Positions 1 to 64,000 of a stretch of 64,000 nt of DNA are shown piece after piece. Position 1 is the stretch's first letter. Each line of letters opens with the position of its first letter. Origin of the DNA: Peribolospora baueri (taxonomy: Eukaryota). The stretch is from contig JAMDHS010000017.1 in NCBI GenBank assembly GCA_029717555.1, forward strand, positions 1 through 64,000, in the 5' to 3' direction. The translations under genes were made by a program, and so were the position numbers. The notes under the pieces were generated by a model. It worked only from the letters and a program-made list of their open reading frames with translations. It was not told where the DNA came from and did not search any database.

Positions 1-473
1 CCCTTTCCCCCCCCCCCCCCCCCAAGGGAGCGAGGGGGAGGTGGCCGAGGTTGGAGTACAGGACATGCGACGTCGAAGCGTCGACGACGGCACGGGCGGC
101 GGATCCGAAAGCGTCCACGGCCATGCTGGATTGCACGGAGGGCTCGACTCCCGAGCCGGCGGAAGAAACCCTCGTCAATTAGACTGAGGTTGCTGCAATT
201 GTCGAGTAGGGCGTCGATTTCGGGCGCGCCCGAGTCGTTGGCCCGTGCCGCGATGGTCGTCGGAGCATTGCGTTTGTAGTCCGCGCCGCGGCCCAGGGTC
301 GGGTGGGCAACTTCGGGGGAAGGCGTCGTGGCGTGGAAACGATGCGGCGTAACGTTGTCCGTCGAAATTGTCGTGGTCGAAGTAGAGGGAGAGGAGATTG
401 GGGCGCGGGTAGGCGTGGTCGGGGCCCGAGGTCGAAACTCCCCACGTCGGGGACGAATATTGGAAGGAGGCCG
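1..473 (-). mobile_element. Degenerate Ty3/Gypsy-like retrotransposon aspartyl protease fragment
   Basis: A minus frame absent from the ORF track reads PTLGRGADYKRNAPTTIAARANDSGAPEIDALLDNCSNLSLIDEGFFRRLG, resembling the retropepsin motif ALLD(T/S)G.x.S.ID. DTG is replaced by DNC at 203-195 and an apparent frameshift follows. Confidence 0.55.
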
Positions 474-1014
474 TCACGACAATCCCAATGACTATCCACC
501 TCGAGCCGGATCACCGCCGAAACCTAGCGCATCAACCTTGCCAACATGAGCGACAAAACCAGCCAAGGTGGTGACTCTACTACCACTCCCTCTATCGAAG
601 ACTTCGCCAAGATGCTCGAACGCATCAAAGAGCTGGAATACGAAGCGAGAGGCGTCAGTGACGACAGGAGGACATATTCTTTGGGATTGTGGTGCACCCC
701 CGGATCGTACCTGATAGTCGCGTTTCAGGCCTGATGCTCCCAAACTCATCATGTAAGACCAACGCAGGAAGGGAGCCCTTCTTCATAAGTGACCATCCCT
801 CTGATTCTATTTGTAGCGGCAAAAAATGGATGGGCCAACATCTTGATTGAAAAGCGAAGGCAAAAGAGTCCATGAAGAGAAAGCAGGGCCATCCGTGGAC
901 AGGCGACATAAGGGAGGAACCATGTCCAATATGGACAGGACAAAGCCAAGGAAGCCATGCCGAGCGTTTCATCTCGACATCCGTCGTTCAAAGTACAGAG
1001 TAAGCCAATTCTGA

Positions 1015-3775
<2,761 letters not shown>

Positions 3776-4273
3776 GGAATGCGAGTTGGAATTGCGTCCC
3801 CGACGCCGTCGCCGCCGGTCCTCCCGACGTGCACACCCCGATCGACTACTACGGCGTTAGGCGGACAATTGGCTCGCACGGTCCAACTACCGGTGTGTAT
3901 TATCTGCGTTATTATATGGCGAGCATCGTAGACTACTGCTGTTCTCGCTCGCTAACCGAAAGTGATAACGTAGCTCTCGTCTCCGAGGAATGAAGCCAAA
4001 CGCACGAACGCAGCATCATGCGGTGCCAAGGGCCTGTAAGCGGTCTGGCTGAGTTGACCAGCAGAGAAACCTGCCGCCTCGCTCACTCCAATCCCACGGA
4101 GTGTGCTCCGTGTGAGGATCGTTACCACTGTACTGTTCTGGCAGCGCCGGTTCCCGGAAAAAGAGCGGTCCTTTGGGCTAATCCTCGTCGTCGTCCATCT
4201 ATCGTAATACTTTTAACGACTCCGGCTCAACCCACTCTCCTCAAACGGACATACCGCCCGCCAGTGGCCCTTT

Positions 4274-5213
4274 TCAGCCGTTCGACTCGTGCTGGCCCCA
4301 CTTGGAGAGCATGTCCGAAAGGTCTCCCACAGCTTCTTCCTCTCCCTTGTCAACCTTGGTGGCGACCGAGGGAAGTAAAAAAGCGAAAGCAACGGTCAGC
4401 CATGCAGACGGAAAAAAAAAGAATAATAATAATAATGGGTGCGAAAAAAAGGGAAGCCAACCCACCTCGCTCATGACTCTCCATCGTGCCACGAACTCCT
4501 CCACGCCGATCTCCTCGCTCGTAAAGTCCGCCAACAGCTCTCGCTTTGAGAGCAACTCGGCTTGGTACATGTGAAAGAGGTCGGAGACGTGTGCGAGCGA
4601 GGCTTGAGGGTTGAATCCTACTTGGAGCTGGGTCGTCGGGTTGGAGAGGCTGCAGGATGGGAAAAAGGAGGACGGGGGAAAGACGCAAATTCAGTAAGTA
4701 AAGTCACAAGCCAGCGCCTATCCTCCGACAAAATACCCTGGTGACCGGTTGCGGCTGCGTGCACTCACTAAATTTCCACCTCATAGAGCATGTTCTGCAT
4801 CTCCCCCACGATTGACTCCATCTTGAACAATTCATCTCTCACGCCCGACAAAGCCTCCTCCATTGACGCTTGCAATCGCGCCAATGTTCGCTCGCGGTGG
4901 TCACTTGTGGACATTGCACCCGCGGAGGCTGAGCGAAGGGAGAGCTGCTGGAGATTCCGCTGCTGTGTGCCGAGATTCTGGACGCTATTCGACAGGAGGG
5001 GCCGGCAGTCCAAGATAGGAAAGCGCGTCAGCGACATAAGTGAACACTAGCGCCCCTCCCACTTTCTTCTCTTTCAGCGTCCACTCACGTTGTAGCGAGC
5101 TGCGTAGAGGCAGCATGGCTCCGGTTAAAGGCCTGGGCGAGCGCGTCCGCATGATGGAGAATAGCAAGTGCTGGATTGTTACGCTGCGGCTGCTGCTGAT
5201 CCATGCCTGCCAT
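4274..5213 (-). CDS. About 190 aa helical protein, possibly C1orf109/AIRIM-like
   Basis: Four exons with GT-AG introns join into MAGMDQQQ...VQNLGTQQRNLQQL...DHRERTLARLQASMEEAL...LAHVSDLFHMYQAELLSKRELL...FVARW...SNG*. The gene itself is well supported; the family call rests on remembered similarity only. Confidence 0.7.
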
Positions 5214-5426
5214 GTCCGTCTCCAAGAATGCTCGCCCGTTGGTTCTGAGATTCGGTGAATGCCAACGTCTACGCGATGATGGGCGGCGGCCCGTCGAGAG
5301 CGCGACTGCGGCACAAGGTGATCCGATCACGTCCGCTTCCTGGCTCGGTTCAACTCGACCCACGAAGTCTTCCTGACGCTTCCAAAGGCAGTAAAGCGAC
5401 AACTACGAGGAAGAAGATAGGAGAAG

Positions 5427-5938
5427 ATGAGAGCGGCTGACATCGCACATCGTGTCACCGTCACCGGTCTTGCGGGGCTTACGGTGCGTAGCGATAAGCC
5501 GACTCTGCTCCTTGCCTCGCACGTCTTTTGACCTCGTCTCTGTACTCCGTTTCCTTCATGGACTGCCTGTCTTTCTTTCGTCCGCCGGACCGACCATCTC
5601 AACAGCTCTGGGCCTTCGGCGTGTCGATAATGGCGTACAAGAACAGAGTCGATATGCGTAAGGTGGGCAGCGATGGGCGGGAGGACCGATCACGAACGAC
5701 GCTCGCTCACCTTCCATACCTTTCGTTCGCTCTCCGTCGTCGTTCCTGCAGGCCGCGCTCATGAAGCACGAGATGGTGAGTTGTCTCGTCAAGCAAGTTT
5801 CCTACAAAGCGCCGCTGGCCGGCTTCCATCCTATGTCTTTACTACATGTGTTTCTCCTATCCCATGGCCCTTCGGCAGGAGGTCCTCCAGGCGTCGGAGG
5901 CGTCGAAGATCAACCCACCGCCAAGCCCGCCGTCGTGA
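5427..5938 (+). CDS. COX14: COX14-like cytochrome c oxidase assembly factor (65 aa, 4 exons)
   Basis: Exons 5427-5483, 5606-5662, 5752-5775 and 5879-5938, all phase 0 with GT-AG introns, give MRAADIAHRVTVTGLAGLTLWAFGVSIMAYKNRVDMRKAALMKHEMEVLQASEASKINPPPSPPS*. D-x-x-H-R followed by a single TM helix fits the COX14 family. Confidence 0.72.
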
Positions 5939-6377
5939 ACGGGTCCCCTCCCCTTGCCTTCCCTTCCTTCGCCCGCGCGATAGATTACCCTCCGTCTTTG
6001 TATGATAGTCTTTCGTCGCCTGTAAGCCCCCACTCTGTCTGTTCCCTTTTACCCGCCGCCAGCATCATCAGCTGAGATCTCCGGGCGAACAAAAGAGCGT
6101 CTGTCGACCTGCCCATGCCGTTTGCCGGTCTCATGCAATGAATGGCCCGTGACGTCGCAAAGGACTTGGCAACTGCTTCCTCGTCCTCGTTCTCAGCAGT
6201 CACGCCCAGTCGAACGACGGGCGCCGCCCACCTCCGCCAGCACCAACAACTGGCTATGCCGGTCATTGCACGGACGAATGAGCCGCGTGGAAGACAAGAT
6301 CGACGAGCCGAAACCGCCCAGGGACGATCCGACATTCCGCGGAGAGCGTAGTCAAAGTTGCAAGCAGGGAAAGCGAT

Positions 6378-7926
6378 CTACGACGCGACTCGTAGCTGCT
6401 CCTGTACACGCTGAACATCCACGACTGGGCCATCGGCTTGCCCGACATTGACGGGCATCTTCGGCATGGGCATCGTTGGCGCCCTTTTCTCCTCGCCCGC
6501 CTTCCTCTCCTTTTTATCGGCCAACACGACCCTCAACTCCTCCAAAACTTGCTCCACGTCTGTCTTCTTCAACTCGTCCACATCCACACCGAACACCGCC
6601 CCCAGCTCCTCGTACGTCTTCGACCGCGTCGTGCGGAGTCGAAGGTCCTGCCGGTCCTTGCGCTTCAGGTGCTCGGCCTTGGATTCGAGCTCCGGTTCTT
6701 CGCCGCCGCCGCCGCCGTCGTCGTCATCGCTCTTTTTCGCTGACGAGCCGGTCGTGGTCTTGATGTTCATGGATTGAATGACGTACTTGGCGTTTGCAAA
6801 ACTGTTGTTCAAAGCGGCAGCCTGTTTTGTGTGAGAGAGAGAGGACCAAAAAGATCGAATCGCACGTCGGCAAAGGACGAAAGGGAGACGGACAAAGGAG
6901 CGTGAGCAGACGTCCGACCCGGATGGACGGAATTGAACGCGTCTGGCGCTTACGTAGCGTATGTACTGGGGAACGACGACGGTGGAAGGGCTCGGTCCGC
7001 CGGGGTTGAAGCACGAAGGGTTCGCTTCGGCGCCGCGGGCGAGCATGATGGAGGTGACGCCGGTGATGCTCTTGATCTTGTCCGCGTCCCTCGTGCCCCA
7101 GCAGTCGCCGTTAGCGACGACGGGAACGGTGCCGCCGCTGATCTCGTTGACGAGATCCACGACGTCTCGAAGCCGCGTCAAGAGCGCAGGTTCAGAAGAA
7201 CGCATGTGCCTCGTTCGACAGTGCACCGTCAACGCGCTCACGCCCGTACCAATGATACCTCGCACGAGGTCGAGCGTGGCGTCGCGGTCCGGGAGGAGCC
7301 GGATCTTGGCGGTGACGGGCATGTCATCCGGCAGTTCGCGTCGGAGGGCGCGCAGAATGGAGAAAAGCTTGTCTGGGGTGGAGAGCAGCGCGGCGCCCAT
7401 GCCTCCTTCGGTAGAGAAGGGCTTTGGACATCCGCAGTTCACGTCCACGCCCGAGACGTCCTGCACCACCGTCTTGGCCGCCTGGACGGCCAGATCAGGG
7501 TCGGCGGTGCCGATCTGGAAAATGAGGTAAGGTTTCTCCATTGGATGTGTTGAAAAAAGAGGCTTGTCCTTTCTTCGGTACTCGACCACTCCCGTTCGCT
7601 CTGTCCTCGGAAAGAAAGCAGCCGAGCAGGGACAGACATCAACAAAGACGAAGGAAAGGAAACACATCCGGGTACAACTTTGCTTGCCCTGACCGCCTCT
7701 CCCTCCACCCGACTTTCGCTCGCTCGCTCGCCGCAAAAACTCACCATCAACAGATCGACGGCAGCCGACGATAGCTTTATCAACGATCTCGGGTCCCCAG
7801 ACGAGATCTGCGCCGTGTTGGAGACAGAGGAGTCGGGTGGGCAAGGTGGAGATGCGGACCATGGGGGCTAGGAAGAGTCCGTGCCAGTAGTTGAGTTTTC
7901 CCTTTGGCGGGAAGACGGCTGACGGG

Positions 7927-7966
<40 letters not shown>

Positions 7967-8357
7967 TGGCGGAGACGGATGGGGAGGTCGGGGCCGTGGA
8001 GGATTCCGTGGGGTGGTACGCGAGGGAGGAGGAGGAAGAGGAAGAAGAAGACGAAGACGACGACGAAGAGGCCAGCTTAGCCACGGATGTCGACCGCCGC
8101 TCGAGCTCAGGCGAACTCTCGTCGGCAGCTTGCTGATCTCCTTCTGGACCTGGCGAGAGTTTGACTCGCTTGGCCGGCGGGACGGCGTGACGTGCGTCTA
8201 GGGAAGAAGACATGACCGTACTGCTCGCGTCTGCACGGGCGGAGGTGTGAAGCTGGAGGAACTTGGAAGAACAGAAGCGATGGCGATGGGGCGTAAATGC
8301 GGCAAAGCAGCGGCGAGCTGGTGAAAGGGAGATGGGCGTCAAGCCGGATAAGAGCAT
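6378..8357 (-). CDS. DUS2: tRNA-dihydrouridine(20) synthase Dus2/Smm1
   Basis: Motifs LAPMVRISTLPTRLL, FQIGTADP, DVNCGCPKPFSTEGGMGAALL, TAKIRLL, ALTVHCRTR, VANGD, MLARGAEANPSCF. Introns at 7601-7744 and 6822-6953. Confidence 0.93.
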
Positions 8358-8484
8358 GAATCGGTGATGATGGTGGGCAGCGCGAGATCCGAGTCCGGAC
8401 AGGGTGCGTCAGTTGGTGAGATTTTGACTGCGGCAAAGATGCTCGACGTCCGTCCAGGGCCGTCGCCACGTGTCGCGCGTAATG

Positions 8485-9228
8485 CAGTCAACCCTGTTTA
8501 TAAGCATAAGAGTTGTGTAGCCCGAGTGCTATGCAGTATGCGGGAGGTTGACTGGTCTATGCATATTTGCCGCAGTCGCAACCACAGTTGCCGCAGTCGT
8601 TGCCACAGTCGATAGCGTCCATCAAGCTTTACTATAGAGTATTGCGTCCATCAAGACATGAAGTCCAAGCTTTACTATAGAGTATGTACACGTCATAACA
8701 CAACCATGTTCAAGAAGAAGCGTGTGCAGAAAAGAATTGTCGAAGATCGGTTTGTTTACGCTGCTCGTTGACATGTCCTTTGAAAGAGATAGTGAAACGC
8801 GGACAAGCACCCACGTGTAGTAATGTTAGAACTGACGGTGGATGACGAAAGTGGATCTTACTGGTTCGTTATTGTTAAGAGAGCATACAAAGAGGAAAAC
8901 CGGGGAGGTAGGAGGAAGACGGGCAGAACTAGGCCGCAGTAACAGCACAGTTGCCATGTCCGCTTTCAGCCGCGTAACCACGGTGCTCGTCGGTGCCAAT
9001 CTCCAACATCACGAGGATGCACGTGACCCTCAACCCTAACTATGCATGCCGAGGGCGCCTAACTGGTAAGGACGGCACCGGAGTCAGTGCTATGCAATAT
9101 GCGGTATGTTAGTATGCATATAGACCAGTGTTTTGGCTGGGATTAGTTGATTTTTGGCTGGGAACAAGCGGGAAAGGGAGATCGCTATGCACTATGCGAA
9201 GGCATGCCTTAACAGACAGGGTTGACTG
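8485..9228. mobile_element. Non-autonomous Tc1/mariner (pogo-like) MITE, 744 bp
   Basis: Perfect 13-bp terminal inverted repeat CAGTCAACCCTGT (8485-8497 and 9216-9228), extending imperfectly to TAAG. TA follows on the right and TG precedes on the left. Three subterminal GCTATGCAnTATGCG copies. AT-richer than the flanks. Confidence 0.7.
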
Positions 9229-9581
9229 TAGCAAATCCCCGCCCCGAACATTGTTATACCCTCCCCGATCAGACGAATAGAGTTTCCGTGAGCCTTGCAG
9301 AGGCTCTGTTGCTTTTGGAAGGCCCCATATGTGACTTGCAGGGTTCCTGTTCGTCTTGCAGGGCCATCTGCCATCGTCACAGAGTGTCCGTCGATCATGC
9401 AAGGCCCTCTTCTTGTCTCCCAGGCCTCAGCTCCCCTGTTCGTACTCAGTCGAATGCCTCCCTCAGGGCAGTAGCCATAATTGCCCTGGTAGTAGCAGCA
9501 TAGCCATTTCACTGCTCATGCAGGAATGCGTGGAAACTGTGACTAACGATCTCATTTCCATTTCCGTAGACTACATCTCTT

Positions 9582-10245
9582 TTAGCTCTGCTCGCCCCGC
9601 TTCCTCTTCGTTCTCTTTTCCCCTCGTTCTGTAGACCGAGCATAGCGCACTATACTATCGATCTCTGCACGTGATGGTTGACGGAAATCTGGAGGGGGAT
9701 CAGAACCGTCGTATATAGTTTGTAGGCCTGTGGCACAAAAAATGAAGGAAATGTTACCACACACATAGAATAGCTGACAGTTGAAGAACGTACCTTTCAG
9801 AATGCGAGACACAGTGACACCAGAGTGTTTCATCTCATCGTACACGATAGCTCGAAGCCTGCGAGACATGGAAAGCTTGTGCCGTAGAGCGGAGCCAGGA
9901 TGTTTATTGCGCTGCCATATGTGTGCCTTTTCAAGGTCATCTGCTAGAATCTCGACCTGATGCAGATGTCGAATCAGAGACCAGCGACTTGGTGGATTCA
10001 GGCTCAGGCATAGGCATGAGGATGATCTTGCCACGTATCTTGGGAGGGCGTCCACGGCGTTGAGGGGTATTGATAGATGTCTGTGGATGATGGTTGCAGT
10101 GAGAATGGATTTGCAAGGCCAACACACACGATCGGATGGGGATGAAGAGCAGATAAACAGGATGGCAACAATGGATATTGCAACTGATCAAATATTCACA
10201 CTAGAATCCCCAACTGTTGACGTGGGGTAGTCCGTATTACTCATG
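9582..10245 (-). pseudogene. Truncated, frameshifted transposase-like relic (possibly MULE N-terminal region)
   Basis: AT-hook-like RRGRPPK, then in another frame HQVEILADDLEKAHIWQRNKH...LSMSRRLRAIVYDEMKHSGVTVSRILK, an intron (gtacgt..cacag), and GLQ...FRQPSRAEIDSIVRYARSTER before truncation. Low-GC context. Confidence 0.4.
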
Positions 10246-11012
10246 GTCAAGATATAACTGGTTGGGATGAAAAAGAAGATAAAAAGATAAAAAGTCAATA
10301 GGCAAATCATCTTGGACGATTGGTTGCCACCTTGGCTTCAGCATCTATATCTTTGATTGCCGGCCAGGCCCCGCAAAAAAAAGGGAGCCATTCATGTGGA
10401 GGAAAGCAGGCAGTTCACGTTAGGAAAAGAGGATGATAGTGTTGCGGGAGCGAGTAGTAGTTGTGGAAGCGATAAGGAGGAAGGGATGGAGGCAGAGAAG
10501 AGAGTAACGAGACGAAGAGAACTGGATCGATTGTTGTGGTTGTAGTTAAGGTGGTGGAGGTTCGGGGGTTGAGGGAAAAGAGGCGGGGATTCTGGGTACG
10601 GGGTGGGAATTAAGGGAGAGGGGTGGGGTGGGTCTTTACAGTGTCCTGGATGCGAGAGTTATTGCGGCCAAAACGCAGTTATCAGTCGCCGAAATTGCGG
10701 CGTGGAGAATAACAGATTTTCACGGCGGGAATCTGCGTTGCCCCGCAGCCTTCGTTCCGCTTTGCCAGCCATGGTCATCGATCGATCGATCCCATCCTCA
10801 AGGCACGTCGTACGTATGCGTTGTATGCATAGGTGTATCGTATCAAGCCCCGCCACTGGTGTCCAGCTTCGGGCCTTACGTAGAGTAGAGAGAAGAGACG
10901 AGGGAATGCTATCCATCCATGACAAGGGGAGAACAACCGGACTGCCGGTCTATAAAGGGAAGAAAGAAAAGACGAACGGCGCCCAATATAAAAATAAATA
11001 AATAAAGAAAGC

Positions 11013-13886
11013 TCAAAAAGTGACTTCGAATCTCAACGCGCTCTCTCTCCCCCTCCTCGTACCAACGCCGCCGCCGTCACACTCGACCGCGGAAGGGCTC
11101 GGGCTCGGGCTCGGGCTCGCCGCTCGCCTCCTCCCATCCTTTCCGACCCAGGCTGTCGACTTCTTCCTCCCAGCGGCGGAAGCCTTGACGCCAGCGCCAC
11201 TTCGGCCCGATCGCGGCGACGAGCCAGAACCCGAACCAGAACCAGCGTGAGAAGCGGGAGCACGAGGCGCGGAGGGGGGCGGCCGGACGAGGAGATAACG
11301 ACACTTGAGCGGAGCGCGAAGCTTGTTGGCGCGGATCATGTTCAGCTCGAGGGTGAACATGAGCATGTGGGCCGAGTTGGAGACCAGCCTCGGTCGCGCG
11401 GGGGAGGCGACGCGGGGAGGGGCGGGCAGGGAAGGGGGAGGGGTATAAGTGCTGCCGCCGACGGACGAAGGGCGAACGTTGGATTCGCGCGCGCCAACGT
11501 CTCGTTGTTCCTTCCTCTCCCCTGCCGCCTCGCTGCGCGCACGAGTAGTCGCGCTCCCGACCGCGGCGGCGCCGGACGGCCTTCCCGCCCTCCGTCTCCC
11601 ACCCCTTTCCGCGCTGCTCGTCCTCCTCCGGCGCTTGACGACCGTGCCCAGTCTAACCCATCGATCCGGCGAAGACTCGCGCGACGACGGAGGCGACACC
11701 GGCGGCGAGGTCGGCGGCGAGACGGAGGCGTGAATCACTTTTTGGCCCAGGTCCCGGCCGCGGCCGCGGCCGCAAGCGGCACTCCGGGAGGAGGGTGGAT
11801 GGGGCGCAGAGCCGAGGGCGTCTGAGGGGACCGACTTTGTCTCCTCGGCCGCCTCGTCGTCGGAGACGCGGTCGACGGCATCGCCGTCCTTCTCGCCTCC
11901 GTCACCGCGACCTTGCCTTTTCACTCGTTCAGGCTCTTCTTTTTCCTCCTCATTCCGCCCCTTCTCGCTCTCGACGCTAACGTCGTCCACCACATCCTCC
12001 GGCTCCGTCGGTCCAACGAGACCAAACGTCTGCAGGCAAACGACCGAGCACAGTTCCGTTTCCGGGTCATTTCCTCTGGCGCCTTCAAAGCTCAGCAGCA
12101 CGCTCGCCGCCGCCCGTGCCCGCGAGGCTGAGCGGCACCGGAGGCTCCCGACGCGGCCCCTGGACGGTGTGGCGGAGAAGGGGGCGGTTGCGGCATCCGA
12201 GGCGTCCTCAGAGGAAGAAGAGTTCGTCTCGTCGTCGTCGTCGTCGTCGTCGTTGCCGTCGTCCAGTCGACCTCTGTGGCCCTCAAAGGACGTCGCGGCG
12301 CTCCTCTCCACAGAATTCCTATTGGCGTTCACCAGTCCCGGCACAGTCGACCGGGCCAGCTGGGCGATGCGCCGCGCAAACGGAGTGAGACCGTAGAGCG
12401 GCGAGAGGAAGAAGGACGAAGCGTGGGACGGGCGCGTGCCGCGAGGACGACGGCGCGGCGGCGCAGGCGAGGGGATCCGCGCGTCAGACGGGTTCGATGG
12501 ATCGGATGGCGTGGCGGGAGAAGGATCGGAAACGGAGCGAGAGTGGAGAGAAACGGGCGGTGACGGGCGTGCAAGCTCATCTTCTAGCTCGGAGGAGATG
12601 ACCAGCGGCGCGGCGTCCTGAGCCACCGCCTCGCGTCGTGCAGGGACGGAAGCGCGTGGAGAGACGCTGGGGAAGGCCGCGGGGGCGGATGGAAGCTGCT
12701 TCTTAGGCGCCACTGGTGCCTGTGCTCCATCTGTCGAGGAGGAATGGATGGGTGGGAAGAAGTAGGAGGCGTCGAAAACGCCTTCGCCGTCCGGAGGTGA
12801 AACGGGCGAAGTAGACAGACAAGGGGACGTGGGTGACCTGCTGAGGCCGGGCACGTCCGAAGTGACGGAGAGAGAAGAGGACGAGCCAGCGGTGCTCGCC
12901 GCACTGTGGGACGAACTGGACTGGGAGGAGGAAGCAGAGGAAGCGGGAGAAAGCCGGCTCGCTCGACCGGCGTCGTAATCGTCGAGAAGCACCTCGAGGC
13001 TTGCGTTGCCTCTGCGCAACGCTCGTGGCACGTCGCCAGGCGTGCCCTGATCAAGTCCGTTTTGGGTCCATGATTCCTCCTCGCCTTCCTCGGGAGGGAA
13101 GAGCGGCGCGCCGAACCTCCGGCCATCCCTGTCGGAGGCCGTCTGGACGGTCAACTTGGGCAACGGGAGCCTCGTACCGGCGGCGACGTTCGAGGTACGC
13201 TCCTGAACCTGAACCTGACCCTGACCGCCCCGAGGCGCACCATCGCGACCGGACTCGTGCTTGACGGGAATGCTCGAACACCTGCGACCGACGGCGACGT
13301 TGCTCGTGCCCACCGAAGGCCAAGCGGCGGTGGAGACGAACGCGGTGGGAGCGAGGTAAGTGGGCACGCCGAGGTCCACCACCGCGGTGTTCCGAGAGCG
13401 GCTGGCGGCGGGAGGACGGCGGGAGGTCCGTTTGCCACTGTAGAGCGTGGTGGGCGCGGCACGGGCGGTGATGGAGTCGTCGTCGAAAGAAGGATAGGGG
13501 AGGTCGAGAGCGCGCGATTTGCCCTTGTCTGAGGCCAGCGAGACGTCGACGGCTTCCCCTTCGCCAGGGAGATAGCCGCTCTGCCGTTGAGGCTTGCGCC
13601 GCTTCGCGGACGCCGTCGAGGACCCTGCCTTGGTGCGCGGGTGCGGGTGATCACCAGACCGGGCGGCATCGGCTCTCTTGCGAATAGAAAGCGGTGGGAT
13701 GACGCCGTATGGCTGCAGGCCGTTGGCGAGGATGTAGGCGATGGCGGCGCGATAGTCGAACGCGTCCTCCGCCTCGGCAATGTCGAAGAAAGGGAGGAAG
13801 GAAGACGAGCCTGAGGCCGACCGAGAGCGGTGGGTGGAGGTGGACCCGGGCAGGCGGTGAAAAGGGGGCAGGGTGGAGATGGACAT
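11013..13886 (-). CDS. Hypothetical intronless Ser/Pro/Arg-rich protein (about 957 aa)
   Basis: Long uninterrupted ORF, first ATG at 13886. Short ordered segments FDYRAAIAYILANG and RPRLVSNSAHMLMFTLELNMIRANKLRAPLKCR. Confidence 0.75.
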   Translation of the reverse strand: MSISTLPPFHRLPGSTSTHRSRSASGSSSFLPFFDIAEAEDAFDYRAAIAYILANGLQPYGVIPPLSIRKRADAARSGDHPHPRTKAGSSTASAKRRKPQRQSGYLPGEGEAVDVSLASDKGKSRALDLPYPSFDDDSITARAAPTTLYSGKRTSRRPPAASRSRNTAVVDLGVPTYLAPTAFVSTAAWPSVGTSNVAVGRRCSSIPVKHESGRDGAPRGGQGQVQVQERTSNVAAGTRLPLPKLTVQTASDRDGRRFGAPLFPPEEGEEESWTQNGLDQGTPGDVPRALRRGNASLEVLLDDYDAGRASRLSPASSASSSQSSSSHSAASTAGSSSSLSVTSDVPGLSRSPTSPCLSTSPVSPPDGEGVFDASYFFPPIHSSSTDGAQAPVAPKKQLPSAPAAFPSVSPRASVPARREAVAQDAAPLVISSELEDELARPSPPVSLHSRSVSDPSPATPSDPSNPSDARIPSPAPPRRRPRGTRPSHASSFFLSPLYGLTPFARRIAQLARSTVPGLVNANRNSVERSAATSFEGHRGRLDDGNDDDDDDDETNSSSSEDASDAATAPFSATPSRGRVGSLRCRSASRARAAASVLLSFEGARGNDPETELCSVVCLQTFGLVGPTEPEDVVDDVSVESEKGRNEEEKEEPERVKRQGRGDGGEKDGDAVDRVSDDEAAEETKSVPSDALGSAPHPPSSRSAACGRGRGRDLGQKVIHASVSPPTSPPVSPPSSRESSPDRWVRLGTVVKRRRRTSSAERGGRRRAGRPSGAAAVGSATTRARSEAAGERKEQRDVGARESNVRPSSVGGSTYTPPPSLPAPPRVASPARPRLVSNSAHMLMFTLELNMIRANKLRAPLKCRYLLVRPPPSAPRAPASHAGSGSGSGSSPRSGRSGAGVKASAAGRKKSTAWVGKDGRRRAASPSPSPSPSAVECDGGGVGTRRGRESALRFEVTF

Positions 13887-16572
13887 GGCGAACGTCTGTG
13901 CGCACAAGTAGCCCGGCCGCGAGGTCTAGTGGTGCTGAGACGTGGGAGAAGGCGACCGAGCGTTACGATGGCATGAAGGGGGACGAGAGGTATGCGACGG
14001 CGGCAGTGGTGGTGGGAAGGTGAGGAGAAAGCCGAGCGAAGTGAGTGAGTGAATGACGATGTCCGACAGACGGCAAGGTCGCACGAAGGGACGCGGCGGC
14101 CAACAAGCGATCAACGAGCAAGCCAGGCTCGGACCCTGACGGTTCGAGGCTAGGCGGCCCTAGCGTGCGTAGCCGAGCGGGCCCAACGAGCGAGCCAGTG
14201 CTACCGTCCGTATTACGCGCGTCCAGTCCAGTCCAGTCCAGGGCCGTTCCGGTCGAAAGGACGGGAGACGGAGACAAACACGGAGACAGAGACGGTGTAA
14301 CCACGGAAGCTGGCGACCGGCACTCGGCACTCACCGTTCACCGCTCACTCAAGCAAACGCCGTCGACGGTCGATGCGGGTAGGTAGGTAGGTCGAGTTGT
14401 TGCAATAACGATGACGGTCCCCTCCTGGCTTGCCGCCCACGCCCAGCGCGGGCCAGTAAGGAGTGCTGCTCTCAGCGAGGCGAGGATGAATGGGGAGCGG
14501 AGGGAGGGAGTGGAGGAAGGCGGAGGTGGTGGGGCAGTTCGAATAGAATGGAGCCGTCCCGGGAGACCAACTATCCGTGGGAGGGCGCGCCCGGGGATCA
14601 ATCAATCAGCGATGGAGTCGAGTCGAGTTCGACGCACTGACTTGACTGTACTGCACTGTACGCACGGCCGAGGTCGAGACGGTGGGTCGTCGTCGAAATC
14701 CAAGACGAGGTACGGACGGATGGACGGATGGGAATGGACGGGGATGGGGAAGGGGAGGGAAGCAACCTGAACGGGGGTGGGACCGGGATAAGAACGGGAC
14801 GGGACGGGACGGAACGCGATCGCATTTGATTTCGCCCCTGCGCCGCGCACCATCGGCTCGGAACGCGGGCATCCGGCAACGAACGACGGAAAGAGGCGAC
14901 GTCGACCTCGGCTGGGACGATCGACCGACCAACCGACCGGAAGCAGGCGGATCACGGCCCACCTCGTCGGCCTCATCTTTCTGCCGGACCGCCTTGTTTG
15001 GCGACTGCTCCAGGTTCGACGGCCTAACCTGGCTTCGCTTGCTTAGTGAGTGCGAGTCGTCTGCCAGCGCGCCTTTCGTTCCGCCCCGGCCCGCCCAGCC
15101 ACGGCGTGAGCGGGTTCGGCGCAGTGGGCGTATGTGGTGCGGCCGTCGAGCGAGCGAGCTATGTGGAGTGCGGATGGGGGAATGGATGGACCAGCGTGCT
15201 TAAGCGGATAGACGATCAGGTGCGATGGGGTGATGATGGAGGCAACCACGCCAGTGACACGGTGACCGCTCGTCGTTCGGACGACCAGATCTCCGTCAGC
15301 CCTTTTCTCCTTCGAGATGGCTCCCACCACCTGCAATTCGTGACGACTCCAGTCTACATGCCGCCTACGGAGCCCTTCGCATCATCGTCTTCGTGCGTCG
15401 TCCGCGGTGGGCGGTGATGGACGAGCGAACGAACGGTAGTATCGACGGTCCGTCCGGCCGGCTCTTCTGGCTCATCGCACCACTTCCACTTCCGAACAGG
15501 GACCAGACAGACAGACAGCGCGCACCCGCACCGCACCCCAATATCTGAATCAGGCACGATCACGGACCGAACTTGAACTTGGCTCGTGCAAACCAACCGC
15601 CTCGCTCGCCGGACCGGACCGGACCGAGCCAATCCGAGCGCCCGCTTTTCACACGATGTTGGGACTCTTGAGTCGAGTCGAGTCCGATCTGGTGGACGGA
15701 TGGATAGATGGTGGCGACCGCGTCTGCTCCTCCCTACCTCACCTTGCCCTCTCTTGATTTGACGGATCACCGCGAGCCACGGCCACTTTTCGCGAGGCGG
15801 CGTGCACTTACGTCTCTGTATGAACATTTGCTCCTGCTCATCTCCCCGCACCATAGCTACCTTTCTGCTTCTCACCGTTCGTCGATGGCCAAATTCGCTC
15901 GCTTCATCCTCAAGCTCCCCCGTGTCGTCTGTCGCCGTCCCCGCTGCGGCTGCGGCTGCGGCTGCGGCTGCGGCTGCGTGGGCATTGTCCCGTTGCTGCG
16001 ACATAATGACCGTGCGACGCTTGTCCTCGTCAGACCGTCAGCGTGACCCTCGTCCCCCGGCTGGCTAGACGGGCACGGACGTCTCCGACGGACGATTCCC
16101 CAAGTTTGAGATGCCCGTCAGTGAGGCGCTCCCTCGGATCCGACACGTCACGTCCTTCGAGAAGAAGGAAGGATCGAATTCCGCTCGGATTGCCTGCCGC
16201 CCATCATCGAGTGGATCGCGAGCGAGCGAGCGACGTCTCGGCTTTTTCGTTTTCCTCGCTCGTCGCATTTCTCTTCTCTCTTCTATCGGACAAGCGACCG
16301 ACCGACCGACCGTCGTGGGTGGGCTTCATTCGATTCGCCCACCTTCCTTTGCACTCCCCCCGTGACGACCAGACGAAAGCTCCTAAAACATCTCCCCCGC
16401 CCAAGACGTCCAAGGCTTGGAGGAAAGAGGCGATCAATGTACGGGGGGTCGATGTACGTGTACCCAAGTCGAACAACCGTCCATCCTCGCACGGCCTTGA
16501 AACAACTCCATCTCTCCAACGTCACGCAGAGGAACCCGTCTTCCATGCGCGTGCCCGTCCCGTCCCGTCGTC

Positions 16573-19500
16573 CTACCTCCCTGCCCCACCCCCATCCCTC
16601 GTCGAGTCCCTCCGAATGGCAGAGGTGACCATGCTCCCGAACCGCCTAAACTCGGAAAAGGCCTTGCTCCCCCCGCCCTGTTGCGGCGGCGACGAGGGAC
16701 GGTTGAATCCGTCCGTCGACCCGCCGCCGCCACCGAGACCGAATGGCCCCGTGCGACCCATCATCGGCGGGCTGCTCGGTCCACCCAATGCGTCCCCGCC
16801 GCCGCCGCCGAAGCCGAGGTGGAAGCCGGACGCGAAAGGCGAAAAGCCGGTGGGTGTGACGAGCGGCTGCGACAACGGTTGCGCTGGATCCATGTCGAGC
16901 GCGGTGAGGAAGGACGTGTCGGAGAGATCGTCAAGAGTGGATGTTTGGGAGAGGAAGAGGTCGAATAGCGAGTTCTGGTCCACTCGGCGCACTCCCTGTT
17001 TCGCAAACTCCCCATCCCGTTAGACACACACGGCCTTGCAGCTGCTACAAACAGAGCCGGAAATGCGACGCACCTTGAGATCGAGCATTTTCTGAAAGTT
17101 GGAGAAGCTACGATCTCCAATGAGGACGATGTAGTTCTGCACAAAGCCTTCGGGCGGGTAATCAGGCGTCATGATCACCTTGAGGATCGTCTCAAGGCGT
17201 GAGACGTGCTTGTTCACGTAGCGAGAGTACCTGCAATGGGCACCCGCGGAAGGAAATGGAAGTGAGCCCCGTGGCAGGACCGGACCGCCCGCCGCCGCTA
17301 GCACGTTGATCCTCACGACGTTGCCGCCGTCAATGTGGCTTCTTCCTCCGAGTACTTTGGAAGCTCTAGCAAGACAATTTTGACTCCCAAAATGTCCAGG
17401 AGCAGCTTTATTCGAACGCAAGGACCGACCGTCAGCACGTCCTCAAGAGCGTTGGTGAAGTCAGCTTACCTGTTCTGCGATCGTCTTGGAGATGGGCTTG
17501 AGCTTTACGATAGTCTGCGTGAATCGCGAGATGATGATGCTGCGAACAGACATGCATGCAAAAATTTAGACCGTCAGTTTCAAGCCACCGGCAGGTAGAT
17601 CCGTGGAGCTTGGATCAAGGCCGAGGCAAGTACGGCCGGCCGCCCTCACCCGATAGCCCTATCACAGAAGCTCCTCCAATACCGCTTGTTCTCCACCCTC
17701 TCCCTCACCGGCCTACCTATACTCCCCACCACCGCCGCCAGCTCGTCCACATACGCCGACGTGCCGCTGACGTGCTCGAGAGAGTGCCACGGTTGAGGCG
17801 GACGGAGCATGGCCGCGAAAGCGGGTTCGGTGGCTTGCTCGAGGTGGGAGACGAGAGAAGAGATAGAGGAGGAGATGACGCTGGCGGACGATGCGAGAGT
17901 AAGCCGCGAAATGAGCGAAGTGGACAAGGTTGGGAAGAATTAAATTCTCCACGCTCACCCCAAGAACACCTCCCTTTCATCCTCCAAGCTAACCCTCTCC
18001 TTAAAATCCTCATGGATCTTCTCTCGCAACTTGTCCTCGAGCTGCGAGACTGTCGTTGAGCAGTAGTCCGCCGTGTTGAGCACAAGACACGCTTTCAGGA
18101 GTTCGGTTTGGTTTGGACGTGAGTCGAACGATCTCCGGGACGGCGGTTCTGGTCTGAACGCCCGATCAAGCGGGTTCAGAGCGCGAGGCCAAATAGATGT
18201 CTAAGCGAAGAGGACGCGAAAGACGAACGTGTACGTTCCACTCACCGACCCAATCCATTCTTCACCAGCACTTCATCCGCGTAACCTCTGAGCCATTTCT
18301 TGTATACGCCACACAAGTCCAAGAACGGCGCCCGATTGCTGAGCTTCGCGCACGTCTCTAGTGTTTGTCGGTAGAAGAAGAAGAGTTCCGTCGAGGATGG
18401 TAGCACGGTCATGATCGGTTCCGTGTCCCCCCCGTGCGCTGTTGCGGAAGCTCCGCCAGCAGGGCCGGCTGTCGAAGCGTTAGGATGGGTCGAAGAAGAA
18501 TGATCGGCAGTAGGTTGGATGGGCATGGAGCGCCAGACGGAGAGCATGTCCGCGAGAGCTCTGTCCTGCGCCTCAACAAACACGCCGAGGTAGGGATCGA
18601 ATGTGCTCGCAAGCGTGGCTGGCGTCGTAAGGTTGGTCGATGCGGAGCCGACGAGCTCGGTGTACTGTGGATGCGCGTGTCAAAGCGAATCAGAGCTTGA
18701 TTTCGGCGAAAGATCAAACCCTTGGACTCACCGAAACGCCATATTTCTTGCTCAACCAAGCCTCAAACTCGAGCGTACTCTGCAAGCTCTCCAAAAGCAG
18801 CTGGACCCCTAGCGTCGGTCGAGCCTTGGCAAGGATGGCCTTCAGGTCATCTCTGAAAAGCGAATCAAATACGAGTCGTCAGAAAGATGAGGCAACAGGA
18901 AATAGAGCGAAGACTACGCGACCAGAGAAAATGAAAGAACAACTGACCTTGTGATCTCATTCCACTTGCTGCACAACCACCGCCCCACATCCCACTCCTT
19001 CATGAACAGTACGGCATGCTCCTCGTCGTGCGTTTTGAGTACCCTTCGAAACCACGCGAACCGGCGCGCGAGATTGTCCAATTGACCGGCCTGACGTGGC
19101 GACAGGTTTGCGAAAGTGGAAAACAGTCCGTGAACATTGACTGGTCAACACCGTCTGAGCAGCAGGAAAGCACTCACTTCGTCGGTAAGTCTGAAGATTC
19201 GTCGGTAGTCTCGCAACTGCAGTGCGCAGTACCAGTCCACGAGATGGTTCCTGTCGAGATGGTGGGGCAAAGGGAATATGACATGTGAAACGAGTGCAAA
19301 GGCCAGACGCAGAACTCATAAAGCTAACCTAGCGTCGTCCCCCAAAGCGCCGATGACCAAGCTCGCGTCAGCCATCGTCGCAGGACGCAGGCCGCGTGCT
19401 GCGCCGTCGTGAAGGAAGCTGGGGCGGAAGCAAGGAGGTGACGGTAAGTTAGCATCCAATACATGATCGTGCCCACTGAGATCGATCGAGTCTGCCTACG

Positions 19501-20509
19501 TGCGAGGGCTTCACGGCCATTCCTCCCGCAAAACTCACTAATCCTCAAAGTCCCGCATGCAGCTTTCTCTTGCCCTTCCCTGCAGCTCTTGGTTGACCCT
19601 CCACACAGCGGCAATCCTATCAACACTTGTGTATGGTCTGAAAAAGGCTTGCAAGCTTCTGACGGCTTGCAGTGTCTGCGCCATCTCTCGATAGGAGGAG
19701 GAGGACCGGGTGGAGCAGAGGCGAGAAAGGGTATCTGTTGAGGAAACTGTGGGAGGAAAAAGGGGATAGATCCAAAGAAATTCAGGTTAATAAGATCAAA
19801 AGACGTCGTCAAGTTACGCGCGGGAAGAACGCCTACCTAGCATCTGAAAGCGCTTGACCACGCTCATAGAAAGCTGGATGTTCTTCTTAGCAAGGTCAAG
19901 GGAGCGAATATCGCTGGTGATGTCGCGCACAACCACTTCTGACTCGGACGCCTTCTCTTGTATGCGTGAGAGCTGTTCGAAGAGAGCCTGTCGTTGGGAC
20001 AGAGGGTGAAAAAGAGCTCTCGTGAGACCGGACCATCCGAAGCAGAAGAGAAGAGTGGGAACTAAACCCTTCGCAGACTTACAGCAATCAACTCCTGAAT
20101 CTGCACTATACGCCCCCTCCCCCCTCCTCCATCTGCTCCGCCAGCACCATCCTCTCCTCCACCAGTTCGCTGCTCAGCATCGAGCTCGGCTCGCAGCTGC
20201 AAAATCTCGTCTTGGAGCTCTCTGATCTCGCTGCGGAGGCGGGCTTGGATCAAGGAAGCTTGGGAGAGAGACGATTCTGGGTCATGTAAAAAGAAAATTC
20301 AAGGCAAGAGAAAATAAGTAAAGTGAGCGCTGGAGTAAACAAAGTGACGGAAAGAGGAGATCGCTAGCCGTCGCGCAGAGACGGCCTTGCGACGACCCAC
20401 CGTCGGGAAAGAGTTCGTTGAGCGCATCCACCAAGCTTGTCTTCCCAAGGGCGGCGGAGAGAGTAGGAAACGGCGTCGGAGGAGCCATGGCGGTAGTGGC
20501 GGAAGCCAT
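16573..20509 (-). CDS. VPS53: GARP complex subunit Vps53, multi-exon
   Basis: LVDALNELFPD, REKASESEVVVRDITSDIRSLDLAKKNI, LPSSTELFFFYRQTLETCAKLS, CLVLNTADYCSTT, LETILKVIMTP..PPEGFVQNYIVLIGDRSFSNFQKMLDLKG. Confidence 0.92.
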
Positions 20510-21127
20510 GACCCGTCTCCTCAGAGCGGTGGAGCTCAGGTATAACTATAGCAAGTGAGACGGGTGAGCAACGAATGGCGGTTAAGTTCGGACGTGAGTG
20601 GCCTGTGCAGGCAACCGCAACTGATGTCACGTGCCTCGGTCTGACGTGCGCCTCCCTTTTCTCTTCGGCCTCATCGTCCTCGCTCCGTTTCAGACTGGCC
20701 CAAACCTGACCCGGCCCGGGTTGGCGGCCGATGCGGCCCCCTTCCCAACCCTCCACTCTCATCTTCCCTATTTCTTCGCTTACTTCGAGCTCTCAACACC
20801 CTCGAATATGATTGGCCTTATTTTACCGCCAACACGTGTGCGGCCAGTGCCTCTCGCGCTCAAGGCACCCAATTTTTTCTCGATTTAGAGCGTCCGGTTG
20901 CTCATGGGCTCAGGCAATGCGCGTCGGCGCGGCTTCTAGTCCTACTTTCCTGCTCCCTCCCGCGTACGTTGAGCTGCACATTCTCTCGGCAAAGAAGGAC
21001 AAGTAGGGCAGGGCATGGTTTGCAATGAGGTCTGAGCATTTCTATGTTGATCATGGACAATATCATTGGTTTATACAAAGTTCGTCTTCCGAAATGATAC
21101 CTGTTCGTCGTCATCCTAGCTATCTAT

Positions 21128-22799
21128 CTACTTAGGAGCCATCATGGTAGTCGGAGCCTCTGGGCGCCTTCCGCGGTCGTCAAGGAACCAGTTGAGCGAG
21201 TGGTCTTCGACGTGCTTGCGGACGCCAGTCCAACCGTACGCGTTGCGCTTCCGCTTGAGGTGCTGAGCGACTTCGTCATCTGCGTGGTTCTCGCAGCGGT
21301 AGCCGTACTGGAGGCACTGCGTGCGCGGGTCTCCCCAGAGGTTGGGCGTGCGGAGGTAGTGGATGCCTTCGAGCTCGACGCTCATGGCGCGGTCGCGAGC
21401 TTGCTGGTCCGGGCCGTCGGGGAACTGCCAGATGTGACCCTGGGTGATGGAACGTTCCTGCGTCTCCGTCGCCCTGTTCAAGCGCACATCAACGTAAATG
21501 TCAAGCGCCTCCTTCAAGGAGAGCTGGCCCTTGTTGACGTAATCCGTCACACGGCCCAAAACGGCAGCGTCCTCGATGGCCATGGCCGCCCCTTGGCCCA
21601 TGTGGGGGAACATGGAGTGGGCTGAGTCGCCGAGAAGGGTGACCTTGTAGCTCGGCGCGTTCCACGTCGGAAGGGGCTTGGTGAGGAGGAGACCCCAGCG
21701 AGTGCACCATGTCGTCGCCTTGATAATCTTGGCCACGACTGGGGCGAAATCAGCGAAGTCCTTGAGTGCTCCGGCCTGGCACTCCTGGTCCGGAGCGTCG
21801 GGCGGATTCGGGTCTTGCTGCGACGTGACGATGTTGATGTACTCGTTCCCACTCATGGGGCTGAAGGCGAGAACATAAAAATCGCTTGAGTTTCCGCTGT
21901 CACCGTAGGAAAAGGGAAGAGATAGAAAACTCACTAGGTGATAAAGTATTTGTTCTGGCCCATCCAGAGGTTCATCGCCGGCTCCTCGTACAGCTTGTTC
22001 AGCTCCTCGTCGACTGCGCGAAGGTCGGCGGTCTTGACGCTCATACGGTAAGCCGCGGCGTTGCCACCGGGGTTGTAAGGCTCCGCACCGGGGAACATGG
22101 TCCTGCGGAATACCGACTTGACACCATCAGCGCCGACGAAAAGGTCTGCCTTGACCACCTCGCCGGTGTGGAGGGTGACCGACGGCGCATCGACGTCGAC
22201 GGAAGAGACACGGGCGTTGGTGCGGACGATGACGCCGAGCTCCTCAGCGCGCTTGATGAGGCAGGTGAGCAGGTCGTGTCGGTGGAGCGTCCACCAGGGC
22301 GCACCCAGGTTGCGCTCCATGAGTGGGTTCAGGTCCGAACGGCCGATCGGCTTGCTAGTCTCCCATCGGTAGATACGGAAGTCTTTGGGCTTCACGGCTC
22401 GGTCGCCGAGGAACTTTGCCGCACCCCACTTCTGGAGCAGGTTGCTAACGTTCGAAGGTACCTGGATACCAGCACCGATCTATATACCGTGAAAAGAGAC
22501 GGAAGGGATCGGTTAGCGTCAAGAAGGAAGGGCACATAGATGGAACAGGCAAGCACACAGGCAAGCGCGAGGCCAGCACGAGGCTGCCGATTTTGGACAG
22601 CCCACGTCGTGGACACGCTCCGCAAGGCGACATGGCAAAACAAGAACAGAAAAGAAAAGATGCAACCGAATGTACTCACTTCACCGAGCTCGGGTGCTGC
22701 TTCGAGAATGGTGACCTTGCAGCCGGCGAGGGTGAGCGAGACAGCAGCGGCCACGCCACCGATGCCGCCGCCGACGATCTTGACGTCGAGAGATGGCAT
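21128..22799 (-). CDS. FAD-dependent monooxygenase (group A, salicylate hydroxylase-like)
   Basis: Three exons carrying IVGGGIGG, EIGAGIQV, VGADGVKS, GDSAHSMFPHMGQGAAMAIEDA and WQFPDGPDQQARD. Confidence 0.93.
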
Positions 22800-23612
22800 A
22801 CTTGAATGAAGAAAAGACAGAGAGGAGGGCTGGGTCTAAGGGGATTGGGTGAAAGCCAGAGGGAACGATGCTGAGGGTAGAGTCCTAGGCTACAGCAGAC
22901 TGGCTCTTTTATATGCTAGACAGGTGTCTGTTGTCGCTCGGCCCAAGATAGCTCAGCTCATCTGCCGCCCATACGAGCCTGTTTTCCACCCTGCCTCTCA
23001 TCGCAGCGACAGGTAAACGAGAAAGAACGGATAGCGTTAGCTACATGCGCTGTGGGCCTTCCTTCGGGTTGGACTCTTGGTCGACTTGCGTGAACGCACT
23101 GATCGTGCAGTGGAGAGACAGAGATCCGTGCGGGGTAAATTAGGGAGGATATCCGGTGCAGACAACCGCGTCCCGTCGGATAGCTGAGATCCGCATCATA
23201 TCTATCCGGCGTACAGGGCCGAGGCCGGGGCCCCGCTTTGTCGGCTGGCCGCGTCGCATCTCGTCCCGGATACCTGCAGGAGTCCGGCTACCACATATTT
23301 GGTACCACAACATCTCAGCGGTGCACTCCCACTGCGTGAAGCCAGCGGCGGGTTAGGGTGCGCACGGGTGTGGGTCGTCTCGGTTCAGTTCGGCACGACC
23401 GCATCAGTCTCCACTTCCGGAGACAACGTCATCCTGTGCGGAGAAGCGAGTCCTGAGAAGGAGGGGGGGAGGCGACGTCTACTTTACAAATACCGGCCTT
23501 GCTACTTCCGCGCACCCCGGCACACGGATCTTCACTCTACCCAGCCTGAATCCTTCTTCTGCCCTTCTCAACGCCCCGCTCACAACAGACTATACAAGAA
23601 CGTTCCCACATC
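22800..23612. promoter_or_regulatory. Divergent promoter with five TATCCG/CGGATA sites (candidate Zn2Cys6 half-sites)
   Basis: Motif at 23028, 23150, 23177, 23203 and 23267. TATAAA on the minus strand near 22907-22913. Confidence 0.6.
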
Positions 23613-25271
23613 ATGTCTACTGTTCCGCTCAAGACTGTCGACCTCGCCTCCGGCATCACGGCCGCTTACCGCCAAGTGCCTGAGCGTTTCGATTCAGCGA
23701 AGCCGACTCTCGTCTTCCTGCACACTTTCACCAGCCACAGCTGGTATTACGGTGAGTGAGCCTCGGGCCTGATCGTGTATAGTTGATTCTGTTTCCCTTG
23801 GTTTCCAATTCATTAACACCGTGTTATCACCTGATTCACCGCCCATCGCTCATGTCGGCTTGCAATCTTTCCTCAGCCGAACAGCTCCAGAGCAAAGAGC
23901 TCACGTCCCGGTTCAACTTGCTGGCCATTGACGAGATCGGCCATGGCTACACCGAAGGTCCCCAAAAGTGGACTTTCTGGGTGTGTGACCGCTCGAGATT
24001 CAGCGTTTCCTGCCTTCTGTCTATTTTACTTGTTCCCATGCACAGCTTTCTGATATAGATTCGATCTGTTTTTCCAACTCCATCTGCCACGTCTTGCGCT
24101 GAACCAGGATACGGCCAAGATGGCGCTTGGTGAGTAATCTCTTGGCTTTATTCGGGAAGGAGGGATCCTGTCATGATGCGTCTTGTGGAAATCTGACGCA
24201 CATATCTCCGTCTTTTGATACTCTTATCTCCCATGCCGTTCCAGACGTCATGGTGAGTTAGCTCGCCACTTTTATGGAGTGAATGATGGTCCAGATTCGA
24301 TCGACTGATTTCTCACGGGCTTCCCCCTCGTTTGCGCATCTCGCTTCTCATTGCCGCATCTGTGGCTTGTTGCAGGACGCCGTTGGTGTCAAGAAGGCCT
24401 TTGCTTTGGGTAGCAGCCAGGGAGGTGCCATTGTCGCGCAAATGGCGCTACTCGCTCCCGAAAAGATTGCCGGTCTGATTGAAGCCGGGTGCGTATCCTG
24501 TTGAGTGTTTGGAATGGAATACTCTCGTACGTAAGACGAACCTGCCATGCTAACGTGGACGCATTTTTTTTTCCCTTGATGCCCTCGACAGGACGTCTCT
24601 GGACGCGGAAACTCAAGAGACTCGGGATCTCGGTTGCTGGAACGTGCCTGCCGTGGAAGCTGACTGGTACGCTATCCTGGACCCCGGACACGCTACCCCT
24701 AACTGGGTCGTGCCGGACAAGGCAAGTTCATTTTCTTTCCAAACGTCTGCCCTTGTTAGCACGGTGTTGGTTTGCTGACTTTCCGGCGCAATCAACTTCT
24801 TCCTTCACATCAGATCACCAACGACATCATGGGCGTCGGACTGGGCGAGGACGTTCCCGCTCCCTTCGGGGCTTATTGGAATGCTGAACACAAGAAGATC
24901 TTTGGCGGGCAAGAGGGTCGTGAGAAGCTCCTTCAGGCGTCCAAGTGCCTCTTCGAGCGCGACAGCTTGGTTCCAAAACTCGACTCCATTACCTGCCCGG
25001 TCCTCATCATCCACGGGACGAGGGACAACGTGTTTTCGATCCCGCTGGTTCACAAATGGGCGGCTTTGCTCAAGAATGCGAAGGTCCAAACTGAAATTAT
25101 CGAGGTCCGTTTGCTTTGCTTCGCGTTTTCAACAGCGACGGAGCCTGTGCCTGACTCTTTCTGGTTTTGCGCACCGCTGCACAGGGTGGGCACCATTTCC
25201 TGACGGTCAGTCACGCTCCCGAAGTGGAGAAGCTGGTGATCAACTTCATTGAGCAGAACACGAAGGCGTGA
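23613..25271 (+). CDS. Alpha/beta-fold hydrolase, multi-exon
   Basis: PTLVFLHTF, NLLAIDEIGHG, nucleophile elbow GSSQGG, CPVLIIHGTRDNVF, GGHHFL. Micro-exons 24108-24129 and 24245-24252, and a probable GC donor at 24722. Confidence 0.9.
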
Positions 25272-25873
25272 GGCGCACGACGTCAACACTATCGTTCCCA
25301 CCATTCTCGTGATTTTTTGAATTTGTGACGTGTTATAGTACCCAGGTGTGGTTTTGTTATGTAGCCAAATGGCGGGCAGCGAGTGTGCTGAATTGGATGA
25401 CCACATTTACCGCATGTTGATCTGCCTCCGTCCATCTACCTGTTCGAGGGTACACCTCGGACGGACTGGCTTGACGGACCTCCGAACATAGCAAAGGGCT
25501 AGCTGATGTAAAAGCTCATGTGAGCGAACCGCTGAACATAGCAAAGGTGCCAGCTGACGTACAGGATGGCTAGACTACACGGGCAGAAGTAACGTAAGCT
25601 GCACGAGGATCAAGCGTTCTTATGAGGTCAGCATAGATCTCATGAACGGACATCTATCCGGCGTGAGTCGAGAGGAGCACGTATCCGAAGGGTCGGAAAG
25701 CTGCACAAAAGCCGTCGCAGTCACGTGAAGTCTCACGGAATCAGATTGGCGGGATCGAATAGCTCTGCGGCCGCATCGCCGATGGCCGGCTTGTGGGGCA
25801 CCGCAGCCCCCATGTCCCGTCGCTGAGTGGACACATCATCCTTCCTCCCTTCCACCATGGAGCTCCCTCCCTG

Positions 25874-28800
25874 ATGACCACCATTCCCGCATCGCCTGCT
25901 GTCCCTAGCCCCTCTCCTGGTCCATGGACCACACCGGCAGTCATACCTCCACCGCCACTGTCGCCAGCCTCCATCGCCGCCGAAGCCGCCCGCGCGCGAC
26001 GCCGAGTCAAGCCGGAGAAGCGCAAGCGAAGTGCCATCAGCTGCGACCTTTGCAAGGCCAAACGTATCAGGTGCAAGCGCTCGAAGCTTGGAGAACCTTG
26101 CGAGGCGTGCATCAAAGCAAAGGTTGACTGCACCCATGACGCCCCTCGAAAGATTCGCCGGGTGTTCGGTAGCGAAGCGGCAGTGCTGTTTCCGGGCCAT
26201 GCTTACCTCCCGACCTCCACACGTTCTTCCGGTCACGAGCGACGATCGTCTGGGCTCTCAGATCGTGGCGATGAGACGGGGATGCGTTTGAAGGCGTCGG
26301 TCTCGACGCAAAGGGCCGAGACTATGCCACGGCAGCCGTCCTCGTCGGTCTCTCCCGCTCCCCACGGACCAACTATCGATCACGACCGCCGCGCAAGCTC
26401 GACTGCCGCCGTGGCTACAGCTTGCTCAAGTACGTTCGGTGGTGATGCTTCCATAGGCCCTTCCACCGCAAACCCATCTCCCGAATCTTTTGTGCCGCCA
26501 GAAGCCGTGTCATGCGGTCCCTCTGCGCCTAGTGGTCCCGCATACGCGGAAGCTGGCCTTCGAGAATCGAGCTCGAGGCCGGCAGGTGCAGCAACGGGAT
26601 CATCTCCTGTTTCTCCGGAGACGGAAATTTCAACACTCTCGCCGGGCCTGTTGCAGGCTGACCTCCGGGGCCGCCCTCGATACGTTGGACCAAGCGCTTC
26701 GCTGCACTTCTTCGCCCAGCTGCGGGACATCATGTCCAAACACGAGCCCAACTCGGAATTCGTTCGAAACGGACTATTCCGCGCTCTTGCCAGCTTTGAA
26801 GACCCCTTGCAAGGCCCGGTCAAGGAAAGAGGACCGAAGGGCGGGGGAAGGGGCCCTGCGGACGGCCCCGGACGTCGCATGGAAAGCGGCTCTGCTCCAC
26901 CCTCGTCGTCGATTCGCGGAGCCTGGCCTAGTAGAGAGTGGAAAGGGCTTACGAAGACGGGTCCGCTTAAGATGCCTGCGAGATGGTGAGCATTTGCACA
27001 GAACACGTATTTCCTGTGTTTTGGGCACGTGCGGATTGACTGGTTGACACCGTAAATTGTTCCTCAGGCTCGCCGACACACTCGTTGAAGCGTTCTTTAC
27101 CCGCGTCCATGGCGACTTCGTTGTCTTTCATCGCGCGACCTTCTGGTGCCGATACGAGTCCATGTGGAACGCCTCTGGCTCCAATTTCGAGCAGGATTCT
27201 GCCTGGACGTGTTCCGTTTGCATGGTGCTGGTTCTGGGAGCTAGCGCCATAATGGGTAACGTCGCGCCATTCGGCAACAACAAGGGCGCCTCTGGAAATG
27301 GTACTGGTTGCCAAATCTCAAGCTCCCAAGCACAGTCCCCGGCGGACGCGGCACCGCGTACGGACTCGTACGGGTTAGCTGGCGTCGCATCGAACACTCT
27401 GAAGGGAATCCAACGGCGATATTACCGACATGTCGAGGCCCTCCTTCCCCGGGTTTTGTGCGGTTCGTCCCTCGCCAACATTCAAGCCATTCTTCTCGTC
27501 GCCGTATACATTCACAACGAGGACGAGAGGGAGGCCACGTGGAACCTGACGGGCTCGGCCGTGCGCATGGCGTTCGCAACCGGGATGCACCGCAAAGAGA
27601 GCGCTGGTGGCCAGCTCCAGAGCGAGTTCGGCACACTGGAACGTGAGATGCGAAAGCGTTTGTGGTGGACGCTTTTCACCTTTGAGCGGTTCCTATGCTC
27701 CAGCATGGGAAGACCGAGTTCGATCAATGACGACGACGTCGACGCCGACTTGCCTAAGGACAGCATCCTCGACACCAGCGACCAAGGCCCGCTCGGGTAT
27801 CTCTGTCAGAACGTGCGTTTATTTCAACTTGTCGGTCGCATCTGCAAAACTGTCTACAACCCCATCAATCAGCCCGAGGACAAGACTGCGGTGGCTGTGG
27901 CCCTGTTCGACGAACTGAAAGCGTGGCGAGAAGCCGTGCCCGCCCATCTTGATCTTGATATCCCGCAAATCCCCACGCACCGCCGCGCGCTACTCCTCCT
28001 GCATATCCAGTATCACAACGCCATCTCGCTCCTCACACGGCCATTTTTGATTCTTGAGACCAACGACGCCGGACCCAGTGACCCCTTCGCACACATGGAC
28101 GGACCGATTGGAGACGGACACTGGAAGCAACAGGCCGAACTCGCCTACACTTGTGTTAAATCTGCACAAGCGTGCGTTGCTTTGCTGCAGACCCTACGAA
28201 CGGAAGGCCTGTTCAACGCGACGACCTGGTTCGACACTTGGTGGACCTATAGCAGCGCCATGATCCTTGCCATACCGGTCATTTGGAAGCATGGGCGTCG
28301 AGCGCCTCGAGGTGACAACCAGAGAGGGATTCAAGGACGCCAAGCGACGGGAAGGAGCACGTTGGAATCCCCCGACGATGACGCGGGAAGACGAGGTGCT
28401 TCTGAGTCGGGCGGAGACATGCCAGTCGCTGAGCAAGCCGAATTGTCCGTAGCTCCAGCAGCGTCCTCTAACGGAAGCAGCCCCCCGGCCGTGCTCAAGG
28501 TTGAGACCGCCGAAAGGGCCAAGGAAGACTTTCGGACTTGCCTGGACCTGCTGGATGGGCTTGCCCTTCGCGGCACTCTAGCACGCTTTGCTGAGGTGAT
28601 GAATAACCTGGCCAAAGCCGTTGGCGTATCCGTCTCTCTGCGACACGGACGAGAGCGATCGGGGAGGAGAGGCCAGCCTGGCGCGAGGGAAGGGAACGCA
28701 GAGCGCCTCGGTTCATGCCACGAAGCGGGCACGCTGTCGGGGACTTCCAAGGTTCTTCAAGCGCACCTTTCTCGCGGCCGAGAACAGGCGAAAGTTAGGG

Positions 28801-29372
28801 TCGTTCCGGTTGAGCCCTCATCGGAAGCGTTTAACCTCCCTCGCCACGACCTTTCGCCGCTCACCTCGCCCAACAGCGTGGGACCTTCGCCCACTGGAGC
28901 ACAATCCATTCAGCAAGTCGACAGCAGCGCGCAGGCTTCCACTTCGAGAACGCCGTTCCCATTTCAAATGCTAACTCCGATGACGGGGCAGATGATACGA
29001 AGAGATAGCGTGTCAGGGGACGGATACGGGCTTCATAATGGCGCAGATGCGTCGAGTTTGGATGGCACCCTCGGGCCTAGCCCGGGCGCCATGTCCGATT
29101 TCCGCGCTCAACTACTGCATCCTCAGCACGATGGCAGCCGGGTGTACGACGACTGGGCCGGCGTCTTTGAAGGACCGCTGGGTATCTTTAGCGGACTCAG
29201 CATGACGGAGCCGGCCGGGGGTGGTGACGGCCTGTGGGGTGATCGAGCAGGCGTTGGTGTTGGCGCAATGGGTGGGACTGGTGTTGGAGATGAGAGGACG
29301 GCGTGGGAAGTGGCGATGAACTGGAATTGGGACCAGATCAGCTCTGCGCTCCTTCAGAGCAACCCTTTGTAA
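25874..29372 (+). CDS. Zn(II)2Cys6 transcription factor with fungal-specific middle homology region
   Basis: SCDLCKAKRIRCKRSKLGEPCEACIKAKVDC, RYVGPSAS, WNLTGSAVRMAFATGMHR, REMRKRLWWTLF..ERFLCSSMGRPSSI. One intron at about 26986-27068. Confidence 0.94.
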
Positions 29373-30408
29373 CAACAGTGTATGTAGAAGAAATCCACGC
29401 ATCGTCCAGCTGTATTATGCCTTGGGTGCGTGCTCCCAGTGTCCGACAGTCTCGACTGTTGTGAATGCGCCCAGTTGCATTCGTCGGTCGAGGAGCGGGG
29501 ATCTGGCCGGCTAAAAGAACGCCTGCTCGGAGCGGGGATGAGAAGAGCGAAGACGGGTACCGCTCGTCCTTGGTGGATGGATCGCCGCGCGCCTGGAGCT
29601 GGTGCTGGTGGTCCGAGTCGCAGCCGGGAACCGTCCGCTCGGGCGCTCGAGACATGGTCACCATACCATGGCCGCCGGACGGGCATGTATGGTGGGACCA
29701 GTGGAGGCGCACTCGCACGTCTGTGGGGGAGAGAGATTGGGCTGCGGACGTACCGAGGGTGCAGATGCGGGCACGGCAATCGAGCGCGGCTCACAGCCTT
29801 GTCCCGGACTTGCGGAGCCTCCGACTCGGAACACGGCCACTCGGCATCGTTTATCCTGTACCACCACTGAGCTAAGTCCATGCCGAGCCATGTCCGACGA
29901 GGACGACAGCCGGTGGAGGCAGTCTCACCTTCCACCACTGACAGTAGCGCGTACAGCATCATTCCTATTGTCCGCGCTTCCGGCTCCGCATTCACTTAGT
30001 CTCACGCGGACCGCCCATTCACTTCCCCGTTTTCTACCCGTCTTCTTCCATCACAGCTTCCTGACGGCGACAGTGTGAGCGCTTGGAATACAGTCGTCCC
30101 TCGGCGCCGCACGGACGGGGGCGGAAGGCCGAGCGGGAATCCTGTCCGCGACTCGGCGGATCTGCCATGACTCGTCTACGCTAGCTACATCAAGTGGATG
30201 GGACCTGAGACGGGCGAACAAAAGGGACAATGATGACACCGACGACGAGGAAGAAGAAGTTCCGCCGTGAGCGCCTCCGCGTCCTCATCGACTGGCCAGG
30301 GCCAGCATCTATTTATTGTGTGGCTGCTTTCTCATGGATTCGCCCCATCACGGACGGTGCTCAGCCCACACTATATCCTCTTCTCGTTGCTGCTAAGGCC
30401 TTCTGGAC

Positions 30409-32326
30409 ATGGGTAATTGGAACAAAGCTGCTCAGCTGAACGCTCTCAACGAGCTCGCGGCTACCGTAAAGGTCAGTCAGTACGTTACACTCGCTTCCTG
30501 TGGCCACTGGACTCACAGGATCGGTCGTGTCGCATACCCCTGCAGGAGCTCACCTCGTACCTCGAGAGCCAACCTGACGATGCACAAGTCCATCCCGGCA
30601 CCTGGCACTTTCCATGGACTCCGGCATCGGGGAAGACCGCGCATGCCTTGAGAAGGAACTACGAGTGGGTCGTGTAGCATCAGTGATCAGGGCGGCATTG
30701 GTCCGTCGCAACTTCTGAACTTCGGCTCCTCTTTCGTCCCCGCTACCAGGACCGTGCTGCGGAGCATACTGTCTCCCGGGCAGTACATTCTCGAAAACGC
30801 TCTAGCCATCGACGAAGCTTTGGCTATCACCACTCTCTTGGAATATGGCATCCCCGACCAACTTGACGAGGGGGAGGTGAAGAGCGTGGAAGAGCTCGCC
30901 AACAAGAACAACGCCCTTAGCGTCTCCCGCATCGAGGTCCTCCTTCGCCTCGCTGCCTCCTTTGGTATCTTTGAGGAAGCGGAGCCGCTGTCCGGCAAGT
31001 GGAGACATACCCCTCATAGTTTGATGTTGCGCAAGGACAGCTCTGTCCCCGTGTGGGCCTTGGTCGAGTATAGGTGCGTCCATCTGGGGATTCTACGCAG
31101 CATGCCTGTTTCTGTCTGCCTTGATCTTAATCGACGTAAATTTCTCTCATGTTGCCCCCCGGCTTTTCGACTTAACAGTAGCGGCGATTGCCTCAATGCG
31201 GTTATACGTCTCCCGGAGCTGTGCAAGAAGGACTCCGAGCACATGTCGGGCATCGAGTTGCTCTTCCAGAAGCACCGCTTCGTCATAAATGCAGAGGACT
31301 CGTTCAAGGCGGAGCTATTCAACATCGCCATGAAGGCTGCCAGCTCTTATCTGGCCCCTGGACCCTTCGAAGGTACGAATGACATCTGGCAAACACGGAG
31401 TTGGCGTTGGCCTCCCTGTGAATTCCTCGCCCGTGTTGCGCAGAGCACAGAGCTGAATTTCTTGCTTGCTTCACGGTGAACCCCCCGTAGACTATGATTG
31501 GGCGTCTCTCGGCAAGGACGTCACCGTCGCCGACTTGGGCGGCGGAATCGGAAGCCACGCAATGTACGCTCTTGCCCGTCATCCCAACTTGCGCTTCATC
31601 GTCCAGGATCAGGCGCATGTGGCCGAAGAAGGGCGCCAGGTGAGTAGTAGTATCCGGGCATCCCGTAAAGGTCAAAGCGCGGGCGAAAAGAAGAAGGGCT
31701 TGGTGTGACATTGGATTGTTCCGCCACATTGCCATTTGCGCTTTCGTTCAGTACTGGGCCAAACACATGCCCAAGGAAATGAACGAGCGCGTGGAATTCC
31801 AAGCGTAAGTACCGTATGCGTCGTGTTGTTGGCTGAGGGATAGCGAAGTGTCAATCTCATTGTTGTCTTGCCACACCTAACGCCCTTCTTTCATTTCGTC
31901 TAGTCACGACTTCTTCAAGCCACAGCTAATGCAGGTGGCTGACGTGTACTACATGAGCAGCATCATTCACGACTGGGACGACGAGGACGCGATCAAGATT
32001 TTGCGTGCCCTGAGGCAGAGCGTTCGGCCGGGTACGAAACGTGAGTCTTCAGGATTCCGTTCCGCTGTCATATCCTCGAGTTCTCATCCCCACCTCCCAC
32101 CCCGTCTATTGTCCTGACCAACTCAGTCCTCGACGCCGAAGTGGTCATCAAGCCGTACAATGACCGCTACACGCACACGATCTCCGTGCACATGATAGTG
32201 GCAGTCGCCGCCAAGGAGCGCACAGCCGAAGAGCACACCCGTCTTCTCAATGCGAGCGGATGGGAGGTGAAGAAGATTTGGGATACCAGGAGCGTATTGA
32301 GCATTATCGAGAGTGTCGCAGTGTAG
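30409..32326 (+). CDS. SAM-dependent O-methyltransferase (Methyltransf_2-like), multi-exon
   Basis: Winged-helix region RIEVLLRLAASFGIFEE...WRHTPHSLML, then VADLGGGIGSH, FIVQDQ, HDFFKPQ, DVYYMSSIIHDWDDEDAIKILR and KERTAEEH. Confidence 0.9.
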
Positions 32327-32680
32327 GTCGTAGGCGAAACCTTGGTCCTCACCGTACAAGCTCTTCTCTATTTCTAAGCGTGTGATTTGAGTGCCCGGAA
32401 CGGCCGGGATTGCTGGGCATTCTCCGTTATCGCCCCCTGTTTGTTTGACCGGGCCTCGCTCCGCTGGTCGCAGGGAAACGGAAAATCCCCCTTCCCGTGT
32501 ATGTAAGCAGGATGGAATGCCACTCCACGTGGCTCGACCGCGGGTGCTGATCGATCGAATGAATGTGATCGGTGCGCGTTTGGCCGGCGTCGCTGTCTCG
32601 CTGCCGACCTCCTCCATAAACGGCGACGGCCTTTCACACGACGTCTCCATCTTTCGCTCCTCTTCACCCTAGTTCTCATC

Positions 32681-35600
32681 ATGTCAGACCGAACCGATGA
32701 GGGCGAAGTGCCCTCTCCACTCAGCGCCAGGTGGTTCCACGCGCGCGAGAAGGAATGGTCACCATTCTCCCCCAAGGACAGCACTGCGCTGGAGAAGGCT
32801 TGGCAAGCGCTGACGGACGAGGAGCGAGTGGAGCACAAACGCAGGAGAGAGAGGGAGCGTGCGGAGGCGGAGGAGAGCAGGAGGAGGAAGAGAGAGGGGG
32901 ACAAGGGCGCGGAGAAGATGTTGGTAAGCATCCATGAGGGTTTCGTCCCCGACCCTTCCGCCCTATCCTTCTCCGCCCTCGCTTCTATGGTCGGTGTCTC
33001 AGGCGCAGACTGGGTGAAGATACCAGGCAACAGTGGTCCTTCTTCGTCGCACGGAGACTTTGACGTTTGCTCTCCTTCGCTTTCTTCCAAGTCCTTGCCG
33101 TCGTCGGAAGGGGAGGGCGAGGACAGGGATGAGAGAAAGCAGAAGGGCGACACGGGAGCTGCCGCCGCGCCTGAGTGGACACCGAGAGACCCGAATGAGC
33201 CACTACCGCATTGGAGGGTGCCGGTCGCAGAAGACGCGCTGTACGAGGTTGACTTGAAGTCCATGAAGGTGAGCTGGGCCATCGTTCAAAAGTTAGCGGT
33301 CCACACGGTTTCCAGTTAACGGTCCCACCATTGTCACTCCTACCGCGGGTCTGCATCGCAAGCTCTTCCCGGTCTTCTGGAAAGGCGCGGAGCTGGACGT
33401 TCTGAGAGCTACCTGGTTCTACGACTCTGCAGATCGCTTCTTGCCCGTGGATAGAGATCTGGCGGACGACCTCGAGGAAGCGTATAGGTGAGCGTGCAAG
33501 CGGTGTATGCACCAGCCGGCCAATCTCTTATGACAGGGTCCTCGTTGAACGCGCGCCCTCGCCTCATTCCCTTTGCTTCTGCGCTGCCATAGACGTATTC
33601 AACCGTGGCAAGCCTCCTATGCCGAGAAGATGCGAGCAAAAGCGTCCGATCAGAAGGACAAGAAGGATGAAAAGGACAGCGACAAGGACGACCAAGTGGT
33701 ACGCCTGTCGTCCCTCAAGGACGGATATGTCATCTTCGTGGACGGAAAGTGCGCTCGGCTCTACACGTGGGTAACTCTCCTTGATTGTAGCGTGCCTACG
33801 TGGACCTTTACGCTGGTCAGCGTCGCTCATATTCGCTCGATCACTCGCAGCGGAGGCATAGTCGGCCGTCTGTCCGACTCCATTCGCGAAGCCTTCTCCT
33901 CCGTGGGCGGGTCACTCGTCCTCCGCGGCTTCGATGAGTACATGCGCCGACGTAGAGGCGAGAGGGACGGCAAGGCCAAGTCGCAGCCCAAGAGAGTTCA
34001 GACTCAACCAGGTCAACTGACGAAGGAGGCATCGAAAACAGGCGCCTTCGATCGACCAGCTGGTGCGGCGAAGCCGTCTGCGCCCCAGTGGAGTCGACGC
34101 CATTCCCAATCAAGAGATGAGGTAGAAGGAGACGATGAATCGGAAGGAAGCGGCGACGATGGTATTGGCCTCAAGACTTCCAACTTTTCCTGGCGGGAGA
34201 TGAACCTCTTCGACCTCCTTCCCGGTCGAAGAGCCGGGAACCAAGGACAGCGCCCTCAGAACGAAGAGGAGAGGCGAGAAGCGGTGACGAATGAAGGCCT
34301 GGACGGTGCACAGGAGAGGCACGCCCAGCCGGTGGACACGGTGAAGGACCTATTCGAGGACGACAGTGGGGTTGTTATCGGTGGACTAGGGGATGAAGAA
34401 GAGGCAAGCGAAATCGAACAGAGAGGTGGTGTTTCCGCTGCTGTGGAAGAGGAAGAGCTCTGTAAGGAGGAAGCCAACCGGTCGCCGGGAGACGAGGAGG
34501 TCACGGTAGAAGAGCCTCCCCACCTCGTTCTCGTCATCCACGGCATTGGTCAGAAGCTCGCGGAGCAGTGGGAGTCCTTCGACTTTGTCTATGATGTGGC
34601 CCGTTTCCGCAAGCTGTCGAAGTAGGTGGCGCCGAGCTTGAACGCCTCTCCGGTCTTGGCAGAGCTTCTGACGACTCTGGTTTATTGCCCCGGACTCAGG
34701 CGTCAAGCACGACAAGAAGGCGTCGCGTCTATCATGGGTGGCTGCCGTGCTCAGGTGATTTCCTGGACTTGGACCTTGGGCACGATGATCATGTCTGTTG
34801 ACGTTGCTCTCCATTCATGCCTCTGACGACATCTTGTCTTCAGTTCATACCCGTCTGTTGGCGAACGCACATCCGCTTCGAGAATCAGGAAAAGGAGGTC
34901 AAGGACGAAGTTCTGGACAACACTTTCTCTTTGGACGACATCAGCGGTGACAAGGACTCTATACCCCTCGTTCGGACGCTCATCAGTCATGTTATGTGAG
35001 CGGATTGCTACATTCGCTGGTCAAGGATGAAGATTGTGGTGGAATTTGGGCGACGTCTTCCCTTCGAGCTGACAACGGGAACTCTCTTCTTGTCGGGCAT
35101 ATGCTATATCGTCTTCATTCCGCAACGCACCTCACCCTCCGGCAGCCTAGATGTGCCCTTCTACCTCTCCGCCCACAAGCACAAAATGGTAGAAGCGGTG
35201 GTCGCAGAGGCGAATAGGATGTACCGCCTGTTCTGTCAGCGCAACCCTCGCTTCGCCGAGAATCCCAAGGTGTCCGTCATCGCTCATTCTCTGGGTGCCG
35301 CTCTTGCCACCGACATGTGAGTCTCCGTGCAGCTGCAAATCCTGCTCGGGTGGATGAGGGAGAAGAGGAGTTGATCGATCGCCCGTCCTCTCACTTCGAT
35401 CAGTCTCTCCCAGCAGCCAGACCACGTTCCACCGCTCTCGTCGACGCCGAAAGAGGAGCTCGAGACGCGCAAACGCTTTCTTTTCGACACCCAGCAGCTC
35501 TTCCTCGTTGGATCGCCCACCGCGTTCTTCCTCTTCTTGGACAAGGCGCAGCTCATCGCCAGGAGTGGACGATCTAGGGTCGTGGACGAGAGGAAGGGTG

Positions 35601-36792
35601 TGACGTTGGACGGGAGGGGCGTGTACGGCTGTTTGGCTGTGGATAGGTGAGCGTCCCCAAGCATCCTCGGACCGCGTGGTTCGGCGACGTGGGTGTGTGG
35701 CGATCCCGACGCTCATGGAGGTTTCCGGCGAACTGCTCGTGGCGGCGACGACAGCGTCTATAACGTATACAACAAGTCCGATCCGGTCGCTTACCGAATG
35801 AACGCCACGGTGGACTCGGAGTGAGTAGGAGCGGTGGGCTTGGCATTTTGCGTTTTTGCGCCGAACGCGTCCCCGTCGGATTACAGTTTGCGCTTTGACG
35901 TGTCCACTCACCTCTCACACTTGGTTTCTATGTCTGGCCTTCCACGAACTGTCGAATTGGACCGAACAACTCGAAAGATATGCCAAATACTTATCCCCAG
36001 TGCCCATTTCCTCAGCGGTTGAAGGCCTTCTCGACACGCTCGCCCTTCCGCGCCTATCGGTCACCAAGTTCTTGCAGTCTCGCAAAATTGCCTTTGAACC
36101 AGGATCGCCTACCGGGTCGAGGGCCGGCATTGACGCCAGGTCGGACCCTTCCAATGTTGCCGAGAGCGCTAGGAGCGATGGGAACCCAGAAGAGTCAGAG
36201 GGGACGAGCGGGCCGGGTTCAAAGGGGACGAACAGTCCACGGACGCCGCGAACACGGCCAACGATGACGAGAAGGAATGCTGAGCTGGAATTGGAGATGG
36301 AGAAGTTGGAGAGGGCGCAGCAGAGGTGAGGTGGTTGTTGCGTCTGCCTTTTGGTCCCCTCCGCGGATGACATCCCGACGTTAGCCTGAACGTGCTTTTT
36401 TTTTTTTTTATCTTTCGGAAATATGACCTGCCGCCGATCCGGGACGACAGGTTCAAAGCTCTCAACCCGCACGGATGTCTCGACTTCTATCTCGAACCGG
36501 ACAACTACGAGTATCTGGCCATGTTGTCCGCTCATCAGGGCTATTGGGAAGGTGCGGTCCGTCTTGCCACACTTTGTCGTTTTCACTGTGAAGAGGCGGC
36601 TGAGATATGTCTATCCCTTCCTTCTGCGTGTCCATCTATGATTGCTGTCCTTATCCAGACCCTCAATTCTCCGCGTTCGTCCTACTCCAGCTGTTCTCTT
36701 CGCAGCGAACGCTCGAGGCGGCGGGCGGAATGCTGAAAAGAGGCGAACAAGCCGTCACGGGCTTCGAGTCCGAGCGCAGCAGGGCCGAGTGA
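32681..36792 (+). CDS. DDHD-domain phospholipase A1 (Ddl1/PA-PLA1-like), multi-exon
   Basis: HLVLVIHGIGQKL, FIPVCWR, lipase motif IAHSLG, LFLVGSP, YNVYNKSDPVAYRMN, MLSAHQGYW. Confidence 0.9.
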
Positions 36793-37332
36793 GGCTCAAC
36801 CCGTGTGAATCGGGAGGGTCAGGGCTCTTATGGTACACGGCGGCGGGGGGATGGTGCGGGAGGAGAGGCGAGCGACGCCGGTGAGGGCGACGGCGAGGAT
36901 CAAGGGGCGAGCGAGAGACAGCCATCGTGGATCTCGACTCTAGCCAGCTCGTAGCGCGGGCTTCCTTTGGTATCGCTAGGTCATCCTCTCTTGGTGCGTC
37001 GGTGTGCTCGTGTCGTTCGTCTCGTGTCGCCTCGCTCGGTTCCTATGGGTTGCAACGAGCCGAGGATGTTTCATACTCCGGACCGGATCGTGCGACGGGT
37101 TCGATCAAAGAACTGAAATGCGAGACTTGGGCGTCGTTTGTAAGCAAATTAAAGGTCATCATCATCGGCCGGGCCGCGCCGCGATTACCGCCCGGCATGC
37201 GTTCATTTTTCACGAGGCAGTCCGTTGTCGCCTCGGAGTCGGGCGACGTCGTCGAGGGCGAGAGCGGAGCGAGACAAGACGACAACGGACGGACGTAGTT
37301 GCAGTCAGCCAGCCAGCGCGATCAGCCGGTGT

Positions 37333-37393
37333 CATCACCATCACCATCACCATCACCATCATCATCACCATCATCCTCATCATCATCATCATC
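37333..37393. repeat. Imperfect (CAT/CAC)n microsatellite
   Basis: About 20 CAY units upstream of the CRAL-TRIO gene. Confidence 0.9.
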
Positions 37394-37807
37394 AACTTTA
37401 TCATCTCCATCTCCATCCCTTTCAGCCTCGCAACGAGCATCGCCTTCCCTCCGTCCAAATCAGCCTCAACTCCCTCTTGCCCTGCCTCGCTCTTCCTCTC
37501 GCGTCCCGCAGCCCTCCTTATTCTGAACAGGCGCCCGTTGCCGTTGCCGTTGCCGAGCAACCCCAGCCGCCGTCGCCCATTCGCAACGCAGCGCCCCGCT
37601 TGCTTTGAGTTGCCACACTCGCAACCCTCCCCGTCGCCTGCCCGACTTTTAACTCTATCCCAGACAATTTCCACGGTCATCCAGAGGGCCCTGCTCGCCC
37701 TCATGAGCTTATACTCGCAACGTCGCTTTTGAAACGACGATCGTCATCCGTCCCCTCGCTCTCTGCCCTTGCTCTCTCTCCTCCCCTCATCCCGCCCTCT
37801 CCCCACC

Positions 37808-40800
37808 ATGCCGCCAGCCACTTTCGCAGCCGTCGCACAGCGAGCGGCCGAGCTCCACCGCGCCTACGTCGAGCACAAGGACATGACGGAAGAGGTGCAA
37901 CGACTCGCGCTCGAATCGCTTGTCGACGAGGTCGTGCAAGAGCTCGGATTGGGTGACGAGGGCGCGGATAGGGCGGCGAGGTTCTTGGATGACACTGGTG
38001 AGGCGGAGAGAGCGCTGTCTGAGCAGCTTGGCTTGGAGACCGATCCGGCCCACCGCTGACGGGCCGCCTCTCGCACCGCTCCACAGCTTCCATCTTCCGC
38101 TTCCTCCGTCGCTCACGCTATAGCGTCCCTACCGCCCTCAACCTGCTTCGGGCGAACCTGATCTGGCGCTTGAATGCATCGGTCGACATGCTCTCCCTCG
38201 ACTCCCTCGACCCGCTCTACACCGGCGCCCCTTCTCCCTCTCCCTCTCTCTCCCCTTCTCCCCTCTCCACGCCGCAACTCGAACGGGACGAATCGTCCCA
38301 GCTCAACGGTTTTGTCCGCTCTCCAAGCCCCGTGAGGAGTGCCAGCCCGGATTCGGGAGGAGAAGGCGGCGGCGACCGCACGCCTCTCTTCCTCCTACCT
38401 TCTGCCATGCACGACAAGCTTCATCGCCCCACCGGGATCATCTACCTCCGAGGCGTGGAGCGCACGCCGGACGGATCTCTGGATGCGCTCAAGGAGTACA
38501 TCGTCTGCATGTTCGAGGTCTGCAGGCGATATCTGAAGAGTTTGAATGACCAGATCGACGGGGGGAGAAGAGGCGACGACGAGGATGTGGACGGGGATGG
38601 CAATGGGAGGAAGGCAGAGACGGAGATGCGGTTGCAAATGAGCATCGTGTTGGATCTAGAGGGCTCCGGGATCAACAATCTGGTGAGCACCGTCCTTCTC
38701 GTCGCCCGTTCACGCTCTTCCGTCCGCCGGTCGTGTGCCACGGTCACGGTCGAATGCAGCCGAGCTGACCGTATCGTGTTCTCTTCGGCCTCGCTCGGTT
38801 TCGATGGGGTTCGGTGACATGACAGGAACTCGAGCTCTTGCCGTTCATGGTTGACTTGCTCAAGAACCATTTCCCCGGCATGGTCGGCGCGAGTGAGTGG
38901 GGTATCGCGTGTTGTTGAGCCGACAGACGGCTGAAGTTCCCTTCTGCTTCCTTTCGTCAGTCTTCCTCCTCCACTATGGCTGGATGTACTCTGGCATGTG
39001 GCAGCTGGCGAAGCGCGTCGTCCCCGAGACCGCTCTCGCCCGCATCTTCTTTCCTAGCATCCAAGATCTTAAGCAGTTCTTCGATGATCCTCAGTTGCCG
39101 CAGGGTGAGAGCTTCTTCCCTATTGCCAATACGTGGTGGGCGTTCGCTGAGCTTTTGCGCTCGCTCGCTCGCTCGTCTCATCTCATTCATTCGTTGCTCT
39201 ACTACGTCCGAACAGCATGGGGCGGTTCCCTCCCACTTGACCTCACTTCTTCCTCCGGCTCCGACATCCCGCGCATCCACGGTAGGATGCAGCATTTCGG
39301 GCCCTGGCCCACCCAGACGAATTCTCAACCCTCCTCGCCTACCCAGGAGCGCCCGACCGGCACGCTCAGCCGGCGGCATAGCTTCGACTCTGTGCCCGAC
39401 ACGTTTTATTCTGCCCCTGGCTCGCCTCGCGTGTGGTCGCGCAGCATGACCCCGCGTGCGTCCCGACCGCCGAGCCCCGTGCACGAGCTCGACGATCCCA
39501 TGCTCACGCAGGAGACCACGCCGTCTCTGAAGAGGAAGCTCAGATCTTTGCAGATGACGAGAGGGCAGGAGCTATCTGGTGGGATGGATGGTTTGGACGG
39601 GTTCGGATCGAGCGGTGGGAGGAGGCAGAGGGTTGCTTCGGAGCCTCAGAACATGGATTTCCTCGCTGCGGCTGCTAAGAACCCGAAACATGGCAGCAGA
39701 GGCGCAACACCGCTACACTCGCCGAGTCTCGCGCGGTCTTCGCTCGCTCTACCGCCCGCCGCGAGCAGTCACGCTCATCACCATCACCGTCATCAGAGTC
39801 ACCGCCACGTGAGGTCCATCTCCTCCGCCAGCGATCTTTCTCTTGACATCTCCGCCAACGGCTTCCCACCGGCCGCGGCGTCGGCCGACCTGTGCTACAC
39901 CCCAACCTCGACACGCTCGAGCCACTACTCCTCCGCACAATCATCCTCCGGTGTCTCTCTGCGCCGCCCCGCGGCCGTGAGCCCGTTCTCGACGCGTGCG
40001 AGCTCTCCCGTGATGGGACGTAGCAGCGGCGGACCGGGATTGTCGTCCATTTCGTCCTTGCAGAATTTCAGGCTCGTCCTTCCCCAGCCGGGCGCGGAGG
40101 CTATGGACGAGACGGACAGCGAGGCTTCGTCGTCGGGGGCTAGTAGTCGGACCGAGGTCGCTGGCGGACGGAGGGGCGAGGAGGAGAGGAAAGAAAAGGG
40201 ACGTGGAGAGGAGGACGGTCAAGCACTGGCGCGCAAGCCCCTATCTCGCTTCTCGCCTTCCAATCCTCACTTTGGCTACCGTCTACCCGAGCCACTTCCC
40301 AGCGACGCAGCTTCCACTCCCCGTCCCCTCGTTTTGTACGGCACCAGCGGCGAAGCGTGGGGAGATGGTGGAGGAGGCCGCTTTGGCCCCTCGTCCGTCT
40401 ACTACCATCACCCTCAGTACCCGCGCAAGCGCAAGCGCGACCTCGTACGCACCCTCACCTATCTTTTCCTTTTGCGCCTCCTGACAGCCAACCGCGAGAT
40501 CAGGGCGCGGCTGGCACACGTTTGGAGGACGTTTGGGCAGACGATCGGGCTCGTCGACCACCGGAGGGAGGCGGAGGTGGCGGATGGGAGGAGGGCGAGT
40601 CGGAGCAGGAATGGGAGCACATCGTCGACGTCGAGGAGGAGAAGGTTGGCCGCTCGCGGATCGTCCACACCCGTCGCCTCGAGCCAGACCGGCGACACGG
40701 GCTTCCTCGGCACTGGCATCCGCATCCGCACCCGTTGGATCTACCTTTTCTGCATCCTCCTCTTCCTCTTCCACCGCTACGATGCCGCGACATGGGTGCG

Positions 40801-41218
40801 GCAACACGTGTACCTCCTCTCCACCGCTGTTTTGGAGCCATCTAGCCGGTTCCTCGGTGGCGGCGGCGGTGGCAGTGGTGGTGGCGGCAGACAGGGAAGG
40901 GGAGGTGGTGGTACAGGGAAAGGAAAGGGCACCCGACCGCTGTTCCCGTCCGGTCGCATTGAGTCCGCGCCGTCCTCTTCGTCTCCCTCGCCATCCTTCC
41001 TCCCCTCCACGGCCACTCCTCCCTTGTCTGGTGGCTTCGGCCTTGGCCTCGGCCTCGGGCCCGTCGTCGGTCGCGGCATCGCGCACCTGCCCATACCCAT
41101 ACCGAACGTGGATCCGATGGCGCACACGCGCTCGGGATTCCACATCCGGCAGAGGCTCGGATTGGGAGGCTTTGTCGGTATGGGCCCGGGGCGGAGCGCT
41201 CCGTCTCCTCGGGCGTGA
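37808..41218 (+). CDS. CRAL-TRIO (Sec14-like) domain protein with long disordered tail and C-terminal hydrophobic segment
   Basis: DKLHRPTGIIYL, QMSIVLDLEGSG, LLKNHFPGMVG..VFLLHYGWMYSGMWQLAKRVVPETALARIFF, LPQAWGG. Hydrophobic WIYLFCILLFLF near the C-terminus. Confidence 0.85.
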
Positions 41219-42752
41219 CCGAATGAATTAATTATTCATCTGGCTGTTTGCAAAGTCACTTGGCTCGCGACGTTCTGTTCTTCGCTTTCTCGCACCGCAC
41301 GCCATCCCATCCCATCGCAGCACATGCACCATCTGTCCGTCCATCCTCGCTCCTACTCCGGCCCTCCCTGTCCTTTTCCCGTTTACCCCGCCCCTGTACT
41401 GTTACAGCTGCCGGCCCGGCCCGGCCTACCGTCCCTGGCCTGGCCTGGCCTGGCCTCTGGCTTGGTTGGAGCCATCGTGAGCCGTCGTATCAATCACGCA
41501 GCTCGCAGCACGCAATCAATGAACATCGCAAGCCCCCTGATGGACACCTCGAACGAAGCTCTCCCTCTCCGAGGGGTTGACAGCGGACACGGTTCCGAAG
41601 CTGGTTGGTAGAAGCGCTGGGGGACGACGCCGTACATCGATCGATCGATCCCCAGGCCCGGCGAAGGGCTAAAAGAAGATTCCGCGCACTTCTTGTTGTC
41701 TTCTTTTTTCATTGCTGCAGCCTGGGGCTAGTGGGGATCGTCCACGGATGGACGTATGGGGCATGTGAAGATTTAGAGAGGAAGGGAGGGGTGTGCGTCG
41801 AGCCCAAAGCAGGGACGGACGGACGGGCGGTGTTCGTGTGTGGCGATCGCGTCGGGAGGCTCTGTTCTGATCGAGCGGGGTCGCTTGGCTGTCCTTCCCT
41901 TCCCTTCATTCTCCGTCCGTCGCTCCACCTCGCCCCCGTCGAGGCTGCTCCGCTGGAGAGCCGGTGGCCGGGCTGACGTGGGTGGGTAGGCGAGGACGGC
42001 AATGCTGGACGCGTTTGGCGGGTGGTTGGGAGTCATCCATCCATCCATCTATCATCTATCTATTCTGGGCAAAAGACACCTGACCTGACGAGCGACTGCG
42101 ACTGCGTTCCCCACTCGTGCTTTTCGGAAAAGGTCCGAGAGAGGGGCGGCGTTTGGAGGCCATGCTGGGCGCGAGGATGGGGAAGGAACTGGACGAGGAG
42201 GGAGTGGAGCATGTGGTGGTGGTGTGTGCACTGGCTGTGCTGTGTTGTGGCCAGAGTCAGAGTTAAGCAAGCGTCTTGGCGAGGTTGGCGAGGAACGTCG
42301 TCGAACGGTGACTATTATGCAGTTCGCTGTCTGTGGGCGGTGGGGCCGAGCGAGAAGGATGTATGCGCATGGATGCATGCGCATGGATGTATGCGTCTGC
42401 TGCTCGCCCCCTCCCCTCCGCACACCGCCGGGCACGGGTGGGAGGAGGGATGGGATGCACGGAGGAAGACTGTCTCGGACTCTTGGCAGCCTTCACTTCA
42501 GCCTCCGCCCGAGCCCGACGAGGCAACGAAGGACGGAGAACAGAGTGACGGAGTGACGCTTGCTTGGCTTCGATCGTCATCGTCCCGATGAAGCGCAGTC
42601 GAATAAAGTCCGTCCACCGCTCCGCTCACACAAATACGATCCATCCACTCCGCCCCCCGAGTCCGTATTTGCCCCCCCTCCCTCCTCCCATCCTCCTTTC
42701 CCTTCCCTGGACACCACCACCCGAATCCCCACCGTCGTCGTCGCCACTCGCC

Positions 42753-44878
42753 ATGAAGACGTCCACGACCGTGTTGCCCTCGGCGCTCCTCGCCCTCGCC
42801 ACCGCCTTCGTTTCCGCTGCCCCCGCCCTCGCTTTCCCCTCCCCCGCATCTGAAGCAGAGGACGTCTTCTCCACACAACCGCACGTCGAGGCGAGAGTGT
42901 CCCAAGCCCAAGCCGAAGGCATCACCATCCCGCTCACCCACGTCCGCAGCCGCGCCGCCACCCTCGACCCGGCGCACCCTACCAAGCGCTCCCTCTTCAT
43001 CGCCTCCCTCAACGCAGAGGCGGACAGGCTGCGCGTCAAGTACGGTGCCAAGTCTCTCAACGCCAACGCCGCCAATCAGCGCAGGAGAGAGCGAGCCGAG
43101 GAGGCCTTCTTGGCCAAGAAGAAGAAGGCCTCCGTGTCGGGCGAGCCGCGGCAGGACGAGGCACTGGTGGAGAAGCGGCAGAGCGTCGCCCTGAGCGACT
43201 ACGGTGCCGACAGGTGAGCCCGGCGCGCCCCGCTGATCTCATCCACGCCCTCCGCGCGCCGTGTATGCGTCCGTGTATGCGCATCACCACTCAATTCTTT
43301 CCCTCCTCCACCCATTGCTGCTCCCTCTCTCTTGCCATGCCTCCGCAGCTTCTACTACGGCACCATCAGCATCGGGACGCCGCCGCAGAAGTTCGGCATG
43401 ATCCTCGACGTGAGCGTCATGAGATGGATAGATGCTTCGCTCTCCACCCGCGCCACGCTCACTCCTCTCTCCCTCCTGCAGACCGGCTCCTCAGATCTCT
43501 GGGTCGCCGACTCGTCCTGCTCAACCTCGCAAGGCTGCCCGTCCTCGTCGGCCAAGTACCAGTCCTCCCAATCCTCCACCTACATCCACTCTTCCACCCC
43601 CTTTTCCATCCAATATGGCTCCGGCGACACCGGCGGCAACCTTGCCGCCGACACGGTGTCCATCGGCGGCTGGACGGTACAGAACCAGACGTTCGCCCAG
43701 TCAACCCACGTATCTTCCAACACCCTCCAAGGTCCCGTCTCCGGACTCATGGGCCTCGGCTGGCAGTCGCTCGCCGAGTCCAACGCGACGCCTTTCTGGA
43801 CGTCCATCCTCGCCTCCGCCGGAGCGTCCGATCCCCTGTTCACCTTCTCCCTCAACCGCAACTCTGACTCGGCCTCCGCCGTGACCGACGGCGGCACGTT
43901 CACGCTCGGCAAGCTTGACTCGTCGCAGTACAAGGGAAGCGTCAACTATGTCAACATCCCGAATGGCGAAGAGGGCTATTGGCAGATTCCCCTCGATGGC
44001 ATCAGCGTCGGCGGAAACCAGGCCGTTCAGGGCGGTACTCAGGTCGCCGTGGACAGCGGCAGTGAGTGGCAAGCGGTGGCTCTTACCTCCCCATTGCATC
44101 GCCCGCTAATGGAATCCTCCCTTTCTCGCCTCCGGCAGCCACGCTGATCGGTGGGCCCTCCTCCGCCGTCGCGGCCCTCTATGCTCAGATCCCTGGCTCG
44201 AAGTCTGCCAGTGCGGCCGGCTTGCAAGGCTACTACACCTACCCCTGCTCCACCCAAGTCCAAGTGAGCTTCACTTTCGGTGGCGTCAGCTACAGCATGA
44301 ACCCGACGGACTTCAACTTTGGTGCCCTGTCCTCGTTCGACACGTCCGACTGCGTTGGTGCCTTTTTCGAGGTCGATCAGGGTTTCGGCGGTCAGGGCGG
44401 GCCGTCTTGGATCGTCGGCAACGCGTTCCTTAAGAACGTCTTTTCCGTCTTCCGGTACAACCCACCTTCGGTCGGCTTCGCCTCCCTCTCCGGCTCTTCC
44501 TCTTCCTCCTCCTCCTCCACTCCGTCCTCCGGAGGTTCCTCCTCCTCCGGCGGCGGCGCGTCCCCGGGCACGGTCACAGCCGTCACCTCCGCAGGCGGCG
44601 CCACCGGCACCGCGACGGGGACTATCGGCGGCGGCGGCGGCGGCGGACCTCTACCCACCATGCACCCCACCTCGGCCGCCTCCGGAGGCGGCGGCTCGGG
44701 CCTGCCCGCGCCCGTCGCGAGCCACGGCGTGGACTCGAGCGCGAGCACGAAGGGCGGCTCGAACTCGAACTCGAACTCGAACTCGAACTCGGCGGCGGCG
44801 CCCAGGTGGGCCGCTTCTTCCGTCCTCGGCGCCGTTGTCGCCCTCGTCGCGGCAGGCGCGGCGGCCGTCGTCGTCTGA
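42753..44878 (+). CDS. Secreted, probably GPI-anchored A1 aspartic protease
   Basis: Signal peptide MKTSTTVLPSALLALATAFVSA, propeptide ending VEKR, YYGTISIGTPPQ, D|TGSSDLWV, IQYGSG, DSG|TTLI, WIVGNAFLKN, Ser/Gly/Thr tail and hydrophobic C-terminus. Confidence 0.94.
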
Positions 44879-46266
44879 GGTCTCCGCTCAGCTCAGCTCA
44901 GCTCGAGCGGTCGCGGCACATTCGTTTGAGAGAAGAGGAAAAACTTGCACTCGGTTTCATTCAGGTGAAGAGATTTTCCAAACGGGACTCCTGGAGTGTG
45001 TGGGATGAGACGGGAAGATGTGGACGCCATCGACGGCAAGGGACGCGTCTGCGGGCTCGGGCGCATCGGAAGGGAGTGAGGCGGTGCGGTCGGGGTGACC
45101 GTCCGTCCTGTCCTGTCCTGTCTTTCGCCCGCGACGCCGTCCCGTCGGGCGCGTGACATTCCCTTATAGACATTATCATGGGTGGAATATCATGGATGGA
45201 TGGAGACATGGATGGCTGCGACGACGCTCGGCATGACGCTTTCGCCGGCGCCCGTCGTGTTCACTTGGAAAGTACGGGTATGGTCGCGACGCTGCGTTCG
45301 TGAAGCTCGTCGCGTTGGCCGGGCCGGAGAAGAACCGGAGACGTAGCTAGCCGCAGGAGCTCACACGCACGGACGCACGCGCGGGTCGGCCGATGTATAT
45401 AAGACGGGACGTCGATCTGGTGGTGGAGCCCTCGCTGTATTAATTCATTCATCCATCATGACCGCCGTTGGGTTGGCCCTTTCCCTCGTCCAGCTGCTGT
45501 GTACACCGGAGACGGCCCTCCTATGATCTTTAATCCACACGCAGATTTGGGTTTGTAGGAACGGTGTGATCTGCTGGGATACGTGAGCGACGCGCTCACT
45601 TTCGATAGACTTGGCTACAAGACAGGGACGTCTGGTTTTCTACTGCCACAGTATCCAGTTGTTTTCCTCCAGTCGTTTTCCTACTGCCACACAGCCACCC
45701 CCCAAACATTGGCAAGGAGAATCGAAAGATGTGACCGACGTGTGTCAGTTCGCTTACCACACAGCCTTCTGTCCCCCTATTCTTTCGTTGACCGAGCTCG
45801 TATCTCCTCCTTGTATGGACTCTGCTGCTCCCTACCGAACATATGTCATGCAGGTTCAGCAGCAGGGCCGGGCGCCTCGATGGCCAACCGAGCGTGTTGT
45901 CACCGTCGATGGAGACATGTGCACACATCCATCCATCCATCCATCCATCTGCCCGTCTCGTAAGCTGCCCGTGTCGCAAGACATGTTCGTCAGACTCGGC
46001 AGCGTGACCAGGCACACGTTGATTAGCATTTGCGTCGTCTTCGTCCATCCGTCTTCCGCCCTCCTCTTCGAGTTTGTCTCGCGTCCGTTGGTTGTTTGCG
46101 TCGGTGCGAGTGAGCGACTGACAAACGCGGCGACGAACGCGGAGCGAGGTCGGTCTAGTAGTCTACAAAAGGGAGGAGATCTGACGACGGTGGCCGTGGT
46201 CGTCCCCTCCCCCTCCCCCGTCTCGCTCGCTGCTTGTCGTCGTCGTCGTCATCATCGTCGGACACA

Positions 46267-48582
46267 ATGCGCTCCGCTCGAGCTCGACTCGACTCCCTCC
46301 ACTCTCGCCCTCCCGCAGCAGCCCCAGCGTCGTCGTCATCAGCGACAGCGACACCGCCGAGCCGAGCCGGACTACTGGCGGTTGCCGCAGCACCGACGTC
46401 GTCCCGAGGCCGTTCCGCGGGCGTCCCTTGCCTGCCTGGATACAACATCAACACGCTCCACCACAACTCCTCGTATCCACTCCACCACCTCCCTTCCCTA
46501 TCCCCTCCCCACGGCCACAGGCCTCGCCCCGAATGGTGCGCTTCCGCCAGCTCGAGCTCGACGACTGTTAGGCAGCAGCTCCCAGTAAGCCCGTCCGCTC
46601 GCATCTGCGCACCCCCCTCCCCCCCCGGCCTCCCCACCATGGCTCACGGCCACCGTACCCTCCCGGAGGTACCCCTCGGCCTTCACCACGACGCCCACGC
46701 TCACTCTAATGCTGGCACCTCTCGTACTCCCATCGGCGGCGCCGGCCTTCTCACCCCTCCCTCCTCTGCTACCTTGTCCGCCTACGCCACCGGCAGAAGC
46801 GGTACTAGCAGCGGCGCCGGCGCCAGCGCGTCCGGCAAGGCCCCCGCCATCGACCCTGCGACTCTCAGATACCCGCTACCCTCGCCGGCGTCGTCTATGA
46901 CCTCCGCCAACGCCTTCGCATCTCACTCCGTCTCTCCTGCGCCGATCGACCGCGACCGACCCGCCGGGCTCACGCTGCACCAGCCTCGTGCCATGTATGC
47001 CTACGGTGGTGTTCGCGCTGCCCCCCTCCGCTCTCCCAGCTCCCGTTCTCCTCCTCCCGTCAGTCCCCGCGTGCCGTCCAGAACAGGCGCCGTCACCCCT
47101 TCGTCCTCCTCACGACCCCCTCAACCGCCCACGCCCACGCAGACCGAGCTCGCGAGCTTCGAGGCGCTCGTACGCGCCATGTACGACTCCACCGACCCAG
47201 CCTCGTCCGCGACGGCTTCGCGCGCCGTCGAGCGCACCCTCGCCAGCGTGCCGCCCAGTCACCGCGCGCACTACACCCGTCTCCAGGCGTCCATTCGTCA
47301 GCGTTGGCACTTTGAGCGCGCGCGCCAGCGCAGGGACGAGATGGAACGTCTCATCGACGGCACCGTTTCCGCCTCCGCGCTCAGCGCGTCCAGCAGGGCA
47401 GATCTGAGGGGCAAGGACGCGCGTGCGGAGCGCAGGACCCGCTTTGCCGCCTTCCTTCGTGCCCACTGTCGGCAGGGACAGATCGGCACCATGCCCTTCT
47501 TCGCCGCGCTCAGGGCCGCTATGTGTTTCCAGGTCAGGGCGGGTGGGAAGAGGGTCGAATGGGAGATCGACGACGCCCTTTTCATGGAAGCTGGACCCAA
47601 GGAGTGGGGCGAGGAGGCCGTGACCGTGCTCAAAGGCGTCTTGGGTTTCGATACAGAGGCGACTCGGAGAAAGCGACGAAGACGCTCCAACGAGGCCAAG
47701 GAGACCCTCCGCCCGGCCGGTGGACCGGACGCGCCCTCCTCTCAGGCCGTCTCGTCTCCCCCCACATCCACATCCGTGCTCGGGCCTCAAAGCCGGAGAG
47801 CGGAGGAAACGCCAGAGTCTCCCTTCCACGACCGAAGTGATCCCGCCGCTTCGAAGATGGCCGCCGGTGCTGAACCTCCATCTCAATCTCGCTCCAGGTC
47901 CATCTCGGACCCGTTCATAGACCCAGCCACCCCTTCCACCAAGGCTCTCGCCCCGTCGTCGCAGCAGGCCGCGCCTGCGCCGCCCGTGGCCGTCGTTCCG
48001 AAGCTCAAGCTGCCCTCGAGCCATGATGCCGACCGGCCGTCACAGGACTTGGACGACGTCTCTCTCCGCTCCATCTCCTCCCCTTCCGTCTCCTCCCTTC
48101 AGACGGACGAGAGCCATGACCTACGCATGGGCTGGATGTCCTCCGAGGACTCGAGCCCCCGTCCGCGCGTATGGATCATGCCGCCTTACTTTTCCAACTC
48201 GGAGCTCGTCGATCTCATCCGCCTCTTCCCGCCCTTTGTCCCCATCTCCAAGCGTCCGCGTTTCGGCGCGGCTGCCGTCGCGCACGGGACCGGGACCGGG
48301 GCGCGCAAGGAGGGATCCGACAATCCTGGCGCGCTTGAGGAGGGCCTCGGGGCAGAAGAGGAGGACGGAGAGGGGAATGTGGAAGACGAGGATGCGGACG
48401 CGGAGGCAGGCGATCGGTCTCGGAGAGATCGACGGGGCAGACGTGCCTTTGGCGGCTTCAAGACCGCCACCGGCCGCCTGCGCGCCGGCCTCGGACCCCG
48501 AGATCCCGGCTTCAGGGGGGGCATTTGGGAGCGGTTCGTACGCTGGCTTTTGGCGCTGTTCGGGCTCGTCAAGCTCGGTTGA
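46267..48582 (+). CDS. Hypothetical intronless protein (about 770 aa) with a central ordered domain
   Basis: Long ORF with ordered block FEALVRAMY...HYTRLQASIR...IGTMPFFAAL...RVEWEIDDALFMEAG...LKGVLGF and C-terminal RDPGFRGGIWERFVRWL. Confidence 0.78.
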   Translation: MRSARARLDSLHSRPPAAAPASSSSATATPPSRAGLLAVAAAPTSSRGRSAGVPCLPGYNINTLHHNSSYPLHHLPSLSPPHGHRPRPEWCASASSSSTTVRQQLPVSPSARICAPPSPPGLPTMAHGHRTLPEVPLGLHHDAHAHSNAGTSRTPIGGAGLLTPPSSATLSAYATGRSGTSSGAGASASGKAPAIDPATLRYPLPSPASSMTSANAFASHSVSPAPIDRDRPAGLTLHQPRAMYAYGGVRAAPLRSPSSRSPPPVSPRVPSRTGAVTPSSSSRPPQPPTPTQTELASFEALVRAMYDSTDPASSATASRAVERTLASVPPSHRAHYTRLQASIRQRWHFERARQRRDEMERLIDGTVSASALSASSRADLRGKDARAERRTRFAAFLRAHCRQGQIGTMPFFAALRAAMCFQVRAGGKRVEWEIDDALFMEAGPKEWGEEAVTVLKGVLGFDTEATRRKRRRRSNEAKETLRPAGGPDAPSSQAVSSPPTSTSVLGPQSRRAEETPESPFHDRSDPAASKMAAGAEPPSQSRSRSISDPFIDPATPSTKALAPSSQQAAPAPPVAVVPKLKLPSSHDADRPSQDLDDVSLRSISSPSVSSLQTDESHDLRMGWMSSEDSSPRPRVWIMPPYFSNSELVDLIRLFPPFVPISKRPRFGAAAVAHGTGTGARKEGSDNPGALEEGLGAEEEDGEGNVEDEDADAEAGDRSRRDRRGRRAFGGFKTATGRLRAGLGPRDPGFRGGIWERFVRWLLALFGLVKLG

Positions 48583-49892
48583 CACATCGTCCCCAAGCTC
48601 GACCCGACGACGTCCCTCGCTCCTTTTTTCCTTTTTTATTTTTATTTTTCCGTCTTCACTTTGACCGCTGCGCGGCCTGGCCTCGCTCTCACGCTCGTTG
48701 CCACATAATCCGTTCCTTTCCCCATTCCTACCTTCCTTCCTTACTATACTCTGTTTTCCTTCCTCGCCTTATCATAGGCCCCCGCCCTTCTCGTTCCCGT
48801 CTTGTCTCCATCCTAGGACACTCCTTCTCCTTCCTTCCTTCCGCCTTCCGCCTTTTTTCGCGTCTCCCTCTCGCACCGTTCCGTACCTCTCTCTCTCTCT
48901 CGTGTCCCTCGATCGTCGCACCGCCACAACCTCATCTCGCACCGTCCTTTCCCAGTTCCCTGTCTCATTTATCAATGGAGCTCCTCGCTCAGGCCCAGAG
49001 CCGCACCTGTCTGTCCTGTCCTTCTATCTCCCTCCCGTCCCTCTTGGAAGTTTATACGTTTTCACTGCCTTCGGGCTTGGCAGAAAGACAAGACAAGACA
49101 AAAGACGAAGGTTGACCTCTCCTCTCTCTTTCGACTTCCGAAGCGCCGCAGACCTCCGTGCCCAGAGAGAGGTCCGGCTCGTCTCATACCCCATCTCGCA
49201 ACTCGATGCGATCGGATCGGTGATGAATCCCATCGTCACCGCCCATCGCCCCCGGTGGAAAAAAGATCGAAGAGGAATCGCCGTTCGCGGTCGGTCGGTG
49301 AGAAAGGGATCAATCATGTCCTGCCTCCGACATTCGTCCGTTCGTCCGTCCGTCCATCCGTCCGTCCGTCCGTTCGTCCGCCCAGGGCGTGGGTACGTAC
49401 GTACGTAGGACCGCCGCGCCGTCCGTTTTCCTATAGACTCGGTACCGGTACGGAAATACTGAAAAGACTGCCTGCCCCCCACCCTCCCACCCACCCAGTC
49501 GATTCAGATCCGAGGAACGGGCCCCCATCTCGTCTCAAGCGCGAGGGCTTCCCTCCCTAGGCGCTATTCGCCTGTGTTTGTCCCGGACTCACGCACGAAC
49601 ATGAGGGTGGGGTGAGTGGGCGTCGGCGTAGGGGAACCGCGTTTCTGCCCACCCGAGAATGAGGAACGAGCACGGCGGCCAGCCCAGCCCAGTGAAGGTA
49701 TAGAGAGAGAAAGACTGGAGAGAGAAAGGGAGAGGCATAACGCCGGTCGAAACCCAAAGAGAAGAAAGGAATGAGATGAAGAGAAAGATGAGGATCTCCA
49801 TCGCCGGCCGGTGGACGGAAGGTACGACGCATATGCAGCGGCCGCACGCATGCGCGTGTGCGTGCGTGCATACACGCGTGGGACGCCTTCCT

Positions 49893-51643
49893 TCAAGCCG
49901 CAGGAGCCTCCTCCTCTGCAGTGCCGCATGGCATTGCGTTGCGTTTCGTCCGTCGCGATTTGATCGACGTAACGCACGTGGCCGATTTTCAGGAGGATAA
50001 GCGAGGGCGGGATGGGAGAAAAGAGGGAATGCCGTGCATCAGAGCGGCACACGGACCGGTCCGCCGGGCGAGTGAAAAGAGAAAGGGAAGGAAGAGGACA
50101 AGAAGCGGTTGTGACCACGCGCTCTTTTGAGCGCATTTCTCAAAGAGGCGGAGAGAGAAGAAAAGGTGGAAATAAGAGAGAGACTGCAACTGCAACTGAC
50201 TGTTAAGAATTCCCTTGGACACCAGCTCGTCCGGGTTCGGACGGGCGGAGATTGCGTGGCCGAGACGGTCCTGTTCGATGTTCGAGGGGACGTCAAATTG
50301 TGTGACGACGGAGACGAAACGTGAGGCATGGCCCAGAAAGCTGGTGAACCTCTCGACAAGCTATAGGAGCCAGCCATGGGGTCTCCCGTCGACCCACCTC
50401 CAACTGGGCCTTCTCCAGTTCGGCGCGCTTAGCCTGCAAGCTGGGAGCGACGTTGGGGTCGCCCTTCAGTACGCCCTTCTCAAAAAGCTCCTGACGGCCC
50501 GGGCGTTGTTCGATCTTGTGCGCGAGCTTATCCTGTCAAAAAAAGCCACGAGAGCCCAAGTGTGTAAACCAAATGCCTTGTGCTTGTGCACCTCTCGGCG
50601 AGCCGTCAAATCTGACCTCGGGGTCTCCCGTCGACCCACCTCCAACTGGGCTTTCTCCAGTTCGGCGCGCTTAACCTGCAAACTCGGGGCGACGTTGGGG
50701 TCGCCCTTCAGTACGCCCTTCTCAAACAGCTCCTGACGTCCCGGGCGTTGTTCGATCTTGTGCGCAAGCTTATCCTGGTCAGAGCCGGAAAAGACAAGGA
50801 TGTAGAAGCAAGCGCAGAAGAAGTGAATTTCGGTATGCAGTGTTTGATTCAAGTGGTGGTACGGCCAGTGAGCCAAAAGCCCGGGAGGAGAGGAACGATT
50901 TGGAGCGGCGACAGCACAGGGGTCAAGAGGAAACCCACCTCGAGCTGCGAACGCTCCAATTCGGCTTGCCTAGCCTGCAGCGCGGGAGACACGTTGGAAT
51001 CTGAAACCGGGGCGTACGAGGGTTAGCGGCTCGGTCATGGAATGAACGGAGCGAGGCGCTTGCAGTGATGAGACCGGGAAAAGTGCTACAGCTCACTCTT
51101 AAGAATATTTTTATCCTGTGCAGAAGGAGTGAGGGACGGGTGAATGGAAGTCAAGCTATCCTCAGCCACGTGCCAGATACCGACAGACTCGATGGACTCG
51201 CTGGACGAGCCGATAAATGCTCGGGAAGAAGGGTCGGTGCGGTGCGACTTACCACCAGCTCGGTCTTCTCAGCCCTGTTCTTGAGCAGAGACTCGAGTTT
51301 GCCGCGGTTCTCCTCGAGCGGAGCGGTGGGCGAAGAGGAGCCTACGTGAGAAGGCAAAAGAAAAAGGACGAGGCCGAGACGGGGCGGGTGGAGTAGATTG
51401 GTCAGAAAGGCGGCAAGCGGTCTTAGAGAGAGCGACGGCGACGGCTCGTGCTTTGGGAGCGTTCAGCGGCCGTCCGGAAAGCGCCGTCGATTGCCAGTCT
51501 AGCTTGGCTAGCATGACGAGCCCAAAGCGGAGGGCCGGCTGTAAGGTCCCCACGTCTCCCTGTCGGCGGAACGCGTTCTTCCCCAAGGCGTGGATCTCGT
51601 CCAATGTCACGTCAGGATGCAGGTTCTCAGCTTACTCACTCAT
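49893..51643 (-). CDS. RPEL-repeat protein, 8 predicted exons
   Basis: ATG-A|gtgagt at 51643. Repeats LESLLKNRAEKTELVDKNILK, two copies of LAHKIEQRPGRQELFEKGVLK, and LGHAISARPNPDELVSKGILN. Predicted last exon EEAPAA* with stop at 49893. Confidence 0.85.
50378..50777. repeat. Tandem duplication of a 135-nt exon plus 20 nt of donor-side intron (period 242 bp)
   Basis: Exons 50398-50532 and 50640-50774 differ at 8 of 135 nt. The 20-nt intron segments 50378-50397 and 50620-50639 are identical. Confidence 0.95.
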
Positions 51644-52381
51644 CGTGGAAGAGACGATAGAAGGTCGAAGAGGTCGAGGAGGTGACGGGGGCGGAGTGGA
51701 GAAGACGGTAAAGACAAAGATGGAGAAGGCAAGCTGTAGGGAGAGATGGAATGGCGGTCACGACGGCGCCGTCCTCGATCGCCCCGCACGGCCCCCTCGA
51801 TCCGTCGATCACATGGGCACGTGCGAGCACGTGACGAAGACCCTCTGCAAGGTTCTCTCGGTGAACAAGGAAATGGTGCGGTCAGCTTCTTGACCAACTC
51901 GTGCAATGGAACGGCTGAAGCGAGGCGAGGCAGGCGGTCGACGAACACGGACCGACGGAGCTGCCGTCCGACCTGTGATTGTACTCGGAACTCGGTTGAA
52001 ATAGACCCGCGCTTCCCCTCCGCTCCCTGCGACAACGAACGGCGCGAGGTCGCTGGCCCGGTGCTGCCAGCTTGCGTATCCGGATCGGCCTTTCTATCGC
52101 TCCCGCCTGTTTCATCGACGCGGGCGTGTGCTCTCGCTGCTGACCATCGAGTCGTGCCGCCGCGTCCGTCCTTTATCTAATCTCGTTCTGAGTGAGGCCT
52201 TTCTTTCGTCCGAAAGGCTCCCGATCGTTTTCGCCGCGGATGGCTCCGATCACTTTTCTTTTTTTTTTTTTCCCTTTTTTAACCCACGCCGGCCACTCAC
52301 CGCTCACCGTTGGACGAGGCGTGAGAGAGAAAAGCCGTTGCCGGCCGAGCGACCGGCCGTCGGACACCATCCTCTGCAAAC

Positions 52382-53642
52382 ATGCGCGCCCCGTCCCGCT
52401 CCACAGCCGCGTCCCTCCCGCACCTTTTGACGACCCTTCGCAGACGTCTCCGAGCAGGATTCCCCGCCGAGGAGCGAGAGTCAGCGGATGCGCAGTTTCG
52501 GTGGCTTTTGGAATTTGCGCGCAAGGGCCAGGTCGGTGATGGCGTCGGACGCGGCGTCGGAGTGGGAGCAGCTGCCAAGGGCGAGGACGGGTGGAGGAGA
52601 AGGTTGGTGGGCATGGTGGACGATGTGGCGAGGAGGTGCATGCCTATCGCCTACGTTCTTGGTGCGTCCGTCTGGCGGTTTAAGCGTCGCTCGGCTTGTA
52701 ATGAGGGAGTGGCCACTTTGCTCGCTATTTCCATTCACACGTCCATTCCCTCTTCCCCCGCTCTTCTGGCCATCCGCGTTCGCAGGCACTCAGCCGTTCG
52801 GACCGGTAGAACTGCTGGTCCGGCCGCCGACGCTGATTCCTCGTCCGGAGACGGAATTCTGGGCTGACCGGCTCGCGGGGCTCATCTCACGCTCACGCTG
52901 TCCACAGCTCAGCCGATCGTCGTCGTCGGTGCCGGTGCCGGTGCCGCTGCGCGTGCTCGACCTGTGCACGGGCACAGGCGCCATACCGCTCCTGCTGTGT
53001 TCTGCACTTGCCGAGGGGACGGTGTGCGCGACAGCGGTGGACGTGAGTTCGGAGGCGGTGGCGCTGGCGAGGGAGAACGCGGAGAGGTTGGGCCGCTCGT
53101 CTTTGTCTTTGTCTTCAACGGCGACGACGGCGACGGCAGGGAGTGAGAAGAGAGGCACGTTTTCGCAACCGAGGCGAAACACGGTCGACGTGGTTCAAGC
53201 AGACATCTTCGACCCTGCCTTTTCTTCCCTCGTCAAGAAGCATGCCTTCGGCCCGCCGTGGGCGGCGGAAGAGGAAAGCGCGTACGTTCTGCTGACCGCC
53301 AATCCGCCGTACGTGCGACCGAGGGATTGGATGACACTCGAGCGGTCGGTGAGAGATTGGGAGGACCGGAGGGCGCTAGTCGGGGGAGGGGGGGACGGAT
53401 TGGATTTTTATCGGCGGATAGCCGAGCTGATCTCGGAGGACATTATCGTGGCCTCTTCGACGCCTGCGTCGTCCGCATGCCTACCGTCGGTGGTGGTCGA
53501 AGTGGGCGAAGACCAAACAGGGGCGGTGCAAGCGTTGTTAGAGGGGGGAACGAAGGGGAGGGTGAATCGGACGGAGGTTTGGAGGGACCAGTACGGCGTG
53601 GAGAGGGTCGTTGTTGGTTGGATGGGCGAGAAGGGCGGGTGA
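52382..53642 (+). CDS. MTQ1: HemK/PrmC-family release factor glutamine N5-methyltransferase (Mtq1-like)
   Basis: MPIAYVLG|TQPFG, PTLIPRPETE, VLDLCTGTG, ANPPY, WEDRRALVG, DGLDFYRRI, DQYGVERVV. Confidence 0.9.
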
Positions 53643-54056
53643 GGGATGGCGACGGTGCGAGAACAGATGAACTATGCGGGTCGAACTCGTAACAGGTACA
53701 ATCGCTGTGTATGCTCTATGTACACGCAGCGCTTCCGTGCCTTTTCCCGTATCTGTATCTGTGTCTGTCTGTGCCTGGACATTGGACGGAAACTTGGTGG
53801 AAGGATGGCGATGACGGCGATGATCGAGACGAAGGGATGGTTCGTCTGTCTGTCTGCTATCCTATCTATCGCATATCCATCTCCGTCCCTTCCTGTATAT
53901 GTAGGCTGGCTGGCGGGGATGTTATTATGTGAATGTGATGTGCATGTGGTCCGTCGTCGGTGCGATTTATGACACGGGCTGCAAGGCACGGAACGGAGGG
54001 CAAGCGTGCGTCGGTCAGGAGGACGGCTTATGCTCGCCGTTGTTCGTGCTGGACCC

Positions 54057-54057
<1 letters not shown>

Positions 54058-54116
<59 letters not shown>
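54058..54116. repeat. Perfect (GTT)19 microsatellite
   Basis: Direct reading of the intergenic sequence. Confidence 0.95.
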
Positions 54117-55390
54117 CCGTACTGTACTGTACTATGGGGAAGTGGTTACGTGTCAAGGACCACGTATGGCACGGCGTGGACGGATGGCGTGCGTGCGATG
54201 CACCGCCCCTCGTCCCCGTCTCGTCCCATATGCGGACCGTAGCGTAGACGGTGCGGTAGCCGCGTAAGGTGCATGTTCTGGCGTGGACGACGGTGGTGGG
54301 GAGGATGGATGGGAGACGACGCTGAGCACGAGGACGAGGACGCGCACGTGCTGGTCGCTTTCTTCCCTCTTGCCTCCGATCACTCAGGAACGGCGTCGCG
54401 CCCATCTGGCTGGCTGTTTCGGGTGGTTCAGCCGATCAAGGCGAGCTAGCTAGCTCTGGCGACGCGAGGTCCAAGACAAGACATGCTCGGCGCCGTCGGG
54501 AAGAAAAAAAAGGACAAAGAGGGAGACGGGGACAGCGAGGGCCAGCGAGCAGCAACAAGTGAGCGGTGCCATGGCGAGGGAGGTGCACATATACACACAA
54601 TGTACATAAGAAATACTACATACCACATACATACGACATACGTACGTACGTACAACGTACACACGGGGATCGACTGCGGCGTGCGCTGGGCACTGGCTGG
54701 CTGGGCTGGGGAGTCGCTGTTCGCTTTGGCGAGTATGTGCCGTGTGTATGCGCGTGGGGTCCATGGGCGCCAGACTAAGCCTGGCTTGAGACTAGACGCC
54801 GTGGCGAGTGGCGAGCGAGGGTCGAGGTCGTAATGCGGCTAAGAGTAAGAGCGACGGCCGGGTTGGTTGGTTATTTTTTTGTTAATCCCCCTTTCTTACT
54901 CGCCCAATAGTCGTCATTTTTGCCGCGCCGCCCTCGCCTGGCCGACAGAGAGACAGCCCGACGCCGAAGCGCGCCGTCGCCGTCGCCATCGCCATCGCTA
55001 TCGCCGTCGCCGTCGGCCTGTCTCATTTTTGTCTTCATCTCATCCACACCATCATTCTCGCCGTCGCTCTCGCTCCCGTCTCGTCCTCCCCTCGACTCTC
55101 TCCGACTCTTCTCTCCTCCTCCTTCTTCCTCGCCCTCGCCATCCCCCTTCCTCGCTCCCTTCTCTGCCGCCTGCCCTCCTCTCTCCCCCTTCTCTTCTCG
55201 TCTCCCCGCCCCGCTTGCACTCCCCCTTGCTCCCCTCTTCTCTCTTTCGCACACGCACACCTACAGTGCATACCCTACACAAGCCTCTCGTCTCGGATCG
55301 CCAAGCACCCGCGCACAAGTCGCAGCGGACGGTGGGTGAGACGACGACGACGACGACGACGACGACGAGTGGCCTGCCACCCTTGCGGCC

Positions 55391-58051
55391 ATGAGCACGT
55401 TCACGTCCCCCACCTCCCGCGACTTTCGCGTCCCCATCGACGGCACCGGCGCCAGGGCAAAGTTCACCATCGCCAATGCAAAGTCTAGTCGCAAGCCTGG
55501 CGCCTCCGCCGCCGCCGCCGCAAAGCTCGCCGCCGATCCCAGGGGCTCTCCTCTCTCTCAGCCCCAGGTCGGCATCGGCGGTTGGACGACCTCCCGTTCC
55601 CTCTCCGGCACGCCCTCCAGCTCCTTCGACGGCGGCTCCCGGAGCACGGACTGGGGCCTCGGCATCTCCTGGGACGCCCGCGCTCGCAACGGCGCCCACC
55701 ACGCCGAGGAGAGGAATACCGAGGAGCAGATACGCGAGGACGACGCCGTCGACGGCGGCTACAGGAGCCTCTACCTCCCCAGACCCGACGGCCGCCCTTC
55801 CACCGCCGGCTCCGCTAGGACCGCGCCCGCCTTCGGCGCCAACGTCGCCTCCCCGGCGGCCCCCTACTCCCTTCACAGGGACGCTCAGAGCTCCACTTCC
55901 ATCGACGAGCTCCCCCCCAGGTCGTCCGGCTCCGGCTCGGAGAGGAGCGTCCCGTCCTTAGCGTCCCCGCGCGGATCCACGTTCGCCACCGACGACCTCA
56001 GGAGCCCATCCTTCCACTCGACACGCTCCCCTCGCCTCCAAGGCACCCCTCCGGCCGCCGGCTCGCCCGCGATGGGTGTCCATCGCCCCCTCTACCCCGA
56101 CTCGACGGCGACGTCCTCCACAGCCCAGTACGACCGAGCGAGCACCCACTCGCCCGTGCCTGGCCGCAACACTTTCGTCCCCGCTCCTCCCCCCCTGCCG
56201 CCCTCCGGCACCCCTCCGCCGACCGCTTTCGTGCCCCCGCTCGCTCCTCTTCCTCCTCCCATACGCCCTCGAGACGTCCCCGGGACGTCCGGTCGTGGCG
56301 GCGTCATCCCCGATGGCGCCCCCCGTCAAGAACTCGCCAGATTCAACAGCTATCCCGCCCCTGATCCCTACGCCGACAGACCATCGATGAGCGACGCCGC
56401 CGCCGCCGCCGGCCGTCGCGTCGCCCGGTCCAGGCCGTCCTTGGACAACATCCGCGGTCCTCTCGCCAGCCTCTCCGGGTCGGCCAAGGAGGTGCGCGGG
56501 TCCCTTCGCGGCGCGGGCACCGCCGCCGGTAACAAGCTCAAAGACGCCGGGGCGTCCATCTGGGCTCTCAAGGACCGGAAACGGAACGGGACGTTCAAGA
56601 CGCTCTTCTCCCAGAGAAACCAGTCTCGCCAAACCTTGAACACACAGTCCCCCGGTTCTCCCTACGACTCGCCGCCCATCAAAGCGGGTGCACAGCTTGC
56701 TCCGTCCGGGTCGTCGTTCAGGAGTCAGGACTTCTCCTCCTCCTCCGACCTCGGCGACCTCTCCCACCCCCCATCCCATCCCTTCCCCACCTCTCAAACG
56801 TACACCGGTAGCAGGCCATCCGAGGACAGCATCGGCTACGGCGATCATCGAGGCCAGATGACCTCTCCTCCTCGGTCCTACGCGCCCTCCCGGTCCATGT
56901 CGTCATCGCTCCCGCCGCGCATCGATCTTCCCCTCCCCGATTCCGGCGCTCTGTTCGAGACGGAGGAGGAGAGGGCGGCGAGGCAGAGGGAGGTTCGCCT
57001 CCGGGAGGAGAAGCGGCTCCAGAGGGCCAGTCGGCTGCCCCCCGAGTACATCCTCAACCTCCCCGGCATCGACACCTCCGATTCGTCCGAGGAGGAGGAT
57101 GAGGACGAGGTGAACTACGCTCGCGATGACTCGAGATACGCCGAACGAAGCCTTTTCGGCGGCTATACCTCTCCCCCCGTCCCGACCTCCTCCATGTCCA
57201 TGGACGAGGAGGAGGACGAGCCCGCGCACTCGCTGACGCTCGACGTACCTCTCCACGACGAGCATATGGCCACCCACTCGGACGCCGTCTCCTATTCATC
57301 CCGTCCCGACTACGCCACTTCGTCCTACTCTGCCCTCCCCGACTTGGCGCCCACCATCCAGGTCGAGGTCGAGACTGGCTATCTCTTCCCCGACCTCGGT
57401 CGCTTCGACGACAACAGGCACGACGATAGGCAGGTGCCTCTGGAGGACCAGACGTCGCCAGAGCCTGGCGCGTCGTCGTCAACGTATGGGTGCACGCCGC
57501 CTGGATTGAGACGCTTCGACCAACAGCAGAAGCGGCAACAACACCAGCAGCAGCACCAGCCGTCGAAGCGCTCGCCCCCGCGACCCGTTCAGACCGTGCC
57601 CACCGACGCAACGCCGCACTCCGAGTCGGATGAGGAACAGTGGGCGGCGACAGTGGCGTACATCGCCAGGGGGCCGACGCCCACGTTCCACGACTATGTC
57701 ACGCCTCAGGAGCGAGAACGGGAGCGGGAACAGGAACAGGAAAGGGAACGAGAACGAGAGCGAGAACGGGAACGTGAACGGGAACGAGAACGAGAGCACC
57801 AGCACCGGGAGCAGGCGCAGATGGCGATGCGGCCAAAGGTGACGACGGCGCAGCCTCCGCCTCCACCGCCATCGCTGTTTTCGAGGGTCGAGAAGGACCT
57901 TCCTCCGACCCCTGACGCTTCGCCTGACTCTGAGCAGTCGCTGGAGGAACAGCAGCGGCGACACGTCCGCCCTTCGTTCGACCACCAGCGTCAGCCCTCT
58001 TTGGCCCCCTCCCACCAAGCCCGCCACCGCGACCAACCACAACTGCAACGC

Positions 58052-58085
<34 letters not shown>

Positions 58086-61000
58086 GGTCGCCGGCGCTGG
58101 GCGCGGTCGACAGCTCGCAGCCACCTCCGGGCTCGGTCGCCGGCGGCTCCTTCTCTTCCACCTCCGTCCAGCCTTCCCGTCGTCCGTCCAAGGAGGCCTC
58201 CATCGACACCACCTTCGACACCTCCAACTCCTCCATAGACCACCATCGCGACCAGCCCTCCACTCCGCCCACCACCGGCTCGCCCTCCATCCACGCCGTC
58301 GCCAGCCCTTCTCTCGGCCCCAGACCCTCCATAGACGACAATGCTTACGTCCCCGCTGGCTCGCCTTTGCCCCCCAAGGCGACCGAACTACCCTTCACCG
58401 GTGGCGCCCCTTCCGCCGCGGCCGCCCGCGCAGAAAAGGCGATACCCCGTCTGCCTCCCCTCATCGTCCCTCTTCCCGCGCCAGCGACGACGGCCGCTTC
58501 TCCCGCCGCCGCCGCTCCTTCCTCCACCGCTGACCCCGCTCCTCCCGCCGCCGCCACCAAACCTGCTCCTCCGCCTCCCATCGTGGATCCGGACGTTCCG
58601 GCCGGAATGAAACGTCTGCCGACAGGGGAGATCGTCAATCCCGAGACGTACGTGCCCAAGAACGCCCTCGTGCGTGCGCCGCGCAAGAGGAAGGCGGACG
58701 ACGGAAGGCGTCCCGGAGCCAAGTCTCGCCCGTCCGCCTCTTCCGCGGCGTCGGCGGTGGCGTCTTCCAAGGGGCGCGCCATGGAGCCTTCCAAGGACGG
58801 AGGAAGTGGAGTGGTGGTGGTGGCTCATGCTGAGCGATCACGAGCCGTCGGTAATGGAGAGGACGACGCGGAGAGCTCTTCTTTGGCGGTAAGGAAGGCG
58901 CAAGCGGGCGAGGAAGACGAAGACGAAGAGGGAGAGCAAGGCGAGGAGGAAGTAGAGCCGTTCGAAGCGCTCACCTCGGCCGCGTGGGAAGAAGTGGAAC
59001 AAGCGCTGTCAAGGTTCAAAGAATTCAAAGATCCCCGAACGTCCCCCTCCTCCTCCGCCGCCGCCGCCGCCGGCGCCGCTTCGACGCCGCAGCCGCAGCC
59101 GATGGATAAAGGTTCCCTCCTCCGCTCCGTCCTTTTACCCTTCCTCGCTCTCGAATCCGATCGTACCAAGCCTGAGGTGTCGGACGGTCCGTTTGCGGAT
59201 GGGAAAGTTAGGAGGGCGTTGTTCTTTGAGTGGTGAGTTTGTATCCTTTTTTTCGTACATTCGGGAGAGAGTGGAGGAATGATGGGGTGGTATGGCCGAC
59301 AAAGTCGGTGCTGACGCTAACAAACGTTCGGTCTTCGTCTCCACTTCCTTCCCGTTCGTTCATCCTCATGTCCCAGGATCCGCCATCTTCTTCTCGAGCT
59401 CCAACACGTCCAGACCTCGGCCGACCGAGGCGCCATCCTGGAGAGCATCGCTTGCATCATCGAGAGTCGCACTTTTTCCCCTCCCGTGCTTTCCGAGGAC
59501 ACAGAGGACGAAGAGAGATTCTCGTCCGTCTTCGGACACATCCTCTCCTACGCCATCGGCGAGCTCAACAAGAAGGGCGTCTACCAGAACACGCTCATCT
59601 TCTCCGGAAGGCTTCTCGCCGTCTCCTTCTTCCGCGTTCCCGGCGTCGCCCACAAGCTCCTCAGCGTGCTCGTCGTCCATCGGTTCGCCCTCGAGCGCGT
59701 CGCCGTCGAGGCTGAATGGGAGGACAAGTGAGTGGGAGTGAATTGGCGAGGAGAGCGTGGTAAGAGGGAGGGAAGGAGGAAAGAAGGAGACGGATGCGCT
59801 GACGTATGGGCAATTTCGATTTTTTTGTCGTCCGACAGTCGACCAGACGATTTGGACCTATACCGGTCTTTCTTCCCCGCCCACCTGCAGAGCCTCTGCT
59901 TCACCGACGCGCGCTCCTACCTGACCAACCTCGAGCAGAGCGCGACCCACCCCACGGACCCGGAGAACGACAAGTTCCTCGTCCGGCAGGCCGAAGTGGA
60001 GGTGGAGATGACGGGCAACTGGCTCCGAAGGTGGCAGTCGGACGACTCGGAGCTCTTCTTCTCCTTCTGTCGCTCTTACCATCGTCAGCTCGCCCAGCTC
60101 TTTGCCAGCATCAGGTCTCCCAAGACCGTCGTCAGGCGCTTCTTCGGCGCTCCCGGATACGCTCACTTGGCGACGTGCGTCCATCAGAAGTGTCTTTCGC
60201 TCGTCCATCGTGACATCCTCTCCGTCACGACTCTCTCTTCCCAGAAAAACTTGTGAGCCTTTTTTTTTCTTCCTTCATCCCATCACAACCTTCCACCGCG
60301 TCCCAACTTTCGGCCGCTCCGCCCGAAACTCGACGAGAAGCGTTTAGATGTTTCGCTGACGCCCACGCCCTCCTTTCGTCCCTTTCCTTCTCCGACCGCT
60401 CGCAGCAACCCGGGAGAGACGGCCAACGTGCTCACGGGGAGCACGAGCGGCAAGCCCCGGCACCTTGAAGCGGCCAACAGGCGTTGCACCGCCGTCGTGG
60501 TGGACAGCATCCGCGCCATGTCGGGCAAGGACCGCATCTTCGGTCCCATCCTTGGCGTGCACGTCAAGTCGCTCGTCAAGCGCACCTCCCTCTACGACGT
60601 ACAAGGCGTCTTTTGTCTCCTCGACTGGCTCGACGGCGTCTTCACACAGGCAGAGATCGCAGAGATCCCCACCATCGATACCCTCATCGATATCCCCTTT
60701 CTCATCGAGACCATTTCCCTCCTTCTCGAGAAGGCGGATCACGCGTTGGCCCTCATGCGCGCCATTTCGGTGAGCTTTATGGAGGTTCCCCATGTCGCAA
60801 AACCCCTGTCGAAGCGCGTGTGTGTGTGTTCGTTGGCTTGATCTGACGTTGTTGTGTTTCCTTACCTCGTCCGCCTCTACCGCGTACATGACCCTACAGT
60901 TCTGTTACACCCACTTCGCCTTGCTCACCAGCCGAAAGAAGTATCGCATCCAGTTTTGCGAGGAGACGCTCTTGAAGACCACCATCTTCCAAAAGCTCTT

Positions 61001-62493
61001 CCTCTCCTGGTCTTTCACCATTCGCGCCTACTTCCTTCACTTGCTCGTCTGTGAGTCGTCTCCCAGCGATCGTTCATCTCGGGAGCTTTGGTCCGGATCG
61101 CCGTGACCGCGTGTCCCCGGGAACTTACGCTGATCCATTACTGTTTGCGTCTGTCCGTTCGTTCGACCCTCCAGTCCGCCTCGCCCGCATTGGCGATTTT
61201 CCGAACCCAGATGACGACCCGAAAGGGCGGACTGCCGTGCACATCACCCGGCTCTTCAATCAACGTCTCGATGAGATTCGCAAGAGGCACGACGAGCTCG
61301 AGCCGAACTTGTCGGACAGTGAGAGCGAAGCGGCAGAGTCAGAGGACGAGGAGGACCCTTGCAAGCTCCGGAGGCGCACGGTCACCTCTTTCGTCAGCAC
61401 CATCCGTCACACTCCTGCCCCTCGCAAGTCGATTCAACAGGGTTCCAAGGCGGAGCGCGTTCTCGGTATCGGCATGCCGGACCCCGTCCTCACCGCAAAG
61501 GGCCCGCCAGGCAAGAGCCAGTTCGGCAGGGCGAAGCAGTGGCTGCGCGGACTCGGCGCGAAGACGCCAAAAGCGAACAGGGCACCCAAGCTCGGAAAGC
61601 TTGGCGGCGGCGGCCGCGTCCCTGGCAGGAGTGAGGACGGGTACGATAGCGCGGGGCTGGAATCCCCTTCCTTGACCGACTCGCCCAACACTCCCCTCTA
61701 CGAGAACGATGGGGAGATGCAAGATCTTGAGGAACCGCGCGCCTCGGATGGCGATATCCCCGAGGAGGACGAGGGCACCGCTGGCGACTCTGGTGAAGAG
61801 GACAACAGCTTCTTCGAGTTCAACTTTGAGGCCGCTCGCCCCCCCTCTACCATTTCCGTCCCCGAGTCCGACGCGTCCTTCGATCTACAGTCGCCCACTT
61901 CGCCCGGCCTGCCGGCCGACGGTCACAACCCGCTGGCTGCGCCTTCACCTCGCTCGTCCACCGCATCGCCTCGCGTCTCTCGCGCCTTCTCCAAGCGTTC
62001 TTCCATCCTCCCTCCGCCCGCGCTCGACATCCTCGGCGGAAGTCCCGAACCTCCGGTGCCGGAAATTCCGGCCATGTTCGCCAAGAAGCCGGTGGGATAT
62101 GAGAAGCAGCTCCACGTGTACGCGGTGCAGAGCCTCGTAAGTGTCGTCTCTGTCGTGTGTTCTTCCCAAAGCTAATCAGCTTGGGCCAGGCAGACCGGAC
62201 CGGACTGGACCGGCGGTGGCTGACTCGAGTTCCTTTGCACTCCGCCCTCGCCTTCACATCCTCTTTCAGCGGGAATACGAGTCGACCGTTATCGTGAGTT
62301 TCGGGAGACCGGTTCCTGACGTCCATGCCTACCTTGCCTTTTTCACTCTGCGCGCAAGCTCACGGTTTTTCACGACTTTTTTTTTTACTCTCTTCGCTGG
62401 GAACAGGAACACGACGACTTCTTCTCCAACCCGGAAAACACCACCGTTCCCCGTCTCGCCGTCTCCTGGCCCAACTTGTGGAGCAACGATTGA
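55391..62493 (+). CDS. Large DUF1765-like fungal protein with about 1200 aa low-complexity N-terminus
   Basis: RGAILESIACIIES, LSYAIGELNKKGVYQNTLIFSGRLLAVSFFR, WLRRWQSDDSELFF, LFLSWSFTIRAYF. Last exon VPRLAVSWPNLWSND*. The family name is from memory. Confidence 0.75.
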
Positions 62494-62805
62494 ACGATCG
62501 AGCTTTCTTGCCTTTCCCTCGTCACATCGCACGTTCCTCGCACCACTTTCATCACTCTTTCCCCTCCCTTCCCTTCGTCTTTGTTCGCTACCTATTACCC
62601 CGTCAGCTGGAGTTCCTTTCGTATTCTTTCCGCCGTGTACCTCTTGCTCGCTCTTCCTTTGCAATCTCTCGTTCGGACCGGGTTCTTTTTTTTTTTTTTT
62701 TCGCTCAGGATACACTCCTTGGCGAGAAACGCATTCTCCACACGTTCCAATCTAATGACGACTCGATTTACATCCCGTCGCACGTCCCGTCCATCAGTCC
62801 GTCAG

Positions 62806-64000
62806 TCAGTCGGAGCAATCGGACGTCGTGCGCAGCTGCATGTCCCGATGAAGGTAGAACGAGGGCCACAGAAATTTGGACCCTTGTTGCTGCTTCCTCC
62901 TTCCCCTCCGCCGCCCGTCGTTCATCGGCACCGGCACGTCCGCCACCCCTTGCCGGGGAGGAAATTGCTCGGGGGCAAAGTCGAGAGTGAAGAGACGGTC
63001 GTCGACCGCTCCCCAGACGCGGGAGTGCTCGAGCGCCACCGAATACACCGGCGAGCTCCGCGGGTGGGCGGCGAAGATGGACCAGCCTTCCTTGGGCATC
63101 CTCCTGTCCCACACCTTGACGCTGCTGTGCCGCGCCGTGCCGGCCACGACGTGGCAGTCGTGTCCGCCACCTTGTTCCAGGCAGTACACACTGCTGTTGT
63201 CCATCGGGTCCAGAAGGGCGAGCGATGGACAGAGTCCTCGCGATCGTGTGCCATCGTCTCTAGAGAGGGTGACGGCGGGGCAGCGCGTGTCGTACAGTCG
63301 CACCACGCCGTCGTACCAGCCGGTCAGGATGGTGTAGGGCTCGTAAGGAGGCGAGGAAAGCCCATACACCGCCGACATTCTCGCCGTGCCAAACAGAGAT
63401 ATCGGGCTCTCTAGCAATCCAGTCTCGGTCAAAGTGAACATCTGGACGGGCGGGGGGAACGGGCGGGGTGGCGAATGTCAGATGGCCCGGAACAAGAGTT
63501 GCTTGGCCCGTTCCAACCGGTTGGTCGGTCGAATAGCTCACCTGAAGCGGGTCCCTCCCCTTCGTGCCCACCGTCAAAGACTTCCGTGGTCCTCGCAAAG
63601 ACAGCGCGGCGCTCCAGGGTCGACCTGGCAATGACACCGAGCCAAGTGGACGCCACTCGGGATCTCTTCGCTCCGAGTCGTACACTGACACGGTGCCATC
63701 TCTGGAAGCGACGGCGATGAGACCATCTTCTGCGTGTAGAGCTTGAATCGCAGAGCCCGTGGCTGGCCTCTTCGATAGCGGAAGATGGCTTGGCCCAGCT
63801 CGGCCACCAGCACAAACCACAGCGTCGTTGTCTCTTCGTCCCCGCCCTCCATTGCCGTTGATGGACCTGGGCTTTTCCTTCTCCTTCCAGCCTTTCTCCT
63901 CTTGCAAAGCGTCCAGATCCAAGAGTTGCACCGCGCCGTCCGCCTGACCGACGACCATGCGACCACCTGAGCGATCGAGAAAGGCGCTGGCGGTCACGTC
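62806..64000 (-). CDS. WD40-repeat protein, 3' part (5' end outside window)
   Basis: MVVGQADGAVQLLD, AVASRDGTVSVYD, LTGWYDGVVRLYDTR, VAGTARHSSVKVWDRR, SSPVYSVALE. One intron at about 63442-63541. Confidence 0.8.

Follow-up and report, generated by a model that had tools for sequence, protein, structure and literature searches.

Do four neighbouring genes of small-molecule chemistry on this stretch of fungal DNA form one regulated pathway, or do they merely stand side by side? The window analysed here comprises 64,000 nucleotides, and the genes in question occupy positions 21128–32326. A first-pass annotation had placed four consecutive genes between VPS53 and a DDHD lipase: a divergent monooxygenase and hydrolase, followed by a full Zn2Cys6 factor and an O-methyltransferase (OMT). 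Pfam matches and spliced gene models bear this out in coordinates, strands, order and flanks. We built intron-exon models for the flavin monooxygenase (465 aa), the α/β-hydrolase (297 aa), the Zn2Cys6 regulator (1138 aa) and the OMT (369 aa). Both boundary genes lie outside the module. The left one is VPS53 (17023–20173, minus strand; VPS53_C and Vps53_N matches on four ORFs). The right one is a WWE and DDHD lipase-type gene (32507–36733, plus strand; WWE_2/WWE and two DDHD matches), with DDHD scores of 22.3 and 24.7 bits, under the 28.3-bit cut-off.

PKS, NRPS and terpene families were absent from 113 ORFs of at least 150 aa outside the block, from 25 further ORFs searched against Pfam and from 98 ORFs of at least 60 aa in the near flanks and the regulator-OMT gap. 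The earlier statement that no backbone gene is present therefore agrees with the ORF domain scans of the window, in which a short, intron-rich terpene synthase outside the block could escape detection.

The monooxygenase gene (21128–22799, minus strand) consists of three exons (22799–22680, 22479–21935 and 21860–21128), with coordinates read from the sequence and a checked model. Its introns of 200 and 74 nt are of the GT-AG type. Three ORF pieces match FAD_binding_3 or Rossmann FAD models of Pfam, and residues 4–422 align to a 459-aa Gelatoporia protein. The best solved relatives of exon 2 are 8gsm (E = 5.8e-32), 8r2t (1.7e-29) and 8x38 (2e-28); those of exon 3 are 8r2t (9.8e-28) and 8x38 (6e-26). 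Tropone monooxygenase, 3HB6H, NicC and salicylate hydroxylase follow well behind these entries. Judged by sequence, the protein is a group A flavoprotein of the 3-hydroxybenzoate-6-hydroxylase/MNX1 lineage. Its nearest solved kin, on the same grounds, are fungal decarboxylating 4-hydroxybenzoate/vanillate 1-hydroxylases of the MNX1 type (~37–41% identity; P0235 of P. chrysosporium at 36.7%, a Gelatoporia paralogue at 40.7%).

PcMNX1 and GsMNX1 (PDB entries 8x38 and 8r2t) are described in PMC13559804 as white-rot fungal enzymes that hydroxylate 4-hydroxybenzoate, vanillate and syringate with decarboxylation. The monooxygenase shares their fold and FAD motifs. Gln79, Tyr251 and Pro337 of PcMNX1, whose roles are given in sections 9 and 12 of that paper, are kept as Q46, Y222 and P307. 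In contrast, Tyr218 sits where PcMNX1 has the general base His247, and Trp occupies the positions of both Tyr134 and Phe395; the pocket carries Trp102 and Trp366. A Trp at the Phe395 position is also the state found in 3HB6H. The general-base column of 96 aligned homologues contains His in 94 cases, Gln and a gap once each, and Tyr in none. According to PMC13559804, the H247A variant of PcMNX1 is dead. Because the nearest characterised relatives of the monooxygenase depend on a catalytic His that it lacks, they are no guide to its substrate. Tyr218 together with Trp102 and Trp366 indicates that substrate or outcome probably differs from the decarboxylation of vanillate or 4-hydroxybenzoate, and the enzyme may have quite different chemistry or weak activity. 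PcFPMO4–7, His-less PcMNX1 paralogues with ~35–37% identity to GsMNX1, likewise have a non-basic residue at this position, as far as can be compared from their description, but carry Gly, Cys or Ser instead of Tyr. In PMC13559804, PcFPMO5 and PcFPMO7 are reported as inactive on 4-hydroxybenzoate, vanillate and syringate.

The hydrolase gene (23613–25271, plus strand) was modeled with eight exons (23613–23751, 23877–23980, 24108–24129, 24245–24252, 24376–24488, 24592–24721, 24814–25104 and 25185–25271). None of the five raw ORF translations in this region gave a Pfam match. Exon 5 alone matches Abhydrolase_1 at 28.4 bits (cut-off 25.8), and this domain was found on all eight full-length homologues. 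Residues 7–293 align to a 298-aa homologue, and the alignment is gapless across both micro-exons. The catalytic triad is formed by Ser in GSSQGG, Asp in HGTRDN and His in GGHHF, in columns aligned with the homologues, and the predicted protein is of the serine esterase/lactonase type with an intact triad. It shares fold and Ser-Asp-His triad with the 3-oxoadipate enol-lactonase PcaD and bacterial carboxylesterases (PDB entries 2xua, 5egn and 2xmz), the closest matches to the profile of its family (E 1e-14 to 1e-18), but differs in the first loop, which reads H-T-F in place of the usual H-G. The hydrolase is a member of a small esterase/lactonase-like family with a scattered distribution; exon 7 has only 68 detectable relatives among 1.84 billion representatives.

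The regulator gene (25874–29372, plus strand) has two exons (25874–26985 and 27068–29372) separated by an 82-nt intron. Its six cysteines are spaced C-X2-C-X6-C-X8-C-X2-C-X6-C. In Pfam, Zn_clus scores 18.8 bits, under the 21-bit cut-off, and Fungal_trans 97.9 bits.

The OMT gene (30614–32326, plus strand) is of the COMT type. Its model has seven exons (30614–30700, 30784–31073, 31179–31372, 31491–31639, 31752–31804, 31904–32040 and 32127–32326), in which the start codon and the junction of exons 1 and 2 are uncertain. Single exons match Dimerisation (26.0 bits, cut-off 25.6) and Methyltransf_2 (33.1 bits, cut-off 22.3), and the atlas neighbours of the protein are clusters of these two families. 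The closest solved matches are the natural-product phenol OMTs CalO6, GedA, MmcR and MpaG'. Exon 6 aligns to the first three of them and retains the HDW-motif His. Common to all four and the present protein are the two domains, a glycine-rich SAM loop and this His; the present OMT differs in an N-terminal half that has no relative at E <= 1e-3 and in having no PKS partner here. We assign it to the phenolic small-molecule type on the basis of these matches.

Evidence for a possible common control comes from the upstream regions. The divergent promoter, an 813-bp spacer between the start codons of monooxygenase and hydrolase (22800–23612), holds five of the 19 CGGATA/TATCCG hexamers in the window. 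These half-sites start at 23028(-), 23150(+), 23177(-), 23203(+) and 23267(-) and form a candidate binding region for the Zn2Cys6 factor (23028–23272), with a CGG-N11-CCG inverted pair at ~23176–23192. Of 2,077 canonical hexamers scanned without bias, CGGATA ranked first in this promoter (p = 3.3e-6; next ~1.5e-3). In a control with 632 sliding windows of 813 bp, however, three other loci had equally strong or stronger clusters. The cluster alone is therefore only suggestive of shared regulation. A 13-nt element occurs in the divergent promoter (23200–23212) and again 222 bp 5' of the regulator ATG (25652–25664); these exact copies, both on the plus strand, are the only two in the window. Promoter and regulator upstream region have two overlapping 12-mers in common (0.07 expected from shuffles). 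The 602-bp regulator upstream region contains two half-sites, including a TATCCG at 25682, compared with ~0.13 expected from the other 14 copies. Both regions together hold seven of the 19 half-sites (p = 1e-7). The 1.24-kb region upstream of the OMT (29373–30613) contains none of the 19, and we found no long k-mer common to it and the other block promoters. The OMT is linked to the other three genes by adjacency only.

Based on these results we tentatively regard the block as an accessory aromatic-metabolism neighbourhood with a probably self-contained core, a regulator-controlled enzyme pair; this is our leading reading, held at a little under even confidence. The four genes may act as a small regulated unit handling a phenolic compound. 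In the proposed scheme the Zn2Cys6 factor would bind the CGGATA sites and activate the enzyme pair and its own gene when such a compound is present. The hydrolase would cleave an ester or lactone and so release a hydroxyaromatic acid or phenol, which the flavoenzyme would then hydroxylate. The OMT, 1.2 kb further on, may cap the resulting hydroxyl. The pathway of hydrolysis, hydroxylation and methylation suggested earlier is plausible for three genes and unproven overall: an OMT tied in by adjacency only, the missing catalytic His, the hexamer clusters elsewhere and homologues from different groups all weaken it. Candidate fungal clusters for degrading plant phenylpropanoids, reportedly described by Gluck-Thaler and Slot (ISME J 2018), are said to be backbone-less and to contain hydroxylases, hydrolases and Zn2Cys6 factors, resembling the block.

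The strongest competitor, possible but clearly behind the regulated pair, is that four independent accessory genes of large fungal families, each separately regulated and acting on its own substrate, became neighbours by chance. The nearest named homologues come from non-overlapping taxa: Agaricomycetes for the monooxygenase, Stictis, Lentinula, Choiromyces, Lasiodiplodia, Parahypoxylon and Aureobasidium for the hydrolase, and Cladophialophora and Exophiala for the regulator. No conserved cluster is therefore visible in annotated fungi. The hexamer clusters at three other loci, the lack of a cis-element common to the OMT and the other genes, and the lack of pathway-completing genes also fit chance. 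It is opposed by the restriction of the 13-nt element to the two upstream regions, the additional half-sites before the regulator and the divergent arrangement. A further point against it, and for the regulator-controlled core, comes from one close relative with orthologues of the monooxygenase (P0001, 86%), the hydrolase (P0121, 83%) and the regulator (P0232, 59%; 58.7% over regulator residues 377–1135), each of which lists 13,003 nt as its longest contig. The three may lie on one contig, as read from this equal size only; at 83–86% protein identity, common descent alone would predict such linkage, which carries little functional information.

It is unlikely that the block is a fragment of a hydroxybenzoate catabolic cluster (3-oxoadipate branch), with a true 4-hydroxybenzoate/vanillate 1-hydroxylase and a 3-oxoadipate enol-lactonase. 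The solved relatives of the monooxygenase favour this. For all three hydrolase homologues scanned, the best NCBIfam model is NF051488 (bifunctional PcaDC), followed by TIGR02427 (PcaD), but their PcaD scores of 52–65 bits are far under the cut-off of 255.85. The His-to-Tyr exchange and the two Trp residues argue against a true 1-hydroxylase, as does the tree, where the monooxygenase has a long branch and falls outside the Agaricomycete clade (36 rows) that contains the characterised enzyme. A precedent, both for this reading and for the regulated pair, exists in Candida parapsilosis, where, according to PMC8929692, MNX-type hydroxylase genes cluster with Zn2Cys6 factors binding GGR-N10-WCC and GGA-N7-TCC. 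In these 3-oxoadipate/gentisate clusters (MNX1/MNX2/MNX3; Otf1, Gtf1), as in the block, a group A hydroxylase adjoins a Gal4-like activator and promoters carry GGA/CGG-type inverted half-sites, with factor binding predicted in our case. As far as that source describes them, they differ from the block in having a ring-cleavage dioxygenase, reductase, CoA-transferase and transporter; the block has an α/β-hydrolase and an OMT instead, and its hydroxylase lacks the catalytic His. In the ORF domain scans the block itself lacked ring-cleavage dioxygenases, reductases and transporters, and its surroundings yielded neither a hydroxyquinol dioxygenase nor a maleylacetate reductase or a transporter; the 3-oxoadipate pathway has no role for an OMT.

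Just as improbable is a backbone-less tailoring module that converts an aromatic acid of primary metabolism into a methoxylated hydroquinone or quinone, as a redox-active or signalling metabolite. MNX1-type enzymes yield hydroquinones (PMC13559804, abstract), and the OMT matches point to natural products; the missing exporter, the absent catalytic His and the lack of a shared element at the OMT weigh against it.

The first-pass annotation had also set the block apart from microsatellite-rich flanks. Among the 150 tandem repeats listed, of 159 in total, three start inside 21128–32326, 51 in 1–21127 and the remainder downstream. The low repeat content is real, but the repeat-poor zone (~17776 to ~32862) also includes VPS53 and is therefore not specific to the four genes. 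That the block was recently acquired as one island by horizontal transfer, as its few repeats and the few close relatives of each gene might suggest, is very improbable given the extent of this zone, GC3 values (0.63–0.80) that fall inside the span of ten flanking ORFs (0.65–0.78) or near it, introns of local type, a monooxygenase nested in no donor clade and nearest homologues that indicate different groups.

The block at 21128–32326 comprises four genes in GC- and intron-rich fungal DNA (GC content 0.52–0.67 over the window): a flavin-dependent monooxygenase and an α/β-hydrolase in divergent orientation, followed by a Zn2Cys6 regulator (TF) and an O-methyltransferase (OMT). We scanned the stop-to-stop open reading frames (ORFs) within 19–35 kb with Pfam. 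Matches to FAD_binding_3 and to Rossmann FAD models fell at 21.1–22.8 kb on the minus strand. On the plus strand, Zn_clus (18.8 bits, below the cut-off of 21) and Fungal_trans (97.9 bits, cut-off 23) were matched at 25.8–29.4 kb and the Dimerisation and Methyltransf_2 domains of the OMT at 30.6–31.7 kb. None of the five raw ORFs of the hydrolase matched Pfam, because this gene is split into small exons. The flanks are formed by VPS53 (17023–20173, minus strand) and by a gene with WWE and DDHD domains (32507–36733, plus strand), both from the Pfam scan. The Pfam matches and the spliced models bear out the first-pass annotation, which had called four genes between these two neighbours. Its statement that no polyketide synthase (PKS), non-ribosomal peptide synthetase (NRPS) or terpene backbone gene is present held in three ORF sets: Pfam returned none of these families for the 25 ORFs of 19–35 kb or for 113 ORFs of at least 150 aa outside the block, and none occurred among 98 ORFs of at least 60 aa from the near flanks and the gap between TF and OMT. 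No transporter or ring-cleavage gene was found at the block, which counts against a functional unit.

Gene models were obtained by reading the three frames and the splice sites by hand. The monooxygenase model has 3 exons (465 aa), the hydrolase model 8 exons (297 aa), the TF model 2 exons (1138 aa) and the OMT model 7 exons (369 aa, start and first junction uncertain); the introns measure 74–200 nt. As judged by alignment, the predicted proteins hold up against their homologues. Residues 7–293 of the hydrolase align with residues 6–296 of a 298-aa homologue (P0137) at 39.6% identity, and residues 4–422 of the monooxygenase align with a Gelatoporia paralogue (P0003) at 40.7% identity. Two micro-exons of the hydrolase, 24245–24252 (8 nt) and 24108–24129 (22 nt), are spanned without a gap in the homologue alignment, and its intron 6 (24722–24813) is apparently of the GC-AG type. 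Intron 1 of the monooxygenase (22480–22679) is, at 200 nt, unusually long for the locus; of the three tandem repeats listed within the block, two (22547–22584 and 22642–22660) lie in it.

Exon 1 of the monooxygenase matches the NAD_binding_8 and FAD_oxidored models of Pfam, and FAD_binding_3 is matched by exons 2 and 3 with 26.2 and 32.7 bits (cut-off 22). A GxGxxG Rossmann loop as well as the DG and GD motifs for FAD/NAD(P)H are readable in the single-polypeptide model. Domain matches and motifs place the predicted enzyme among the group A flavoprotein monooxygenases (FAD_binding_3). Among solved structures, exons 2 and 3 come closest to three MNX1-type decarboxylating hydroxylases (E-values from 1e-22 to 6e-32): 8gsm, a decarboxylating enzyme of 4-hydroxybenzoate, 8r2t, identified as GsMNX1 in PMC13559804, and 8x38, a decarboxylative vanillate 1-hydroxylase from P. 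chrysosporium (name as listed for P0235, the enzyme of that species). Tropone 2-monooxygenase, 3-hydroxybenzoate-6-hydroxylase (3HB6H), NicC and salicylate hydroxylase trail far behind these three in the matches.

The key residues named for PcMNX1 in PMC13559804 are Gln79, Tyr134, His247, Tyr251, Pro337 and Phe395; His247 is the general base, and the H247A variant is dead. Gln79 binds the carboxylate, as does Tyr251, and Tyr134 orients Gln79. In the non-decarboxylating 3HB6H, by contrast, Gln301 is found at the position of Pro337 and a Trp at that of Phe395. Pairwise and MAFFT alignments gave Q46, W102, Y218, Y222, P307 and W366 as the respective equivalents in the window enzyme. The equivalents of the carboxylate-binding Gln and Tyr (Q46, Y222) and of the Pro (P307) are therefore kept as in PcMNX1, whereas Tyr218, W102 and W366 take the places of His247, Tyr134 and Phe395. 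In the pairwise alignments, the column of Tyr218 shows a His for 8gsm, 8r2t, 8x38 and tropone monooxygenase alike. The MAFFT alignment held 96 of the 120 matches listed, each at least 380 aa long, the 24 shorter ones having been dropped. Among these 96 full-length matches listed, the general-base column contains His 94 times, Gln once, a gap once and no Tyr, and position 366 is Phe in 72 and Trp in none.

A quick maximum-likelihood tree of 49 rows (the model and 48 hand-picked matches, namely the named ones and some unnamed, with the remaining matches left out) placed the window monooxygenase outside a 36-row Agaricomycete clade (SH-aLRT 93) that contains the characterized P. chrysosporium enzyme. 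This position carries a long-branch warning: the end branch has a length of 1.35 and joins another long branch. Taken together, the active-site residues and the tree position point to a group A flavoenzyme of the 3HB6H/MNX1 lineage that would hydroxylate phenols, yet is not MNX1 proper. Assignment as a bona fide MNX1 could draw on the equivalents of Gln79, Tyr251 and Pro337; it was rejected because the catalytic His is absent, and the equivalents of Tyr134 and Phe395 and the placement within the clade are missing as well. PMC13559804 also describes PcFPMO4–7, His-less paralogues without an assigned function; two of them are inactive on 4-HBA, vanillate and syringate.

Exon 5 of the hydrolase scores 28.4 bits against Abhydrolase_1 (cut-off 25.8), a model that also matches each of the eight full-length homologues scanned. 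The triad residues Ser, Asp and His follow one another in fold order and align with those of the homologues, and the nucleophile elbow reads G-x-S-x-G. The protein is predicted to be a serine hydrolase of the α/β-hydrolase fold (Abhydrolase_1). Among 1.84 billion representatives, a search with exon 7 reached E ≤ 1e-3 for only 68 relatives, one at 83% identity and the others at 47% or less; against the PDB this exon gave two marginal matches only. The named full-length relatives are scattered over Stictis, Lentinula raphanica, Choiromyces, Lasiodiplodia, Parahypoxylon and Aureobasidium. A profile built from 11 homologues was closest to bacterial esterases and to 3-oxoadipate enol-lactonase (PcaD). 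Identity with PcaD itself was rejected, since TIGR02427 gives 52.3, 60.9 and 64.9 bits for the three closest full-length homologues, far under the curated equivalog cut-off of 255.85 bits; these scores are those of the homologues, the window hydrolase itself having been scanned exon by exon.

The cysteines of the TF follow the pattern C-X2-C-X6-C-X8-C-X2-C-X6-C. With this six-Cys cluster and the middle homology domain behind it, the predicted protein is a Zn2Cys6 (Gal4-type) factor, in agreement with the earlier call of a full-length regulator. Its second exon has 17 relatives, the best at 58% identity, and the only named TF relatives nearby are from Cladophialophora (33%) and Exophiala (25%).

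In the OMT, the Dimerisation domain scores 26.0 bits (cut-off 25.6) and Methyltransf_2 33.1 bits on exon 6 (cut-off 22.3), together with a sub-cut-off 21.7 bits on exon 4. Exon 6 aligns with CalO6, GedA and MmcR and retains the His of the HDW motif, the putative catalytic base; a predicted SAM-binding glycine loop is present as well. The atlas neighbours are Dimerisation/Methyltransf_2 clusters, and the domain pair marks the predicted protein as a COMT-type small-molecule OMT. The N-terminal ORF (275 aa) had no match at E ≤ 1e-3 among 1,400 candidates and none in the PDB. This is no proof of an isolated OMT, given the short exons and the dependence of the method on shared 5-mers.

Suggestive evidence that the genes are a unit comes from the 813-bp promoter between the divergent monooxygenase and hydrolase genes (22800–23612). 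An exact 13-nt element is common to this promoter (23200–23212) and the TF upstream region (25652–25664) and occurs nowhere else in the window. In an unbiased scan, CGGATA/TATCCG is the top-enriched of 2,077 canonical hexamers in the divergent promoter, which holds 5 of the 19 window copies (cluster at 23028–23272, p = 3.3e-6); the runner-up hexamer reaches p of about 1.5e-3. Together with the TF upstream region the count rises to 7 of 19 (p = 1e-7), and one pair of half-sites forms CGG-N11-CCG, a Gal4-like arrangement. Against a unit, a sliding-window control turned up hexamer clusters of equal or greater strength at three further loci in the window. The OMT upstream region likewise gives no support, as it contains no CGGATA/TATCCG half-site, and the k-mers it shares with the other two promoters are at or under shuffle expectation.

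In one close relative, the orthologues of the monooxygenase (P0001, 86% identity), the hydrolase (P0121, 83%) and the TF (P0232, 59%) all have 13,003 nt as the length of their longest contig. This counts in favour of a unit, but at such a short evolutionary distance linkage would be expected in any case. A further point against a unit is that the three proteins have their nearest named homologues in different groups of fungi. The protein matches included no annotated entry from the source organism or from a named near relative. The only close matches to window proteins (P0001, P0121, P0215 and P0232) are from assembled contigs and are 58–86% identical, and the nearest named ones, from different fungal classes, 25–41%.

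The first-pass annotation had proposed a pathway that hydrolyses, hydroxylates and methylates an aromatic compound. This proposal is partly supported: a regulated core of three genes is plausible, whereas membership of the OMT and the chemistry are unproven. As stated there, the locus matches no described cluster: none of this gene composition was found in the open-access literature searched. We consider it rather unlikely that the three genes form a self-regulated unit in which a new flavoenzyme subtype and an esterase/lactonase carry out an undescribed hydroxylation of an ester- or lactone-masked phenolic, with no described pathway counterpart. In such a unit the subtype would be set apart by a Tyr in place of the universal general-base His, and the two Trp residues would reshape the pocket. 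The flavoenzyme, together with a hydrolase of a little-sampled esterase/lactonase family, would bring about a lineage-novel hydroxylation of the masked phenolic, and the neighbouring OMT might trap the product. The fungal lineage concerned is one for which the protein collections searched contain no annotated genome.

Of the known systems, the two hydroxyaromatic clusters of C. parapsilosis come closest; in these, according to PMC8929692, MNX-type hydroxylases lie alongside Zn2Cys6 factors binding GGR-N10-WCC and GGA-N7-TCC. Unlike these clusters, the window locus combines a hydrolase with an OMT and lacks a downstream pathway, its flavoenzyme has a different active site, and its regulation is putative. 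If the genes were functionally unrelated, the locus would be an ordinary stretch of accessory metabolism. How fungi process phenolics from lignin and plants inside the cell is only partly mapped. Within the MNX1 lineage, a few pocket changes switch between hydroxylation and decarboxylation, as described in PMC13559804. A natural Tyr at the general-base position would offer a ready-made test of how this position sets reactivity, in a flavoenzyme that has its own candidate regulator and a partner hydrolase as neighbours. With half-sites clustered in a compact promoter, the locus would provide a direct handle on the inducing compound.

Recent horizontal transfer of the block, for which phylogenies had been suggested as a check, was judged very unlikely, because GC3 (0.63–0.80 in the block, 0.65–0.78 in ten flanking ORFs) and intron style are like those of the flanks and the monooxygenase is nested in no clade; in composition, nothing hints at a recent transfer. 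Repeat poverty had been put forward as a hallmark of the block. Repeats are indeed few, but the repeat-poor zone is wider and takes in VPS53, so that this reading was rejected as well. Among the repeats listed, only five tandem repeats start in the zone (17776–32862, 15 kb including VPS53), compared with about 2.4 per kb on the upstream side of the block and 3.3 per kb on its downstream side.

Elsewhere in the window, four long open frames of 773–1298 aa (11016–13925 on the minus strand; 38897–41215, 46162–48579 and 55340–59233 on the plus strand) had no Pfam match at E ≤ 1e-4. They are GC-rich, overlap many tandem repeats and could either encode low-complexity proteins or be spurious. Further features are a GH18 chitinase fragment (1169–1798, minus strand), an aspartyl protease split between two ORFs (43218–44875, plus strand), an ORF with RPEL repeats (50469–50969, minus strand) and a weak Methyltransf_25 ORF (52431–53639, plus strand; 24.7 bits, below the 27-bit cut-off). 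Repeats include a CAT/CAC-rich tract with 6- and 18-nt periods (37332–37417), a perfect 20-copy TGT microsatellite (54057–54116) and an array with a 36-nt period (57709–57797). The strongest dispersed hexamer cluster of the window is formed by TATGCA, with 6 of 15 thinned copies (at least 20 nt apart) at 8401–9313 (p = 2e-8, sliding-window control). It is located just past the high-coordinate end, i.e. upstream, of a dihydrouridine synthase ORF (6381–8408, minus strand).
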